The translations under genes were made by a program, and so were the position numbers. Below the pieces are notes generated by a model. It had not been told where the DNA came from. It searched no databases and saw only the letters and a list, made by a program, of their open reading frames with translations. A stretch of 64,000 nt of DNA from assembly GCA_016939365.1 (NCBI GenBank), contig JAFGHD010000130.1, positions 2,707 through 66,706 of the forward strand, in the 5' to 3' direction. Shown piece after piece: positions 1 to 64,000 of this stretch. Numbering within the stretch: position 1 is the stretch's first letter; each line of letters opens with the position of its first letter. Origin of the DNA: Bacteroidales bacterium. GTDB taxonomy: Bacteria; Bacteroidota; Bacteroidia; Bacteroidales; JAFGHD01.

Positions 1-1
1 G

Positions 2-1576
2 AAAATCATTGGAAATACGGATGAAGCCCTCAGGCTTTTCAGTGCCTGCCTTGAACTCGATCCTTCGGATGCGGCTTCCATGTATGAGATGGCAAAGCTC
101 TTCCTCTCAAAGGGGAAATTCGTGGAAGCTCTGGAAATGGCCCGGAAGGCTTCGGAAACGGATACGCAAAATATCTGGTACCAGCTCCTTTACGGAAACC
201 TCCTTCAGAAAACCGGCAATTATATTGAGGCGCTGGATGTGTTCAGGCGGATCGTTGAAATCCGACCGGGTAATCCCGATCTTCAAAACCAGCTTGCATT
301 GGCATATATAATGGCTGATAAGCCTGAACAAGCCATAAAGATATATGATGAGATCGAAGCGATTCTGGGAGTTCATGAAGAGACTTCACTGAGAAAGCAG
401 GAGATTTATCTCCAGATGGGCAAGGTCTCAAAGGCAATTGAAGAGACGGAACGGCTCATCGCATCCCATCCATTGGAAACACGATATTGGGCGATACTGG
501 CCGAGATGTGCATGACCAATGGCATGGAGGAAAAAGCCCTGGAAGCCTACCGGACCATTCTGGAAATCGATCCTGATAATCCGTTCACCCATATTTCACT
601 GGCCGATTACTACAGGAAGAAAGGGGATTATGACCAGGCATTCCGGGAACTGAAGGAGGGTTTCAGCAATCCCGGGCTCGAAGCCCAGGCCAAAATCCAG
701 ATACTGCTGACCTACTACCTGGTTTCCGGGGAGCGGCCCGAATTCGGCGGGGAAGCCTTTGAGCTATCACTTATTATGACTGAGGTTCACCCTGAAGATC
801 CGAAGGTTTTCTCTCTTTATGGGGACCTGCTGGCACAACGTGATGAGTACGAAAAGGCCAGGGATGCATTCAGATATGTGATCTCACTGGACAGCAGCAG
901 CTATATGGTCTGGGAGCAACTCCTGCTCTGCGAGTCGGAACTCAATAATACAGAAGCTTTGCTGTCCGAAAGCCTCAGGGCCCTGGAACTCTTTCCCGAA
1001 CAGGCCATGCTTTACCTGTTTGCAGGTGCAGCCTATTATCAGAAAAAAAGTTGGGAGGAATGCATCGCCACCCTGAGTAAGGGACTGGATTATGTCATTG
1101 ACAATTCCCCGATGATGATCCAGTTTTATACCTATCTTGGTGATGCCTATAACCAAACGGGAGATCATGAAAATTCGGACTTCAGCTATGAGAAGGTGCT
1201 TGAACTGGAACCTGACAATGATTACGTATTGAACAACTGGGCCTATTACCTGTCCCTCCGGAATGAAAACCTTGAAACTGCAGCCAGGATGGCGAAAAGG
1301 GCAACTGAGCTAAAACCCGGGAGTTCAGCCAACCTTGATACCTACGGATGGGTGCTTTATCAGATGGGTTATTTCGAAGAGGCAAAGCTTTGGATCGGAA
1401 AGGCTTTGGAGAATGACGGTGATACAAATCCGGTAATCCTCGAGCATTACGGTGATGTGCTGTATCAACTTGGGGAAAGGAATGATGCCCGCCAGTACTG
1501 GAACCGTGCCCGCGAAATGGGCGAGGGATCCGAATTCCTTGAGAAAAAGGCTGAAGAGGGCGTTCTGTATGAATAG
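2..1576 (+). CDS. TPR-repeat protein (5' end truncated by window edge)
   Basis: ORF 80..1576 (498 aa). The same frame stays open back to nt 2 (KIIGNTDEALRLFSACLELDPSDAAS-MYEMAKLF), which is itself a TPR unit, so the true start is upstream of the window. Many TPR signatures, e.g. ALEAYRTILEIDPDNP, SYEKVLELEPDND, AARMAKRATELKPGS. Confidence 0.8.
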   Translation, partial: KIIGNTDEALRLFSACLELDPSDAASMYEMAKLFLSKGKFVEALEMARKASETDTQNIWYQLLYGNLLQKTGNYIEALDVFRRIVEIRPGNPDLQNQLALAYIMADKPEQAIKIYDEIEAILGVHEETSLRKQEIYLQMGKVSKAIEETERLIASHPLETRYWAILAEMCMTNGMEEKALEAYRTILEIDPDNPFTHISLADYYRKKGDYDQAFRELKEGFSNPGLEAQAKIQILLTYYLVSGERPEFGGEAFELSLIMTEVHPEDPKVFSLYGDLLAQRDEYEKARDAFRYVISLDSSSYMVWEQLLLCESELNNTEALLSESLRALELFPEQAMLYLFAGAAYYQKKSWEECIATLSKGLDYVIDNSPMMIQFYTYLGDAYNQTGDHENSDFSYEKVLELEPDNDYVLNNWAYYLSLRNENLETAARMAKRATELKPGSSANLDTYGWVLYQMGYFEEAKLWIGKALENDGDTNPVILEHYGDVLYQLGERNDARQYWNRAREMGEGSEFLEKKAEEGVLYE

Positions 1577-2444
1577 AAACGGAAAATATTCCGGTTCGTT
1601 TAATACCAAATTGTTACACCATTTGACGGCGCAGGGGATCAGACTTATTTTCCTTGCAATGATGATCGTTTTCAGTGTAACATCATGTCAGTCCTACCGC
1701 AAGGTCGTCAAAGAGCCGCTCAAGGAATACGGGGCGGATTACCTCTTCAAGAAACTCAAGGAAAACGAGCTCAGGTGGGAATGGTTTTCTGCCCAGTTTG
1801 CCGCAGACATCATCATTGATAAAAAGAAAAACTCCTTTTCGGGACAGATCAGGATGAAACGTGACAGTGCCCTGTGGATATCATTTTCACCTGCTCTGGG
1901 TATTGAAATGATGAGGCTTCTGCTCACCAATGACTCCGTCAGGTTCATCAACAGGATCAACAACACCTATTTCACAGGCTCCAGTGAGAACATCAATGCC
2001 ATGCTGGATGCGAATATTGATTATGATGTAATTCAGTCCATCCTGCTGGGAAATGACCTGACCTATTATGAGGAAGGAAGATTCCGGGCGACCTACGACA
2101 GCCGGGAATACCATCTGGTCACCACAGGAAGGGCAAAGCTGAAAAAATACGTCAAAACGCTTCAGGACGAAGAGCGCATTTATATTCAGAATATCTTTAT
2201 GGATCCGCTTTCTTTCAAGATCACCCAGATGAAGATCAAGGAAGTGAAACGGGAGAACAAGAAGCTTGATGCATTCTACAGCGACTTCAGGGAAATCGGC
2301 GGGCAGTTATTCCCGCACAGAATCTTTTATGATCTGGTGGCTGACATACCTGTACAGGTCAGCATTGAGTACACCCGGATCACCCTGGATACACCCCATC
2401 GGTTTATTTTCAGGATACCGGAAAAATATACAAGAATTCAATGA
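1569..2444 (+). CDS. Lipoprotein, DUF4292 (LolB-like) type
   Basis: Internal ATG at 1569 overlaps the TPR stop (1574-1576). The N-terminus MNRNGKYSG...LAMMIVFSVTSCQS is a signal peptide plus lipobox Cys. It sits between a TPR gene and an EnvC-like gene, the arrangement I associate with DUF4292 in Bacteroidota. The family name is from memory. Confidence 0.6.
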   Translation: MNRNGKYSGSFNTKLLHHLTAQGIRLIFLAMMIVFSVTSCQSYRKVVKEPLKEYGADYLFKKLKENELRWEWFSAQFAADIIIDKKKNSFSGQIRMKRDSALWISFSPALGIEMMRLLLTNDSVRFINRINNTYFTGSSENINAMLDANIDYDVIQSILLGNDLTYYEEGRFRATYDSREYHLVTTGRAKLKKYVKTLQDEERIYIQNIFMDPLSFKITQMKIKEVKRENKKLDAFYSDFREIGGQLFPHRIFYDLVADIPVQVSIEYTRITLDTPHRFIFRIPEKYTRIQ

Positions 2445-2484
2445 TCATGATCCGGATTCGGTCCCGGTCAGCTTCATTCCTGTC

Positions 2485-3735
2485 ATGAGCGAACGCGGTT
2501 ACAAGAAATCAGTCAGCTCTTCCGGATATATTTTCCTGACCCTGGTATTATTCCTTCCTTCATTGATGCTTCAATCACAGCAAAGCAGGAAGGAACAGCT
2601 TCAATCGGAAAAGCTCCGGATCGAAGAGGAAATGCGGTTTACTACTCAACTGCTGGAAGAGACGCAAAAGAACAAAAGAACATCCCTGGATCAGCTGCTG
2701 ATCCTGAGAAAAAGAATCTCCGACAGGGAGATGTTGATACAGACCGTCAACCGGGAGATTGAAATCACTGAAGAAAAGATAGCACGGAATAATGAAATCA
2801 TAACAGAACTGACCAGGGACCTTGAGCATCTCAAGGATGAGTACGCCCGGATGGTATACTACGCCTATAAAAACCGGAATGCATACGACCGGTTGATGTT
2901 CATCTTTTCTGCGGAGGATTTCAACCAGGCCTTCAGGCGAATGAAATATTTCCAGCAGTATTCCCTGTACCGGAAGACACAGGCGGGGCTGATCATCAGG
3001 ACGCGGGATGAGATCGCAACGGCCGTGTCACAGCTTGAAGAGGACAAACGTGCAAAGCTGTCCCTTCTTCAGGAACAGCAGGAAGCCAGGAGGCAGCTCG
3101 ACCAAGAGATCGTTCTTCAGGATCAATCGGTGCAGGATCTGAGCAGCAGGGAAAAAGAGCTGAGGGCCTCCCTGAAGGAAAAAGAGTCAGCAGCCCTGAA
3201 TCTGCAGAAGGAAATAGAGAGGATCATTGCAGAGGAAATTCGCCTGGCGGCAAACAAGGCCGGGACCACTCCCACAGGCACCTATGCACTCACTCCCGAG
3301 GAGCTTGCTCTGTCAAACGATTTTCAGTCGAACAAGGGCAGGCTTCCGTGGCCTCTGGAGAGGGGTATTATTTCCAGCGGGTTCGGAGAGCATAACCACC
3401 CGGTGCTGAAGAATGTCAAAACCCGTAACAACGGCATCAATATCCTTACTGAGCCTGATTCCAGGGCCAGGGCAGTCTTCAGCGGAACAGTCACCCGCGT
3501 GATGACCATTCCGAATTATAACTTCGTCGTAATGATTCGCCACGGTGAGTACCTTTCGGTCTATTCCAACCTGAACCAGGTGGAGGTGGAAAACGGTCAG
3601 AGTATCGCCACCAAGCAGGTTATCGGAAGGGTATTCACTGATTCCCGCGAAAATAAGACCGAACTTCACTTCGAGCTTTGGAAGGGCAAGGAACTGCTTG
3701 ATCCTCAGCTCTGGCTTGCGGGAACCTCCCGGTAA
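2485..3735 (+). CDS. EnvC-like murein hydrolase activator (coiled coil + degenerate M23/LytM domain)
   Basis: ATG 2485 is the first in-frame Met after the upstream stop. The N-terminus has a hydrophobic anchor (IFLTLVLFLPSLML) followed by a long coiled coil (QSEKLRIEEEMRFTTQLLEE..., LQEQQEARRQLDQEI). The C-terminal LytM fold reads GINILTEP...FSGTVTRV...RHGEYLSVYSNL...ELHFELW. The usual HxxxD is N-N-G-I-N and the HxH is E-L-H, so the zinc ligands are missing, as in EnvC. Confidence 0.8.
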   Translation: MSERGYKKSVSSSGYIFLTLVLFLPSLMLQSQQSRKEQLQSEKLRIEEEMRFTTQLLEETQKNKRTSLDQLLILRKRISDREMLIQTVNREIEITEEKIARNNEIITELTRDLEHLKDEYARMVYYAYKNRNAYDRLMFIFSAEDFNQAFRRMKYFQQYSLYRKTQAGLIIRTRDEIATAVSQLEEDKRAKLSLLQEQQEARRQLDQEIVLQDQSVQDLSSREKELRASLKEKESAALNLQKEIERIIAEEIRLAANKAGTTPTGTYALTPEELALSNDFQSNKGRLPWPLERGIISSGFGEHNHPVLKNVKTRNNGINILTEPDSRARAVFSGTVTRVMTIPNYNFVVMIRHGEYLSVYSNLNQVEVENGQSIATKQVIGRVFTDSRENKTELHFELWKGKELLDPQLWLAGTSR

Positions 3736-3747
3736 AATACCATTGAA

Positions 3748-3789
3748 AGGCTGTCACAAATGTTTTGAAAAACCCATCTGAGACAGCCT
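3748..3789. terminator. Possible bidirectional hairpin between convergent genes
   Basis: AGGCTGTC (3748-3755) pairs with GACAGCCT (3782-3789). The stem is 8 bp but the loop is 26 nt and there is no clean T tract, so this is weak. Confidence 0.3.
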
Positions 3790-3799
3790 CCCTCAGACA

Positions 3800-6763
3800 T
3801 CAGTAATTGAAAACTTCCTTCAGGCTCAGTTCAGTGACAGGTCCCAGCTGGGAAAGGACATTCATATCGAGAAGGTCTCTGTTGCCCATGACCAGGAAAA
3901 TGTAATGGTTACCCCGGATATGTTCATTGAAGAATCCGCCGAATCGCTCCAGATCCGTGTGATGGGCGTAATCATAGATGTCTTTCCGGATGTCGTGATC
4001 GATACCTTTGTCCCTGTTGCCAAGGTATGTCCAGAAAATGTTGGTTTTAATGATGCGTTCGGAATCGATCTGTTTAATGATCGACTCTTTGGCAAGTTCA
4101 AACTGCTTTTCGGCACGCGGCATATCATTCATGAGTCCCAGCATGGCATCTGTGGCAATCTTCAGCTTGTCTGCCTGTGTACCGACAAAACCGTACACAT
4201 AATGTGAGTCTTCCTTTCGTGAGGGGGTGGAAAATACCGCGTAAGCTGAATAGGCAAGAGCACGCGATTCGCGGATCTCCTGAAATACGATGGATGACAG
4301 TCCCGAACCGAAGTATTCCCCGAAAAGCCGGGCGGGAGGGATCAGCTCCTGGTTAAAGCCAGGACCCCGGGAAAGCATCACGATGCTGGTCTGAACCATA
4401 TCGTAATTGACGAAAAATATCCTGGTTTCATCTGTGGCCAATTCAGGAAACCGAAGAGGCTCGGGGCAGGGCTTCAGCTCTCCGGGAAAGCCGTGGTAGT
4501 GATTCAGGAGGGGAGTCACGGTTCCCAGATCCTGGGGGCCATAATAGAACAACAGATGCTCAAAACTGCAAATCTCTTTCAAAAGGCCGGTCAATTCTTC
4601 CGGTTTCTGGGCACGCAGCTCATCTTCTGACAATATGTGAGTAAAGGGATTGTCTTTCCCGAACTTACCATAATTGAACATGCCGTTCCACAGAATGGTC
4701 GACTTGTTGAGTTTCGCATCCGTGCGGCTTTTCAGTATTCCATCCACATAATCGTCATATACCTGCTGGTCAGGTTGCACATTCTGAAGCACATGCTCCA
4801 TCAACTCGATTCCTTTTTCAAAGGATTTCATCAGGCCGCTGATCGAAATGTAGCATCTTTCATCTCCGGCATACACGTTCATGGAAAGGCCCAGACGGAA
4901 AAACTCTTTCTGAAGATCCGGTGGGGCGAAGCGGTCAGTGCCAAGATAAGGCAGATAATTGACTGCCAGCGGGATATTGAGGTCATGTTTCGACCCCATA
5001 TCGATGATATACTGCATCTCAAACAGCTCGTTCGACTGGTTTCTGATATAATAGAACGGTATCCCGCTTTTCAGGGAATCCTGAGTGATCTGATCATCGA
5101 AATCCACGAAAACCGGCCTGATGGTATCCGAGGGCATCTCCATGTATGCCTTGTAGAACTCTGACTGATCCTCACGGTTTATCTGGACCGGGGTCATTTC
5201 CGGTTTTTCCACCTTCACCACCCCCTTGCTCTCCCCGGTTCTTTTGTAAACGATTACGTAATTATCCTTGTAATTTTCCTGTGCAAAACGGATCAGATCT
5301 TCCCTGGCGATCTTACTGATCTCATCGAGGAATGCCAGATGATCGGTATATGGAATCCTGGAGATGAAAACGCCCATCATTTCATAGGCCCGGGAGAAAT
5401 TCCGTTCCTGAGAGCGGATTCTCGAAAGCTTCATATCATTGACTACTGCCTCGATCATCCAGTCGTCAAACTCGCCATTCTTAACCTTTTCAATCTCACC
5501 CAGGATAAGGTCCCTCACCTCCTCCAGAGTCTGCCCCTCCCTGGGCCTTCCCATGAAGTTATGAATGCCGTAATCCCTCATAAACCAGGCAGAGGATCCG
5601 GCCCTCAACACTTTCTGCTTCTGATTGAGATCGAGATCTATCAGGCCTGCCTGGCTGTTACTGAGGATCATGTCGATCAGGGTGACATATTTCTCATCCT
5701 CCGAGTTTTCACCGGCAAACCGGTAGGCCATCAACAGGGCCTCTGCATCCGGACCGATCACCTCCCTGATCACAGGTTCTGTGACCGGTTCCTCAACAGG
5801 TAGTTGTAAATCAGGCAAGTCCGGATTGGAGATGAAATCTCCGAAATATTTGTCGATCAGCAGAATGGTCTTTTCGAAATCGAGATCACCGGAGAGTGCA
5901 ATGGCCATGTTATTGGGAACATACCACATTTTTGCAAACTCATAAATATTCACCATCGACGGATTTTTCAAATGTTCGGGGAGGCCGATCACATCACGAC
6001 CGTAAGGATGCACGGGGAACAGACCGGCCATCAGGGCTTTGTTTGCACGGGACATATCATTATCCTGGTACATATTGAATTCTTCATAGACCGTTTCCAA
6101 CTCCGTATGGAACAACCGGAGAACAATATCCCGGAATCGTTCGCTTTCCAATACGAGCCATTTCTCCAGTTCATTGGAAGGGATATCGTTCATGTATACC
6201 GTTGATTCATAAGAGGTGCCGGCATTGGTTCTTTTGGCGCCCAAGCTGGAAACCATTTTATCATATTCGTTGGCGGCAACCAGACCGGCGGCAAGTGTGG
6301 AAACACTATCGATCTTCCGGTAGATATCCTTCTTTTCCGCAGAGTCTTCCGTGGCCCTATGCTGCTCAAAAAGAGCGGATATCTGATCAAGCAGTTCTTT
6401 CTCCCTTTCCCAGTTCAGAGTGCCGATCTGGTCAGTCCCCTTGAACATCATATGCTCGAAATAGTGAGCCAGTCCGGTTGTTTCGTAGGGATCCGATGTA
6501 GAGCCGGCACGTACCCCGATCAGGGTGGCTACCCTGGGCTCATCAGGCATATAACTCATGTACACCTTCAAACCGTTATCCAGAATATAAATCCTCGCCT
6601 TCAAGGGATCCTGGGTAACATATTCGTAAGTATACCCGTTTGCATCCCTTCCGGTCTTCAGCCGGTACTTCTCCTGGCCGCAGGAAGACACAAGCAGAAT
6701 CATCAATGCCGAAAGGCAGACGACACAAAAAAAACTTTCACAGAAGCCTTTGTTGAGTTTCAT
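3800..6763 (-). CDS. M16 (pitrilysin/insulinase) family zinc peptidase, lipoprotein
   Basis: 987 aa. Signal peptide plus lipobox (LMILLVSSCGQ). Inverted zinc motif HxxEH in GLAHYFEHMMFKGT. The size fits a double M16 active/inactive domain pair. Confidence 0.85.
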   Translation of the reverse strand: MKLNKGFCESFFCVVCLSALMILLVSSCGQEKYRLKTGRDANGYTYEYVTQDPLKARIYILDNGLKVYMSYMPDEPRVATLIGVRAGSTSDPYETTGLAHYFEHMMFKGTDQIGTLNWEREKELLDQISALFEQHRATEDSAEKKDIYRKIDSVSTLAAGLVAANEYDKMVSSLGAKRTNAGTSYESTVYMNDIPSNELEKWLVLESERFRDIVLRLFHTELETVYEEFNMYQDNDMSRANKALMAGLFPVHPYGRDVIGLPEHLKNPSMVNIYEFAKMWYVPNNMAIALSGDLDFEKTILLIDKYFGDFISNPDLPDLQLPVEEPVTEPVIREVIGPDAEALLMAYRFAGENSEDEKYVTLIDMILSNSQAGLIDLDLNQKQKVLRAGSSAWFMRDYGIHNFMGRPREGQTLEEVRDLILGEIEKVKNGEFDDWMIEAVVNDMKLSRIRSQERNFSRAYEMMGVFISRIPYTDHLAFLDEISKIAREDLIRFAQENYKDNYVIVYKRTGESKGVVKVEKPEMTPVQINREDQSEFYKAYMEMPSDTIRPVFVDFDDQITQDSLKSGIPFYYIRNQSNELFEMQYIIDMGSKHDLNIPLAVNYLPYLGTDRFAPPDLQKEFFRLGLSMNVYAGDERCYISISGLMKSFEKGIELMEHVLQNVQPDQQVYDDYVDGILKSRTDAKLNKSTILWNGMFNYGKFGKDNPFTHILSEDELRAQKPEELTGLLKEICSFEHLLFYYGPQDLGTVTPLLNHYHGFPGELKPCPEPLRFPELATDETRIFFVNYDMVQTSIVMLSRGPGFNQELIPPARLFGEYFGSGLSSIVFQEIRESRALAYSAYAVFSTPSRKEDSHYVYGFVGTQADKLKIATDAMLGLMNDMPRAEKQFELAKESIIKQIDSERIIKTNIFWTYLGNRDKGIDHDIRKDIYDYAHHTDLERFGGFFNEHIRGNHYIFLVMGNRDLLDMNVLSQLGPVTELSLKEVFNY

Positions 6764-7147
6764 AATATGTTGTTTTTGGAATGGAGCCTGGTAGTATTTT
6801 TGTGCAATCCTACTTCATCTTGAATAGATATCTCATCTTTCTCATCAGGTGGGCATTGAACGAAACGGAACCGTCCCATATCAAAAAAGACAGTAAAAAT
6901 CTCGTATTGGTTGTAGCAGCAGGGGCCAGGTATTCTCATTGAACTGCTAAAGTTAACAGTTCTTCCATTTGTTTCTACATTCCGGCATCTTTTTTTCCCA
7001 CTTGCGGAAGAATTTCGGAATTTTGCCATGTCGAACCTGATGAATCACAATTTTGGCACATAACTTGAGACAAAAAGATTCTCAGGCTTTTGCCGCATGC
7101 ATGAATTCATTCAAAACATTGAGATCCACATATAAAGAGAACAAGTC

Positions 7148-7798
7148 ATGAGGGTATTTCTTTCTTTGTTTTTATTGCTCGCACTTAAATGGTCTTCTTT
7201 TTCCCAGGGCGGTGAAGAATATATGATGGTGATGGTGAAGAACCTGAAGGCATTAAAGATGTCGCATACCGAACAGGATTTCATTTCTCTTGCAGGTACC
7301 TTTGAAAACCTGTGTGATGCACAGGGAGATCAATGGCATCCGCTCTATTATGCGGCATTGTGTTACATCAATGCGAGCTTTGTCACGAAGGATCCGGATC
7401 ACCGGGATCCCAGCCTTGATAAAGCCCAGGTCATTCTGGACAAGGCAATGATGCTTTATCCGGACGAATCGGAGCTCTTTGTGCTTCAAGGACTCCTGTA
7501 TCAGGGAAGAATTCAGGTGGATCCGGCAGAAAGGGGCTACGCTTACCTCACCCGGGCCTCACAAGCCCTGGAGACGGCCATAACCTATAATCCCGAAAAT
7601 CCGCGGGCATATTACCTGATGGGTATCAACACACTGGCTTCGGCGGCGGCTGCCGGAGAGGGCAAAGAAGAAGCCTGCAAATTGTTCCGGAAAGCCCAAA
7701 ACCTGTTCGATGCAGCCATTCCCGGTCACGTTCTTTCTCCCACATGGGGTGGGGAAGACAATGACCAGCGATATCAATCAAACTGCCTTTCCAGGTAA
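7148..7798 (+). CDS. Hypothetical secreted protein (helical, TPR-like)
   Basis: 216 aa with the signal peptide MRVFLSLFLLLALKWSSFSQ. No family motif recognised. Lies directly upstream of the LytS/LytTR pair. Confidence 0.5.
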   Translation: MRVFLSLFLLLALKWSSFSQGGEEYMMVMVKNLKALKMSHTEQDFISLAGTFENLCDAQGDQWHPLYYAALCYINASFVTKDPDHRDPSLDKAQVILDKAMMLYPDESELFVLQGLLYQGRIQVDPAERGYAYLTRASQALETAITYNPENPRAYYLMGINTLASAAAAGEGKEEACKLFRKAQNLFDAAIPGHVLSPTWGGEDNDQRYQSNCLSR

Positions 7799-7806
7799 AC
7801 CGCTCT

Positions 7807-8871
7807 ATGTCGCCCCACAACCACACCCCCCAAAAATGGCATCGCGTTCTGCTGGGACATACCCGTGACATTCTTATCGTTACGGCGGTTGGGGATTTTT
7901 TCTTCTTTGTTTTCGACCCCGGAAATTTCAATACCCTGCATACCATTCTGGTCAATTCGGCCTATTCAGCATCTGTGGGCGGAGTCATCTGGAAAGGTAT
8001 TGAACTGGTCAGCTATTTCCTGCACGGTATTTACAGCTTCAAGGAAGAACCCGGGCGCGCATTGGTTTGGAACCTGTTCTATACATTCATCTATTCACTG
8101 GTGGCCATTCTGGGAATGAATTACCTGTGGGTGGTCGTTCTGATGGATTTACCCGGTACCTTTCTCTTTTCAGAATCCTTCATCATTGTGATGGTCATTC
8201 AGTGGGTGGTAACTATCACGATCACCTCCATTTTTTACTCGATCGGTTTTTTCAGGGCCTGGCGGGAGGCGGCCGTCAGCGAGGAAAAACTCCGGGGCGA
8301 ACGTATCACGCTCCAGTACAACGCGCTGAGAAATCAGGTCAATCCTCATTTCCTCTTCAACAGCCTGAACACGCTTACCTCAATAGTACACAATGATCCT
8401 GACATGGCCGTCCGGTTTATCAGGCAACTGTCCGAAGTTTACCGGTACCTGCTGGATCAACGTGCCAACGACGTTGTCAGCCTCACTTCAGAGATCGCCT
8501 TTGTCGAGAAGTACATCTTCCTCCAGAAGATCAGGCATGGTCAGAGCCTGAATTTCGATATGCGAATTACCGGCAATACGGACGACCTGTTGGTCGTCCC
8601 AATTTCACTCCAGATGCTGGTTGAGAATGCGATCAAACACAATGTCATCACATCTGAACGCCCTCTGAGAATCTCCCTTGAGAAAGAAAATGAATATATC
8701 ATAGTCAGGAACAATCTTCAGAAGAAAAACACAACATCCGGTTCCAACGGGATCGGTCTGGATAATATCTGCAGCCGTTATGAACATCTGACAAGCCGTA
8801 AATGTATCATTTTGCCTGAAGGAGATGAATTTATCGTAAAATTGCCCTTGCTTTACCATTCCAACCCATGA
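7807..8871 (+). CDS. Sensor histidine kinase, LytS/YehU (His_kinase PF06580) type
   Basis: Multi-span hydrophobic N-terminal half. NPHFLFNSLNTLTSIV H-box region, LQMLVENAIKH N-box and GIGLDNICSRYEHL G-box. Overlaps the downstream response regulator by 4 nt. Confidence 0.8.
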   Translation: MSPHNHTPQKWHRVLLGHTRDILIVTAVGDFFFFVFDPGNFNTLHTILVNSAYSASVGGVIWKGIELVSYFLHGIYSFKEEPGRALVWNLFYTFIYSLVAILGMNYLWVVVLMDLPGTFLFSESFIIVMVIQWVVTITITSIFYSIGFFRAWREAAVSEEKLRGERITLQYNALRNQVNPHFLFNSLNTLTSIVHNDPDMAVRFIRQLSEVYRYLLDQRANDVVSLTSEIAFVEKYIFLQKIRHGQSLNFDMRITGNTDDLLVVPISLQMLVENAIKHNVITSERPLRISLEKENEYIIVRNNLQKKNTTSGSNGIGLDNICSRYEHLTSRKCIILPEGDEFIVKLPLLYHSNP

Positions 8872-9632
8872 AGGTGCTGATCATCGAAGATGAACGTCCG
8901 GCAGCTGAGATGCTTCGGAAAATGATTCTCGGGCTGGATCCCGAAGCAGATATCCTCAAGAGTATCGACTCTGTGAAAGGAAGTGTGGAATGGTTCCAGA
9001 AAAATCCGCTTCCCGACCTTGTATTCATGGACATCCAGCTGGGAGACGGCCTTAGTTTTGAAATCTTCGAGCGGATACATGTTCCCTGTCCTGTCATCTT
9101 TACCACCGCATACGATGAGTATGCGATACGGGCCTTTAAGGTCAACAGCCTGGACTATCTGCTGAAGCCGGTGAACCCTGATGAGCTGGAAGCTGCCCTG
9201 GAGAAATACCGCCTGCACTATGTGAACCGGACATGGGAAAAAGATAGGGTTCCTGAAGCCATGAAAAAGGTTATACAATGGCTGTCCGGCAAATACAAAA
9301 AAAGATTCGTGATCCGCTTTGGAGAGCATTTCCGTACTGTGGAAACAGACCAGATCCTTTACTTCCACAGTTATGAGAAGGCGACCTTTCTTCATACAGC
9401 TGACGACCATAACTATGTTGTAGATCATTCACTTGATCAGCTTGAATCAATGCTCGATCCGGGCATGTTCTTCAGGATCAACCGGAAGTATATTGTGAGC
9501 ATGCAGTCAATCCGCGACATCATTATTTACTCAAACAGCCGTCTGAAACTGGAATTGTTGCACTGTAAGGATCCGGACACCATCGTGGCCAGGGATAAAG
9601 TAAACCGCTTCAAGTCCTGGCTGAACGGATAA
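8868..9632 (+). CDS. LytTR-family response regulator
   Basis: Receiver domain MKVLIIEDERPAAE...DLVFMDIQLGDG. C-terminal LytTR DNA-binding domain (FFRINRKYIVSMQSI). Confidence 0.85.
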   Translation: MKVLIIEDERPAAEMLRKMILGLDPEADILKSIDSVKGSVEWFQKNPLPDLVFMDIQLGDGLSFEIFERIHVPCPVIFTTAYDEYAIRAFKVNSLDYLLKPVNPDELEAALEKYRLHYVNRTWEKDRVPEAMKKVIQWLSGKYKKRFVIRFGEHFRTVETDQILYFHSYEKATFLHTADDHNYVVDHSLDQLESMLDPGMFFRINRKYIVSMQSIRDIIIYSNSRLKLELLHCKDPDTIVARDKVNRFKSWLNG

Positions 9633-9754
9633 CATGATGCCTGACCCGAGAGGATACCCTTTCGTAACCAAAATCCTGTATCGCAGTATAAGTATTAATT
9701 AGCGCAATTATTCTTTTTTATAAATCAACTCAGACACATCAAAGCCCAACATCT

Positions 9755-10318
9755 ATGAGAAGAATTTACCAATTTTGTCTGCTGCTCTCGGCCATCTTTT
9801 TCCTGAGCAGCTGCCTGACCACCGAGTATAAGGAATACCGGTTCAAGCTGAACGAAAACGGATCCGGTTCCGGAACCGTGAAATTTATAAACATTGTATC
9901 GCAGGAAGATGAAGAAAAGGATGTCTCCTTCGAGGATTTCGGCGAACTGATTTCAGATTACATCGAGGGTTCCACCTTTGAGGATGAGAATCCGAACTTC
10001 ACTGTTTCGGACAAAAGGCTTTTTGAAGAGAATGGAGTACTTTGTGGCGAGGTGACCTTTACTTTTGATGACATCAACAGCATCGGATTTTTCCTTTCCA
10101 GCGACTGCGAATGTGCCCCCATCCTGTATTACCTGGGGTCGCTCTCTGAAACATTCAATGAAACGAACGGAACCTATCTGGGAGAGGAAGAAGATTTTCC
10201 GCTGATCTCATGGAATTCTGAAGCAAGGGAATTCTATTTCAAGACAACCGTTCAGGATGACCTGAGCGACTGCCACAGCCTCCTGCCCCTTTATAATACC
10301 TGGAAAGAGAGCCAGTAG
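9755..10318 (+). CDS. Hypothetical lipoprotein
   Basis: 187 aa. MRRIYQFCLLLSAIFFLSSCLT is a signal peptide plus lipobox. No recognised family. Confidence 0.55.
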   Translation: MRRIYQFCLLLSAIFFLSSCLTTEYKEYRFKLNENGSGSGTVKFINIVSQEDEEKDVSFEDFGELISDYIEGSTFEDENPNFTVSDKRLFEENGVLCGEVTFTFDDINSIGFFLSSDCECAPILYYLGSLSETFNETNGTYLGEEEDFPLISWNSEAREFYFKTTVQDDLSDCHSLLPLYNTWKESQ

Positions 10319-10442
10319 CAATAACCGGAATGATATCAGGATCCCACCTTCCGGTATGGTACCGGGGGTGGGATTATTTTCATGAGGTATCTCCATAGGG
10401 TGAAAGATAATTTATATGTTTGTTACTCCAAACAACATGACA

Positions 10443-10970
10443 ATGAAAAGCATCGCTTTGATATTCTGGCCAAAAGGAGGCAATGTGGAGCAAGCCGCAC
10501 GGAAAGTGGCGGAAGCTTTGAAACCTGCAAGCGTCGATCTGTTTGATGTGGCCGGTATTGATCCCATGTCACTCTCCGGCTGTGATTTCCTGATCCTCGG
10601 AGGATCAACTGTGGGCGCGGAAACCTGGCAGGAGGCAAGCGATATGAATAAATGGAGTTCTTTCTTCAGTGAAATTAAAAAAACCGGACTTCAGAAAAAA
10701 AACGTCGCATTTTTCGGCCTGGGCGATCAGGTACTTTATCCTCACCATTTCGTGGACGGATTGGGAATCTTTCAGCAGGAGATCCATATGACCGGAGCCA
10801 GGATTTCGGGCAAATGGCCCGTTGCAGGTTATGACTTTACCGAATCAGCAGGGCACTCCGGGGATTATTTTTTTGGATTGGCGCTTGATGAGGACAGGCA
10901 GCCCGAACTCACAGACTCACGCATCAGGGAATGGACAAACCTTCTGAAAGAGGAGTGGGGGATAGATTGA
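10443..10970 (+). CDS. Flavodoxin-like protein
   Basis: ORF 10416..10970. The likely start is MKSIALIFWPKGGNVEQAARKV at 10443. Flavodoxin-like alpha/beta pattern (DFLILGGSTVG, VAFFGLGDQVLYPHHF, FFGLALDEDRQPELT). The phosphate-binding loop is atypical (PKGGNV instead of S/T-x-T-G-x-T). Confidence 0.6.
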   Translation: MKSIALIFWPKGGNVEQAARKVAEALKPASVDLFDVAGIDPMSLSGCDFLILGGSTVGAETWQEASDMNKWSSFFSEIKKTGLQKKNVAFFGLGDQVLYPHHFVDGLGIFQQEIHMTGARISGKWPVAGYDFTESAGHSGDYFFGLALDEDRQPELTDSRIREWTNLLKEEWGID

Positions 10971-11057
10971 ACTCCAGACATCATACCCTTGGGTCTGTCA
11001 TGGCCTGAAACATGCAGAGATATTAAAGTCCATACCAACCCGGACTTCACCCACCGG

Positions 11058-13121
11058 CTATTTTTCGAGTACCTTGAACTCTGTCCTGCGGTTGAGCTGC
11101 CTACCTTCCTCGGTATCATTGGGTGCAACAGGCTGGGTGAAACCATAACCGATATAGGTCAGCCGGTTCTGTGAAATACCCTTTCCCAGCAGATAATCCA
11201 CAACGCTTTTGGCACGTTCCTGCGATAATTTCTGGTTATAGGTGGCAGATCCGATATTGTCCGTATGGCCGGATATTTCAATTTTCAATGTCGGCACATC
11301 GATCAGAAGCTTGAAAAGCCTGTCAAGTTCGGCAGTGGATTCAGGGCGGAGTGTGGCCTTGTCGAAATCAAAGAATATGTTGTTCAGAACGATCCGTGTT
11401 CCGACCGCAACCTTCTTCAGAAGGATATCCTTCTGGATTTTTTTTGCTACGGCATCTTCAGGGATATCGAAATTCTCAGAATGGAACAAGTAGTCCTCCT
11501 TGTTCACTGATATGCCATAGTTGAATCCGGCCCGGAGCGAGATCAGGTAGGATCCTGTAATGCTGTTGGATTCAAAACTGGCGATCAGTTCATTCTTGTT
11601 GTTGTCGATAATCTCGATGGTGGCCTGCAAGGGCTCGAGGGTAATGGCATCCAGTATCACACCGGATAAAATGGTGTTTTGCTCAATTTTCGGTTCCAGG
11701 TCTGTAACCATCACCGGTCTTGCCCTATAGGCGAGCAGCTCGTTCTCTCCCTGACTGATCATAGGTTTGGCCGCACCCAGGAAGGTGATGATGTAAAGGT
11801 CCTGACCCCCATATCCATCGGCTTTCTTTGAAGAATAGTACCCCCTTTGCCCGGAAGCCGCCATGGTGAAAAAAACGTCATCGTCGGGTGTGTTCACCGG
11901 ATAACCCAGGTTGACGGGATTGTCCCACTTGCCATCCCTGAATTCCGACTTGAATATGTCATATCCCCCCATGGTATTGTGGCCTTTGGAGCTGAAATAG
12001 AGCGTCCGGCCATCAGGCGTAATGAACACGCTTTCTTCATCATATGGGGTATTGATGGCGGCACCGATGTTCATTCCTTTCGTCCAGCGGTCCCTGTCAT
12101 CTTTCTTGCTGAAAAAAATATCCAGGCCACCATAGCCATCTTCACGAATAGAGGTGAAATAAAGGGTTCTTTTGTCGAATGTCAGCGATGCCGATGACTG
12201 CTTCAGCCCTCCGTTGATTTCGTTCGGGAGCTTTGATGGATTCTTGTACTGGTTCCCCACCAGGGGGCATTCATACAAATCATTACCTCCTGCTGACTTG
12301 TAAATATAAAGAATGAGCCCGTCAGACGAAATACCTGCAGTGGCATCATGGTTATTGCTGTTCAGATCATAGGCATTGTCGGGCACACTCCAGGTGCCAC
12401 CCTTGTAGTAGGTAACATAAATATCCTCAAAGTAATAGGAATCCTTATCCCGCTCACCACCTGTCGTGTTCTCCCGTGAAGAGGTGAACATGATCATGTC
12501 TTCCTCAGGTACGACCAATGGTGAATAATCAGGATAGGAGGAGTTGACGGTAGATCCCAGGTTGTCAACGAATACCCTGACGGGATGCCCGACCATTTCC
12601 TTGGCCGTTTCACATTCCTGAACCCTTTTATCAATCAATTCAGCCTGTTCGGTGAGTCTTTCGGGAGTCAGCGAATTTTTGTGTTCAGTGTACTGGGCAA
12701 TGGCCTTGTCAAATTCATAGTTCAGGTGGTAAGCGCGTGCGAGGAGATAATGAATGTCATTGTATTCGAGTTCCAGGCTGATCCGCGGATCAAGCTCATA
12801 TGCCCTCTCAAGGTATCTGATGGCTTCTGTTTTATCATTATGCCACAGGTAACACCTGCCGATCTTATAATTCAGCAAAGAGTTGTCCGGGTTGAATTTC
12901 TGGGCTTTCATGTAGGCGTCAATGGCAAAATCGACCATGCCGGGACCCTGATCCCAGTATTTGTCTCCCTCCTTGATAGCACTCAATGCATCACTGAGCT
13001 CATTTCTGTTGTTCGGGAACTGGTATTTGGAAAACTCCACACTCTGGGATGAAACATCCCTCAGGCCCAATCCGATGAACAGGATGAGCAAAAAGGTATT
13101 CCTCAGGTTCATGTATATCAC
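11058..13121 (-). CDS. OmpA-family protein with N-terminal TPR and TolB-like beta-propeller repeats
   Basis: 687 aa with a signal peptide. TPR motifs (AIRYLERAYELDPR). Repeated PDG..LYF/SS motifs (TPDGRTLYFSS, DKRTLYFTS). C-terminal OmpA domain FDFDKATLRPES...ISGHTDNIGSATYNQKLSQERAKSV...NRRTEF. Confidence 0.8.
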   Translation of the reverse strand: MIYMNLRNTFLLILFIGLGLRDVSSQSVEFSKYQFPNNRNELSDALSAIKEGDKYWDQGPGMVDFAIDAYMKAQKFNPDNSLLNYKIGRCYLWHNDKTEAIRYLERAYELDPRISLELEYNDIHYLLARAYHLNYEFDKAIAQYTEHKNSLTPERLTEQAELIDKRVQECETAKEMVGHPVRVFVDNLGSTVNSSYPDYSPLVVPEEDMIMFTSSRENTTGGERDKDSYYFEDIYVTYYKGGTWSVPDNAYDLNSNNHDATAGISSDGLILYIYKSAGGNDLYECPLVGNQYKNPSKLPNEINGGLKQSSASLTFDKRTLYFTSIREDGYGGLDIFFSKKDDRDRWTKGMNIGAAINTPYDEESVFITPDGRTLYFSSKGHNTMGGYDIFKSEFRDGKWDNPVNLGYPVNTPDDDVFFTMAASGQRGYYSSKKADGYGGQDLYIITFLGAAKPMISQGENELLAYRARPVMVTDLEPKIEQNTILSGVILDAITLEPLQATIEIIDNNKNELIASFESNSITGSYLISLRAGFNYGISVNKEDYLFHSENFDIPEDAVAKKIQKDILLKKVAVGTRIVLNNIFFDFDKATLRPESTAELDRLFKLLIDVPTLKIEISGHTDNIGSATYNQKLSQERAKSVVDYLLGKGISQNRLTYIGYGFTQPVAPNDTEEGRQLNRRTEFKVLEK

Positions 13122-13129
13122 TTTGATCG

Positions 13130-14182
13130 TTATTTACATTGTTCGTTCACGTATGAATCCGCCTGTTCAACTCCAAGGGAGAGGGCCTTGCTCCAATCCC
13201 GGCACGCTCCCTCATTGTCACGCATCATCTCCCGTGCGATTCCCCTGTTCAGGTATGCTTCTCCATATCTGGGATCCAGCTTGATCGCCTCATTGTAGTC
13301 GGAAATGGCGCCTTCGAAGTTACCCAGCATATACCTTGTATTACCCCGGTTGTTGAGTGCCCTGACATACTCAGGACTGAGGCTGAGGGCTCCTGTGAAG
13401 TCCGCCTCGGCTCCTTCATAATCGCCTGCCTGGAATTTCGCTTTTCCACGGTTGTTGAACGCGAGGTGATATTCAGGATCCACCCGGATGGCTGCCGTAT
13501 AATCCTCAATGGCCGCTTCCATGTCGCCAAGCAGCTCATGAACCATTCCCATGTTGTTAAAGGCAAAGGAAAGCTTGGGATCGACCGACGTAGCCTTCCG
13601 GAAGTCATCCAGGGCCTTCTGATATTCTTTCAGTTTCAGATAGGTGCTGCCCCTGTCATTATATGCATAGGCATACCCGGGTTCAGCCTCAATGGCCTTA
13701 TTGAAATCATCCAGCGCCTCCTGGTACTTGCCGGATTCAAAATATATGCAGCCCCTGTGGTAATATGCTTTTGCGAATTTGGAGTCTTCCGCTAAAGCGA
13801 CCGACAAATCTTCAAGCGCTTTCTGCGCGTTTTCCATCCTCGCATGCGCAAGCGCCCTTCCCAGATAGGCTTTGGCCGTCGGTCGTATGTTGATCACCCT
13901 GTTGAAATCCTCCAGGGCGCCCTCCGGATTGTTCAGGTGAAGACGTATGCAACCCCTGTTGTATATGGCCTTGCTGAACTCCGGATTGAGCTGGATCGCT
14001 TTGTTGAAGTCGGCGATGGCTTCTGCATACTGCCCGTCTTCTGCCTGGGCAAGCCCGTCATTATACACCTTGTTCGCCATCTGATTGTTGTCATAGAGCT
14101 GACGGGTGGAATCTGCCACATTCTGAGCAGCAACAAAGGAACCCACCAAAAAAACACCTGCCGAAAGGAGAAGTATCTTCAT
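13130..14182 (-). CDS. TPR-repeat protein (secreted)
   Basis: 350 aa with a signal peptide. About nine tandem 34-aa TPR units (AIADFNKAIQLNPEF, ALDDFNKAIEAEPGY, AISDYNEAIKLDPRY, and others). Confidence 0.8.
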   Translation of the reverse strand: MKILLLSAGVFLVGSFVAAQNVADSTRQLYDNNQMANKVYNDGLAQAEDGQYAEAIADFNKAIQLNPEFSKAIYNRGCIRLHLNNPEGALEDFNRVINIRPTAKAYLGRALAHARMENAQKALEDLSVALAEDSKFAKAYYHRGCIYFESGKYQEALDDFNKAIEAEPGYAYAYNDRGSTYLKLKEYQKALDDFRKATSVDPKLSFAFNNMGMVHELLGDMEAAIEDYTAAIRVDPEYHLAFNNRGKAKFQAGDYEGAEADFTGALSLSPEYVRALNNRGNTRYMLGNFEGAISDYNEAIKLDPRYGEAYLNRGIAREMMRDNEGACRDWSKALSLGVEQADSYVNEQCK

Positions 14183-14404
14183 GAAAAACCTGATTGATTA
14201 TTCGCTTGCCAAGATATTAATTTTTTCGCAAACCCGCATGATGAACATGATAGGTATTCTTCTGGTGATCAACAGGCATCAATAACAGCTACCTTAAATC
14301 CTCCCTGAGGGGTTTGGCGGTATCCGGTTGATAGTGCCTGGTTCAAATAATCCGTCTGCCTGCTGCCGGCACTGATCCGTCCGATATGCGGACCGGGGTC
14401 ATGC

Positions 14405-15850
14405 TCATTGCTTTACCACATTGAGGTAGTGCTGATAACGCTCCATTATCTCGATCACAAACCAGTACGGTTCATCGCACTGGCAATATCCGAATCTGAC
14501 CACCGGGTCTTTGTAGTACTTCGGATTATCCTTGTTCAGGAGGAAAGTATCGACACTGTTCTCCCATACGGCAGGATCGGCACCATATTTCTCCGCGAGC
14601 CTGATGGCATCATAAACATGGGCATTTCCGGCGTTGTAGGCTGCAAGAACGAAACGGATCCTCTCCTCCGGGTCCGGGACGAGGGGCTCAAATTGCCTCT
14701 GGATGCGCTTGATCAGCTCCACCCCGGCCTTTATCTGCTCTTCCGGGGGTGAGAGTGAGTCAACTCCCAGCAGCTCAGCAGTCCCGGGCATCAGCTGCAT
14801 CAGACCGAAGGCTCCCGCCCACGATCTGGCATCGGGCCGGAAACCCGACTCCTGATAGATCAGTGAGGCCAGCAAGCGCCAGTCCCAACCGATCTCCGGG
14901 CTGTATTTCCGGATCAATTCATCATATTCCGAGATGCGACCACCTGTAAGGGAATGATAGGAGCTGGCAGCCCATCGGGCCGTACGTTCACTTTTAAAGT
15001 ATTTATGGTACAAGATGGCCGCCAAACGGGATTCCTGGAATCCGGCAAGCCATGTATTGATCTCATGCTGCAAACCATGCGCTCCCTTTTGGGTAGCCCA
15101 TGCTATATGCTGCGGAAAACTGATGGCAGTACCTGCATCCATCCGGGAATACCTTCGCAGCGCGACCATGGCCAGGTGCTCATTGCAAACGGTATAATCG
15201 ATCGTACCCCTGCCCACCATTTCGATCAGTTCCTCAGCAGTCGCCTCCGGATGCTCAATGATCCTTATCTCCGATCCGATCTCATCCGACAGGTGGGCCA
15301 GCCTCAGGCGGTAGGTCGTACCTTTCTGGATATAGACCGTCTTGCCGGCAAGGTCCAGGGGATTCCTGATCAGCGGAGCCCGGGAGGTATCCCCGGGCAG
15401 AGCACCTGGCCTGCGCTGCACGAGTACCTGGCGTGTCTGAAGAATCGGATGGCTGAAATCCACCCTTTTATTCAACTCCCGGGTAATGGTCAGCCCTGAG
15501 GCCAGCAGGTCGCATTCACCACGGCTCAGATTTCTGATACTTTCATCCAGGTCATTCATTATCCTTATTTCCAGCTTCACCCCCAGGTAATCTGAAAAGG
15601 ATTTGAGCATCTCATATTGAAATCCCATGGGTTCCCCTCGGTACACAAAGTAATTGATCGTAGTGTACCGGGTGGAGGCGACCAGTACCCCCCGTTCACG
15701 GATACGGCGGATCACCGCATCGGTCGGGATATCCTCCCGGCGTAATGCCTCCTCCATCTTTCTCCGGTGATCCAGACAGGATGATACTGAAAGTATGATG
15801 AAAAGGAGAACTCCGGCCGCCGGGAAAAAACGCAGATTCAACCTTATCAT
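14405..15850 (-). CDS. MltF-like membrane-bound lytic transglycosylase (SBP_bac_3 + SLT domains)
   Basis: The ORF runs to 16087, but Met 15850 gives MIRLNLRFFPAAGVLLFIILSVSSC (signal peptide plus lipobox) and removes the overlap with the divergent gene. It has a solute-binding-like N-terminal domain. The SLT motif is SLIYQESGFRPDARSWAGAFGLMQLMPGTA. Confidence 0.8.
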   Translation of the reverse strand: MIRLNLRFFPAAGVLLFIILSVSSCLDHRRKMEEALRREDIPTDAVIRRIRERGVLVASTRYTTINYFVYRGEPMGFQYEMLKSFSDYLGVKLEIRIMNDLDESIRNLSRGECDLLASGLTITRELNKRVDFSHPILQTRQVLVQRRPGALPGDTSRAPLIRNPLDLAGKTVYIQKGTTYRLRLAHLSDEIGSEIRIIEHPEATAEELIEMVGRGTIDYTVCNEHLAMVALRRYSRMDAGTAISFPQHIAWATQKGAHGLQHEINTWLAGFQESRLAAILYHKYFKSERTARWAASSYHSLTGGRISEYDELIRKYSPEIGWDWRLLASLIYQESGFRPDARSWAGAFGLMQLMPGTAELLGVDSLSPPEEQIKAGVELIKRIQRQFEPLVPDPEERIRFVLAAYNAGNAHVYDAIRLAEKYGADPAVWENSVDTFLLNKDNPKYYKDPVVRFGYCQCDEPYWFVIEIMERYQHYLNVVKQ

Positions 15851-15968
15851 GGACGTCCAAAATAACGATTTTTCCCGAATGGTATTGAGATCACCACCAG
15901 GAAATTGTAGCGGGCTTGTATGATCAAGCGGAGAATTATCTACTTTTACTAAACAAAATCTCCGTATC

Positions 15969-17429
15969 ATGAATAAACATTTACTCCCCACAATAACCGC
16001 CCTGATAATGGTGCTGCCGGCATTCATCATGGCACAGACCGGTTCGGGCGTGTTCTCGGTAACCGGCTCGGGATACAGCTCCACCATCGTAACCGATTAT
16101 CAGTGTGTCGGGATCAATCCGGCCAATCTGGGCTGGAAAAGGAATCAGCATCTGATGAATGTGGGTGCCGGCAACGGGGAGATATCGGTTTATTCTGAAC
16201 CCCTGAAACGACAGCTGGTATCCGATCTTTTCAGTTCGGATGAAGCCTTCACCCCGGAAGAGAAAGAGGAAGCCGTCAGGAACTTCACAGGAAAAAAGCT
16301 CCAGTTTGAAGGAAATCTCAATGGCCTCGGCATCTCATTCCAGGATGAGAACATCGGCGGTTTTGCCTTTGCGGTAAAAGAAAGACTCTTCTGGGACTCC
16401 AACCTGAATGAATTGACCTCCGACCTGCTGTTCAAGGGATATTACTCCGATTACTTCGATTCTCTGGTGGTGGAGAATGGTACAACAGTGGGATATACAA
16501 CCAATCCGGCCAAGGTATCCCTGCTTTTCGAGGACACTCATCTGGATGTACTGTGGTACAGGGAGTTCAACCTCTCTTACGGCAGGATCATTTATGGAAG
16601 TGAACGGTTTAGCCTTTACGGCGGTATCGGTCTGAAATACATCAGGGGATACAGCATTTTCAATTACAACTATACCGGCGGTGGTTCCATCAATGCCTAT
16701 TCCGCTCTCAATCCGGTGCTGGATGTGGATTATGATACCTATTCACCCTCCCGGATCGATGGTAATGATTACCAGTCTGTCGGCAACGGTTTCGGGGCTG
16801 ATGTCGGCCTGACGGCACGCATCGACGATCTGAGCCTTTCGGTTTCGGTCACGGATATCGGACAGGTCAAATGGAACGGAAATGTCTACGAAGGGGAGGA
16901 TGCATTGCTGGAGAACATTGAAACCTCGGGTATGAATAATTACAACATTCTGCTGCTGGACGACAACCTTGCATTTGACAATCTGAAATGGGGGGGATGG
17001 AAAGGGCTTGAAAACAAGACGGTCAGCCTTCCTGGGGCATTCCGAGCAGGTGCAGCATACCTGTTGAAGGAACGGTTTGAATTCGGCACTGACCTGTTCC
17101 TTCCACTGAATGATGTCCCGGGATCCTATGATAAGGTACTGGTAGGGCTGGGCACACGTATTTCACCCGTGAAATGGCTGCGCGGTTCACTTGGAATCGT
17201 TACCGGCGGGGAAACGGGAACCTCGGTACCCATGGGCCTTTCCTTTTTCCCGGTCAACAACAGCAGCTTCACCTGGGAGATCGGCCTCGCCGTCCGGGAT
17301 ATCACCACCTATTTCTCACAGGAAAAGCCCACCGTATCCCTGGCATTCGGTGTGCTCCGGTTCAGCTTCGGTCACCTTGATACCCGACAAAGCATCGGTA
17401 CAGATACAGATGCACCTGCAGACCGTTGA
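15969..17429 (+). CDS. Putative outer-membrane beta-barrel protein (family not identified)
   Basis: 486 aa with a signal peptide (ITALIMVLPAFIMAQ). G/Y/N/S-rich alternating strand pattern. C-terminal region ...SLAFGVLRFSFG. Confidence 0.5.
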   Translation: MNKHLLPTITALIMVLPAFIMAQTGSGVFSVTGSGYSSTIVTDYQCVGINPANLGWKRNQHLMNVGAGNGEISVYSEPLKRQLVSDLFSSDEAFTPEEKEEAVRNFTGKKLQFEGNLNGLGISFQDENIGGFAFAVKERLFWDSNLNELTSDLLFKGYYSDYFDSLVVENGTTVGYTTNPAKVSLLFEDTHLDVLWYREFNLSYGRIIYGSERFSLYGGIGLKYIRGYSIFNYNYTGGGSINAYSALNPVLDVDYDTYSPSRIDGNDYQSVGNGFGADVGLTARIDDLSLSVSVTDIGQVKWNGNVYEGEDALLENIETSGMNNYNILLLDDNLAFDNLKWGGWKGLENKTVSLPGAFRAGAAYLLKERFEFGTDLFLPLNDVPGSYDKVLVGLGTRISPVKWLRGSLGIVTGGETGTSVPMGLSFFPVNNSSFTWEIGLAVRDITTYFSQEKPTVSLAFGVLRFSFGHLDTRQSIGTDTDAPADR

Positions 17430-17485
17430 CACAAGCCTCCAGGGTGAGCGGATCGGGAGTTGCCCCCGACCCCTTTTCTTTCATG

Positions 17486-18595
17486 TCACGTGGTCTTCTG
17501 GTACCTCCACACTGCAAGACCGAGCATGATGGAACCGTAAACCAGCAGGGAAAAAAATTCCTTCGATATCTCCCAAAATCCGGAACCCTTGAGAAGCAGC
17601 ATCCGGATCACCCTCATGAAATAGGCAAAAGGATTGATGATATTCACCGCATGAGCCCAGTCCGGCATGCTTTCCACCGGCGTGAAAATACCACTCATCA
17701 GAATGAAGGTGAGCATGAAGAAAAAAATGATGAACATCACCTGTTGTTGTGTCCCGGCCATGGTAGAGATCAACAGTCCGATCCCCAGGGCCACCAGGAG
17801 ATAAACTGCTGTAAAACCGAACAGCACCCATAAGCTGCCCTCCACCGGGATTTGAAAAAGAAGCCTGCCCAGGCTGAGCCCAAAGGCCAGTTCCAGCATG
17901 GCAATGATCCAGAAGGGGACCAGTTTGCCGGTTATGAACTGGTATTTCCTGACCGGGGTTACGTTGATCTGCTCAATGGTCCCTTTTTCCTTCTCCCTGA
18001 CAATGTTCAGCGCGGTAAGGAAGGCCCCGATGATCGTTACCAGTATGACAAGTATTCCCGGAAGCATGTAGATCTTGTAGTCCAGCTCCGGGTTATACCA
18101 GAAAGAACTTTCCACGGAGATATGTGGAAGTGCGACTGTTTCTGAACCTTGTGGCATATGCTCCTGAATGAAAGCCATGATGATCCGGCGGGAATATGCC
18201 TGTGTCAGACCGGCAGCCGTGGCATTGATGGCACTGATGAGCAACTGGACTCCGGAGGATTCATTCCGGACCATCGCTTCTTCAAAGTCTGCAGGGATGT
18301 TCAGAATGATATCCGCGCGATCACTGTGAAGCTCCCTTTCCGCCAAAGCCATGGATTCTGCCACCCCGCGAAGCCTGAAAAAGGGTGAGCCTTCAAATTT
18401 TCCCCTCAGTTCCCTTGAAAGTGGCGAATGATCCTGATCCACTATGACCATATCGATGCTTTTCATCTCCAGCGTGGCAGCATATACCAGGATGATCATC
18501 TGTATCAGCGGGACGAGAAATATGATCGGCAACATGGTACGGTCCCTGAATATCTGGATGAACTCCTTCTGAATAATGAAAAGTATCCTATGCAT
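17486..18595 (-). CDS. ABC-2 type transporter permease (YbhR/YbhS-like)
   Basis: 369 aa. N-terminus MHRILFIIQKEFIQIFRDRTML, then one TM segment, a large loop and five C-terminal TM segments, typical of ABC2_membrane_3. Part of the efflux operon. Confidence 0.8.
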   Translation of the reverse strand: MHRILFIIQKEFIQIFRDRTMLPIIFLVPLIQMIILVYAATLEMKSIDMVIVDQDHSPLSRELRGKFEGSPFFRLRGVAESMALAERELHSDRADIILNIPADFEEAMVRNESSGVQLLISAINATAAGLTQAYSRRIIMAFIQEHMPQGSETVALPHISVESSFWYNPELDYKIYMLPGILVILVTIIGAFLTALNIVREKEKGTIEQINVTPVRKYQFITGKLVPFWIIAMLELAFGLSLGRLLFQIPVEGSLWVLFGFTAVYLLVALGIGLLISTMAGTQQQVMFIIFFFMLTFILMSGIFTPVESMPDWAHAVNIINPFAYFMRVIRMLLLKGSGFWEISKEFFSLLVYGSIMLGLAVWRYQKTT

Positions 18596-18720
18596 TTACC
18601 TTCAAATCTTTATGGGTTGTAACCGATGTGACTCCTCCTCCCATCGGGCGGCGCTATGATGAAAGGCTCCTTGGGCCGGAAAGGCCGGGGGTTCCATGAC
18701 AATGAAGCAGGCAGGGATCT

Positions 18721-19827
18721 TCATACAAACCTGGTTTTGAATCTCCTGACGCTTAAAAAGATGAATAAAAGGGTCATTCCGGCAAGGATCAGGGTCTCTT
18801 CCCATACGAATTCCAGACCGCTACCTTTCAGCATGATATCCTTGATGATGGTGATGAAGTATTTGGGCGGCATGAGGGCACTGATCCATTGGAGGATCAA
18901 CGGCATGTTCTCCACCGGGAATATGAACCCGGACAAAAGGAGGGTGGGAAGCATCAGTGCGAACATGGAGATGAACATGGCCACCTGCTGTGTGCCGGCC
19001 AATGTGGAAATGAATATGCCCAGGGAGAGCGCCAGGCTGATGAACAGCAGGCTTTCGGACAAGAGCAGGGCCAGGCTTCCCCTCACCGGCATCCCGAAAA
19101 CAAAAAAACCCAGAAGGAGAATGACCACCGCATTGATAAAGGACAATACGACATAGGGTATTACCTTCCCGGCGATGATGTGGTAGGGCTTCAGGGGAGA
19201 GATCAGCAGTACCTCCAGTGTGCCCATCTCCTTTTCACGCGCGATGGAGATGGAGGTCATCATGGCCGATACCAGCATGAGGATCAGGGCCATGGTTCCG
19301 GGCACGAACATATATACCCCCTTCAACTCTGCGTTGTAAATCATCCGCTCCTCTATCCTGATGGCAGGGGGATGTGCCGGGGCAGGTCTGTAACGTATTG
19401 CAAAATCCTGGATGATCCCGTTGGTGTAGTTCACCAACAGGTTGGCGGTATTGGCATCCGAGGCATCCGCAATGACCTGGACAGTGGCCAGGCCTTCCTT
19501 CTCCAGCCTCTTCCCAAATCCCTGTCCAAAGATGACAACCTCCTTGATGTGGCCCTTTTTAAAGGCCTCATCAATCCCGTCCGTTGATGTAAGGCTCTCA
19601 TCCAGAATAAAATATCCCGAAGAAAGGATTTTCCCAGTGAGTTCCCTTGTGACCTCATCCTGTGACATGTCGAAGATCGCAATACGGAAGTTCCTGAACT
19701 CGTTGGTCACCACATAGCCAAAGATCAGCAACTGCGCCACGGGTATACCGAACAGCACCAGCATGGTCCTCCGGTCCCGGAAGATGTGGTTGAATTCCTT
19801 GATCACAAATCCACCGAAGCTCTTCAT
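18721..19827 (-). CDS. ABC-2 type transporter permease (YbhS/YbhR-like)
   Basis: 368 aa and a paralog of the previous gene (VIKEFNHIFRDRRTML). Abuts the ATPase gene stop at 19828. Confidence 0.8.
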   Translation of the reverse strand: MKSFGGFVIKEFNHIFRDRRTMLVLFGIPVAQLLIFGYVVTNEFRNFRIAIFDMSQDEVTRELTGKILSSGYFILDESLTSTDGIDEAFKKGHIKEVVIFGQGFGKRLEKEGLATVQVIADASDANTANLLVNYTNGIIQDFAIRYRPAPAHPPAIRIEERMIYNAELKGVYMFVPGTMALILMLVSAMMTSISIAREKEMGTLEVLLISPLKPYHIIAGKVIPYVVLSFINAVVILLLGFFVFGMPVRGSLALLLSESLLFISLALSLGIFISTLAGTQQVAMFISMFALMLPTLLLSGFIFPVENMPLILQWISALMPPKYFITIIKDIMLKGSGLEFVWEETLILAGMTLLFIFLSVRRFKTRFV

Positions 19828-20583
19828 TTATTGAGGTTCTCGTTCGTTTTGCCTTTTCCGGGCCAGTTTCAGGAAAACCTGTTCCATGCTGGCTGCCTGA
19901 TGTTTCTCCTTCAGGAATGCAGGAGGGCCTATTGTTTCGATCCGGCCGTCCACCATGATGGATACGCGGTCACAATACTCGGCTTCATCCATATAATGGG
20001 TGGTGACAAAGACGGTGATGCCCCCGCGTGCTGCTTCATAGATCAGTTCCCAGAATTGCCGCCGGGTGATGGGGTCCACTCCGCCCGTAGGTTCATCCAG
20101 GAAGACAATGGAGGGTTTATGAAAAACGGCCACGGAGAAAGCCAGCTTTTGCTTCCATCCCAGGGGCAGTGAAGCGATGAGCTGACCCTTCAGATGACCA
20201 ATCCCAAGACTACGGAGCATTTCGTCCATTCGCGGCCTGATGGTTCTGACCGGCAGGCCGTAGATCCCGGCATAAAAACGGAAGTTTTCGCCGACGGTGA
20301 GGTCTTCATACAGGGAGAACCGCTGGCTCATATATCCGATATGCTCTTTGATCTGTTCGGTCTGATGGTAGACATCATAGCCGGCAACGGACACCTCGCC
20401 CGAGGTGGGTTTCGACAGGCCGCACAGGATCCTGATGGCCGTGGTCTTTCCGGCCCCGTTGGCCCCAAGGAATCCGAAGATCTCACCCCGGTAGACGTCG
20501 AAGCTGAGACGGTCATTGGCCGTAAAGCTATCGAACCTCTTTGTGAGATCCCTGGCACGTATTACCTGCTCAATGCTGTCCAT
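19828..20583 (-). CDS. ABC transporter ATP-binding protein
   Basis: Start taken at Met 20583 (MDSIEQVIRARDLTKRF). Walker A GANGAGKTT, signature LPLGWKQKLAF, Walker B IVFLDEP. Confidence 0.85.
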   Translation of the reverse strand: MDSIEQVIRARDLTKRFDSFTANDRLSFDVYRGEIFGFLGANGAGKTTAIRILCGLSKPTSGEVSVAGYDVYHQTEQIKEHIGYMSQRFSLYEDLTVGENFRFYAGIYGLPVRTIRPRMDEMLRSLGIGHLKGQLIASLPLGWKQKLAFSVAVFHKPSIVFLDEPTGGVDPITRRQFWELIYEAARGGITVFVTTHYMDEAEYCDRVSIMVDGRIETIGPPAFLKEKHQAASMEQVFLKLARKRQNEREPQ

Positions 20584-21484
20584 TGACCATGAGTTCCATG
20601 AAACAATCTTCAATCCCCGGTTTGCATGATGAGAGGCTGATCTTCGTATGCCCCTTGCTCCTGAGGAAGGACTCCACGCTTTCCGGATCATCCTCCCTCA
20701 ATGCAAGGTGGATCCGGTCACCAAACCGGTATGCCGAACGGGTAAGGTGAAATTCCTTCAGATGCCCGGGAAGGGGATACATCATTTCACTGGCGACCGC
20801 ATAAAGCGGCCATGGAAATGCTTTGACCAGCCCATCCGGGTGGTCAATCCCCATGATGCGGCCGTTCTGGATCAACGCCACCCTGTCGCACAACGCCGCT
20901 TCATCCATGTAGGGAGTGGACACCAGAATGGTAATGCCTTCCGCCCTCCTCACAGCCAGCATCTCCCAGAATTCCTTACGGGATACGGCATCCACCCCGG
21001 TTGTCGGCTCGTCGAGCACGAGCAGGGAAGGGTTATGGATCAAGGCACAGGAGAGCGCCAGCTTCTGTTTCATCCCTCCGGACAACTTCCCGGCCTGCCT
21101 GTGGGCGAACGGCTCCAACGGCCCGTAAATATCCCTGATCAGGTGATAGTTCTCGCGGACCGTAGTGCCGAAAATACTGGCAAAAAATGACAGGTTCTCT
21201 GAAACCGTCAAATCATGATAGAGTGAAAAACGTCCGGGCATATAACCGGTGATCCTCCGGATCATTTTATAATCCTTCTGCGTGTCGTGGCCCAGTATCG
21301 TCGCACTGCCGCCATCCGGCAACAACAGGGAAACCAATATCCGGAAAAGGGTCGTTTTACCGGCTCCATCGGGTCCGACCAGCCCGAAAATCTCTGAAGG
21401 CCTGACCTCAAGAGTAGCTTCCTTCAAAGCCTGCAATCCTTTGAATGATTTTGATATCTGCCGGACGTCGACGGCTGCTTTCAT
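20570..21484 (-). CDS. ABC transporter ATP-binding protein
   Basis: Walker A GPDGAGKTT, signature LSGGMKQKLAL, Walker B LLVLDEP. Together with the next gene it corresponds to the two halves of the fused E. coli YbhF. Confidence 0.85.
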   Translation of the reverse strand: MKAAVDVRQISKSFKGLQALKEATLEVRPSEIFGLVGPDGAGKTTLFRILVSLLLPDGGSATILGHDTQKDYKMIRRITGYMPGRFSLYHDLTVSENLSFFASIFGTTVRENYHLIRDIYGPLEPFAHRQAGKLSGGMKQKLALSCALIHNPSLLVLDEPTTGVDAVSRKEFWEMLAVRRAEGITILVSTPYMDEAALCDRVALIQNGRIMGIDHPDGLVKAFPWPLYAVASEMMYPLPGHLKEFHLTRSAYRFGDRIHLALREDDPESVESFLRSKGHTKISLSSCKPGIEDCFMELMVNGQH

Positions 21485-21536
21485 GGATACCGGTTGGATT
21501 TCTGTTTCAACGAATCATTGTCCCGTTCAGAGGCTC

Positions 21537-22457
21537 TCACCTCAAATCCATATCTCTAACGAAAACGGCCTCTCCGGGCATACCCACCTTCAGTGACCCG
21601 TCGTTCTTCACACTGATACGCACGGCATAAACCAGGTTGACCCTTTCCTCCCGCGTCTGGATGATCTTGGGAGTGAACTCCGCCGTCTGTGCTATCCATG
21701 AAACGGTTCCGGGGAGGGTGTCGAGCCGGCCCTCCATCCGGTCGATGAGCACATGAACCTGCTGGCCTGTTCTCACAGAGGGGAGCTGCGCTCCGCTGAT
21801 GTAGACCCGGAGAATCATCTCGTTCGTCCGTGCGATTTTATACAGCGGTTTTCCATAGGAAGTCACCTCACCCGCCTCGGAATAGGTTTCGAGGACCGTT
21901 CCGTGAAGGGGATTGACCACGCTGCATTTCCTGATCGCCTCATCCAGCTGCAAGACCTGGGTCTCCAGGGCCTCCGCCTCCCGAGCAATAAGATCATACT
22001 GAGACTGTGTGGCTTCAATCTGCTTTTCAATCAGCCGGAGCCCGGCTTCTGCATCATCGAGCTGCTTGCGGGTTGCAGCACCCTCACTGAAAAGTTTCTC
22101 CAGACGCCGGTAATCGATCAGAAGATTCTCTTTCTGCTGTTCCTGGACATCTGCCTGTGCCGATACATTGCCTGCCCTGGCCCTGACGGCCCCGATCTGG
22201 GCAACGACCTGAACCTTTTTCAAGTACAGGTCGGTAGTATCTACCATCGCTGTGATCTGGCCGGAATCCAACCTCATTCCCTCTTCTACGCTCAGCCAAA
22301 GGATCCTGCCATTGGCTTCGGCATAGACCCGCAACTCGTCAGTTTCAAAATTGCCGTATGCATCCGGCCTGTCGGAGGAGTCATTGCATCCTCCAAATCC
22401 CAAAACCAGAATCAATATGGATATTTTCACTGGTAAAGACCGGAATATTTTTTTCAT
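21537..22457 (-). CDS. HlyD-family periplasmic adaptor (YbhG-like)
   Basis: 306 aa. Signal peptide plus lipobox (LVLGFGGCND). Central coiled coil (LRLIEKQIEATQSQYDLIAREAEALETQVLQLDEAI) flanked by beta-barrel segments. Confidence 0.8.
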   Translation of the reverse strand: MKKIFRSLPVKISILILVLGFGGCNDSSDRPDAYGNFETDELRVYAEANGRILWLSVEEGMRLDSGQITAMVDTTDLYLKKVQVVAQIGAVRARAGNVSAQADVQEQQKENLLIDYRRLEKLFSEGAATRKQLDDAEAGLRLIEKQIEATQSQYDLIAREAEALETQVLQLDEAIRKCSVVNPLHGTVLETYSEAGEVTSYGKPLYKIARTNEMILRVYISGAQLPSVRTGQQVHVLIDRMEGRLDTLPGTVSWIAQTAEFTPKIIQTREERVNLVYAVRISVKNDGSLKVGMPGEAVFVRDMDLR

Positions 22458-22467
22458 ATCGTTCGTT

Positions 22468-23742
22468 TTATATATTTCCCAGCAATGTAAGATACTGTAT
22501 CTTCACATATTCCAGCTGAAGGCGGTGCAATTCCAGGTTGAGACGTGCCCGGGTCCCGGCATGCAACTCCGTGAGGTACTCACTCGAAGTGATCACGCCG
22601 TTGTCCAGCTGGGATGAGGCCGTCGCCGTGACCTTTTCTCTGATCTGCAGTATCTCCTCATCGCTCCGCAGCATTTCCCCGATCCTGTTGATCTCGGCCG
22701 CCAGATTCTCCATTTCTATTTTCTGGTTCAATTCAAAGGCAGCCCTTTCGGTGTCCACCATTTCTCCGCGTATCCCGAGCAATTGCCCTTCCTTGTGGCT
22801 CTGGTCACGGTCCAGCAGGGTCCAGGTAAACCGGGCACCCACCATGTAATAGGTGTCAAATTCATTGAGAAGCATATCCAGTGCGGGTCTTCCGTAACCC
22901 CCCTGACCGAACGCCATCAGCCTGGGATATCTTGAAGCGGACTGAAGTTTCTGCAAACTGGCGAGATGGTTCCTTCGAAGATCAAACAGCCGGTATTCAG
23001 GCCTCTTCAGAGAGGATTCATCTCCGCTCAGATCGGTAAACGGAACCTGAAAAATTGTTCCTTCCTGGATTTTCCCGCCGCAAAGGACTTCGAGTGCACT
23101 GCGTACTGCTCCTGCTGATATCTCCGTGTCACGGATCTCCTGTCTGTTGGATATCAGCTCTGCACGCAGTATGTCGGCCTCAGTTGCCAGCATGATACCG
23201 TTTTCCACTCCGGCCTCAATCACTGACAGCCGGTTCTCCAGCTCCTGTTTCACGATCAGCAGGATTTCTTTCTTCTCCAAAAGCAACAGAGTCCTGAAGT
23301 AAAGCTCGTTGATCCGCTCCTTCAACTCGTAAATTCCCACTTCAACCTGTTGCAGGTCGATCTGGCTGACGAGGCTTTCCGCCTCCTTTCTGAACCGGGT
23401 GGCCGCACCGTCATATACGACCTGGTTGATATCCAGTGATATCTTGTACCAGTCCTTTGGCATGATCGGAATATCAATACCCGGGAGAGGCTGTACGGGA
23501 ACCTTGGTCACATCCGACTGCCAGGAAACCTGGCCGTTCACCTGCAACTCCGGAAGATATGACCGGTTCAGCTTTTGCCGGGTCAACCCGTCCGCAGCCT
23601 GTATCATTCCGGTTTTCCGGGCCAGAGGCCAGTTTGTAACAACCAGGCGGTGGCACTCCGTGAGGGTCAGGGTATCCTGCCCCCAGAGCGGCATCAAAGA
23701 GATCACCGCCAGAAAAACCATGATTCCGCTTCCTGTCCTCAT
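22468..23742 (-). CDS. TolC-family outer membrane efflux protein
   Basis: 424 aa with a signal peptide, helical-repeat composition and an operon position upstream of the HlyD gene. Overlaps the TetR stop by 4 nt. Confidence 0.75.
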   Translation of the reverse strand: MRTGSGIMVFLAVISLMPLWGQDTLTLTECHRLVVTNWPLARKTGMIQAADGLTRQKLNRSYLPELQVNGQVSWQSDVTKVPVQPLPGIDIPIMPKDWYKISLDINQVVYDGAATRFRKEAESLVSQIDLQQVEVGIYELKERINELYFRTLLLLEKKEILLIVKQELENRLSVIEAGVENGIMLATEADILRAELISNRQEIRDTEISAGAVRSALEVLCGGKIQEGTIFQVPFTDLSGDESSLKRPEYRLFDLRRNHLASLQKLQSASRYPRLMAFGQGGYGRPALDMLLNEFDTYYMVGARFTWTLLDRDQSHKEGQLLGIRGEMVDTERAAFELNQKIEMENLAAEINRIGEMLRSDEEILQIREKVTATASSQLDNGVITSSEYLTELHAGTRARLNLELHRLQLEYVKIQYLTLLGNI

Positions 23743-24350
23743 CGATTCCTGATTGAATTATTGATGAAAGACGCTACCTCTTCGTTTCTCTCACTTATGA
23801 ATTCATTGTATCCCGCCTCATCATCATCGAAAAAAATATGTTGCATGATCGGCCTGGCGACGAAAGGGAACACGCACAATGCGATCATGTTGACCATCAG
23901 GTGCAGGGGATTGAGAGGCCTGACCTCGCCCCTGTCGATCTCATCAAGGATCTGCCGGATGAAGGCGGCAGGATTGATGCCTGAGCCTTTGATCATCCCT
24001 GCCACACGCTGGGGAGACCGATTGAGCTCATGAATGACAAATCCGGGTATCAACGGATTCCTCCGGAGCATTTCATTATATCGCTCCGTAAACAATTCAA
24101 TCTTTCGGAAGATCGGGATGTCTTCGCCTAAAATGCTCGTGAAGTCAGGCACGGCCTGCTGCAAAGTCTCCCTGAAAATCGCCTCGAAAAGCCTTTCCTT
24201 GCTCCTGAAATAGTAATGAAGCAGGGCCTTGTTGATCCCCGCTTCATCGGCGATTTCCTGCATGCGTGATCCCTCCATCCCTTTCCGGAGGAATACCACC
24301 CTTGCAGCCTCCATGATCCTCTTCTCGGTATTTACATCAGAACTTTCCAT
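23739..24350 (-). CDS. TetR/AcrR-family transcriptional regulator
   Basis: N-terminal HTH EAARVVFLRKGMEGSRMQEIADEAGINKALLHYYFRSKERLF. First gene of the efflux operon. Confidence 0.85.
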   Translation of the reverse strand: MESSDVNTEKRIMEAARVVFLRKGMEGSRMQEIADEAGINKALLHYYFRSKERLFEAIFRETLQQAVPDFTSILGEDIPIFRKIELFTERYNEMLRRNPLIPGFVIHELNRSPQRVAGMIKGSGINPAAFIRQILDEIDRGEVRPLNPLHLMVNMIALCVFPFVARPIMQHIFFDDDEAGYNEFISERNEEVASFINNSIRNR

Positions 24351-24363
24351 ATTTTACCGAATT

Positions 24364-24425
24364 GTTTAACCAATTGCATTAACTATTTGATTTAATTTTT
24401 CAGTTTAATTACGTGGTCAAAAATA
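24364..24425 (-). promoter_or_regulatory. Candidate promoter (-7 box) and imperfect palindrome upstream of the TetR gene
   Basis: The minus strand reads TATTTTTG (plus-strand caaaaata, 24418-24425), which matches the Bacteroidota -7 consensus TAnnTTTG. Between it and the ATG lies GTTTAACCAA|TTGCATTAAC (24364-24383), a dyad with 7 of 10 matches centred on CAATTG. Confidence 0.3.
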
Positions 24426-24471
24426 AACATTTCCAGACAGGAAATACAAGAAAAAATGAAATTTTTTGTAC

Positions 24472-25527
24472 TTAGTTGAATTTAAGGGAGTAAGCGATTG
24501 CGTCCAGCTGCATCAGCAAATCCCTTTTGGGGGCATTGGGTGCGTAAACATAGACATCCAGGGTGATCACCTTGTCGTTTTTTTCATTCACCATGGTATA
24601 GCTCAGGAATGGACCGCCCATAAAATCACCGACGACTTTCCAGAGGCCTGAAGCCCTCATGGCATAGATGCCGTTGAAATCGACGGCCTGGAACTCAGGC
24701 CCCACCACCTCATCCGAAACAGTCATATATGAGTTGGCGGAGGGCCCGGGAATATGCTCCCGTGTGATGGCATTCCGGAAGGCGATGATCCTTTCAGGGT
24801 GAAAGGCGGAGGTATCGGTGTAATCGTATGCGTAGATGATCAGTCCCTGGCTGTGATGTTCTGTTTCCTGGCGAATCCACATGAATTCCCTGCCCTCTGA
24901 AGCCAGATAAAAACCTTTGGGAATAGTCAGGTAAAACCCGAAAGCTTCGCGGACTTTCTGTCCCAGCTTATGGTCGCCGAAATTCCCAAAAATCTCCTGT
25001 AAACGTTCTCTTTCCGACTTGATGAACTGATCGGAAATACCTTCGCGGTAATCGTTCAGTATCCGCACCAGACCGGTATCGGTAGGCGAAGCAAGACGGA
25101 TGACTGTCTGGGGTCTGGCCCAGTAATCCTTTTTGGCTTCGACCAGCGGGCGTAGGATGCTGTCATCGATCTCAGCAATCAGGATGCTGTGATGCGACCT
25201 GAACATCTTCGTACCCGTAAAATTGCTGATGGGAATATGGGCCAGTTCGAACATGGGCTCCGATTGCGGAAGCAAGGCATAATCCCCCTGCAGGCAGCTC
25301 CTGATCGAGTCGCCCACTTCGCCGTCCCATTGCTCTCCGTTATCGGTAACCACCAGGATTTCAGCCGTCTTTCCCGATGACCTGGAAAGTTTTCCCTCTT
25401 TACTGCCGTCACACGACAGCATCATCAGAAATACCATAAGGTAAACCACCCTCTCCGTCAACCGGTAAGGATTTTCCATTATTCTCGTGTTTAGGAAGGT
25501 CAGGCTTTCTGAGCCGGTGCTCTTCAT
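24472..25527 (-). CDS. Hypothetical lipoprotein (DUF4837-like)
   Basis: 351 aa. Internal VVYLMVFLMMLSCDGS is a signal peptide plus lipobox. The ATG at 25527 forms an ATGA overlap with the upstream stop; an alternative start is 25479. The family name is from memory of its association with LysM transglycosylase genes. Confidence 0.5.
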   Translation of the reverse strand: MKSTGSESLTFLNTRIMENPYRLTERVVYLMVFLMMLSCDGSKEGKLSRSSGKTAEILVVTDNGEQWDGEVGDSIRSCLQGDYALLPQSEPMFELAHIPISNFTGTKMFRSHHSILIAEIDDSILRPLVEAKKDYWARPQTVIRLASPTDTGLVRILNDYREGISDQFIKSERERLQEIFGNFGDHKLGQKVREAFGFYLTIPKGFYLASEGREFMWIRQETEHHSQGLIIYAYDYTDTSAFHPERIIAFRNAITREHIPGPSANSYMTVSDEVVGPEFQAVDFNGIYAMRASGLWKVVGDFMGGPFLSYTMVNEKNDKVITLDVYVYAPNAPKRDLLMQLDAIAYSLKFN

Positions 25528-27284
25528 CCCCTGATATGGATCTTCAGTTTCTGGCCCGGTTTCAGACCCCTGGTGTTTCTAATATTGTTCAGCCTTTTGA
25601 TCTGGTCAACCGTTGCACCCTGGTATAACCTGGCAATATCCCAAAGGGTGTCACCTTTTTTTACGACATGGTAAACGTATTCCTGATCCCGATTGTTGTT
25701 CCTGTTGGGAATTTCGGCAACCGGTTCTGTTCGCTTCTCAGCCGGGGCGGAAACCCTGAGTTTCTGGTTGGGGTATATGATGCTGGATGTAAGGTTGTTC
25801 CACTTCCTGAGACTCTCAATGGAGCATCCGTACCGGGAGGCAATATGACCCAGGCTTTCACCGGAACTCACCAAATGCCAGCCGTCAGACGATACTGCGG
25901 AGGTGGTCGTCTGGGTATCACTGACGGACTGTTTCGAAGGTTTTCCGGTATAGCCCGGAGAATAGACCACCAGCTTCTGTCCGGGACGTATGAGTGTGCT
26001 GCGCATGTCATTCCAGCTCATCAGGTTTCTCACACTGCAGCCGTATTTCCCGGCGATCACCCCAAGGTTTTCACCTGAGCGGACCACGTGAATGTTTCTC
26101 TCGCTGGCCTTCTTGATCTCAGCCAGCAGGTTTTCCCGCTCGATACCCCTGCTGGTTTTAAAGCGGTAAAGCGAATCTTCACAGGTGATGAAAATCCCGG
26201 AAAAATCCCTGTGAATTACCAGCGGATACTTATGATCCGCTTTTGCAGGGATAATTCCCGCTTTATAGGCCGGATTCAGGAACTGAAGGTCTTCCATCGG
26301 GACGTGAAGCATTTCCGAGATCTGGTCAAACGAAAGCGCATCGCGGACCATTACAGTATCCAGGTCCGCGTATGTGAATCCGGCACTGACCGGGCATATG
26401 CCGTGATCGGCGGCATGGTGGAGCACATAGGTGACGGCGATGAATGCCGGGACATATCCCCGGGTTTCACGGGGCAGGTAGGGCCATATGGCCCAATAAC
26501 TCTTGCTGCCTCCCGCCCTCCGGATGGCCTTGTTGACGTTACCTGCACCTGAATTATACGCTGCCAGTGCCAGAGACCAGTTACCGTATATGTCGTGAAG
26601 ATCACGCAGATGCCGGCATGCGGCATCGGTCGACTTATAAATATCAAATCGCTCATCCACCAAAGAATTCACCCGCAGGCCGTAAAGTTTTCCGGTTCCG
26701 TACATGAATTGCCACAACCCTTTGGCTCCTGCCCTGGAATTCGCGGTCGGGTTCAGTGCCGACTCTACGACAGCCAGATATTTCAGTTCGAGTGGCAGGT
26801 CATACCGGTCGAGCATTTCCTCAAACAAGGGAAAGTAAAGCTCCGAAAGCCCCAGTATCCGGGAAGAAAGTTCCCTTTTCTTCACCGCATAGAGATGTAT
26901 GAAATCCCTGATCTGCCGGTTAAAGGCCATCTCAATGGGAGTCAGTCTGTTCAGCGCTTCAATCCTGGCTTCGTAAACAGAGTCCGGAAATGTGACCGCT
27001 TCACCTGAGCAGGGCGTATTATCCGCAATTCCGGATCCGGGGCCGAACCCGCCCTTCTCCAGGAATTTGACCCGCACCAGGCTGTCCAGCAGCGCCGCCA
27101 CATAGGTGTCGCCCACGGTGAAGACACGGAAAGCATTGGTGTCTGAAATCCCGTGAAGTATTGGCTCCTGAATATGCGACATTGTTGCTGTGTCAGAGGC
27201 GATGGTGTCTGAAGGGGCTTGCTGCCCACGGACAATCGAAACGAAAAAGAAACCCGCAAGAATCGCTGCGCCGGATCGGGTCAT
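25524..27284 (-). CDS. Lytic transglycosylase with three C-terminal LysM domains (MltD-like)
   Basis: Start taken at Met 27284 (MTRSGAAILAGFFFVSIVRGQ, a signal peptide). SLT motif AVVESALNPTANSRAGAKGLWQFMYGTG. The LysM repeats are HVVRSGENLGVIAGKYG, HLVSSGESLGHIASRYG and HVVKKGDTLWDIARLY. Confidence 0.8.
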   Translation of the reverse strand: MTRSGAAILAGFFFVSIVRGQQAPSDTIASDTATMSHIQEPILHGISDTNAFRVFTVGDTYVAALLDSLVRVKFLEKGGFGPGSGIADNTPCSGEAVTFPDSVYEARIEALNRLTPIEMAFNRQIRDFIHLYAVKKRELSSRILGLSELYFPLFEEMLDRYDLPLELKYLAVVESALNPTANSRAGAKGLWQFMYGTGKLYGLRVNSLVDERFDIYKSTDAACRHLRDLHDIYGNWSLALAAYNSGAGNVNKAIRRAGGSKSYWAIWPYLPRETRGYVPAFIAVTYVLHHAADHGICPVSAGFTYADLDTVMVRDALSFDQISEMLHVPMEDLQFLNPAYKAGIIPAKADHKYPLVIHRDFSGIFITCEDSLYRFKTSRGIERENLLAEIKKASERNIHVVRSGENLGVIAGKYGCSVRNLMSWNDMRSTLIRPGQKLVVYSPGYTGKPSKQSVSDTQTTTSAVSSDGWHLVSSGESLGHIASRYGCSIESLRKWNNLTSSIIYPNQKLRVSAPAEKRTEPVAEIPNRNNNRDQEYVYHVVKKGDTLWDIARLYQGATVDQIKRLNNIRNTRGLKPGQKLKIHIRG

Positions 27285-27505
27285 AGAACAGTGTAGGTTT
27301 GTAGGGATCAGATTAGTAACAATCATTGGCAAATATATGGTATTTGCACCTGAACAAATAACCGTTAAAATGAAAACAATTAACACGAGCGGGTTGATAA
27401 TTTCAGCCACCGGTCTGGATTGTCGCTGAAGGATATGATGATCCGGCTGACAAGGATCGCGCCCCTGGAAAGATCAAGCAGGGTGCAGGGAGTAATTCAG
27501 GGCGG

Positions 27506-27715
27506 CTATTTCTCCTTCTCGGGCTGGCTCTTGTCAGCCCCCTTGTTTTTCTGATCGTCCGGATTGCTCATTCCTTCCTTGAATTCACGTATCCCTTTGC
27601 CAAGCCCCTTCATCAGTTCAGGAATCTTTTTTCCTCCGAAGAGAAGCAGTACGATCACAACGATCAGGACGATCTGCCAGGGGCCAATTACCCCGGAAAT
27701 AAAAAGTGATGCCAT
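27506..27715 (-). CDS. tatA: Twin-arginine translocase subunit TatA/E
   Basis: Start at Met 27715: [48 protein letters not shown]. This is the canonical TatA TM segment plus amphipathic helix. Confidence 0.8.
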
Positions 27716-27856
27716 AACAGACTGGGCTTTGATCATGCAAAGATATGAAATCAATGGAGTGGGTCGATCTCACGGATTCATATTCATGCCGTACCAGATC
27801 AGGTGCAACCTTTTCCGGGACTCTCCGGTCTTTTGGTAACGAAAGGGAAAAACATC

Positions 27857-29929
27857 ATGGTTTATTATTTCACAGGTAACATACGACTGATCGCCGTTTA
27901 TTTGATCGTTGTTTTCTTTCCCGCATGGCTGATGGGTCAGGAACGAGAGATCACACATGAGATGTCTGCCGCCGAGGCGGCAATGAAACACCTGATCGGT
28001 AAGGATTATCGGGCAACGGATCCTCCCCCGGGTCCCGTGAGGAATATTGCCGAATTCGAGCAGATGCAGGGTGTGCTGATCCGTTATCCCTTCGGCATTT
28101 CCTATCAGCTCATCGCTGCAATGTCGCAGGAAACAGGATTGACAACCATCGTTGCGAATTCCGGTCAGGAGAACTATGTCAAGAGCCAGTATATTGCCAA
28201 TGGGGTGAACATGGGCAACTGCACATTCCTGCACGCACCGACAGATTCCTACTGGGTGCGTGATTACGGCCCGTGGTATATCGCCTTTGGAAATGATTCG
28301 ATCGGCATTGTCGATTTCATCTATAACCGTCCCCGGCCCGATGATGATGTGATCCCCCTCAGGATGGCGGAATTCCTGGGTATTTCCTATTTCGCCATGG
28401 ACCTGGTCCACACGGGTGGTAACTACATGACCGAAGGATGGGGCATTTCGGCATCTACAGAGCTTGTATGGCAGGAGAATCCCACCCTGACCCATCAGCA
28501 GATCAACGACCTGATGAACGCCTATCTGGGTATCGGCACCTATCACGTGGTCCCTGACCCCAACAACACCTATATCGACCATATCGACTGCTGGGCAAAA
28601 TTCCTGGATGTCGACAAGGTGCTGGTACGGGAGGTGCCTCCTTCCCACCCGCAGTATGATGAGATCGAGGCCGCGGCAGCCTATTTCGGATCACAGGTCT
28701 CGGGATACGGCAACTACTATCAGGTTTACCGGGTCTATACACCGGGTAACGAACCCTACACCAATTCACTGATCCTGAACAACCGCGTATTTGTTCCCAT
28801 CATGGGATCATCCTGGGATGATGAGGCCATTGCCTCTTACGAGGAGGCCATGCCTGGCTATGAAGTGCTCGGGTTCACCGGCTCCTGGGAGTCCACCGAC
28901 GCCCTTCATTGCAGGACAAAAGGCATTTCAGACCTGAATATGTTGTATGTCATACATTCGCCCCTGCTGGGCACTCAGCCCTTTCAGACAGAATACCTGG
29001 TTGAGGCAGAGATCACGGCCTATAGCAAAATGCCGGTCGTCAGCGACTCTGTCAGACTGTTCTTTCGGATCAACAGCGGGGCTTTCCAGACAGTCACGAT
29101 GACCCACCAGGGAGGAAAACTCTATTCGGCAGTAATCCCGGGAGCAGCTCCCGGGTCTGAAGTGGCCTATTATCTGCGGGCGGTGGATGCTTCGGGGAAA
29201 GCCACCAACCATCCCCTGATCGGACATCATGATCCCCATATCTTCATTGCCGGACCGCAACCATATCCGGATATCCAGGTCAGCATCTCAGAACTCAATG
29301 CCTCGGCCAATGCCGGCTTCATAAGTACGGATGAGTTCGAAATCACCAATAACGGTCAGGTCGGGCTGACCTGGGATATCACCTGTTCGACCGTCGTCGG
29401 CGAACCTTTTGATTTAGCGGTGATCAAGGAAAAGACATCCGTAACGGAGCAATGGCTTTCAGTGGCTCCCGGCTCCGGAACCATTGATCCCGGGATTTCC
29501 CAGCCCGTCCAGGTTACCTGCGATGCCACCCTTCTCGATCCCGGTCAGTACGAAGGCACCCTGACCATTACTTCCAACGATCCGGACCAGCCCGAAATCC
29601 TGATCCCGGTCCATTTCACGGTCGATATCGCCTCAGGTATCCCATCGCCTGCTGAGGAACTTCCGGATATCACATTTTATCCCAATCCATTCACCGGGAT
29701 GACCCGTGTGGGATTCACCCTTCCGGAAGATACCGATGTGAGGCTCGTCATCACCGACAGCCGGGGCAGTGAAGTCACTACCCTCCTCAATCAGTTCATG
29801 CAGCAGGGAGATCATGTCCTGAACTGGAACGGCACCAACCGGAACGGACAAAAACTGAAAACCGGGGTTTATTATTTCATCATGACAGGGATCAATATTC
29901 AGGCAACGGGAAAGGTCATCCTGCACTGA
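27857..29929 (+). CDS. Secreted guanidino-group deiminase (agmatine deiminase / Porphyromonas-type peptidylarginine deiminase family) with T9SS C-terminal domain
   Basis: Start at ATG 27857 (MVYYFTGNIRLIAVYLIVVFFPAWLMGQE). PAD_porph-type motifs YWVRDYGPW, HTGGNYMTEGWG and DALHCRTKG (catalytic Cys). The C-terminus ITFYPNPFTGMTRVGFTL...GVYYFIMTGINIQATGKVILH is a T9SS type A sorting domain. Confidence 0.75.
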   Translation: MVYYFTGNIRLIAVYLIVVFFPAWLMGQEREITHEMSAAEAAMKHLIGKDYRATDPPPGPVRNIAEFEQMQGVLIRYPFGISYQLIAAMSQETGLTTIVANSGQENYVKSQYIANGVNMGNCTFLHAPTDSYWVRDYGPWYIAFGNDSIGIVDFIYNRPRPDDDVIPLRMAEFLGISYFAMDLVHTGGNYMTEGWGISASTELVWQENPTLTHQQINDLMNAYLGIGTYHVVPDPNNTYIDHIDCWAKFLDVDKVLVREVPPSHPQYDEIEAAAAYFGSQVSGYGNYYQVYRVYTPGNEPYTNSLILNNRVFVPIMGSSWDDEAIASYEEAMPGYEVLGFTGSWESTDALHCRTKGISDLNMLYVIHSPLLGTQPFQTEYLVEAEITAYSKMPVVSDSVRLFFRINSGAFQTVTMTHQGGKLYSAVIPGAAPGSEVAYYLRAVDASGKATNHPLIGHHDPHIFIAGPQPYPDIQVSISELNASANAGFISTDEFEITNNGQVGLTWDITCSTVVGEPFDLAVIKEKTSVTEQWLSVAPGSGTIDPGISQPVQVTCDATLLDPGQYEGTLTITSNDPDQPEILIPVHFTVDIASGIPSPAEELPDITFYPNPFTGMTRVGFTLPEDTDVRLVITDSRGSEVTTLLNQFMQQGDHVLNWNGTNRNGQKLKTGVYYFIMTGINIQATGKVILH

Positions 29930-29953
29930 CCGTTCTGAACAGCATCCTGAACG

Positions 29954-29991
29954 ACAGCCGGTATCGCCTCATGCAACCGGCTGTTTTTTTT
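29954..29991 (+). terminator. Rho-independent terminator
   Basis: ACAGCCGGT (29954-29962) pairs with ACCGGCTGT (29976-29984), a 9-bp perfect stem with a 13-nt loop. It is followed directly by a run of eight T. Confidence 0.65.
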
Positions 29992-30046
29992 CCTACGGGG
30001 TAATGGGCCTATTTGCTATCTTTGTTTGGAATCAAATCAAATCATT

Positions 30047-33000
30047 ATGAAATATCTTTTTTGGATATCATTGATGGTTATCCCGGGACCCTTGCTGTCC
30101 CAGCATTCGCTTCCCGGCATTTCTTCAGCCGGGGAACCCGAAATCCGGACCATTATCCCCGGAGAAGGGGAGCATCTGGATGACCTGCTCCCTTTATTCC
30201 AGCCTGACGTGCTGCAGACCCATGTGGACCCGGGCGTTGCCCCGGAGGGCGATTACATGTTCAATTCATCCTTCACCCATGACGGACAGCGGATTCTTCT
30301 GGCCAACGGCGGCACGGACAATGTGACCGTCTTCGACTGGGCTACAAGGACCGCTATCACCCAAATCGAGGTCGGGGATTACCCCTGCGATGTGGCTGTT
30401 ACTGACCAATATGCCGTTATCCCGTGCATTTTCGGCAATGAAGTGTACGTGATCGACCTGTCGGATTATTCGGTCGCCGGAGTGTTTCAGACCGGTGAAC
30501 AGCCGGCGGTGGCCGAAGTGAGCAGTGACGGGCACTTCGCATATGTCTCATGTGATATCGACGATGTCTGTGAAGTGATCGATCTGGTTGCCATGACACA
30601 TACCCTGACCATCCAGAATTTCCCAATCAGCCTGCTCACCTTTTCCTGGATATCCACCGGAGGAAGGAATTCCTTCCAATTCTCCAGGTTCTGTGTCACA
30701 CCCGATGGCAACCACCTGGTGGTGGGTGACGGGGTCGATGCCGTTAAGTTTTTCAATACTGCTAATGGAAACGTGGATTTCAACATCCCCGGCATTCCTT
30801 CCTGCTGGGTGGTCAATCTGTCAGGGAACGGCAATACCGTCGCGGCGATCAGCAAGGTCAGCAACCAGGTTGCGGTGTACCGGATCGATCTGGCCTCGCA
30901 CACCATCACCGGATCCGTCACCGTGGGGGGCTATTCCCTGTCATATTATGATATCGGCGTCAATGCCGACGGCAGCAAGGCATACATCGGTATCAGCAAC
31001 AACTCGAGCGCCCTGGTTCGTTTTAACACTTCCGACTACAAGATATTTACACAGGCATACACTCCCTTCTGGATCGGCACATCGCCCGACCATCAGTATG
31101 TGATCCATGGCCAGAACCGTTTTACCGTGGTCGACTTCGTGTCGGAACAGATGCTGGGCCAGTACTGGGGGATCAGTCAATCCTTCGGATGTGTTTCACC
31201 GGTGGCATTCGATGTAATCGGATATGACCCTTTGCGTTATGAGGGCCTCTATTTCTACGACTGCAATAACGTCAACAGCGTGCAATATCTGGGCAATGAG
31301 CTGAGCGGACTGCCACCGGAAGGAGATACCCCCTACCGGATTGCTGTTTCTCCAAATGGATCAAAGGCGGTAATATCCTGCTCATTATCGGAAAGTGTAT
31401 CGATCATTGATCTGCAGGACTATTCGGTCGACACCATCATTGACCTGGGTGAAAAATGCGATGCCGTTGGGATTACCCATGATTCGCACTGGGCCGTCAT
31501 GGGTGGCTATGATCTCAATACCATCAAGATCATCGACCTGACCACCAATGAATTCGTTGCCTCCATTGTCACCGGCCAACGGCCGATGATGGTGGCCATC
31601 AGTCCGGATGACCAGTATGCATATATCGGGAACCTGAAGGGTAATTCAGTATCCATTGTGAAGCTGGAGGGTGCAGCCAGCTATGAAGTGGCCGAGATCC
31701 CGACCGGCGTGATCGGACTGGTTTGGGCGGCATACGGCGTCAGGAGCAGTGTGGAGGTCGATCCTACGGGTCAGTATGTGCTCGTGGCGGCCAGCTTCGA
31801 CGACGTGGTCCAGGTGATCGATGTCAGCACCCATCAGATCGTGGCCACCCTGCCTGCCGGAGACTTCCCGCTGAAGATCGCCTTCAATGCCACCGGCGAG
31901 TATGCCGCGGTGACCAATTACTTCTCCAACAACTTCACCCTGATCCATGTGGCCGGTGCATCTTCCTCAGTGGTCGGTACATTCTCCTCCGGGGGTACCA
32001 AACCGCTGCGGCTGGCCTACAATTCCGCTGACGACGAATTCGGCATCCTGAATTACGATTCGAAAACACTGGCAAGGGTAAATCCCCAGACCGGAAGCAT
32101 ATTGGGCATGGTATCCCTGTCAACGTACGGAAATCCAATCCAGATCCTTTACGACCAGTTGGGGAAGTACATCGTCCTTACCCTGGGTGACAGCAATACC
32201 CCTGGATTCCTGGTCCATGACGGAATGGCCGTTTCACTGCCGGCCTCGCCGACCTATTTCGATTACTGCCCTGCAGAACAAACCGCTGCCGTGAGCATTC
32301 CGGGCCCCGACAACGTCTCCGTGATCGAATACGGACTGTGGCCGCATGCGAATTTCTCAGCCGGTACCACATGGGTACAGACAGGCGGCAGTGTTGATTT
32401 CACAGACATTTCCGGCAACAATCCAACCCAGTGGCACTGGGAGTTTGAAGGCGGGACACCTCCCGTATCCATCGCCCAGAATCCGGCCGTCGTTTACAAT
32501 ACCGCCGGTACCTTTGATGTAAAGCTGGTCGTCAGCAATGCCTATGGAAGCGACTCCATCATCCGGCAGGATTACATCACAGTGGAACAAGCGGGTATCA
32601 GCCTCGATATCAAACTCTTTCTCGAAGGGCCTTTCAACGGTTCAGAAATGGATGCCTTTCTGAACATTTTTGGTTATATGCCTTTGAATCAACCCTATAA
32701 TACTGATCCGTGGAATTACGCCGGCACAGAGTCCGTCATGACGATTCCCTCCCCCGATGTGGTTGACTGGATACTGATGGAGTTGCGGGAAACACCCGGA
32801 GATGTATCCACGGCTACCTCCCAGACCATGATCGCCAGGAAGGCTGCCTTTCTGATGAAGGATGGAAGCATCCGGGGACTGGATGGCAGCAGCCTGGTGG
32901 GTTTCAACCTGCAGATCACTCAGAACCTTTTTATTGTCCTGTGGCACCGGAACCATCTGGGAGTCATTTCATCTGCTCCTCTCACAGCAGCTGCAGGGAT

Positions 33001-33274
33001 CTACAGCTATGATTTTTCCATTGCGGCGGATCAGGCTTACGGAGGGGTGCTGGCCCACAAGGAGATCGCTCCGGGAATATGGGGTGAAACAGGCGGGGAT
33101 GCAGATGCCAGCGGATTGGTCGGGACACAGGACAAAGTGGATATGTGGATGCCCCAGGCAGGCAGCTCGGGCTACCTGAGCGCCGACTGGAACATGAACG
33201 GAATGGTGGATCATGTGGACAAGGTGGGCGTCTGGAGCGTCAATGCCGGATCGGGTTGCCAGGTACCCTATTGA
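30047..33274 (+). CDS. Very large secreted YVTN-type beta-propeller repeat protein with PKD domain and dockerin-like C-terminus
   Basis: Start at ATG 30047 (MKYLFWISLMVIPGPLLSQ). There are many roughly 40-aa units of the type P..vavspDG..ayV.n....vsViD (e.g. PYRIAVSPNGSKAVISCSLSESVSIIDL, PMMVAISPDDQYAYIGNLKGNSVSIV). The PKD module spans about 32350-32590. The last 60 aa carry two D-x-D/N-x-x-G-x-V-x-x-x-D loops (GDADASGLVGTQD, DWNMNGMVDHVD). Confidence 0.7.
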   Translation: MKYLFWISLMVIPGPLLSQHSLPGISSAGEPEIRTIIPGEGEHLDDLLPLFQPDVLQTHVDPGVAPEGDYMFNSSFTHDGQRILLANGGTDNVTVFDWATRTAITQIEVGDYPCDVAVTDQYAVIPCIFGNEVYVIDLSDYSVAGVFQTGEQPAVAEVSSDGHFAYVSCDIDDVCEVIDLVAMTHTLTIQNFPISLLTFSWISTGGRNSFQFSRFCVTPDGNHLVVGDGVDAVKFFNTANGNVDFNIPGIPSCWVVNLSGNGNTVAAISKVSNQVAVYRIDLASHTITGSVTVGGYSLSYYDIGVNADGSKAYIGISNNSSALVRFNTSDYKIFTQAYTPFWIGTSPDHQYVIHGQNRFTVVDFVSEQMLGQYWGISQSFGCVSPVAFDVIGYDPLRYEGLYFYDCNNVNSVQYLGNELSGLPPEGDTPYRIAVSPNGSKAVISCSLSESVSIIDLQDYSVDTIIDLGEKCDAVGITHDSHWAVMGGYDLNTIKIIDLTTNEFVASIVTGQRPMMVAISPDDQYAYIGNLKGNSVSIVKLEGAASYEVAEIPTGVIGLVWAAYGVRSSVEVDPTGQYVLVAASFDDVVQVIDVSTHQIVATLPAGDFPLKIAFNATGEYAAVTNYFSNNFTLIHVAGASSSVVGTFSSGGTKPLRLAYNSADDEFGILNYDSKTLARVNPQTGSILGMVSLSTYGNPIQILYDQLGKYIVLTLGDSNTPGFLVHDGMAVSLPASPTYFDYCPAEQTAAVSIPGPDNVSVIEYGLWPHANFSAGTTWVQTGGSVDFTDISGNNPTQWHWEFEGGTPPVSIAQNPAVVYNTAGTFDVKLVVSNAYGSDSIIRQDYITVEQAGISLDIKLFLEGPFNGSEMDAFLNIFGYMPLNQPYNTDPWNYAGTESVMTIPSPDVVDWILMELRETPGDVSTATSQTMIARKAAFLMKDGSIRGLDGSSLVGFNLQITQNLFIVLWHRNHLGVISSAPLTAAAGIYSYDFSIAADQAYGGVLAHKEIAPGIWGETGGDADASGLVGTQDKVDMWMPQAGSSGYLSADWNMNGMVDHVDKVGVWSVNAGSGCQVPY

Positions 33275-33290
33275 ATCCTGATACAGGGAT

Positions 33291-34346
33291 ATGTTTGTAG
33301 ATGGAACTCATTACCTTACGGTATGGATGAACCGGGGATCGGTCTTCATGATCGACCAGAACCGGTTGCCCTTTGAATTCCGCATCGCAGAGTGCAGAAA
33401 CCACCTGGAAACGTGCCGCGCCATCAGGGATATGACCGTCCGGGGGGCAGGGGCCATCGGCGCGGCAGCCGGATTTGCCATGGCCCAGGTGTTCCTCGAA
33501 GCCGATCGCACCGGTGATAAGTATGGTATCGATAACGGCCGCCGGCTGATCGAGAACACTCGCCCCACGGCCCGCGACCTGTTTTATGCCGTGGAACAGG
33601 TGTACCGGGCAGGGCAGGAATCCGTCCGTCATGCGCTGGACAAAGCCCAGCAGATCGCTACTGACAACATCCGCGAAGCGGAAGGGATCGGCAGGCATGG
33701 AAGCACCCTGATCCGTGACAACATGAAGATCCTGACCCATTGCAACGCCGGATGGCTGGGCTTTGTGGACTGGGGCAGCGCCCTGGCGCCTGTATATTTC
33801 TCGAAAAGGAATGGTAAGGAGGTCTATGTTTTCGTGGACGAGACGCGGCCCCGCGGGCAGGGCGCCCGGCTCACCGCCTGGGAGTTATCGCATGAAGGGA
33901 TACCGCATGCGATCATTCCGGACAATGCCGCAGCATACTTCATGTCCCGTGGAGAGATCGACCTGGTGATCGTCGGTGCGGACCGCGTGGCCGCCAACGG
34001 CGATGTGGCCAACAAGATCGGTACCCTCGGAAAGGCCCTGGCCGCCCGGGAATACAAAATACCTTTCTACGTCGCGGCACCCCTTTCGACATTCGATCCG
34101 GCATGTGCCTCCGGCTTAGATATTCCGATCGAATACCGCGATCCGGATGAGGTGCTTTACCAGACCGGATTGAAGGAAGGAGGTGGCCTGGAACGCATCC
34201 TGGTGTGCAATCCCGGATCCTCCGCGCTCAACCCGGCCTTCGATGTGACCCCGGCACCGCTCATCTCGGGCATCATCACCGGTCAGGGGATCATCCCCGC
34301 CACACCGGAGGCCGTCATGAAATACCTGGAACCATCCTCAGCTTAA
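33291..34346 (+). CDS. mtnA: S-methyl-5-thioribose-1-phosphate isomerase (eIF-2B alpha/beta/delta family)
   Basis: IDQNRLPFE, IRDMTVRGAGAIGAAAGF, LTHCNAG, VDETRPRGQGARLTAWEL and VGADRVAANGDVANKIGT are the classic MtnA blocks. Confidence 0.85.
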   Translation: MFVDGTHYLTVWMNRGSVFMIDQNRLPFEFRIAECRNHLETCRAIRDMTVRGAGAIGAAAGFAMAQVFLEADRTGDKYGIDNGRRLIENTRPTARDLFYAVEQVYRAGQESVRHALDKAQQIATDNIREAEGIGRHGSTLIRDNMKILTHCNAGWLGFVDWGSALAPVYFSKRNGKEVYVFVDETRPRGQGARLTAWELSHEGIPHAIIPDNAAAYFMSRGEIDLVIVGADRVAANGDVANKIGTLGKALAAREYKIPFYVAAPLSTFDPACASGLDIPIEYRDPDEVLYQTGLKEGGGLERILVCNPGSSALNPAFDVTPAPLISGIITGQGIIPATPEAVMKYLEPSSA

Positions 34347-34371
34347 CCGGGAAAGACAGTAAGCCAATCAT

Positions 34372-34989
34372 ATGGCTATTCAAATAGAGCACCACAACCG
34401 ATGTCCCTGGCCGGGAAATGATCTCCTGATGCAGCAATACCATGATACGGAATGGGGCGTGCCGGTCCACGACGACCTGAAGCATTTCGAATTCATGGTG
34501 CTGGATGCCTTCCAGGCCGGACTGAGCTGGGCCATCATCCTCCGCAAGCGCGAAAGCTTCAGAAAAGCACTGGATGATTTCGATTTCAGGAAAATTGCCG
34601 TTTATGATGCCGGAAAGGTGGCATCGTTACTGCAGGATCCGGGTATCATCCGCAACAGGCTCAAGATAGAAGCAACCATCAATAATGCCCGGGCATTTCT
34701 CAAAATCATTGACGAATCCGGATCGTTTGATCACTATATCTGGCAGTTCACCAGCGGCCGGCCGCTCGTCAACCGCTGGAAAGAGCTGAAGCAGATCCCG
34801 GCAAGCGCTCCTGAGTCCGATGCCATGAGCCGCGACCTGAAGAAGCGGGGATTCCGGTTCGTGGGCAGCACCATATGCTATGCCTACATGCAGGCTGCCG
34901 GGCTGGTGAACGACCACCTCATAAGCTGCTTCAGGCATCAGGAGATCATGGGTGCATATCACCCGTTTCATCCAGGTGCAGGGGGATGA
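34372..34989 (+). CDS. tag: DNA-3-methyladenine glycosylase I
   Basis: RCPWPGNDLLMQQYHDTEWGVPVHDD, FQAGLSWAIILRKRE and GFRFVGSTICYAYMQAAGLVNDHLISC align with E. coli Tag, including the Cys/His zinc ligands. The last 14 codons overlap the convergent ATPase gene. Confidence 0.85.
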   Translation: MAIQIEHHNRCPWPGNDLLMQQYHDTEWGVPVHDDLKHFEFMVLDAFQAGLSWAIILRKRESFRKALDDFDFRKIAVYDAGKVASLLQDPGIIRNRLKIEATINNARAFLKIIDESGSFDHYIWQFTSGRPLVNRWKELKQIPASAPESDAMSRDLKKRGFRFVGSTICYAYMQAAGLVNDHLISCFRHQEIMGAYHPFHPGAGG

Positions 34990-36787
34990 CCTGCCCGAAA
35001 AGGTTCCGTTCCTCCTTGCTCAGGTCAAATATGGCATCCTTCTCATTCAGCTTCAGATACCTGATCCCCACATCAAGGTATTTCAGGAGAAGATGGGCCT
35101 CCTGTCGCTCAACGAACAGCTTGTTAAAAATATCCCTGATCCTGATAAACCGGATTGTTTCTATTCTGTGGCTCAGGCGTAACAGTGATAAAACAGCCAG
35201 AGTAAAAACACCATAAATACCGGCCGGATCTTCATCCTCCTGCAAGACACCGGTCAGCTGCACAATATAATCATCCACGATCCCCACAGGGATTTCCTCC
35301 AAAACAGTCGCAAGGGAATGACTGAATAATATCCTGCACTCTTCATTTTTCAGGTACACAAGATTTTCTCTTATATGGATCAGCACCTGAGGATAATTAC
35401 CCACTTTGATTTCATGCCCAATGAGACTATCTAAATCCTGACATTTGGCTTCATCATCAGTTTTGTTTTCAATATCCGCTCTCAAGCCATCAGGTCTCTT
35501 TCTGTAGTTCTCATACTCAATTCCTATATCCTCAGAAATATCAGGCTTATCGGGATCGGCTGATCCGGTAAAAGGCCCCTTCGGGTAGCGAATATCCGTT
35601 TCCCGGAACAGATCCTTCCGGGCCAGATACCTGTAAAATATGACGAGAAAATCGATGAAGACCGGGATAATAGCCTCTTGACTTTCCCCGATTTCGTAAT
35701 AAAAGCGCATCAGGGGCTCTGTGACTTCATAATATCGCTCCCGTCCCCGTTTAAAGGCATTGATGTACCCTAGCTTCTGCAATTCCGATAATTGCTTGGA
35801 AAGGGAACGCTGCTCTATGAAGCAATTGTATGAGATTGAATTACCGCTTTGCGGAGTACGGCTCAGGCTCAGGTACTGGATGATCTTCTGCTGCATGGGT
35901 GACAGCGATTTCAGCAGGCTCTCATAATAGGGTTTCAGCTTGTCGATACTCTTTAGGAAAGATCCTGACAATTCGGATTTATATTCAGCCCGGAGGAAGT
36001 CGAAAAAAAGCACTACCAACCTGTGGTTTCCCCGGGTGAAGTCGTGGATGGCCCGGATCTTGTCCCGCGCTTCATCAGTACCCAGATATTCTTCAAGTTC
36101 CGGGTATCCCTCGGCTTTTGCCAGTGCCATCATCAGCCGGACCGTCTCTTCCAGGGTCAGATTTTTCAGATGGGTAATGCTGAAGAAGTTCATAAAAGGC
36201 ATATCCTCCCTTCGCAGGTCGTGGAAAAGCGCCTGGCTGGTGGCGATGAACGAAACATTACCGTTGGTCTGAATGAAATCACGCAGTTTCGCCTGGCCTT
36301 CGCGCCTGAGGTCATGGAACACCTGGTTTAGATTTTCTATGAGTATCAGCAGTCTTTTTTTTTCGAGGAAACGCAAGAGGATACTGCATGCCATCTCGTT
36401 CCAGTTTTGGGCAGGCGATGATTTCAGCAGGTCGAGCTCCCTTTCCAGTGATTGCAGTCTTTCCTTATCACGGTCCCACCTTTGCAAGGCAGCAAAGACC
36501 CGGTTCATGAAATCGACAAACGAGGCAAGGCCCACCTCATCTTCAACCATATAAGCGATTTCATAATGGTTCATCACTTCCGGATTGTCTGTAAACCGGT
36601 TATACAGCACCCTCAGCAGATGTGTTTTTCCGCTGCCCCTGGGGCCAACGATCAGGTTCTGATACAATTTCCCTGTCTTCACCGAGTCGATGATCATTTT
36701 TTCAATGGCATCGGCCAGCACCTTCCTGCCGGTCAGGGTCATCTCCAGCTTTTCCGGATTCTCGATCCTGGATTGAAATATATACAT
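34946..36787 (-). CDS. ORC/Cdc6-like P-loop NTPase with winged-helix domain and an uncharacterised ~230-aa C-terminal domain
   Basis: 613 aa. Motifs in order: LTGRKVL...LIVGPRGSGKTHLLRVL (Walker A), RLLILIENL (Walker-B-like strand), FIATSQ (sensor-1-like) and TRGNHRL (sensor-2-like Arg). The wHTH is LSPMQQKIIQYLS...LSKQLSELQKLGYINAFKRGRERYYEVT. The rest has no motif I recognise. Low GC, 10 nt downstream of the previous gene. Confidence 0.7.
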   Translation of the reverse strand: MYIFQSRIENPEKLEMTLTGRKVLADAIEKMIIDSVKTGKLYQNLIVGPRGSGKTHLLRVLYNRFTDNPEVMNHYEIAYMVEDEVGLASFVDFMNRVFAALQRWDRDKERLQSLERELDLLKSSPAQNWNEMACSILLRFLEKKRLLILIENLNQVFHDLRREGQAKLRDFIQTNGNVSFIATSQALFHDLRREDMPFMNFFSITHLKNLTLEETVRLMMALAKAEGYPELEEYLGTDEARDKIRAIHDFTRGNHRLVVLFFDFLRAEYKSELSGSFLKSIDKLKPYYESLLKSLSPMQQKIIQYLSLSRTPQSGNSISYNCFIEQRSLSKQLSELQKLGYINAFKRGRERYYEVTEPLMRFYYEIGESQEAIIPVFIDFLVIFYRYLARKDLFRETDIRYPKGPFTGSADPDKPDISEDIGIEYENYRKRPDGLRADIENKTDDEAKCQDLDSLIGHEIKVGNYPQVLIHIRENLVYLKNEECRILFSHSLATVLEEIPVGIVDDYIVQLTGVLQEDEDPAGIYGVFTLAVLSLLRLSHRIETIRFIRIRDIFNKLFVERQEAHLLLKYLDVGIRYLKLNEKDAIFDLSKEERNLFGQVIPLHLDETGDMHP

Positions 36788-36797
36788 GAGAAGTTTA

Positions 36798-37997
36798 TTA
36801 TTTATCTGATTGTGATCGGTGTTGTTTTCTCCCTGGCCTTGACACCGGCTGTCCCAGATTTATCTGCCACCAACGTCTTACCAGCGGATACCTGAACATA
36901 AAGGTTCTCATACCATTTTCCTCCTTACGGAATAAATACAGGTCATTGTACAATGACCTCAGGGCTGACTTTGCATTGTTCTCGTCGACTTCACTATATG
37001 ACTTGAGTTCATTGATGACACCATCTTCAGAAACATAATCTTCGTGTCTGCTTAGAACACTCAATATATCGAGTGATAACTGCCTGATATCTTCCTCATA
37101 GTATGTTTTTATTCTCGATTCCAGATGGCTGAATTCACTGTTGTTCAGGGGCGCGGAAATCAAATCATGAATCATTTTGTCAATATCCTGAATTGTAATG
37201 GTCTCCAACCCACTGATCATTGTCTGAATTTTTAGACGGTCAATGAAAAATGGCAGCCGGTTTGTCTGCTGAATGAGGTGATTGAACACATCCTCTTTGT
37301 TATCAAAAACGTAATCAGTCCCAAATAAATACCGGCACAATTCCAGGGCATCTTCCGGGTTCATTTCAAGCACCGGATACTTGATCATATTGTTCATCGG
37401 CTCCCCGGCATAGTTATGTTTTTTCTGGAGCTTTTCAAGAACGATATTCATCCCGATCGATCCGCAGAAAATAAACCTTAGTTTGCCGCTGTCTTCATAC
37501 ATTTCCCTGATCTTGCGCAGTGTGTCGAGCAATTCGGTGGCCTGATCCGCCAGTTCGTAAGTGGTGATGAAATTCCACAGCATCATGGGAAATTCATCTA
37601 TCATGATCAGTATCCTTTCTGATTGTGCCTGGACGGCATCCTCCATGATCTTCTCAAGGATCATTTTCCAGTGTGACCTGAATGAGGGCATTTTGAACTG
37701 GCCGAAATCCTTTCCACCTATGAACTTTTCATAGTATTCCCTTGCCCTTCTGAATCGATCTTCAGAAACACCCCTCTCCAGTAATTGACGGTACAATCCA
37801 TCCACAAATTCCTGGGGATCCCTCGCTCCTTCAACGAAATGAAGAATTGGCTTCCAACCTTCTCTCGGAGATTGGGTCATTTTCTTGAGTATGGATGTTT
37901 TTCCCATCCTCCTGAGTGAAGTGATGACCACACTCTGCCGCTCGAGCACATCCCATATTGCCCTGATCTCCTTCTCCCTGCCAATGATTTTTTCCAT
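36798..37997 (-). CDS. Arch_ATPase (PF01637)-like P-loop NTPase with C-terminal winged-helix-like region
   Basis: 399 aa. IIGREKEIRAIWDVLERQSVVITSLRRMGKTSILKK is a G-R-E lead-in plus Walker A. ILIMIDEF is Walker B and RFIFCGS is a sensor-1-like strand. The C-terminal DLYLFRKEENGMRTFMFRYPLVRRWWQI resembles the DUF234-type wHTH tail. Low GC. Confidence 0.7.
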   Translation of the reverse strand: MEKIIGREKEIRAIWDVLERQSVVITSLRRMGKTSILKKMTQSPREGWKPILHFVEGARDPQEFVDGLYRQLLERGVSEDRFRRAREYYEKFIGGKDFGQFKMPSFRSHWKMILEKIMEDAVQAQSERILIMIDEFPMMLWNFITTYELADQATELLDTLRKIREMYEDSGKLRFIFCGSIGMNIVLEKLQKKHNYAGEPMNNMIKYPVLEMNPEDALELCRYLFGTDYVFDNKEDVFNHLIQQTNRLPFFIDRLKIQTMISGLETITIQDIDKMIHDLISAPLNNSEFSHLESRIKTYYEEDIRQLSLDILSVLSRHEDYVSEDGVINELKSYSEVDENNAKSALRSLYNDLYLFRKEENGMRTFMFRYPLVRRWWQINLGQPVSRPGRKQHRSQSDK

Positions 37998-38035
37998 AAC
38001 ATTAAGTATATAATTAATGAACGGATTTCAATTCT

Positions 38036-38095
38036 GACGTACGTCGTTTTTGTCTTACGTTATAAATGTCGTACGTTTAATTTGACGCAAAAGTA
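38036..38095 (-). promoter_or_regulatory. Candidate promoter and repeat/operator cluster upstream of the ATPase pair
   Basis: The minus strand reads TACTTTTG (plus 38088-38095), matching TAnnTTTG. Downstream of it lie GTCGTACGT (38068-38076), GTCTTACGT (38052-38060) and the perfect palindrome GACGTACGTC (38036-38045). Their start positions are spaced 16 nt apart. Confidence 0.35.
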
Positions 38096-38155
38096 CAACA
38101 CGAAATAACAAAAAGCAAGAACCCTGACAAAAATTTTCGGAAAGATCGTCGATGA

Positions 38156-40201
38156 TCACTCCATCATCATGAGTTTGCGACAACGGGAACAGATACCTCT
38201 TGCTATACAGATCAGACAGACCTGCGGTCCGATACCCTGTAACGGAATGATGATGTCGCTGCCCTGCGCAGCATTGAGCTCCTTCCTTACCAGCGCCCTG
38301 CTATCCATCGAATAAATAGTTAGCACAAATCTGCCGTTCACAGATCCTGAAGGGACCACCAAAGAACGGTTCCGGACATAAAATCTGGCAGGGTCATCCT
38401 CCTCGTCAAACAGCGGATTGATCCCGGTAACCGGGTGGACCTGGATGCCTTTCTTCCAGGTGAGCGTATCCGAGGCCATTATATTGTTCACAATGAGCGT
38501 CACCTCGAACAGCCCCGGTTCCGGGTAGATAACGACAGGGTTTTGCTCCATGGAATATTCCGGCAGGCCGCCCTCGAAGTGCCATGACCAGCCGGTCACG
38601 GTTCCGGCTGACAGGTCGGTGAAATGCACCGGCTGGTTCACCTGGGGCTGAAAATTGTCTGCCGTGAACAGGGCGGCAAGGTACCATTCAGGGAAGCGGA
38701 ACACGCCGGTATGTTGCACATTGTATTGCAGCACAGGGAGAAACGCTTTTTCCGGCCGGTAAGGAATGTTTGTGGTCCACAGGTGTATGGAGGTAGTCTG
38801 ATGAGCGGCGTCTATTCCTCCTCCGGTAAGGTCAAGCGTGCCGTCGGCATTGAAGTCACCTGTAGCCGGATTCATGAAAAAGGTCGATCCCTGCACCGCC
38901 AGCGGCCAGCCGTTCAGTGGTGTTCCGTCATGGTTGTATGCATGATACCATCCATCCTCCGAATTGTCATCCCAGACAAGCTCCGGGAACCTGTCGCCGT
39001 CAAGGTCTGCAACGATGATCTGACAATTCACCGGCCAGATATACGGCGATGGCCAGCCGGAAAGGTATGTCCCGTCGGCCTCCCAAACATATATATGACA
39101 CCACGGTATGGTGGAGGCCATCTGGTCGCCGGAAGCGATCTCCGGATCGCCGTCCATGTCGAAGTCGGCCACAGCTACCGGCGCATAGACCCAGTTAGAG
39201 GTAATTTTCGGCCATCCGGGAAAGGCAGTGCCGTCATTCCGGATCACATGGATCATACCGTATCCCGAGTTATTGGAATGGTCGCCGGCGATGATCTCAC
39301 GGCACCCGTCATCATCCAGGTCGGCCAGCACGGGTGTGGAGTAGGAAAAGACCCTGTTGCTGCCGGGAGTGTAAGGGAATCCTGACAGCAGGTTTCCCTG
39401 CAGGTCGAAGGCATATATGCTGAGGTAGGATTCGGCTACGATCTCGGGCACAGAGTCTCCCGTGATATCACCCACCGCTGCCCCGGAGCCCGGGACATGG
39501 TCAAGATGCTGCGGCCAACCCGTCATGATGGATCCATCTCCCTGGTATACAAAAACTTTCCCTTCCGGCCAGGATCGCTCCGCCAGGATGATCTCCAATG
39601 CCGGATCCGCATCCAGGTTGCAGAGTACCGCTGTCCTGGCAGCACCTCCCCAGAGGGTCACAGGAAAACCGTTCACGGGCGTTCCGTCCCGTTCCAGCGC
39701 TACCAGGATCCCTTCGTTGCCCGTTCCGCTTAGCCGGGTGCCGACCACTATCTCCCCGATGCCATCGCTATCGATATCTCCGAACGAAGGGGCTCCATCA
39801 GCTCCGAACTGCAATGGCACCGGCCAGCCGGATACATCTGATCCGTCACAATTCCAGGCATAAATGCTTTCACCGATGACATACACCACTTCCAGATCAG
39901 GATCATCATCCAGCTGGCAGGCGATGCCGCCCCGCTGGGATAATCCCTCACGGGTCTGCGGCCAGTATGGTAAAAGAGTGATAGAATCGACAGGCGGCCT
40001 GATTGGCTTATTTTTCAGCGCATCGGAATGGATCAGCACATAGCCGGCTACATCTGCCGCATAGCGGGCCTGCCGGGGGAGCGCCGGATCATCTTTGTGC
40101 ATGACCACACCCTGACCATATACCAACGAAAGGGCATTGATCAATAAGAGTATGATAGGATATAATGCAGAATGATAAAAGAGCCTGCAGGAAAGTTTCA
40201 T
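38156..40201 (-). CDS. FG-GAP/VCBS beta-propeller protein with PKD domain and (degenerate) T9SS C-terminal domain
   Basis: Start at Met 40201 (MKLSCRLFYHSALYPIILLLINALSLVYGQG), forming an ATGA overlap with the upstream paralog. There are seven D-x-D-x-D-G-x-x-E loops (GDIDSDGIGEIVV, ADLDDDGCREIIA, ADFDMDGDPEIAS, ADLDGDRFPELVW, GDFNADGTLDL and others), each preceded by x-G-W/F-P. The PKD module spans about 38430-38675. Confidence 0.7.
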   Translation of the reverse strand: MKLSCRLFYHSALYPIILLLINALSLVYGQGVVMHKDDPALPRQARYAADVAGYVLIHSDALKNKPIRPPVDSITLLPYWPQTREGLSQRGGIACQLDDDPDLEVVYVIGESIYAWNCDGSDVSGWPVPLQFGADGAPSFGDIDSDGIGEIVVGTRLSGTGNEGILVALERDGTPVNGFPVTLWGGAARTAVLCNLDADPALEIILAERSWPEGKVFVYQGDGSIMTGWPQHLDHVPGSGAAVGDITGDSVPEIVAESYLSIYAFDLQGNLLSGFPYTPGSNRVFSYSTPVLADLDDDGCREIIAGDHSNNSGYGMIHVIRNDGTAFPGWPKITSNWVYAPVAVADFDMDGDPEIASGDQMASTIPWCHIYVWEADGTYLSGWPSPYIWPVNCQIIVADLDGDRFPELVWDDNSEDGWYHAYNHDGTPLNGWPLAVQGSTFFMNPATGDFNADGTLDLTGGGIDAAHQTTSIHLWTTNIPYRPEKAFLPVLQYNVQHTGVFRFPEWYLAALFTADNFQPQVNQPVHFTDLSAGTVTGWSWHFEGGLPEYSMEQNPVVIYPEPGLFEVTLIVNNIMASDTLTWKKGIQVHPVTGINPLFDEEDDPARFYVRNRSLVVPSGSVNGRFVLTIYSMDSRALVRKELNAAQGSDIIIPLQGIGPQVCLICIARGICSRCRKLMMME

Positions 40202-42231
40202 CGCCTGATCATGATCTTTTGATGCATCTGTAAATCCCCTGATACGATACTGAGAAGGTACACCCCTTCCGGGATGCCTGATACATCCCACAAATGCCTG
40301 ATACTGCTGCCATCCCGGTCAATAATGCTGCCGGCAACGCAGCGTCCTGAAAAATCAAACAATGAAACGACGGATTGACCTTCTGCTCCCGGCAGCTCGA
40401 GTGTCAGCATGTTGCCGGAGGGATTGGGGTATACAGCAGGAGCATCGGCATGCATACAATCTGTTCCGGTACATGGATCCACCGAAATGTAACCGGTCTT
40501 GGTGAGGGTGTCGGAAGCATAGCCCTCATGGACGATCAGTGTCACATCAAAGACGCCGGCCTGGGAATATGTCACCTGGGGATGCTGAAGCTGTGATACA
40601 GAAGGTGTTCCGCCCGGGAAGCTCCATTCCCATAAGGAGATGTTTCCTGAGGAGATATCGGTGAACTGCACCTGACCTCCGGTGCATATCCATGTGGTAT
40701 CCGCATAGAAATCGGCCTTCAGGTTGTCTTCCGGGTCGCGGTAGACACCGTCATGCGAAGGGCCATATTGCAGCACAGGCAGTATGGCTTCAGCCGGATC
40801 CCATGAGGAGAATCCTCTCCAGAGGTAAATATGGCAGACGGTACTTCCTCCTATTTCAATGCCACCTCCGGAGATATCGAGGATACCGTCCTTATCGATA
40901 TCCGTCACGAAGGGATTCATGAAAAAAGTGCTTCCCTGGACATGGAGGGGCCATCCTTCCGCCGGCGTACCGTCATGGTTATAACCCAGATAGATACCCA
41001 TGCCAGTGTTATCGTCCCAGATCAGTTCGGTCATCCCGTCGCCGTCGACATCGGCCAGGATGATCTGGTTGTTCACGGCCCATATCTGGGATGTGGGCCA
41101 ACCGGGGAGGTAATTGCCCTGGCTGTCCCAGACATGCACTTTGCTGACGGGTGATCCGGAGAGCACCTGGTCGCCTATGGCGACATCCAGCGAGCCGTCG
41201 CCGTCGATATCTCCCACGGCAGGCGGCCCGTAAATCCAGTAGGAGGTATATTTCGGCCATCCGCTGAGGGGTAAGCCGTCGTTCCGGAGCACATGGACGG
41301 CCCCGTTGCCGGATGAGAGGGAGTGGTCGCCGGCAATGATCTCACGGTATCCGTCGGCGTCAAGGTCGGCCAGTACGGGAGAGGAATAGGAGAACACCCG
41401 GTCGTTTCCCGGGGTGAAGGGAAATCCGCTGAGGACCGTTCCGGACACATCAAAAGCATAAATGCTGTAATATGACTCCGCTATGATCTCGGGGATATCA
41501 TCTCCTGTAATATCTCCGACGGCAACGGCGGAGCCGGGTACATAATCTATAGTCTGCGGCCACCCGGGGAAGGCCGTACCATCGCCGCGGTAAATCCCCA
41601 CATAGCCGTTGGGATAGTTGCGTTCTTCAACGATGATCTCCAGAACATCATCATTGTCCAGATCGGCCAGCACCGGGGTCTTGGTGGCTCCGCCGGAAAG
41701 GTATACCGGAAAACCCGCAACGGCTGTCCCATCCTTTTCAAAGGCATTCAGGGCTCCGCTGTTGGCTGTACCTGACGAACGGGTGGAAACCACGATCTCG
41801 CCCTCCCCGTCCCCGTCGATATCGCCAAAAGCCGGTGCACCGTCCGGGTAATAGATGACGTTTTGCGGCCAGCCCGTGACGCAGCTGCCGTCAACATTCC
41901 ATGCATGGACCTTCTGTCCGATGCAATAAACGATCTCTTCATCAGGATCGCTGTCAAGATGGCAGGGTATCCCACCCCTCTCGCTATCTCCGTTTTCAGT
42001 CACCGGCCAGCCGGGGAACAGCTGGAATGTATCTGCAGTGATCCCTGCATCTGCCCTGGCAAACCATGATCCGTCCAACAGGACCTTGCCGTTTACATCC
42101 GCCCGGCGCAACAAATCCAAGGTCCCTTGTATTTCTGTGATGTCCCTGACGGTCTGGGCACTCCCGGCCAGAGCCGATGCCATTAGAAATGGCCACAGCC
42201 ACTTCCTGTAAACATGATGTTTCATGATCAC
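40198..42231 (-). CDS. FG-GAP/VCBS beta-propeller protein with PKD domain and T9SS C-terminal domain
   Basis: 677 aa with a signal peptide (WLWPFLMASALAGSAQT). Same seven-blade pattern (GDIDGDGEGEIVV, ADLDADGYREIIA, GDIDGDGSLDVAI, ADVDGDGMTELIW, TDIDKDGILDI). The PKD module spans about 40480-40720. The T9SS domain is VYPNPSGNMLTLEL...GVYLLSIVSGDLQMHQKIMIRR. Confidence 0.75.
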   Translation of the reverse strand: MIMKHHVYRKWLWPFLMASALAGSAQTVRDITEIQGTLDLLRRADVNGKVLLDGSWFARADAGITADTFQLFPGWPVTENGDSERGGIPCHLDSDPDEEIVYCIGQKVHAWNVDGSCVTGWPQNVIYYPDGAPAFGDIDGDGEGEIVVSTRSSGTANSGALNAFEKDGTAVAGFPVYLSGGATKTPVLADLDNDDVLEIIVEERNYPNGYVGIYRGDGTAFPGWPQTIDYVPGSAVAVGDITGDDIPEIIAESYYSIYAFDVSGTVLSGFPFTPGNDRVFSYSSPVLADLDADGYREIIAGDHSLSSGNGAVHVLRNDGLPLSGWPKYTSYWIYGPPAVGDIDGDGSLDVAIGDQVLSGSPVSKVHVWDSQGNYLPGWPTSQIWAVNNQIILADVDGDGMTELIWDDNTGMGIYLGYNHDGTPAEGWPLHVQGSTFFMNPFVTDIDKDGILDISGGGIEIGGSTVCHIYLWRGFSSWDPAEAILPVLQYGPSHDGVYRDPEDNLKADFYADTTWICTGGQVQFTDISSGNISLWEWSFPGGTPSVSQLQHPQVTYSQAGVFDVTLIVHEGYASDTLTKTGYISVDPCTGTDCMHADAPAVYPNPSGNMLTLELPGAEGQSVVSLFDFSGRCVAGSIIDRDGSSIRHLWDVSGIPEGVYLLSIVSGDLQMHQKIMIRR

Positions 42232-42338
42232 GGTACCATTGAATAGTACCTGTGAAGATAGGGAAATATCCCAGATACATATACGGCAACGTTACTATTT
42301 ATCATGAATTGATTAATTTTGATCAAAGCCCCGCCGGA

Positions 42339-43628
42339 ATGAATAAATGGTTCGCCCTGGTCGATTGCAACAACTTTTATGCATCCTGCGAGAAGGTATT
42401 CCGGCCCTGCCTGGCAGGCAAGCCGGTGGTGGTGATGTCGAACAACGACGGCTGCGTCATTTCCCGTTCACAGGAGGCCAAATCGCTGGGGATCGGAATG
42501 GGAGTGCCGGTATTCCAGGTGACAGATATCATAAGACATCATGATGTCAGGCTCTTTTCTACCAACTACGCCCTGTACGGCGACTTCTCCCAACGCGTCA
42601 TGAACACCCTGGCGGGCTTCACGGCAGACCTGGAGATATACTCCATTGATGAGGCCTTCCTGGCCTTCTCCGGAAATAAAGAAGGGCATCCCACAGATAC
42701 CGGAGCGGATATCCGGGACAGGATTTTCAGGTGGACGGGGATACCGGTTTCAGTGGGCACGGGTCTGACCAAGACCCTGGCGAAGGCAGCCAATCATCTG
42801 GCCAAAAAGGATTCATCAGGCCGGGGTGTTTTTGATCTGACGGACACTTCCGGTCTGGATGATATCCTGTCAGGCATTCCGGTTCATGAGGTCTGGGGTG
42901 TCGGGGAGAAATGGTCGGAAAAACTTGAACGTTGGGGGATACGGACCGCCCGGGATCTGCGGGATGCGGATGAGATGAGGGTGCGTGATCTGATGGGCGT
43001 GGTCGGGCAACGGATCGTGATGGAACTGAGGGGGGTATCATGCCTGCCGTTTTCAATACGGCCAGAGGAAAAGAAGGAGATCTGCACCTCGAGGTCTTTC
43101 GGCCGGGCGGTAGTCAGCTACCATGACCTGGAGGCCGCCACCTCATCCTATGTGGCACGGGCAGCGGAAAAACTGCGCAGGCAGGAAAGCATGGCCGGAT
43201 CGCTGCTCGTGTTTGTCATGACCAATAAATATGCACGCGGGCCGAAATACGTGAACTATAAAATGATACGGCTGCCCGTTCACACCCATGAGACAGGCGA
43301 GCTGGTGAATTATGCCCGGTCGCTGCTGAAGGATCTGTTCCGGGAAGGATACAGCTACAAGAAATCAGGCGTGATCCTGTCCGAACTGATACCTGTCGGG
43401 AACCTCCAGTCGGCCCTGTGGGACGACCGTCCGAGAAGCCGGGAACGAAAGCTTCAGGAAGTGCTCGACGGGATCAACCGGAGGATGGGAAGGGATAAGG
43501 TGAAGCTGGCTGTACAGGGAGGGGATGACCCGTGGAAGATGCGTCAGGAAAGCCTCTCACCCCATTATACCACCCGCTGGGAAGACCTGCCGGTGGTGGA
43601 AATGGACGACCTGCCCCTGAAACAATGA
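42339..43628 (+). CDS. umuC: Y-family translesion DNA polymerase, UmuC-like
   Basis: Start at ATG 42339: MNKWFALVDCNNFYASCEKVFRP...VVVMSNNDGCVISRS...YSIDEAF. These are the canonical UmuC/Pol V N-terminal motifs. Confidence 0.85.
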   Translation: MNKWFALVDCNNFYASCEKVFRPCLAGKPVVVMSNNDGCVISRSQEAKSLGIGMGVPVFQVTDIIRHHDVRLFSTNYALYGDFSQRVMNTLAGFTADLEIYSIDEAFLAFSGNKEGHPTDTGADIRDRIFRWTGIPVSVGTGLTKTLAKAANHLAKKDSSGRGVFDLTDTSGLDDILSGIPVHEVWGVGEKWSEKLERWGIRTARDLRDADEMRVRDLMGVVGQRIVMELRGVSCLPFSIRPEEKKEICTSRSFGRAVVSYHDLEAATSSYVARAAEKLRRQESMAGSLLVFVMTNKYARGPKYVNYKMIRLPVHTHETGELVNYARSLLKDLFREGYSYKKSGVILSELIPVGNLQSALWDDRPRSRERKLQEVLDGINRRMGRDKVKLAVQGGDDPWKMRQESLSPHYTTRWEDLPVVEMDDLPLKQ

Positions 43629-43658
43629 TATCCTTTTCATTCATAAAACAATTTAGCC

Positions 43659-44324
43659 ATGTGCGGACGGTTTTCCTTTTCTCCCCTGGCCCGGATCATC
43701 GAGGAGCGTTTCGATGTGAGGGTGGACAGGGCCGCCTACCGGCCCCGGTATAACTGCGCACCTTCACAGGAGCTGGCGGTGATCACCAACGAGGAGCCGG
43801 GGTTGCTGAGCTGGTACCGGTGGGGGCTCATCCCTTTCTGGGCCAAGGACCCGGCCATCGGCAACCGCATGATCAATGCCAAGGCCGAGACCATCACCGG
43901 CAAGCCGTCGTTCAGGAACGCTTTCAGGGCCCGCCGTTGCCTGGTACCGGCCGACGGCTTCTACGAGTGGAAGAAGACAAACGGCAATGCAAAAACACCC
44001 TTCCGTATCCAGATGAAGGATGGATCACTCTTCTCCATGGCAGGTATATGGGAGCGGTGGAGAAGCCCTGAGGGGCAGACGGTCCATTCCTTTGCCATCA
44101 TCACGACGGAGCCCAACGCACTTATGGAAGGCATCCACAACCGTATGCCGGTGATCCTCCTGCCCGGAGATGAGAAAGCCTGGCTTTCTGGGAATGATGA
44201 AGCAGGACTGATCCGGCTGCTGGCTCCCTGTCCGGATGATCTGATGGAAGCGTTCCCGGTATCCGGGATGGTGAACAATCCCTCCAATGACTTGCCTTCC
44301 TTGCTGGAGCCGGTATCCGGTTGA
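43659..44324 (+). CDS. SOS-response-associated peptidase (SRAP/YedK/HMCES family)
   Basis: Invariant N-terminus MCGRF, plus RYNCAPSQ, PFWAKD, INAKAET, DGFYEW and HNRMPVIL. Confidence 0.85.
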   Translation: MCGRFSFSPLARIIEERFDVRVDRAAYRPRYNCAPSQELAVITNEEPGLLSWYRWGLIPFWAKDPAIGNRMINAKAETITGKPSFRNAFRARRCLVPADGFYEWKKTNGNAKTPFRIQMKDGSLFSMAGIWERWRSPEGQTVHSFAIITTEPNALMEGIHNRMPVILLPGDEKAWLSGNDEAGLIRLLAPCPDDLMEAFPVSGMVNNPSNDLPSLLEPVSG

Positions 44325-44326
44325 CA

Positions 44327-45334
44327 TCATACGGCCATGAGGCTGCAGCCCCTGACATCGCTGTGGTCGAACCTCCCCAGCACCTCAAATCCGTCCTCCC
44401 TGTATCTGCCCAGGTCCTGCGTGGCAATGAAGGAACACGAATAGACATTGGCCAGGTCGATGACATTGATCCCGCCCGTATCCCCACCCTGCACGAGGCT
44501 CAGCGGATCGTTCATGTCACGGATCAGCACTTTCATCCATGGGGGCGTTCTGAATATACCCTTTCCGGAGGAGTATGCCTGGCTGAGCAACTCCGTCATC
44601 CCATACTCGGAGTGAACCTGCCCAATACCGAAATCATGACACAGGAGATGATGCACCTCTTCGCGCACCATCTCCTGCCGCCGCCCCTTCATGCCGCCGG
44701 TTTCCATCACCACAGCGCCGGTCAGCGGAGTGCGGTACTGACGGGCAAAGTCCAGAAGCGCGAACGTCACACCCAGCAGCAAGACCCGTGTGTCTGATTC
44801 CTGCATCTCACGCAGCTTCCTGTCCAGATCGTCCGTATTCTGCAGGTAGAATCCGCTGTCCGGATGCCCCGAAAGCCGGATCAGGCGCTCCGCCATATGG
44901 ACCAGGGAAGAGCCTTCACGCTCCAGATAGGAAGGCAGCAACGCCAGGATGCAATAACCCCGCGGATCACCGTAAAATAACCTGAAACAGCGTTGCAGGG
45001 ATGTGTGATATATCTCAGGATCCGGCACATGATGTCTGGCGGGGACGGTTCCCGTGGTGGTGCTGCTGGTGAAGATACAGGCAGCCGGTCCCCCGCCGCT
45101 CAGAACGGTGCGGGTCTTGAAAAAATCCGCCGGGAGAAAGGGTATCTCCTGAACGCTCCGCACCCTGCCGGGATCCTTTCCCAGAAGTTCGGCAAAGGAA
45201 TGGTATACCGGATTGGCTTCATACTGGAAATGAAATATTTCCAGCGCCTTTTCGTTAAACACCTGCTGTGAGGGGATGTCGAACAACCACTCCCTCAGCA
45301 ATCCGGGATTCTTACGGATCAGATCATTCAGCAT
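44327..45334 (-). CDS. LuxE/PaaK-like acyl-adenylate-forming enzyme (acyl-protein synthetase family)
   Basis: 335 aa. FTSSTTTGTVPARH looks like an adenylation P-loop-like motif, and METGGMKGRRQEM is also present. The overall layout resembles what Bacteroidota annotations call acyl transferase / LuxE. The family name is from memory. Confidence 0.55.
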   Translation of the reverse strand: MLNDLIRKNPGLLREWLFDIPSQQVFNEKALEIFHFQYEANPVYHSFAELLGKDPGRVRSVQEIPFLPADFFKTRTVLSGGGPAACIFTSSTTTGTVPARHHVPDPEIYHTSLQRCFRLFYGDPRGYCILALLPSYLEREGSSLVHMAERLIRLSGHPDSGFYLQNTDDLDRKLREMQESDTRVLLLGVTFALLDFARQYRTPLTGAVVMETGGMKGRRQEMVREEVHHLLCHDFGIGQVHSEYGMTELLSQAYSSGKGIFRTPPWMKVLIRDMNDPLSLVQGGDTGGINVIDLANVYSCSFIATQDLGRYREDGFEVLGRFDHSDVRGCSLMAV

Positions 45335-45395
45335 GAAGTATGCTTTCTCGGGTCTCCGGTAAAGTTAGAAAATGTAAATTTACGGCAGGTTTCCC

Positions 45396-45911
45396 ATGGC
45401 GATGAACCGTTCAGAAGTGCAGTCGGCAGTGATGATCATCCTCATCCTTCTTCTCTTCGGATGCAAGAAGGCGGAGGATTATCCGGTTGAGCCCGTGATC
45501 GTCTTCGAGGAATTCCTCAAGATCCTTGATCCTTACACCGGTGTTTACGAGCGGGGGGTGCTGAAGATATCCTTCACCGACGGGGATGGCGACATCGGCC
45601 TGACCCAGTCGGACACCTCCGAGAATTTCATCATCACCTACCTGGAGATACAGAACGGCGACACGGTGGAGGTGGAGCTTGAATGGTACGACAAGATCAA
45701 CGACACCCTTCTTCCCATCAACCACAATGCCCGTATTCCCATACTCACCCCGGAAGGCAACAACAAATCCATCAAGGGTGAGATCGCCGATACCCTGTTC
45801 ATCTACAACTTCACCTCGCCGTTCGATACGCTGCTGTTCCGGGCATATATCCTTGACAGGGCACAGAACAGAAGCAATGAGATCATTACGCCGCTGATCG
45901 TGAGGAAATAA
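45396..45911 (+). CDS. Hypothetical lipoprotein
   Basis: 171 aa. VMIILILLLFGCKK is a signal peptide plus lipobox. Preferred over the overlapping antisense ORF 45411..46040, which has no such features. Confidence 0.45.
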   Translation: MAMNRSEVQSAVMIILILLLFGCKKAEDYPVEPVIVFEEFLKILDPYTGVYERGVLKISFTDGDGDIGLTQSDTSENFIITYLEIQNGDTVEVELEWYDKINDTLLPINHNARIPILTPEGNNKSIKGEIADTLFIYNFTSPFDTLLFRAYILDRAQNRSNEIITPLIVRK

Positions 45912-45952
45912 AAGATTCTCACATTCGATTGTAAAAAAGGTTATCCCTTCGC

Positions 45953-46453
45953 TTATTCTTGTGGTAGTCTTTCCAATGCTTTGCCCACGATCTCCCCATG
46001 ATCGAACGCCAGCTCCGGAAGGTTTTCCAGCGGGAACCATGCGGCTTCGCGGGCGTCGTCGCCGGCGCGGATGGCGGCATCAGCAGGAGCCGTACCCCAG
46101 AAAATGACCGAAACCGTTCTGCCCCGCGGATCACGGTGCAGTGCGCTGAAGGCATGCAGCTGCTGCAGTGCAATGCCTTTCAGGCCGGTCTCCTCCTCCA
46201 GCTCCCTGACGACCGCTTCTTCAAGGGTCTCGCCCATGTCCATGAAACCTCCGGGAAGGGCCCACCGGCCTTCAAAGGGATACCGGTCACGCCGGATCAG
46301 CAACACTTCCATATTATCTTCCCTCCGGCGAAACACCACCGCATCAACGGTCACGGCAGGGCGGGGATATTCATAGGTAAAAGGAGGCAATGACAATATT
46401 TTTTTGTTCTGAACCAATATTACATCGATCTGCTTTGTCATCCATGAAGCCAC
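45953..46453 (-). CDS. NUDIX hydrolase
   Basis: Nudix box GGFMDMGETLEEAVVRELEEETGL (GX5EX7REUXEEXGU). Confidence 0.8.
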   Translation of the reverse strand: MASWMTKQIDVILVQNKKILSLPPFTYEYPRPAVTVDAVVFRRREDNMEVLLIRRDRYPFEGRWALPGGFMDMGETLEEAVVRELEEETGLKGIALQQLHAFSALHRDPRGRTVSVIFWGTAPADAAIRAGDDAREAAWFPLENLPELAFDHGEIVGKALERLPQE

Positions 46454-46465
46454 AACAAGGAAAAA

Positions 46466-48523
46466 TCACCTGATCTCGCTTCCGGGCACGACCGGATCTC
46501 CGGGAGCGATCAGCGACAGTTTCCCATCGGGGTCCTCAGCTGTGAGGATCATGCCTTTGGATTCGATCCCGCGCAGGTTCCTGGGCTCCAGATTGGCCAG
46601 AAGGCATACCTGCTTCCCGATCAGTGCCTCCGGCTCGAAATGCTCCGCGATACCTGACACCACCGTCCTATGGTCCAGGCCTGTGTCGAGGGTAAGCTTC
46701 AGCAGCTTCTGTGTTTTGGGTACCCGCTCGGCGGTCAGGATCGTGGCCACACGAATGTCCATCCTGGCAAAAAGCTCATAATCGATCGATTCCTTGGCCG
46801 GCTTTAACGCTGCGGCTGAGGACCGGTTCTGCTTCCGCGTCTCCTCCAGCTTTTTCACCTGAGCCTCAATGACGCTGTCCTCAATCTTTTCAAAAAGCAG
46901 CTCAGGGGGGTTCAGTTCATGTCCTTCCGGCAGGATGTCCGCCGATCCGGCATCCTTCCATTTCATTTCCTTCAGCTGCAGCATCGAGCTCATTCTTTCC
47001 GCGGTGAAAGGGAGAAACGGCCATGCCAGCACCGACAGATTCGCACATATCTGAAGGGAAATGTTGAGGATGCTTTTCACCCTGGCTTCATCCGTGCGGA
47101 TCAGCTTCCAGGGCTCGGAGTCGGTCAGGTATTTGTTGCCCAGCCGGGCCAGGTTCATCATTTCGTTGAGCGACTCCCTGAAGCGGAATGCTTCCAGGCC
47201 GGCGGCGATCCTGCCCGGGAATTCCGCCATCCCTGCGAGCACCGATTTGTCGTAATCATTCAGGGGACCCGTTTCCGGCACCTTTCCATCGAAATACTTA
47301 TGCACCAGCACCAGGGTTCTGTTGAAGAAATTCCCCAGGATGGCCAGCAACTCATTGTTGTTCCGGGCCTGGAAATCCTTCCAGGTGAAGTCGTTGTCCT
47401 TGGTCTCCGGTGCATTGGCCGTCAGCACATAACGAAGAACATCCTGCTTTCCTGGAAAATCCTTCAGGTATTCATGGAGCCACACCGCCCAGTTCCGGGA
47501 GGTGGATATCTTATCGTTCTCCAGGTTCATGAATTCAAATGCAGGCACATTGTCGGGAAGAATGAAGGATCCTTCCTGCTTCAGCATGGCGGGGAAGATG
47601 ATGCAATGGAAGACGATATTGTCCTTTCCGATGAAATGGATCAGCCGGGTTTCCGGGTCTTTCCACCACACCTCCCAATCCTTTCCGCACTTTTCGGCCC
47701 ATTCCCGTGTGGCCGAGATATAGCCTATGGGGGCATCGAACCAGACATAGAGCACCTTGCCTTCGGTATCCGGCAAAGGTACCTGTACGCCCCAGTCGAG
47801 GTCGCGTGTCACGGCCCGGGGCTGTAGCCCCTGGTCGATCCATGATTTGCACTGCCCGTAGACATTCACCTTCCAGTCGTTCCTGTGACCTTCGAGGATC
47901 CATTCGCGCAGCCAGGGTTCATATTTGTCCAGGGGAAGGTACCAGTGCTTCGTCTCCCGTTTCACCGGGGGATTGCCGCTGAGCACCGATTTCGGATCGA
48001 TCAGGTCGTCGGGGCTGAGCGATGTGCCGCAGCTTTCGCACTGATCACCATAAGCCTTGTCGTATTTGCAATGCGGACATGTCCCCGTGATATACCGGTC
48101 CGCCAGGAAATGCCGGGTCTCCTCGTCGTAATACTGCAATGATGTCCGCTCGATGAATTCGCCTTTGTCATAAAGGATTTTAAAGAACTCCGAAGCGGTT
48201 TGATGGTGAATCGGCAGGGAAGTCCTGGAATATATATCGAATGATATCCCGAAATCACGGAAAGAATCGCGGATCATCGCATGATACCTGTCGACGATCT
48301 CCTGCGGTGTCACACCCTGTTGGCGTGCCTTGATGGTGATCGGAACGCCGTGCTCATCCGAGCCGCCGATAAACAGCACATCTTCTCCCCTGGAGCGCAG
48401 GTAACGGACGTAAATATCCGCCGGGACATAGACACCCGCCAGGTGACCTATATGGATGGGGCCGTTGGCATAGGGAAGTGCCGATGTGACCGTGGTCCTT
48501 TTAAATTTTCCTCTGTCGTTCAT
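46466..48523 (-). CDS. metG: Methionine--tRNA ligase
   Basis: Start at Met 48523. HIGH motif ([11 protein letters not shown]), zinc knuckle [18 protein letters not shown] and KMSKS-type loop (KISTSRN). C-terminal EMAP/Trbp111-like tRNA-binding domain ([25 protein letters not shown]). Confidence 0.9.
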
Positions 48524-48625
48524 AACCCGCAAATCACGAAAAGATCGTATTTTCGGCAAAGATAAGAATATCCGGCACTAAGAGGGGTTAAAGCTCTCGC
48601 TGCCTCGTGCTTGGACCATAGAAAA

Positions 48626-49546
48626 ATGATCACTCCACCATATCTGAAACCGGATGACCGGGTGGCTGTTGTGGCACCGGCCGGCAGGGTGCCGGAGCTG
48701 AAGGTAGGCAAGTCGGCACGGGTACTGGAACAGTGGGGATTGAAAGTCGCATACGGGAAACATCTCTTCGGGACGCTTTACAGCTTTTCGGGCCATGACA
48801 GCGAACGGCTCGCCGACCTGCAACAGGCCCTCGACGATCCATCCATCCGGGCAGTGATCTGTGCCCGGGGAGGATACGGCAGCATACGGATCATTGACCG
48901 GATCGATTTCTCGGAGTTTGCCAGGCATCCGAAATGGATCGTAGGATTCAGCGACATCACCGTACTGCATTCCCATATCCAGAGGGCCTATGGAATTGAA
49001 ACGCTCCATGCCGCCATGCCCTCGGGCTACCCGGACGATCCCGGCAAGCCATCCCTGGCTTCATTGCATCAGGCACTGTCCGGGCATAAGCTGGAATACC
49101 ACCTGCCCATACATTCCCTCTCAAGGAGCGGTATCTGCCGGGGCATCCTGACGGGAGGCAACCTTTCGATCCTGTGCAGCCTGCTCGGCAGCAACTCCGT
49201 TCCCGACACAAAAGGAAAGATCCTCTTCATCGAAGAGGTGGGTGAGCACCTCTACCGGATCGACCGGATGATGTGGGCACTCCGCAGGTCGGGAATGCTG
49301 GAGCACCTGGCAGGGCTGGTGACCGGTGACTTCTCCGACATCAGGGATACAGCGGATGATTTCGGTAAAAATGCCCAGGAAATTGTCATGGAGGCTGTAT
49401 CAGGTTTTGATTTTCCGGTATGTATGGGCTTCCCTGCTGGACATCTCCCGGACAACCGGGCACTGATCATGGGTCGTGAGGTCGGGATGATTGTGGATCA
49501 GGATGCCGCATCGCTTTCATTCGAAGAACATTCACCGGCATCATGA
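48626..49546 (+). CDS. LD-carboxypeptidase (peptidase S66, LdcA/MccF-like)
   Basis: The track start at 48611 is TTG; the first ATG is 48626. Nucleophile motif IVGFSDITVLH, with C-terminal FPAGH. Confidence 0.8.
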   Translation: MITPPYLKPDDRVAVVAPAGRVPELKVGKSARVLEQWGLKVAYGKHLFGTLYSFSGHDSERLADLQQALDDPSIRAVICARGGYGSIRIIDRIDFSEFARHPKWIVGFSDITVLHSHIQRAYGIETLHAAMPSGYPDDPGKPSLASLHQALSGHKLEYHLPIHSLSRSGICRGILTGGNLSILCSLLGSNSVPDTKGKILFIEEVGEHLYRIDRMMWALRRSGMLEHLAGLVTGDFSDIRDTADDFGKNAQEIVMEAVSGFDFPVCMGFPAGHLPDNRALIMGREVGMIVDQDAASLSFEEHSPAS

Positions 49547-49598
49547 TGACTGGTCTTATCCTCTGGGCCGGAACGGCCGATATACAATCCAACGTCCA

Positions 49599-49982
49599 AT
49601 GATACCCGATAAAGATCACACCGACATGCGCCAGAAAACCGGACGGATGGGGGAAGAGGCCGCCGCCCGTTTCCTGGCTGATAAGGGGTATGAGATCCTC
49701 GAACGGAACTGGCGCTGCCGGAAGGATGAGATCGATATCATTGCACGGGACGGGGATTGGCTGGTCATCGTGGAGGTGAAGACCTATGCAGGGGCGGAAT
49801 GGATCTCTCCTGGCGAAGCAGTGCCAAAGACGAAGCAACGATGCCTGATCCGGGCGGCCAATGCCTACATTGAACGGAAGGATATCCACATGGAGATCCG
49901 CTTCGACATTATTTCAGTGGTTCTGGCGGAAACAGGAACGCAGATCAACCATATCCCTGACGCATTCTATCCCCTTCTCTGA
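49599..49982 (+). CDS. YraN-family (UPF0102) endonuclease-fold protein
   Basis: Start at ATG 49599. GEEAAARFLADKGYEILERNWRCRKDEIDIIARDGDWLVIVEVKT is the typical YraN PD-(D/E)xK core. Confidence 0.8.
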   Translation: MIPDKDHTDMRQKTGRMGEEAAARFLADKGYEILERNWRCRKDEIDIIARDGDWLVIVEVKTYAGAEWISPGEAVPKTKQRCLIRAANAYIERKDIHMEIRFDIISVVLAETGTQINHIPDAFYPLL

Positions 49983-49989
49983 CGGGAGA

Positions 49990-51108
49990 TCAGGCATGGA
50001 AGACAAGCAGGGGAATCCTTGTATGGAAAAGCATCCGACGTGTCAGGCTGGGTCTGAACAGTCTTTCGAACAGGCCTTTCCGCTGCCATATCAGGGCGAT
50101 CAGGTCCACTCCATGGTTGTTGATGAATTCATCCAGTCCCGTCAGCACATCCTCATGGTTTACAAGACTGAAGCGCAGGGACTCCTCACCGAGCTGATCC
50201 GTCAGTGCCATCCTGAGCTGATCCATTCTCAGCCTGTCCAGTGAGTCTTCGGATTCCGTGGAAATATGGACACAATGTACGGTCATACCGAAAGGCCTGA
50301 CCAGGTCGAGCAACCGCGGAATGGCCATCATATCCTGTTCATCGAAATCCGTGGCATAGAGCACTTCATTCACCTGCCCGATCCCTCTGTATTCAGCCTT
50401 GCCGGGGATAACCAGCACGGGAATGTTTGATCTTCTGATGATTCGGTAGGTTACACTTCCCAGGATATCATCGATACCTCCGCCCCGGCCCTTCATACCC
50501 ATAATGATCACACCGGGTTTGTATCTCGAGGCATACATCAGGATGGCATCATCAGGGGTACCCTGTTCCAGATGATAGGTCACCGGGGGTCTTTTCCCTT
50601 CATCAGGGATCGGCAATTCATCCAGGCCGGTAATGAATTCCTTCATCTGTTCCCGGGCTTCTTTCTCCATACCCTCAAGTACCTGGGCCATATTCAGGGG
50701 ATATCCCCCTCCTTCCGTAAAAGGCTCCGTCCCGATCAGGGGATGGTAGGTGGTATGAAACAACCTGACTTCCGCCTTGAGGTGTACCGCCATTCCGACA
50801 GCAAACCGGACGGCGTTCATGGATGGACCGGAAAAATCCACCGGGACCAGTATCCGCCTGACGCTCCGGAGTTTCTCAACATTCCGCTCCTTCTTCATAC
50901 CCACATCCCTGATCACCTCCTCAACAATATAGAGGGCGCGTTCCATGTCCTGCTCATGTATCATGACCTTTACCCCGGAAGCCACATCGGGCTGTAAGAG
51001 ATTGACATTCGACAGAAAACTCCCGATGCCCTCGGCCTCCAGGCGGGCTTTGATCAGAAGTACACGCGAATAAGGCCCGGTAGCAATGTTGATGATCCTG
51101 TCCTTCAT
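49990..51108 (-). CDS. Tandem universal stress protein (two UspA domains) with N-terminal DUF2007-like domain
   Basis: 372 aa. A small N-terminal alpha/beta domain is followed by two Usp repeats (RILVPVDFSGPS ... IIMGMKGRGG; VLYATDFDEQD ... LIAL). Confidence 0.7.
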   Translation of the reverse strand: MKDRIINIATGPYSRVLLIKARLEAEGIGSFLSNVNLLQPDVASGVKVMIHEQDMERALYIVEEVIRDVGMKKERNVEKLRSVRRILVPVDFSGPSMNAVRFAVGMAVHLKAEVRLFHTTYHPLIGTEPFTEGGGYPLNMAQVLEGMEKEAREQMKEFITGLDELPIPDEGKRPPVTYHLEQGTPDDAILMYASRYKPGVIIMGMKGRGGGIDDILGSVTYRIIRRSNIPVLVIPGKAEYRGIGQVNEVLYATDFDEQDMMAIPRLLDLVRPFGMTVHCVHISTESEDSLDRLRMDQLRMALTDQLGEESLRFSLVNHEDVLTGLDEFINNHGVDLIALIWQRKGLFERLFRPSLTRRMLFHTRIPLLVFHA

Positions 51109-51174
51109 GGTATTGGATTTTTTTGAATGAACCCTTATATATTAAACGTTGACAGCGGCCACATTGTTACCTTC

Positions 51175-51645
51175 TCAGGGCTTCTCCAGGTTGATAAGCT
51201 CAGGGTATCGCGGTATCTCTTCCAGGAAGCTGCAGGAACCTTCCCTGAGATCGACACGGCAGCAATAATGCACCAAACCATTGGTAATCACCAGATAAGA
51301 AACATTCAGAGCCCGATTGTACCGGGCAGCCTGGTCGAAAACCCCCTGGTCAGGATCGACGCCGGGAGCCTTGCACTCCACCAGCATCAGGGGAATCCCG
51401 CTCCTGCTGTAGACGACGATATCAGCCCTTTTCACCAGACGGTTCAGCCTGAAATTCACCTCCACACCGATCAGGGTGGCAGGCACTGACTTACCGTTCA
51501 CCAGGTAATGCACGAAGTGCTGCCTGACCCATTCCTCAGGTGTCAGGGTCACATATTTGCGCCGGATAACATCAAATATCTCTTCCCGGGTTCCGGTTTT
51601 CCTTATCCGGGCCGGGAAGGCAGGCAGGTTGAGGGCTGTTTTCAT
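51175..51645 (-). CDS. Type I restriction enzyme HsdR N-terminal-domain-only protein (PD-(D/E)xK fold)
   Basis: 156 aa. EEWVRQHFVHYLV...RADIVVYSRSGIPLMLVECKAPGV matches the stand-alone HSDR_N_2 proteins common in Bacteroidota. Confidence 0.6.
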   Translation of the reverse strand: MKTALNLPAFPARIRKTGTREEIFDVIRRKYVTLTPEEWVRQHFVHYLVNGKSVPATLIGVEVNFRLNRLVKRADIVVYSRSGIPLMLVECKAPGVDPDQGVFDQAARYNRALNVSYLVITNGLVHYCCRVDLREGSCSFLEEIPRYPELINLEKP

Positions 51646-51767
51646 TCGGGATGATCCTCCGGGCGTTCCTTCATGCCGCCTAAGTTAAATATTCCCGGCC
51701 AATTGCTTCCACTATTTCCGGATCATGATAATTTCATACAAGTATTGCTCATCATTCGATTTATTTT

Positions 51768-51775
51768 TACCTTTG
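51768..51775 (+). promoter_or_regulatory. Candidate -7 promoter box for the yceD-rpmF-plsX-fabH operon
   Basis: TACCTTTG matches TAnnTTTG and lies 27-34 nt upstream of the in-frame TTG at 51802. Confidence 0.35.
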
Positions 51776-51801
51776 CAGCCCGTTTTTCAAAACCGGAAAG
51801 G

Positions 51802-52326
51802 TTGGACGTCCTGAAAGAGTATGTGATCCCGTTTCGGGGACTGGCTATCGGTGAACACCTTTCCCATTTTGATATCGGTGAGCCGTTCTTTTCATGTTTC
51901 GAACGCAGCGAAATCCGGAAAGGCAGTCTCCGTCTTGAGCTCCTGCTGGAGCGTCAGGAACGGCTGCTGATACTCGACTTCCGGCTGGCGGGGACGGTAC
52001 GGGTGATGTGTGACCGGTGTCTGGAGGAGATGGACTGGCCCCTGGAAATAAACCGGAGGATGTTCATCAAATTCGGTGAAGCCTACCGGGAGGAATCGGA
52101 AGAGATCATCATCATCCCGGAACAGCAGTTCCAGGTGGATATCAGCCAGTGGGTCTATGAATTCATCATACTCGCACTTCCCATCCGGAAGGTACATCCG
52201 GATCTTGAGACAGGAGAGCCCGGATGCAGCGCTGAGGCGGTCAACCTGTTGAACAGATACCGGAAGAACCGCCTGCCCGATACCCGGTGGGATTCGCTGC
52301 GGGATATTCAGAATGACAAGCCTTAA
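51802..52326 (+). CDS. YceD (DUF177) family protein
   Basis: ORF 51673..52326. The conserved part begins near DVLKEYVIPFRGLAIGEH. The C-terminal CDRCLEEM...CxxE pattern and the position directly upstream of rpmF are typical of YceD. I propose the TTG start at 51802, because the ATG at 51673 lies upstream of the candidate promoter. Confidence 0.65.
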   Translation: MDVLKEYVIPFRGLAIGEHLSHFDIGEPFFSCFERSEIRKGSLRLELLLERQERLLILDFRLAGTVRVMCDRCLEEMDWPLEINRRMFIKFGEAYREESEEIIIIPEQQFQVDISQWVYEFIILALPIRKVHPDLETGEPGCSAEAVNLLNRYRKNRLPDTRWDSLRDIQNDKP

Positions 52327-52353
52327 CAGGAATCAAACCTAATAGTTACAGAA

Positions 52354-52545
52354 ATGCCTCATCCAAAAAGAAAAACATCGAAAACCCGGAGGGACAAAAG
52401 GCGTACCCACCATAAGGCCCAGGCACCCGTCCTGGCTACCTGCCCGGCTACCGGTACCATCCATGAGTACCACAGGGCCTATTATGTGGAAGACGATCTC
52501 TATTATAAGGGAAAACTGGTTGTGTCCGGCAGTGAAGGCAAGTAA
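52354..52545 (+). CDS. rpmF: 50S ribosomal protein L32
   Basis: [22 protein letters not shown] is the canonical L32 N-terminus. 63 aa. Confidence 0.9.
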
Positions 52546-52602
52546 TTGCACTTTGCACCGGTTTTTCTCCCCCGTCAGGGAGTTCTTTCCTCCAAACCAC
52601 TG

Positions 52603-53559
52603 ATGCGAATCGGAATTGATGCCATGGGCGGTGATTTCGCTCCCAGGACTACGGTCAGGGGAGCGGTTTCAGCATTGGAAGCCCTCCCGGCATCTGATAA
52701 AATCGTGCTTTTCGGCCCTAAGGAACTGATCATGGACGAACTGCAGCGGATGGATACCGCTCAGTACGTGGTGGAGATCGTTCATGCCGCCGAAGTGATC
52801 GGCATGGGAGAAAGACCGATCCGGGCCTTTACCCTCAAACCGGACTCCAGCATCGCCGTTGGACTCAGATACCTGAAACAAAAAAAAATAGACTCCTTCG
52901 CCAGTGCCGGAAATTCAGGTGCCACCCTTGTGGGGGCCATGTATACGGTCAACAGCATCAGGGGAGTGATCAGACCCTGTACCTCCGCCATCGTCCCCAA
53001 GGAAAACGGAGGTGTCAACCTGATCCTCGACGTGGGTACCAATCCTGATGTAAAACCGGATGTACTCTACCAGTTTGCCATCCTGGGAACCATTTATGCC
53101 CGAAATGTACTGGGTATCAAGGACCCAAGGGTGGGATTGTTGAATATCGGGGAGGAAGAGGAAAAGGGAAACCTTCTTTGCCAGGCGACCTACCCACTGC
53201 TCAAAGGCAGTGCGGATTTCCATTTCTATGGAAACGTGGAAGGACGCGACCTGTTCAAGGATAAAGCCGATGTCATTGTGTGCGATGGATTTACGGGGAA
53301 CATCGTCCTGAAGCAGGTCGAAGCCATGTACCGGCTCATGGTCAAAAGAAACCTCGTGGATGACTATTTCAACCGGTTCAACTATGAAAACTACGGAGGC
53401 AGCCCCATCCTGGGCATCAATGGCTCGGTGGTGATCGGCCATGGGATATCCAGTGAAACAGCCATCCGGAATATGATCCTCCTTTCCAAGGAAGTTTTTG
53501 AGGCAAGACTTTCCCAAAAAATAAAAAGAGCTTTAAGCAAGTACTTGGAAAATAAATAA
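52603..53559 (+). CDS. plsX: Phosphate acyltransferase PlsX
   Basis: Start at ATG 52603: MRIGIDAMGGDFAP. Also VCDGFTGNIVLK and GINGSVVIGHG. Confidence 0.9.
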   Translation: MRIGIDAMGGDFAPRTTVRGAVSALEALPASDKIVLFGPKELIMDELQRMDTAQYVVEIVHAAEVIGMGERPIRAFTLKPDSSIAVGLRYLKQKKIDSFASAGNSGATLVGAMYTVNSIRGVIRPCTSAIVPKENGGVNLILDVGTNPDVKPDVLYQFAILGTIYARNVLGIKDPRVGLLNIGEEEEKGNLLCQATYPLLKGSADFHFYGNVEGRDLFKDKADVIVCDGFTGNIVLKQVEAMYRLMVKRNLVDDYFNRFNYENYGGSPILGINGSVVIGHGISSETAIRNMILLSKEVFEARLSQKIKRALSKYLENK

Positions 53560-53592
53560 TTTTACCGCGCTTATTTGATTCAGATCAATTAA

Positions 53593-54594
53593 ATGGAAAA
53601 GATCAGGGCAGCGATTACCGGTATTCATGCATATGCCCCGGATTACGTGCTCACCAACGAGGAGCTGACCCATATGGTGGACACCTCGGATGAGTGGATC
53701 ATGGCCCGGACCGGTATCAGGGAAAGACGGATCCTTAAGGGTGAAGGTCTCGGCACATCGGATCTGGCGGTGAAAGCAGTGAATACCCTGCTGGAAAAGA
53801 CCTCTACCTCACCACGTGATATTGACCTGGTAATCTGTGCAACGGTCACTCCCGACATGGTCTATCCTGCCACAGCGAATATTATCAGCGACAAGGTGGG
53901 TATGGTCAACGCCTTCAGTTTTGATCTGAATGCCGCCTGCTCAGGCTTTATTTATGCCCTGGTCACCGGATCGAAGTATGTTGAATCAGGAACTTACCGG
54001 AAAGTGATCGTGGTGGGGGCTGATAAAATGTCCTCCATAGTCGATTATGCCGACCGGGCCACCTGCGTGATCTTCGGTGACGGATGCGGGGCGGTATTGC
54101 TTGAGCCCTCACCAAACGGTTACGGTATCATGGATGCGATCCTGCGGACTGATGGCTCCGGAAGGATACACCTGCACCAGAAAGCCGGCGGATCGGTAAA
54201 GCCTTCAACCCACGAAACCATCGATGCAGGTGAACATTTTATCTACCAGGAAGGACAGGCCGTCTTTAAATTCGCTGTGACCAATATGGCTGATGTCTCC
54301 GTTGAGATCATGGAAAGAAATCACCTGAAATCGGAAGACGTCACCTGGCTGGTGCCCCATCAGGCCAACCTCAGGATCATTGAGGCCACGGCAAAAAGAA
54401 TGGGGATAAAAAAGGATCAGGTGATGATCAACATACAGCGGTACGGAAACACCACCAACGGAACCATCCCCCTGTGCCTGTGGGAATGGGAAGACAAGCT
54501 GAAGAAAGGCGACAACCTCATCCTCTCCGCTTTCGGCGGTGGCTTTACATGGGGAGCCGTTTATCTGAAATGGGCCTATAACGGCTTGTCATAA
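53593..54594 (+). CDS. fabH: Beta-ketoacyl-ACP synthase III
   Basis: Catalytic triad contexts [14 protein letters not shown] and [11 protein letters not shown]-terminus [16 protein letters not shown]. Confidence 0.9.
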
Positions 54595-54687
54595 TCCTCA
54601 CGGAACATACCGGCGTATTCGCTTTTTTTTCGATATTTACAGCTTCCAACGGAACTGGATTCCGTTGTGTTGTAAAACCTGCAGGCC

Positions 54688-56460
54688 ATGCAAAGATTTG
54701 CAATCCTCGCAGCCGTGGCCTTAATGACGGCTTGCACCTCCCATCCGCCGGACTGGCAGACTCACTACGAGAAATCAGGATTTACAGCCACTCCGAGATA
54801 TGACGAAACCATGCGGTATTGCCGGCAACTGGACGAGGCTTCTCCCTGGATCCGCTTCACCACATTCGGGCAAAGCCCCCGGCAAAGGGATCTGCCGCTG
54901 ATGATCATCGACCGGCAGGGATACACCGAGCCCGGCAGGATCCGTTCCGCCGGCCGTCAGGTGGCACTCGTGCAGTGCTGCATCCATCCGGGCGAATCCG
55001 AAGGAAAGGATGCCATGCTGATGATGATGCGGGAAATGACCATCACGAAACAGCTGGGGGATTTGCTGGAACATGTCTCCCTGCTCGTCATTCCCATCTT
55101 CAACGTGGATGGTCATGAGCGTTACGGACCCTACTCCCGGATCAACCAGAACGGGCCTGTAGAGATGGGCTGGCGCACGACGGCACAGAACCTGAACCTC
55201 AACAGGGATTATATGAAGGCGGATGCTCCGGAGATGCAGGCGTGGCTGCAGCTCTTCCACCTCTGGATGCCCGATTTCTTCATCGACTGCCATACCACCG
55301 ACGGCGCCGATTACCAGTATGTGCTGACATATGCCATGGAAATCTTCGGGAATATGGATACAGCCCTGACCCGCTGGCAGAAGGAGATGTTCATCCCCGC
55401 CATCACTGGTGGCATGGAACGTGCAGGGTTCCCGGTATTCCAGTATGTCAGCTTCCGGAGATGGCATGATCCGCGCAGCGGCCTCTATACGGGCGTTTCT
55501 CCGGCCATGCTGTCTCAGGGATACACGGCCCTGAACAACCGGCCCGGACTACTGATCGAGACGCATATGCTCAAACCCTACCAACAAAGGGTCGACGCTA
55601 CCTATGAGATGATCCGGCTCAGCCTGCAATACCTCAACCAGCACCATGATACACTGCGGCAGATGATCTCCCATGCGGATCAATACTGCTCCGGCGTTGA
55701 ATTCAGGAAAGACTCCGTACCGGTGAATTTCATCATCGACTATTCCGACAGCATTATGGTGGACTTCAAAGGGGTGGCATACGATGTGATTCCCAGCGAT
55801 CTGACCGGGGGCGACTGGTTTGTCTACAGCGATACACCCATGACCTTCCGACTGCCCTGGTTCTGTCACAGCCGGATCACCAGGTCGGTGATGCTGCCGG
55901 AAGGATATATCATTCCTGTGGAATGGTCTGAAGTGATCCGCCGCCTTGATTGGCACGGCATCCGATACCACCGGCTCGATACAACTCTCACCCTGACTGT
56001 CAGCACCTACCGCTTCAGCGACTACCAGTGGAGCCGGCAACCCTTTGAAGGCCGCCATACCCTGACCGGCCTGAAGACAGAAGAGATCACCCTGGAAAAG
56101 GAGTTCCCCGCCGGCTCCGTCGTGATCGACATGAATCAACCTGCCGCCCGGGTGATCGCATGGCTGATGGAACCCGGCTCCGACGACTCCTTTGTCCACT
56201 GGGGCTTCTTCGATGCCATCTTCGAGCAGAAAGAGTACTCCGAAACCTATGTGATGGAGAAAGTAGCCCGTGAAATGCTCGCAGAAAACCCGGAACTGAG
56301 GGAAGAATTCGACCGGCTCAGAAAGGAAAATCCGGTCTTCGCTTCACAACAGTGGCTCCAGCTGAACTGGTTTTACCAGCGGACACCCTGGTGGGATGAA
56401 GTCAAGGACATCTACCCCGTGGGAAGGATCATGGATCGCGAAATACTAGGGTCATTGTAA
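54688..56460 (+). CDS. M14-family zinc carboxypeptidase-like protein, lipoprotein
   Basis: Signal peptide plus lipobox (AVALMTACTS). HxxE zinc motif in CIHPGESEGKD, followed by NLNRDYMK. Confidence 0.75.
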   Translation: MQRFAILAAVALMTACTSHPPDWQTHYEKSGFTATPRYDETMRYCRQLDEASPWIRFTTFGQSPRQRDLPLMIIDRQGYTEPGRIRSAGRQVALVQCCIHPGESEGKDAMLMMMREMTITKQLGDLLEHVSLLVIPIFNVDGHERYGPYSRINQNGPVEMGWRTTAQNLNLNRDYMKADAPEMQAWLQLFHLWMPDFFIDCHTTDGADYQYVLTYAMEIFGNMDTALTRWQKEMFIPAITGGMERAGFPVFQYVSFRRWHDPRSGLYTGVSPAMLSQGYTALNNRPGLLIETHMLKPYQQRVDATYEMIRLSLQYLNQHHDTLRQMISHADQYCSGVEFRKDSVPVNFIIDYSDSIMVDFKGVAYDVIPSDLTGGDWFVYSDTPMTFRLPWFCHSRITRSVMLPEGYIIPVEWSEVIRRLDWHGIRYHRLDTTLTLTVSTYRFSDYQWSRQPFEGRHTLTGLKTEEITLEKEFPAGSVVIDMNQPAARVIAWLMEPGSDDSFVHWGFFDAIFEQKEYSETYVMEKVAREMLAENPELREEFDRLRKENPVFASQQWLQLNWFYQRTPWWDEVKDIYPVGRIMDREILGSL

Positions 56461-56481
56461 CGAAAAACACAGTTTCCCGGA

Positions 56482-58077
56482 TCAGAATCCGTTCAGCTCC
56501 ATGGTGACCGTGGGGATCAGCAGCAGGAATCCCAGCGCCATCAGGATCAGCATAAAAGGCCATATCCACCTGACCCAGCGGTCGTATGGGATCCGGGCCA
56601 CCCCCAAAGCCCCGATAAGCACACCCGATGTCGGGGTGATCATGTTGGTGAATCCATCCCCGAATTGAAAGGCCATGACGGTCGCCTGCCTGGAAAGCCC
56701 GACCAGGTCGGAGAAGGGCGCCATGACCGGCATGGTCAGTGCAGCCTTGGCAGAGCCCGAAGGAATGATGATGTTGATGATGGTCTGGATGCCGTACATC
56801 ACCCCCACCGTTCCCGTCTTCCCCAACCCCTCCATGGATCGTGACACACGGTACAGGATCGTATCGATGATCCGGCCGTCCTCCAGAACCACCAGGATAC
56901 CCCCGGCCAATCCCACCACCAGTGCTGCAGGCAGGATGTCCTTCACCCCTTCGATGAACATCCTGGTGATGTTTGTGGGTGAATGGCTCATGGCCAAGCC
57001 GGAGAAGATACCCATGGCGAAGAACAGTGTGGCGATCTCCCCGATATACCATCCATAACCCATCACCCCGATGATCAGGAAGAGGATGGTAAACCCCAGG
57101 AGGTTCAGAACGAAGAAATGTGCCGACCTCCGGAGGGTGATCACCCCGGTGACCAGGAATAATGCGGTGCTGACCGGGACCATGGGAAGTATGGATGTCC
57201 AGTGACCGATCTTCATCTCGGTCATGGGATTGAGCCACGAGAATACGGTCAGGGCCGCAAGGATCACCATGAACACCAGCCAGGCAGATCGGGATGTCTC
57301 ATAACGAATGGAATCCGGATCCGTACCTCCGCGTTTCCGCCAGTATTCATCGAGCTGATAAACCGGGGAGCGCTGGGGTCTTTTCCGGATCCTCCCGGCA
57401 TACCTGAGCACCCAGGATATAGCCACCGCATTGATCACCACCCAGCAAAACAGACGGTATTCAAAGCCTGAAAAAAGCGGTATATCGGCAATACCCTGCG
57501 CTATGCCGATGGTGAAGGGATTCAGCACGGCGGCGGCAAATCCGACATGGGCCGCCACATAGACCATGCATACACCCACGATGGAATCGTAACCCATCGA
57601 TATGGCCAGCGGCACCAGGATGATCACAAAGGCGATCGTCTCCTCGCTCATGCCGAACACCGCACCGAAGACGCTGAACAACAGCATGACCATGACAATG
57701 ATGAGGTTGTTCACCCCCAGCTTCCTGAAAAACCAGACCTTTTCCCAGCGGGCCGTGCGTCTCAGGAAGGAGGCAATGCCGGCATCGATCGCCCTGCTCT
57801 GGTTCATGATCCAGAACGCCCCGCCGATCATCAGAATGAATACAATGATCCCGGCCTGTCTTTCAAAGCCCCGGAAAAGCGCGGCAAAAACCTGCCAGGT
57901 CTGACGGTGGCTGTCCATGTAGTGGAACGAGTCCTCCACGATCACTGTCCGCTCCACTCCGTTTACCACGATGGTCTGACGGTCATACGCTCCCCCGGGA
58001 ATGATCCAGGTCAGGAGCGCAGCGATCATTATTATGTAGAAAATGATGACGTATGTGTGTGGTACTTTCTTCAGCAT
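56482..58077 (-). CDS. YfcC/DcuC-type (C4-dicarboxylate anaerobic carrier family) membrane transporter
   Basis: 531 aa, polytopic. The N-terminus MLKKVPHTYVIIFYIIMIAALLTWIIPGGAYDR is typical of YfcC-family proteins. Confidence 0.7.
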   Translation of the reverse strand: MLKKVPHTYVIIFYIIMIAALLTWIIPGGAYDRQTIVVNGVERTVIVEDSFHYMDSHRQTWQVFAALFRGFERQAGIIVFILMIGGAFWIMNQSRAIDAGIASFLRRTARWEKVWFFRKLGVNNLIIVMVMLLFSVFGAVFGMSEETIAFVIILVPLAISMGYDSIVGVCMVYVAAHVGFAAAVLNPFTIGIAQGIADIPLFSGFEYRLFCWVVINAVAISWVLRYAGRIRKRPQRSPVYQLDEYWRKRGGTDPDSIRYETSRSAWLVFMVILAALTVFSWLNPMTEMKIGHWTSILPMVPVSTALFLVTGVITLRRSAHFFVLNLLGFTILFLIIGVMGYGWYIGEIATLFFAMGIFSGLAMSHSPTNITRMFIEGVKDILPAALVVGLAGGILVVLEDGRIIDTILYRVSRSMEGLGKTGTVGVMYGIQTIINIIIPSGSAKAALTMPVMAPFSDLVGLSRQATVMAFQFGDGFTNMITPTSGVLIGALGVARIPYDRWVRWIWPFMLILMALGFLLLIPTVTMELNGF

Positions 58078-58182
58078 AGGCTAATTATTTCAATGCGTGA
58101 GCCGGATCACACTCCGGGAAATGCCTCCTTCCTCAACAAAAATATAAATTTAACATTATTTAACGTGAACGATGCAATAAAA

Positions 58183-58228
58183 TACGAATCTTTTCGTACT
58201 TTAGTTGTTCGATACGAAGGGTTTCGTA
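58183..58228. promoter_or_regulatory. Two perfect TACGAA-N4-TTCGTA dyads upstream of the BlaI-family gene
   Basis: The first dyad is TACGAA tctt TTCGTA at 58183-58198 and the second is TACGAA gggt TTCGTA at 58213-58228. They are 30 bp apart, and the second ends 25 nt before the blaI-like ATG (58253). Confidence 0.55.
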
Positions 58229-58252
58229 ATAACAAAAACGGGGTCAGCAGAG

Positions 58253-58639
58253 ATGACGGAAAAGCACATCAAACCCACCGAGGCCGAGCTGGAGATCCTG
58301 CAGGTATTGTGGGAAAAGGGACCGTCCACAGTGAAGACGGTGCATGAAAGCCTGGATGGGATACGCAGTGTGGGTTACACCACCATTCTGAAGCTGATGC
58401 AGATCATGATCCAGAAGGGGCTCCTTACCCGGAAAAGGGATGGACGCAACCATATATACGCGGCCGTTCCCGAACGAAAGGCGGTTCAGCGGCAACTGCT
58501 GGACCGTTTTCTGAACGGTGTGTTCGGTGGTTCTGCACAGAAAATGGTCATGCAGGTTCTTGGTCAGTACCGGGCATCCCCCCGGGAACTGAAGGAGATC
58601 AGACAATATATCAAGAAGCTGGAGAAGGACAAATCATAA
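58253..58639 (+). CDS. BlaI/MecI/CopY-family transcriptional repressor
   Basis: Start at ATG 58253: MTEKHIKPTEAELEILQVLWEKGPSTVKTVHESL...YTTILKLMQIMIQKGLLTRKRDGRNHIY, a Penicillinase_R winged helix. Confidence 0.85.
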   Translation: MTEKHIKPTEAELEILQVLWEKGPSTVKTVHESLDGIRSVGYTTILKLMQIMIQKGLLTRKRDGRNHIYAAVPERKAVQRQLLDRFLNGVFGGSAQKMVMQVLGQYRASPRELKEIRQYIKKLEKDKS

Positions 58640-58653
58640 AAAGGATTTGACCG

Positions 58654-60615
58654 ATGTTATCAGAGCATCTTATCCATGCGCTGGGCTGGACCCTGGTGCA
58701 TTCGTTCTGGCAGATCGCGCTCGTGGCGCTGATCCTGAAAGGGGCATGGTGGTTCCTGCGCAAAGGCCCTCCCGGTGTCAGGGTGATACTGGGGTATGCG
58801 GCCCTGGCCATGATCCTGGCCGGAACGTTGGTCACATTCCACACTGTTTACAAGACTACAGCAGCAATGGAAACGGTGATAGCCGGGCCGTCGTGGATAC
58901 TCCCGGGAGAGGCCGGGGTTCTGAATGCCGGCTATCCCGCACAGGAGCCTGTGGAAAGCCTGTTTCAGAGGGGGGGATGGTTCGTGCAGCAGTATCTTGA
59001 TGAACTGGTGATCTGCTGGCTGGCCGGGATGCTCCTTTTCATGATCCGCCTGACTGGAGGCATGGTGTGGGTCGCAAGAATCAGGTCGCAAGGACGCAGG
59101 CAGCTGGGACAGGTATGGCAGGAAAGGATTGTGCGGCTGCAAAACAAGATGGGTGTCAGGAAAACCGTCCGGATGTACGGAAGCCTCCGCGTCAAAGTAC
59201 CGTTGGTGGCTGGCCATCTCAGGCCGGTGATACTGGTTCCCCTCGGCATGGTGGCCGGATTGCCGGTGGATCAGATGGAAGCGATCCTGTTGCACGAACT
59301 GGCCCATATCAGAAGGCATGATTACCTGCTGAATGTGATCAAATCAATCCTGGAGGCCGTATTCTTCTACCATCCCGCCTTCTGGTGGATCAGCCGGATC
59401 ACCGATGAGGCCAGGGAACATTGCTGCGATGATATGGCGCTCGCTTGCTGCAGCGATAAAGATTCGTTGCCGAAGGCATTGCTTGCCATCGAAGAATCGC
59501 TGTCGGGATCACCGGTCATTGCAGCGGCCGTGTCGGGAAGATCAAACAAACTCCTAAATAGAATCCGCCGTATGAGAACAAATTCAGGTCTGCGTCAGGG
59601 AATGCCCAAGACATGGGCCGTCCCGCTCCTCCTGATGGCCGGGGTGTTCACGGTCATCCTCCACAGTGCATTTGCTCCCCGGCCGGCCGAACAGGTGGGT
59701 CCTTCATCCGCCGCCATTCCGGGAGAGATCCGCTTCACCCACACTGTTCTGCAGCCTGTACCGGCAGAAAAACCTGAACTGCCTGCAACCGTAATTGAAG
59801 AACCTCAGGGCAATGAAGCACTTGAAAGCGTTTTTCCTCCAGACACCCTGAAAGACCGGTCCCGGGGTACCGTGCAGATCCAGCTGGACAGGGAGGGCAA
59901 CCTGGTGAGTGTGACCATTGACGGTCAGCCCGCATCAGAGGAAGAATTCAACAGGTATCAAAAGCTTCTGGGCAAACACGCGGAGGTGGAACAGATCGAA
60001 AAAGCACGGGAGGCCCTTGAGAGATCGAGGGAACAGATAGAAACGGCCCGCGGGCAATACCATAAGGCCATGGAGGCATACCGGGAAGCCCTCAGGAGAT
60101 CAGACAGCAGCCTTTACCGCCTGCAGTGGATCATTCCCGGATTTCCGCATTACCTTCCGGATGAAGGCCTCCTGCTTCTGCACGATACGCTTGCCGCAGG
60201 TATGTTCCCGGATGGCCATATGCTGTGGATACCGGAACCCGAGGAGCCCAGGCTGAGGGAACTGTATGTGATCCCTGAAAGGGACCGTGACACACGCATC
60301 GACATCCTCCGTGACCGGGACATTGACCGGATCGAAGACCTGGCCGGCATTGAAGCAATCCGGGAACCGGAATTGTTATTTCATAACGGCGAGCTGTCCC
60401 ATATCAAGGTCTTCGAAACGGTGGCGAGGGTGCAGCTCGTTCAGGATCATATTATCCGCAACGGGCAGGACCTCTACCTGGAGCTCTCCAGAGACAAGAT
60501 GAAAGTCAACGGGAAAAAGCAACCGGAAGAGGTGAGGGACAAATACCTCCGGCTCTACGTATCAATTACCGGTAAAAAGATCAAGAGAAACCAGGAGATC
60601 GTTATTGAGGATTAG
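58654..60615 (+). CDS. BlaR1-like M56 peptidase signal transducer with a non-PBP C-terminal region
   Basis: N-terminal TM segments followed by the zinc motif LHELAHIRRHD. After the last TM segment (WAVPLLLMAGVFTVIL) about 320 aa contain a coiled coil (EQIEKAREALERSREQIETARGQYHKAMEAYREALRR). I saw no K-T/S-G beta-lactam-sensor motif. Confidence 0.8.
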   Translation: MLSEHLIHALGWTLVHSFWQIALVALILKGAWWFLRKGPPGVRVILGYAALAMILAGTLVTFHTVYKTTAAMETVIAGPSWILPGEAGVLNAGYPAQEPVESLFQRGGWFVQQYLDELVICWLAGMLLFMIRLTGGMVWVARIRSQGRRQLGQVWQERIVRLQNKMGVRKTVRMYGSLRVKVPLVAGHLRPVILVPLGMVAGLPVDQMEAILLHELAHIRRHDYLLNVIKSILEAVFFYHPAFWWISRITDEAREHCCDDMALACCSDKDSLPKALLAIEESLSGSPVIAAAVSGRSNKLLNRIRRMRTNSGLRQGMPKTWAVPLLLMAGVFTVILHSAFAPRPAEQVGPSSAAIPGEIRFTHTVLQPVPAEKPELPATVIEEPQGNEALESVFPPDTLKDRSRGTVQIQLDREGNLVSVTIDGQPASEEEFNRYQKLLGKHAEVEQIEKAREALERSREQIETARGQYHKAMEAYREALRRSDSSLYRLQWIIPGFPHYLPDEGLLLLHDTLAAGMFPDGHMLWIPEPEEPRLRELYVIPERDRDTRIDILRDRDIDRIEDLAGIEAIREPELLFHNGELSHIKVFETVARVQLVQDHIIRNGQDLYLELSRDKMKVNGKKQPEEVRDKYLRLYVSITGKKIKRNQEIVIED

Positions 60616-60870
60616 ATCCCCATACCCTTGAGAGGCCACAAGTGATCCGCCTCACCCACCTTGCCCACTTCTCCGTCCCGGAGAGGGGGGAATTTTTCCC
60701 TCTAAAATGCCCGGATTGCAAATCCGCGCCGGCAGGAGCAGTTCACCCGCCTTGTCCTCCGAAGCTCTTTCAAACAGGACGATGGACGACCTGAATGTTG
60801 AAACCATGGCCTCTGGGTTGTTCATATACTGACAAAATCAGACTGTTTAAATTTGTAAATCTGACTTCCG

Positions 60871-61833
60871 TCAGTATAATTCAATTAGCTTCGATTTTTC
60901 AATGATAAGGGCTTTGAACTTTTCTTTCAGGTCGGTGGGCAGGAAACTTTGATCAATAAAACCAGCCCATTCAGGCAGGAGTTTTTTATACTTCATGAAG
61001 ATGTTTTCAATCACTTTATGATTCATAGCGGCCCCTCTCATGGCAATCTGGAAATCATTCCTTGATATTTCCTTCTTCCTGCCGTTTAAATTCAATGCAA
61101 CTTCTTCATCATCTTCTTCCACAACCAATGCTGATGCTACCAGATCGTAGGCAGGACATAAATTGTAATCCGTTCCTGTTTTCAACAAGGAGAAATTCTT
61201 GAGATGCATATCATTATTGCCAGTCAGGAAGCAGAAAAGAACTGTTTCGTAGAAATTGGTCACATCCAGTCCCGGATTGACGCTGAATTTCTTTATCGCC
61301 TTTGCTATTTGTTCGTATGATCCTTTGTATTTGTGCTCTGTAAGTCTCTCCGTCAACTGGCACATGTCTTCCATGTGGAGTTTATTGCCTTTTCCCCGGT
61401 CTATCCGTTTCGTTAAATAGGCCAGCTGACCGCTTTTCATCCTGATTAATGTGTGGTCTACGGTTCTGATCCCGCTTATCCCGGCCAGATGCATTGTCAC
61501 ATCTTCAATCTCGGGCAAATTTCGGTATGTCCCCGCTTGTGGTTTTAATATGTATTCTCCCCACAATCCTACAATTGTGAACCGGTCAGGTAATACCGTA
61601 TCCCTGGTAATGCCAAGAGATAATTTGGGTTGAACCCCGGTTATGGTTTTATGGCTTTTTATGACATATACTGCCAGTTCGGGTATCTGTTCTTCAGTAA
61701 AATTCAACTCCGGAGGAGTTGTTTTCCCGAAAAACTTCCGGCAGCATTTTTCATGATATCCCTGTGACCCGGCTTTTGTTTTCATTTCTTCCGGATCAAT
61801 TACATTGTAGCAGTAGTAACATCTATTGTTCAT
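60871..61833 (-). CDS. HipT-like Ser/Thr kinase toxin (HipA C-terminal kinase core) with N-terminal Cys/His cluster
   Basis: 320 aa. Gly-rich loop TITGVQPKLSL, catalytic loop NNDMHLKNFSLL and Mg-binding PAYDLVAS. N-terminal cluster CYYCYN...x18...HEKCC. Low GC. Confidence 0.8.
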   Translation of the reverse strand: MNNRCYYCYNVIDPEEMKTKAGSQGYHEKCCRKFFGKTTPPELNFTEEQIPELAVYVIKSHKTITGVQPKLSLGITRDTVLPDRFTIVGLWGEYILKPQAGTYRNLPEIEDVTMHLAGISGIRTVDHTLIRMKSGQLAYLTKRIDRGKGNKLHMEDMCQLTERLTEHKYKGSYEQIAKAIKKFSVNPGLDVTNFYETVLFCFLTGNNDMHLKNFSLLKTGTDYNLCPAYDLVASALVVEEDDEEVALNLNGRKKEISRNDFQIAMRGAAMNHKVIENIFMKYKKLLPEWAGFIDQSFLPTDLKEKFKALIIEKSKLIELY

Positions 61834-62152
61834 TATCCTCGTGAGGTTGTACAGATACTGCGCCTATGCAATCGTTACATGTTTTCAGAAGAATACTCAT
61901 CCTGTCTCTGGGATCCAATTTCCAGTTTTTTTGCGCTATATCCAATAACCATCCTTCCGGGATCAGGCCATCAAAAAAGGGAAAAAGTACTTTACTGTGG
62001 TAGGGTTGTCCGGTTAACGGCAGTGTTAAACTTATCGACTCTGCTTCAGGATTTTCCAGATACGACTTTTCATACTGAAAGTAATATCCGTTTTCATCCT
62101 CGGTCAGTACTCCCGCCAAATCGTTGTACATAAATACTTTAGCTCTCTTCAT
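61823..62152 (-). CDS. HipS-like protein (stand-alone HipA N-terminal subdomain)
   Basis: Start taken at Met 62152 (MKRAKVFMYNDLAGVLTEDENGYYFQYEKSY), a typical couple_hipA N-terminus. FFDGLIPEGW motif. Overlaps the kinase start by 11 nt. Confidence 0.75.
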   Translation of the reverse strand: MKRAKVFMYNDLAGVLTEDENGYYFQYEKSYLENPEAESISLTLPLTGQPYHSKVLFPFFDGLIPEGWLLDIAQKNWKLDPRDRMSILLKTCNDCIGAVSVQPHEDNEQ

Positions 62153-62351
62153 CCCGTTCAGTTTTAACCGGGCCAAGTTCATGACCAAACAGGGAAAGCA
62201 CCTGATTCACCTTATCCATCATCAGGGATTGTTTTCCTTGTTCCAGGTCCCGCACAAACCTCAGTCCGACGCCTGCTTTAAACGAAAGGTCTTCTTGTGT
62301 AAGCCCGAGACCCTTACGTTTTTCCTTTACAAATTGACTTAGTTTATTCAT
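62139..62351 (-). CDS. hipB: HipB-like XRE-family HTH regulator
   Basis: 70 aa. FVKEKRKGLGLTQEDLSFKAGVGLRFVRDLEQGK is a Cro/C1-type HTH. First gene of the three-gene operon. Confidence 0.8.
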   Translation of the reverse strand: MNKLSQFVKEKRKGLGLTQEDLSFKAGVGLRFVRDLEQGKQSLMMDKVNQVLSLFGHELGPVKTERDEES

Positions 62352-62360
62352 TGTTTATTT

Positions 62361-62496
62361 ATACCCGTTCGGGTGCAAATATACTGATTAATTTTAAAAT
62401 ATACCCCTTCAGGTATAAAAAGTGTATTTGTCTCGTTATTATACCCTTTTGGGTATATTATTGGCGAATTTATTAAAACTATACCCGATCAGGTAT
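62361..62496. promoter_or_regulatory. Four phased dyad operators (ATACCC-N4-GGGTAT type) plus a -7 box upstream of hipB
   Basis: The four sites are ATACCCgttcGGGTGC (62361-62376), ATACCCcttcAGGTAT (62401-62416), ATACCCttttGGGTAT (62441-62456) and ATACCCgatcAGGTAT (62481-62496). Their start positions are exactly 40 bp apart. The minus strand reads TATATTTG (plus 62376-62383), a TAnnTTTG box abutting site 1 and 25-32 nt from the hipB ATG. Confidence 0.65.
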
Positions 62497-62615
62497 TGTA
62501 TGTCGGAGGAAACAGGAGGTGACTTGAGACATACTATTTCTTTAGAAATGAATGTATGAAACAGCTGTCATGATGGGCGGAAGCCCGCTGTCTTCTCTTG
62601 TCTTCATCCCCCCGT

Positions 62616-62704
62616 CCCATGAAGCTCCGTTCAGGGCAGGCCCATGTGGCTTCACACAGGACAGGCCCATGCAGCTTCGCGCAGGGCAGGCCCGAAGGCA
62701 TGAG
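62616..62704 (+). repeat. 25-bp tandem direct repeat, 3 full copies plus a partial
   Basis: The copies are CCCATGAAGCTCCGTTCAGGGCAGG (62616-62640), CCCATGTGGCTTCACACAGGACAGG (62641-62665) and CCCATGCAGCTTCGCGCAGGGCAGG (62666-62690). They are followed by a partial copy, CCCGAAGGCATGAG. Confidence 0.7.
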
Positions 62705-62888
62705 TAGGTGTGAGATCGGTTTATATCAACCTGGAAAGTAGTAATTTTAAAACAATAATTTCAATTACCCTGCCCAGGGTGCCCAGTGAAAAGTTAAAAG
62801 TTCATAAAGTAAAAAGATAGCTGTGTGTCAATATTTAAGCAGCCCGGGTGCTTTAAACTTTTCACTTTATAAACTTTCTACTCGTCAT

Positions 62889-62917
62889 AGGGCAGGCCCA
62901 TGCAGCTTTGCGCAGGA
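62889..62917 (+). repeat. Solo copy of the same 25-bp unit
   Basis: agGGCAGG-CCCATGCAGCTTTGCGCAGGA differs from copy 3 by 2 nt over the unit and keeps the GGCAGG junction of a preceding unit. Confidence 0.6.
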
Positions 62918-62960
62918 TAAATCCATCTGACCGGCAGATGACCGGCTCACATAGATTTTG

Positions 62961-62968
62961 TAAATTTG
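62961..62968 (+). promoter_or_regulatory. Candidate -7 promoter box for the small ORF / AbiEii-like pair
   Basis: TAAATTTG matches TAnnTTTG and lies 20-27 nt upstream of ATG 62988. Confidence 0.35.
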
Positions 62969-62987
62969 AAAATGCATAGGCTGACCA

Positions 62988-63221
62988 ATGAAGACCGACG
63001 GATTTCAGAGGTATATATTCAGCAGTTACTCCAGGGATGCGGATCTGCCCGAAGTGATCATTGCCCGGCAGGTGATATTGTTCGGCGAGTTCGGCGACAT
63101 GATTCTGATGACCAGAAGATTGGATCGTGCACTGATCCAAAGTGTGCTGAACTCACTGAAACAGTCAAACCGGTTCCAGAAAAGGATAAACTTTGTTCAA
63201 AAAGTAATTCTGGACGAATGA
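62988..63221 (+). CDS. Small hypothetical protein, candidate cognate antitoxin
   Basis: 77 aa with a plausible amphipathic/hydrophobic pattern (PEVIIARQVILFGEFGDMILMT...ALIQSVLNSLKQ). Its stop (63219-63221) overlaps the ATG at 63218 of the downstream gene (ATGA coupling). A candidate promoter lies directly upstream. No family recognised. Confidence 0.4.
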   Translation: MKTDGFQRYIFSSYSRDADLPEVIIARQVILFGEFGDMILMTRRLDRALIQSVLNSLKQSNRFQKRINFVQKVILDE

Positions 63222-63880
63222 AGGGCTTTGATCCTGATTACATGCCTGAACCAACGAGGAAGGTTTTCAGAAAGCTCTCCGGACTCCCTTTTATCAGCAC
63301 CTACACACTGGTTGGAGGGACAGCACTGGCCATGCAGATCCGCCACCGGTTATCAGAGGATCTGGATTTCATCCTTGATGGGCAGAAGCTCAGCAGCGCC
63401 TCCCTGAAAAGAAATATGGGCAGGCACTTCCCGGATTTCAGAATTATCAGGGAGGATGAAAGCGACCAGGTAGATTTTGTCATCGACACCATCAGGGTCA
63501 CCTTCTTCTCTTCCGGGGCCGTCATGATACCCTTTGAAGTGAAGCCGCATGCCAGGAGCTATAAGAAGGTCAATATCGCATCACCCGAAATCATTGGTGT
63601 CCTGAAACTTTCGGCCATATCACAAAGAAATACCTTCAGGGATTATTATGACCTGTATATGCTGGCAAAACACCATATCCCCCTGGAGCAACTGATACGG
63701 CAGACAAAAGAGTTGAATCCCGGCCTCTCCTCCATAACCTATTCTGAAACAATGATCTACACGAGGGACTTGGCGGAAGATTCAATCGCAAACCATCTGT
63801 CGCCCGCTGAAACAGTAACCAAAGAAGATATTTCCGGTTTTTTTGTCCGGGAACTGAGAAGGATCAGAGATGTGATTTAA
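63218..63880 (+). CDS. AbiEii/AbiGii-like nucleotidyltransferase toxin family protein
   Basis: Start at ATG 63218 (MKGFDPDYMPEPTRKVF). The Pol-beta-type NTase motif LVGGTALAMQIRHRLSEDLDFIL (G-G-x13-D-L-D) is typical of DUF1814/AbiEii. The track's upstream extension (TTG 62966) encodes Cys/Arg-rich, non-protein-like sequence. Confidence 0.75.
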   Translation: MKGFDPDYMPEPTRKVFRKLSGLPFISTYTLVGGTALAMQIRHRLSEDLDFILDGQKLSSASLKRNMGRHFPDFRIIREDESDQVDFVIDTIRVTFFSSGAVMIPFEVKPHARSYKKVNIASPEIIGVLKLSAISQRNTFRDYYDLYMLAKHHIPLEQLIRQTKELNPGLSSITYSETMIYTRDLAEDSIANHLSPAETVTKEDISGFFVRELRRIRDVI

Positions 63881-64000
63881 GGGCCATCCGTCTTTTCCAG
63901 GAAACTTCTGATCCCGGCGGCTTTCTTCTTACCGATCCCGTCCACCTCCATCATCTGCCCGGGTGAGGAGTTGACGACTGCCTGCACTGAGCCGAAACGC
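63877..64000 (-). CDS. Partial CDS (C-terminal 40 codons): helix-hairpin-helix protein, UvrC-like C-terminus
   Basis: Not in the ORF track because it runs off the window. The reverse strand reads RFGSVQAVVNSSPGQMMEVDGIGKKKAAGIRSFLEKTDGP-stop. The FGS...(x)...V.GIG.K.A..I pattern is the (HhH)2 tail typical of UvrC. The stop codon overlaps the AbiEii-like stop. Confidence 0.45.
   Translation of the reverse strand, partial: RFGSVQAVVNSSPGQMMEVDGIGKKKAAGIRSFLEKTDGP

Follow-up and report, generated by a model that had tools for sequence, protein, structure and literature searches.

The question raised by this locus is how two adjacent NTPase genes lacking an effector could work, and what they serve. 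Immunity and signalling in all domains of life depend centrally on STAND/NLR-type switches, which are normally viewed as single proteins combining sensor, switch and effector. Within the 64-kb stretch of DNA analysed here (the window), genes A and B had been predicted to form a low-GC islet encoding P-loop NTPases with winged helices, possibly a defence module. Our best reading, which we hold at about even odds (probability roughly 0.5), is an autoregulated, DNA-anchored NTPase sensor switch, with a repeat array, A and B forming a self-contained module.

Both minus-strand ORFs were confirmed (Table 1), the intergenic gap is exactly 10 nt, and all motifs quoted in the original prediction are present in the translations. 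Recounting of the G+C spot samples gave identical values (22/60 and 24/60 in the islet, 34/60 in a neighbouring gene). The islet has a GC content of 0.45 versus 0.551 in both flanks, a dip that is only modest, since 3.2-kb windows across the whole 64 kb have a mean of 0.517 with a standard deviation of 0.030. Another low-GC stretch lies at ~60-64 kb. The 3′ ends of tag and of the FG-GAP/PKD gene both point at the islet, as had been noted, and the ends of B and tag overlap by 44 nt.

Table 1. Features of the A-B locus, numbered by position in the 64-kb window; residue numbers refer to the proteins
Feature	Position	Strand	Description
tag gene	34372-34989	+	PF03352
Gene B	34946..36787	-	613 aa ORF
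C-terminal helical-repeat (TPR-like) domain of B	34988..35458	-	residues 444-600
Disordered linker of B	35465..35617	-	residues ~391-441; pLDDT below 50, unconserved
Winged helix of B	35717..35899	-	residues 297-357
NTPase module of B	35903..36787	-	residues 1-295
NTPase motifs of B			LxGR; P-loop G48-H56; Walker B variant E151-N152; sensor-1 SQ185; sensor-2-like G253-N254-H255-R256
Gene A	36798..37997	-	399 aa ORF
Winged helix of A	36888..37040	-	residues ~320-370, from secondary structure of the model
Motifs of A			hhGRExE residues 4-11; P-loop RRMGKT 29-34; Walker B D134-E135; LPFF 248-251
Operator-like array	38033..38080		three 16-bp units: 38065-38080, 38049-38064, 38033-38048
Array unit cores		-	AACGTACGAC, AACGTAAGAC, GACGTACGTC
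Possible Bacteroidota-type -7 box	38088..38095	-	TACTTTTG; fits TAnnTTTG, 8 nt upstream of array
FG-GAP/PKD protein	38156-40291	-	ORF

The expected co-occurrence of A and B as a pair was borne out: of the 80 best loci, 79 have B directly downstream of A in the same orientation, and in the remaining one the contig stops 133 nt past A. Since both genes have homologues at these 79 loci, linked and in constant order, they are not chance ORFs. Relatives of A occur in 268 species genomes, patchily distributed over at least 10 phyla and including many filamentous cyanobacteria; at an E-value limit of 1e-30, the family falls into ~1,000 clusters of 50% identity. Profile comparison (probability 96%, E 3e-9) identified A and B as distant paralogues. 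No conserved third gene was found beside the pair outside one syntenic genus, and a literature search returned no earlier description of the module.

For A, the Arch_ATPase layout was right, as fold matches and motifs show a STAND/ATPase_2-like NTPase with a winged helix. Its translation carries IIGREKEI, the Walker A sequence SLRRMGKTSILKK and the Walker B strand ILIMIDEF; R7, R29, R30, G32, K33, D134 and E135 are invariant alignment columns, and T34 is kept in at least 90% of the homologues. The top fold matches of the model (pLDDT 90.6) are 2qen and 2fna, with target-normalised TM-scores of 0.64-0.67 at a sequence identity of 15-17%, followed by Apaf-1, CED-4 and plant NLRs. Precomputed annotation assigns PF01637 (ATPase_2) to A, and the fold agrees; the score for this family is 32.8 bits, just below the gathering cut-off of 33.2. 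The proposed DUF234-like tail stood as a winged helix in structure, while Pfam DUF234 gave no match (E up to 1). Behind this winged helix, W377 is invariant and W376 kept in at least 90% of homologues. We propose that A, a STAND/ATPase_2-like NTPase carrying a winged helix, is catalytically competent.

The domain calls for B, an ORC/Cdc6-like NTPase followed by a MarR/ArsR-like winged helix, were also correct, and the NTPase module is STAND-like as well. The motifs GPRGSGKTH, LLILIENL, FIATSQ and TRGNHRL were found in the translation, and the model (pLDDT 84) matches Orc1/Cdc6 (2qby, 2v1u), 2fna, 2qen, CED-4, Apaf-1 and the STAND-TPR protein 6mfv, the best match being 2qby, an Orc1-1/Orc1-3 heterodimer bound to origin DNA. 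The P-loop columns G48, R50, G51, G53, K54, T55 and H56 are kept in at least 90% of sequences, as is H255, while E151, N152, G253, N254 and R256 are invariant. With Glu-Asn as Walker B, lacking both the Asp and the catalytic Glu, B appears competent for ATP binding but weak in hydrolysis. The winged helix, for which NCBIfam gave a weak ArsR/SmtB match (residues 299-359, E 9e-5), contains the recognition helix RSLSKQLSELQ with nearly invariant S330, K331 and Q332; like the array core, this helix is kept across phyla (QTxSxQ or SKQ).

A cryptic effector had been suspected in the C-terminal ~230 aa of B, where we found instead a ~50-aa disordered linker and a ~160-aa helical-repeat domain. The latter consists of helical hairpins with pLDDT 85-96, ends in a family-wide KEER motif (R594) and can be aligned with the C-terminal portion of homologues bearing TPRs; Pfam TPR arrays are present in most B homologues, and the B of the window has a short TPR-like helical domain. 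Homology to the end of the TPR arrays in longer homologues indicates that the tail is a sensor or scaffold, not an enzyme. Also, neither A nor B contains a fused effector domain (nuclease, protease, TIR, SIR2 etc.) according to Pfam, NCBIfam, PADLOC and the models, and a nuclease, protease, TIR or helicase partner is absent, as had been claimed. The length of B ranges from 376 to 1262 aa over all loci. At syntenic Microcoleus loci, identity is 94-98% for A, 92-96% for the N-terminal part of B and 58-85% for its tail, which is 192-872 aa long, though contig ends truncate a few B genes. The tail of B thus diverges much faster than the NTPase parts; repeat instability alone can account for faster divergence of a repeat region.

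The A-B leader carries an operator-like array of three palindromic units with a 16-bp period and the core CGTACG, a new finding which escaped the original prediction and which, judged from its conservation, would put sequence-specific DNA binding at the centre of the module. In the window, the three copies stand at 16/16 spacing, have 22-nt inverted arms and show dyad symmetry over the whole array; the motif has four matches in the 64 kb versus 0.39 expected, none of them away from the array. A PWM scored the array at 42.9 bits on the minus and 39.6 bits on the plus strand, the sole scoring sites in the window, and these nearly equal values make the element strand-symmetric. Among 80 upstream regions (79 loci plus this window), the PWM detected exactly three units in 72, located 61-124 nt ahead of the A start codon, and the top PWM match was the site upstream of A in 71. 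When three equally spaced repeats were strictly required, 19 of 75 loci were positive versus 0.65 expected, always with a 16-nt period. The array was also found at three loci outside the training set, including the isolates Chryseobacterium indologenes and Roseivirga sp. 4D4. The 2.54 Mb of flanks scanned held no other PWM site above 12 bits, and in the flanks examined the association of the array with A-B is exclusive. The proteins drop to ~30% identity, yet core and 16-bp spacing are kept, which is rare for a cis-element.

Upstream of the array lies a possible -7 box fitting the Bacteroidota promoter consensus TAnnTTTG; a sigma-70 scan nearby gave nothing convincing. By eye, array units resemble local promoter elements at other loci (TTGACG...TACAAT in cyanobacteria, TAAATTTG in Roseivirga), which fits an operator overlapping a promoter. 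A host factor rather than A or B could bind the array, and the array might form an RNA structure in the leader or be recognised by a widespread host regulator, with A and B acting elsewhere, e.g. purely on proteins. The palindromic units can indeed pair together in RNA, in some loci no gap separates the last unit from the ribosome-binding site or start codon, and orphan arrays exist apart from A-B. We nevertheless judge this explanation highly improbable, as the sense leader folds no better than shuffled sequences (z = +0.40, the antisense strand folding slightly better), Rfam covariance models gave no match below E = 4 in region 37900-38300, the element is strand-symmetric, and the array accompanies the pair, while 2.5 Mb of flanks contain none. 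Moreover, we know of no single host regulator common to all phyla carrying the array.

For the sensor switch that we favour, we infer binding of the array by A or B, autorepression, ligand sensing and a biological role. A and B would form a hetero-oligomeric nucleotide switch sitting on its own operator array via the winged helices, most likely that of B, and thereby repress their own promoter, which the array units would overlap or abut. A ligand, probably a protein, may bind the TPR tail of B and alter nucleotide state and assembly, leading to altered DNA binding. As to the biological role, we lean towards NLR-like sensing of invaders.

The pair could instead be an ordinary STAND-type signal-sensing transcription factor (MalT/AfsR/GutR-like) unrelated to conflict, its TPR tail responding to a cellular or environmental signal and its winged helices binding CGTACG arrays at its own and at regulon promoters. 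Two winged helices and a conserved operator without an effector would suit such a role, as would neighbourhoods dominated by housekeeping genes. A search of 2.9 million viral contigs found no A homologue, and plasmids carry distant relatives only. In metagenomes, 50 of 120 pattern matches have no adjoining recognisable A or B gene, which counts against the sensor switch; same-type arrays there adjoin the unrelated genes lepA, lnt, alcohol dehydrogenase, PhyH and DNA methylase, in genomes that may or may not encode A and B elsewhere. These orphan matches are partly tandem-repeat artefacts or lie at contig ends. However, no target operon is conserved beside the pair in any lineage beyond synteny, none of the 80 loci has a second array within 10 kb, and the distribution is patchy, with a low-GC islet in this window. 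The tail shifts in length and sequence between sister species in which the rest is 92-98% identical, which is unusual for a metabolite sensor. On balance we regard this explanation as somewhat unlikely.

The fold of B also brings to mind ORC-like initiators with iterons, in which case A and B would initiate replication or partition, and the array would be an origin-like site, belonging either to a secondary origin or to a cryptic mobile element. Archaeal orc1/cdc6 genes adjoin ORB repeats, and here a repeat array with A/T-rich spacers lies directly upstream of the initiator-like gene, and the best fold match of B is bound to origin DNA; similar arrays on viral contigs adjoin a RepB-primase/DUF5906 gene. 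We give this very little credence, since the pair is not accompanied by an integrase, helicase, primase or partition gene, its chromosomal site is constant across Microcoleus species, and a fast-evolving TPR tail is unexpected in an initiator. Arguing in the same direction, no conserved arginine finger is seen in A or B, no A homologue was found on the viral contigs searched, and plasmids have none but distant relatives.

A defence function, as originally suggested, gained no support outside the architecture: neighbours are mostly housekeeping genes, no A homologue turned up on the viral contigs searched, and neither A nor B matched a PADLOC defence model (lowest E-values 2.9e-4 for B, to mad8 in the P-loop region, and 2e-3 for A). 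SoFic, AbiE, MADS, Shosta-like and pAgo genes are scattered in the flanks, and the density of PADLOC-type neighbours is equal at 0-5 kb and 5.5-10 kb, a comparison of distance bins rather than with a genome-wide control. Such a role is plausible. One specific version, which appears distinctly doubtful to us, is an NLR-like immune pair that has no effector and whose output would consist in assembling on DNA. The tail of B would sense an invader protein, upon which A-B would leave or re-form on the palindromic array and then act on nucleic acid by ORC-like ATP-driven binding or remodelling, e.g. on same-type phage iterons; alternatively, the cell might be flooded with an ATP-consuming complex. 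If this holds, bacterial STAND immunity would gain a new class, anchored on DNA and reaching from Bacteroidota to cyanobacteria.

A-B is a widespread module with no effector and its own deeply conserved DNA site; under the sensor-switch reading preferred here, the switch would be split over two paralogues. The conserved array offers a direct experimental handle, and since cultured carriers exist (C. indologenes, Roseivirga sp. 4D4), the role of an effector-less STAND pair is directly testable.

According to the definition of Leipe et al. 2004, STAND NTPases are reportedly characterised by Walker A and an acidic Walker B, hhGRExE before the P-loop, an NBD-helical-winged-helix core and C-terminal repeats. 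A has the invariant GK and D134-E135 together with IIGREKEI, whereas B has the variant E151-N152 and, of hhGRExE, LxGR only (L18 and R21 in at least 90%). For the core, the models of both match CED-4, Apaf-1 and plant NLRs with probability 1.0; a C-terminal repeat sensor (TPR/WD40/LRR) is found in the B family, and A is without repeats. With Avs/bNACHT and NLR/Apaf-1/CED-4 proteins the pair shares this core, the hhGRExE-type motif in A, a TPR-type C-terminal sensor as the fastest-diverging part of the B family and a patchy distribution. It differs in having no N- or C-terminal effector domain and no PADLOC match, in consisting of two paralogous NTPases instead of one polypeptide, and in possessing its own DNA operator array.

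The ATPase_2 (PF01637) proteins PAB2304 (2qen) and SSO1545 (2fna) are the best fold matches of A and share its RRxGKT P-loop; we know of no established function for them, nor, to our knowledge, do they obligately pair with a TPR paralogue or come with an operator array. Archaeal Orc1/Cdc6 on ORB repeats resembles A-B in the top structural match of B, the AAA+-like core with C-terminal winged helix, the GNHR of B, which recalls a sensor-2 motif, and the presence of two paralogues and of DNA repeats ahead of the gene. In B, the invariant G253, N254 and R256 of the sensor-2 region are joined by a winged helix, for which we infer DNA binding from the conserved array. In contrast to Orc1/Cdc6, B has a Glu-Asn Walker B and a TPR tail, and A-B is bacterial, patchy and without replication genes or replicon context. 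Neither protein has a conserved Arg as arginine finger (box VII) in the segment after sensor 1; the invariant Args R161 and R164 of A and R169 of B lie in the helix before strand 4. Finally, MalT, which binds repeated boxes in promoters, AfsR/SARP-type regulators and PH0952 (6mfv, among the fold matches of B) likewise combine a nucleotide switch with a TPR-like sensor. MalT and AfsR/SARP-type regulators are single proteins that have known regulons and bind DNA through a separate domain of LuxR or SARP type, whereas A-B offers no DNA-binding candidates apart from the winged helices in its NTPase modules, and the array in its own leader is the one assured site.

In the window, an operator-like array and genes A and B together form a three-part module; the observation holds up, and there is more to it than first described. 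According to the ORF list, A (399 aa) and B (613 aa) are separated by 10 nt. All motifs quoted in the original prediction, which had proposed an undescribed conflict or defence module from the sequence alone, were present in the translations of A and B, and its three spot counts of G+C were reproduced exactly. The GC content of the islet, i.e. the low-GC stretch comprising both genes, is 0.45 compared with 0.551 on either side and a mean of 0.517 (sd 0.030) for 3.2-kb windows over the whole stretch. A second low-GC stretch at about 60–64 kb, with three ORFs (see table), is the lowest in the window (0.438 over 3.2 kb). The islet is flanked by the gene of a tag glycosylase (PF03352) and that of an FG-GAP/PKD protein, the 3′ ends of which are directed towards it; the latter domains are found in the first of two large ORFs that resemble each other and lie in tandem immediately upstream of the islet. 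B overlaps the convergent tag by 44 nt at the 3′ ends, and a scan of this overlap revealed no terminator-like site between the two genes. In the empty-site comparison, the exact tag protein was found on just one other contig, where the islet is present too.

Location of features in the window and in compared contigs and loci (L numbers)
Feature	Location	Strand	Remark
Gene A	36798-37997	-	
Gene B	34946-36787	-	
Array in leader of A	38033-38080		three palindromic units
Overlap of B with tag	34946-34989		
First tandem ORF	38156-40291	-	FG-GAP and PKD domains
Second tandem ORF	40198-42231	-	ORF calls share 94 nt
Large ORF	30026-33274	+	
ORF, second low-GC stretch (60000-64000)	60871-61833	-	
ORF, second low-GC stretch	61823-62188	-	
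ORF, second low-GC stretch	62966-63880	+	
Winged helix of B	residues 297-357		AlphaFold model
Long helix of B			AlphaFold model
Disordered part of B	residues 391-441		AlphaFold model
Helical-hairpin domain of B	residues 444-600		AlphaFold model
Pair in co-directional run	L214:1088-9292		Chryseobacterium indologenes LJOD01000001.1
Array and B-like gene	L189:5830-7429		divergent GC-rich subfamily
Orphan array	L195:1238-1300		same as L212 element
Orphan array	L106:4963		
Orphan array	L169:770		
Orphan array	L171:1052		
Orphan array	L156:2847		
Orphan array	L213:1342		
Orphan array	L200:2566		
IMG/VR viral array	L088:7055-7088		
IMG/VR viral array	L090:5993-6026		same as L105 element
IMG/VR viral array	L091:5347-5380		related to L117, L139
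IMG/VR viral array	L093:4850-4883		

A relative of A is encoded in 268 genomes in a scan with one genome per species, the hosts being Bacteroidota, many filamentous cyanobacteria, Acidobacteriota, Desulfobacterota, Gammaproteobacteria, Melioribacteraceae, Gemmatimonadota, Armatimonadota, Poribacteria, and Binatia. Among 1.84 billion representatives, the A family comprises 1,011 clusters at 50% identity (E up to 1e-30). Genetic linkage of A and B homologues, a point on which the original prediction depended, is borne out: in 79 of the best 80 loci from the 268 genomes, a B homologue lies directly downstream of A on the same strand, and the contig of the 80th stops 133 nt past A. Complete genomes with the pair include CP181291.1, NZ_CP137338.1, OY782765.1, and OZ244065.1. 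A conserved third gene was ruled out, as clustering of 536 flank proteins gave lineage-specific synteny only, with recurrence confined to the syntenic Microcoleus group. In Microcoleus and other Oscillatoriales (L035, L043, L057, L032, L036, and others), the A-B gap is 150–700 nt compared with about 10–60 nt elsewhere, and sometimes a 92–140-aa ORF is located in between. In the L214 locus, the pair lies inside a co-directional run in the order TROVE (Ro60-like) protein, WG-repeat protein, two unknowns, A, B, and an RlaP nucleotidyltransferase overlapping the end of B; this arrangement was not seen in the other loci. Furthermore, there is a divergent GC-rich subfamily, in which the L189 array is directly followed by a B-like gene (471 aa) without an A gene, while in the A homologues of L153, L208, L150, and L152 the winged helix is missing its C-terminal part.

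The conserved array upstream of A is a new finding, missing from the original prediction. The 158-nt leader of A contains three 10-nt copies spaced exactly 16 nt (minus strand AACGTACGAC, AACGTAAGAC, and GACGTACGTC), and within the 64-kb window the motif is confined to this leader (4 matches vs. 0.39 expected). When loci were tested strictly for three repeats at equal spacing, 19 of 75 were positive compared with 0.65 expected, all positives having a period of 16 nt. Using a refined PWM of 16 nt (consensus TTTGACGTACGATAAA; threshold 12 bits), sites above the threshold were detected in 72 of 80 upstream regions (79 loci and the window), and no other site above 12 bits was present in 2.54 Mb of locus sequence with both strands counted. 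There are exactly three well-scoring units on average, the first beginning 61–124 nt upstream of the start codon, and in some loci a fourth unit is seen. The array was also the top match in three loci outside the PWM training, fetched via B homologues, two of which are from isolate genomes (Chryseobacterium indologenes and Roseivirga sp. 4D4).

Since the array in the window scores nearly equally on the two strands (42.9 vs. 39.6 bits), it has dyad symmetry. A function as RNA leader was judged unlikely, as Rfam gave no match for the array or the leader of A and the sense leader RNA was no more stable than shuffles (z = +0.40). Due to the symmetry and these two results, the array is read as a candidate protein-binding DNA operator. 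By eye, its units resemble local promoter elements (TTGACG...TACAAT in cyanobacteria; TAAATTTG in Roseivirga), and in the window a TACTTTTG box is located 8 nt upstream of the array; both would be consistent with autorepression. Both the recognition helix of B (QTxSxQ or SKQ) and the array core are conserved across phyla, whereas the helix of A is more variable, from which we infer that B is likelier than A to bind the array. The idea of a code by which residues of the recognition helix would correspond to variants of the array was dropped, as SSQ/SKQ helices did not map cleanly onto core variants.

Arrays also occur away from the pair. A metagenome scan with a 37-bit pattern matched at least 120 stretches; among the matches listed, 67 adjoin an A homologue, three a B homologue only, and 50 neither. 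The latter comprise eight tandem-repeat artefacts, contig-end sites, and true-looking arrays by unrelated genes. Several of the orphan arrays, on contigs without an A or B homologue, form long, perfect palindromes within GC-rich DNA, and the neighboring genes include lepA, lnt, and those for an alcohol dehydrogenase, PhyH, and a DNA methylase. Orphan arrays could belong to a regulon, be bound by a different protein, or stem from an unrelated use of the motif. Small ORFs beside them, considered as YefM-type antitoxins, look spurious and were dropped. Six viral contigs also match the pattern; the four IMG/VR arrays listed have three units with a 16-bp period and a GTAC core. In L088 and L090, the array lies beside the gene of a RepB-primase/DUF5906 (VapE-like) replication protein (809–817 aa), where it could serve as origin iterons, and one viral-contig array directly precedes a 213-aa ORF.

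In the family scan, A scored 32.8 bits for ATPase_2, just below the cut-off of 33.2, and B showed a generic, sub-threshold AAA_16 score of 28.5 bits plus a weak ArsR-type HTH match. The AlphaFold models are confident (pLDDT 90.6 for A, 84.0 for B). The best fold matches of A were the archaeal ATPase_2 proteins 2qen and 2fna, followed by Apaf-1, CED-4, plant NLRs, ORC subunits, and BrxC, while residues 1–385 of B matched the Orc1/Cdc6 heterodimer on origin DNA (2qby), 2fna, 2qen, CED-4, Apaf-1, and the STAND-TPR protein 6mfv. In a profile-profile comparison, 317 columns of A could be aligned with the N-terminal 370 residues of B (probability 96%, E 3e-9), which identifies the two as distant paralogues. 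Conserved columns in A are an hhGRExE-type lead (R7), an RRxGKT P-loop, the Walker B residues D134-E135, and LPF; in B they are a GxRGxGKTH P-loop, E151-N152, SQ185, G253-N254-H255-R256, and a C-terminal KEER (R594). As E151-N152 is invariant in B at the position of D-E in A, A is predicted to be capable of ATP hydrolysis and B to bind ATP but hydrolyse it poorly. One A-family protein, P0277 (932 aa), carries a fused N-terminal region of 547 aa without Pfam match, in which a vWA-like DxSxS motif (VVDESVSM) was noted by eye; possible explanations are a Rosetta-stone link to vWA-type conflict systems and a fusion introduced by gene calling.

Most of 117 B homologues (700–1,070 aa overall) share the N-terminal 380 residues and then continue with TPR arrays recognisable by Pfam, and a subset aligns to B over its full length. 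The tail of B aligns with the C-terminal part of the TPR-type homologues (e.g. query residues 26–212, E ~5e-8) and also contains their terminal motif. The original prediction had placed a cryptic effector or sensor here; an enzymatic effector in residues 385–613 was ruled out, because model and homologues give a linker and a TPR-like helical domain instead. Judged from both, the tail is short and TPR-like, and putatively acts as a sensor or scaffold. Across loci, the length of B varies between 376 and 1,262 aa. In the syntenic Microcoleus loci, identity is 94–98% for A, 92–96% for the N-terminal part of B, and 58–85% for its tail, the length of which is 192–872 aa, although a few B genes are cut by contig ends.

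For the role of the module, two options are live: it may serve in immune sensing or in ordinary control of transcription in response to a signal. Defence is favored by the STAND architecture, the patchy distribution, the low GC content of the islet in the window, and the sensor tail of B diverging far faster than the rest in the syntenic Microcoleus loci, but the pair has no effector domain and PADLOC produced nothing for A or B below E = 2.9e-4, the value of a P-loop match. Membership in a known defence system was rejected, this being P-loop-level noise only. Carriage by phages or plasmids was likewise rejected and also counts against defence, as no A homologue was found among 2.9 million viral contigs of IMG/VR and plasmids harbor solely distant A relatives (22–25% identity). 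The flanks contain mainly housekeeping genes, e.g. those for tRNA synthetases, methylmalonyl-CoA mutase, DNA polymerase A, aconitase, and a photosynthetic reaction-centre protein. Defence-type neighbors do occur (SoFic, AbiE, MADS, Shosta-like and IetA-like genes, a pAgo system), but are no denser close to the pair than farther out: defence-family matches, as totals and not per-locus counts, were 177 for 380 proteins within 5 kb vs. 59 for 148 at 5.5–10 kb.

No description of the A-B pair was found in the literature on PF01637, defence, DUF234, STAND/TPR/winged-helix proteins, or the array motif, and none of the A-B-array module in Pfam, NCBIfam, PADLOC, or Rfam. Likewise, no pair of this kind is named in the sections consulted of a recent census of STAND clades (PMC13581612). 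In the best mechanistic reading, A and B would be paired STAND/ORC-like NTPases that are anchored to DNA, regulate their own expression, and include a TPR sensor.
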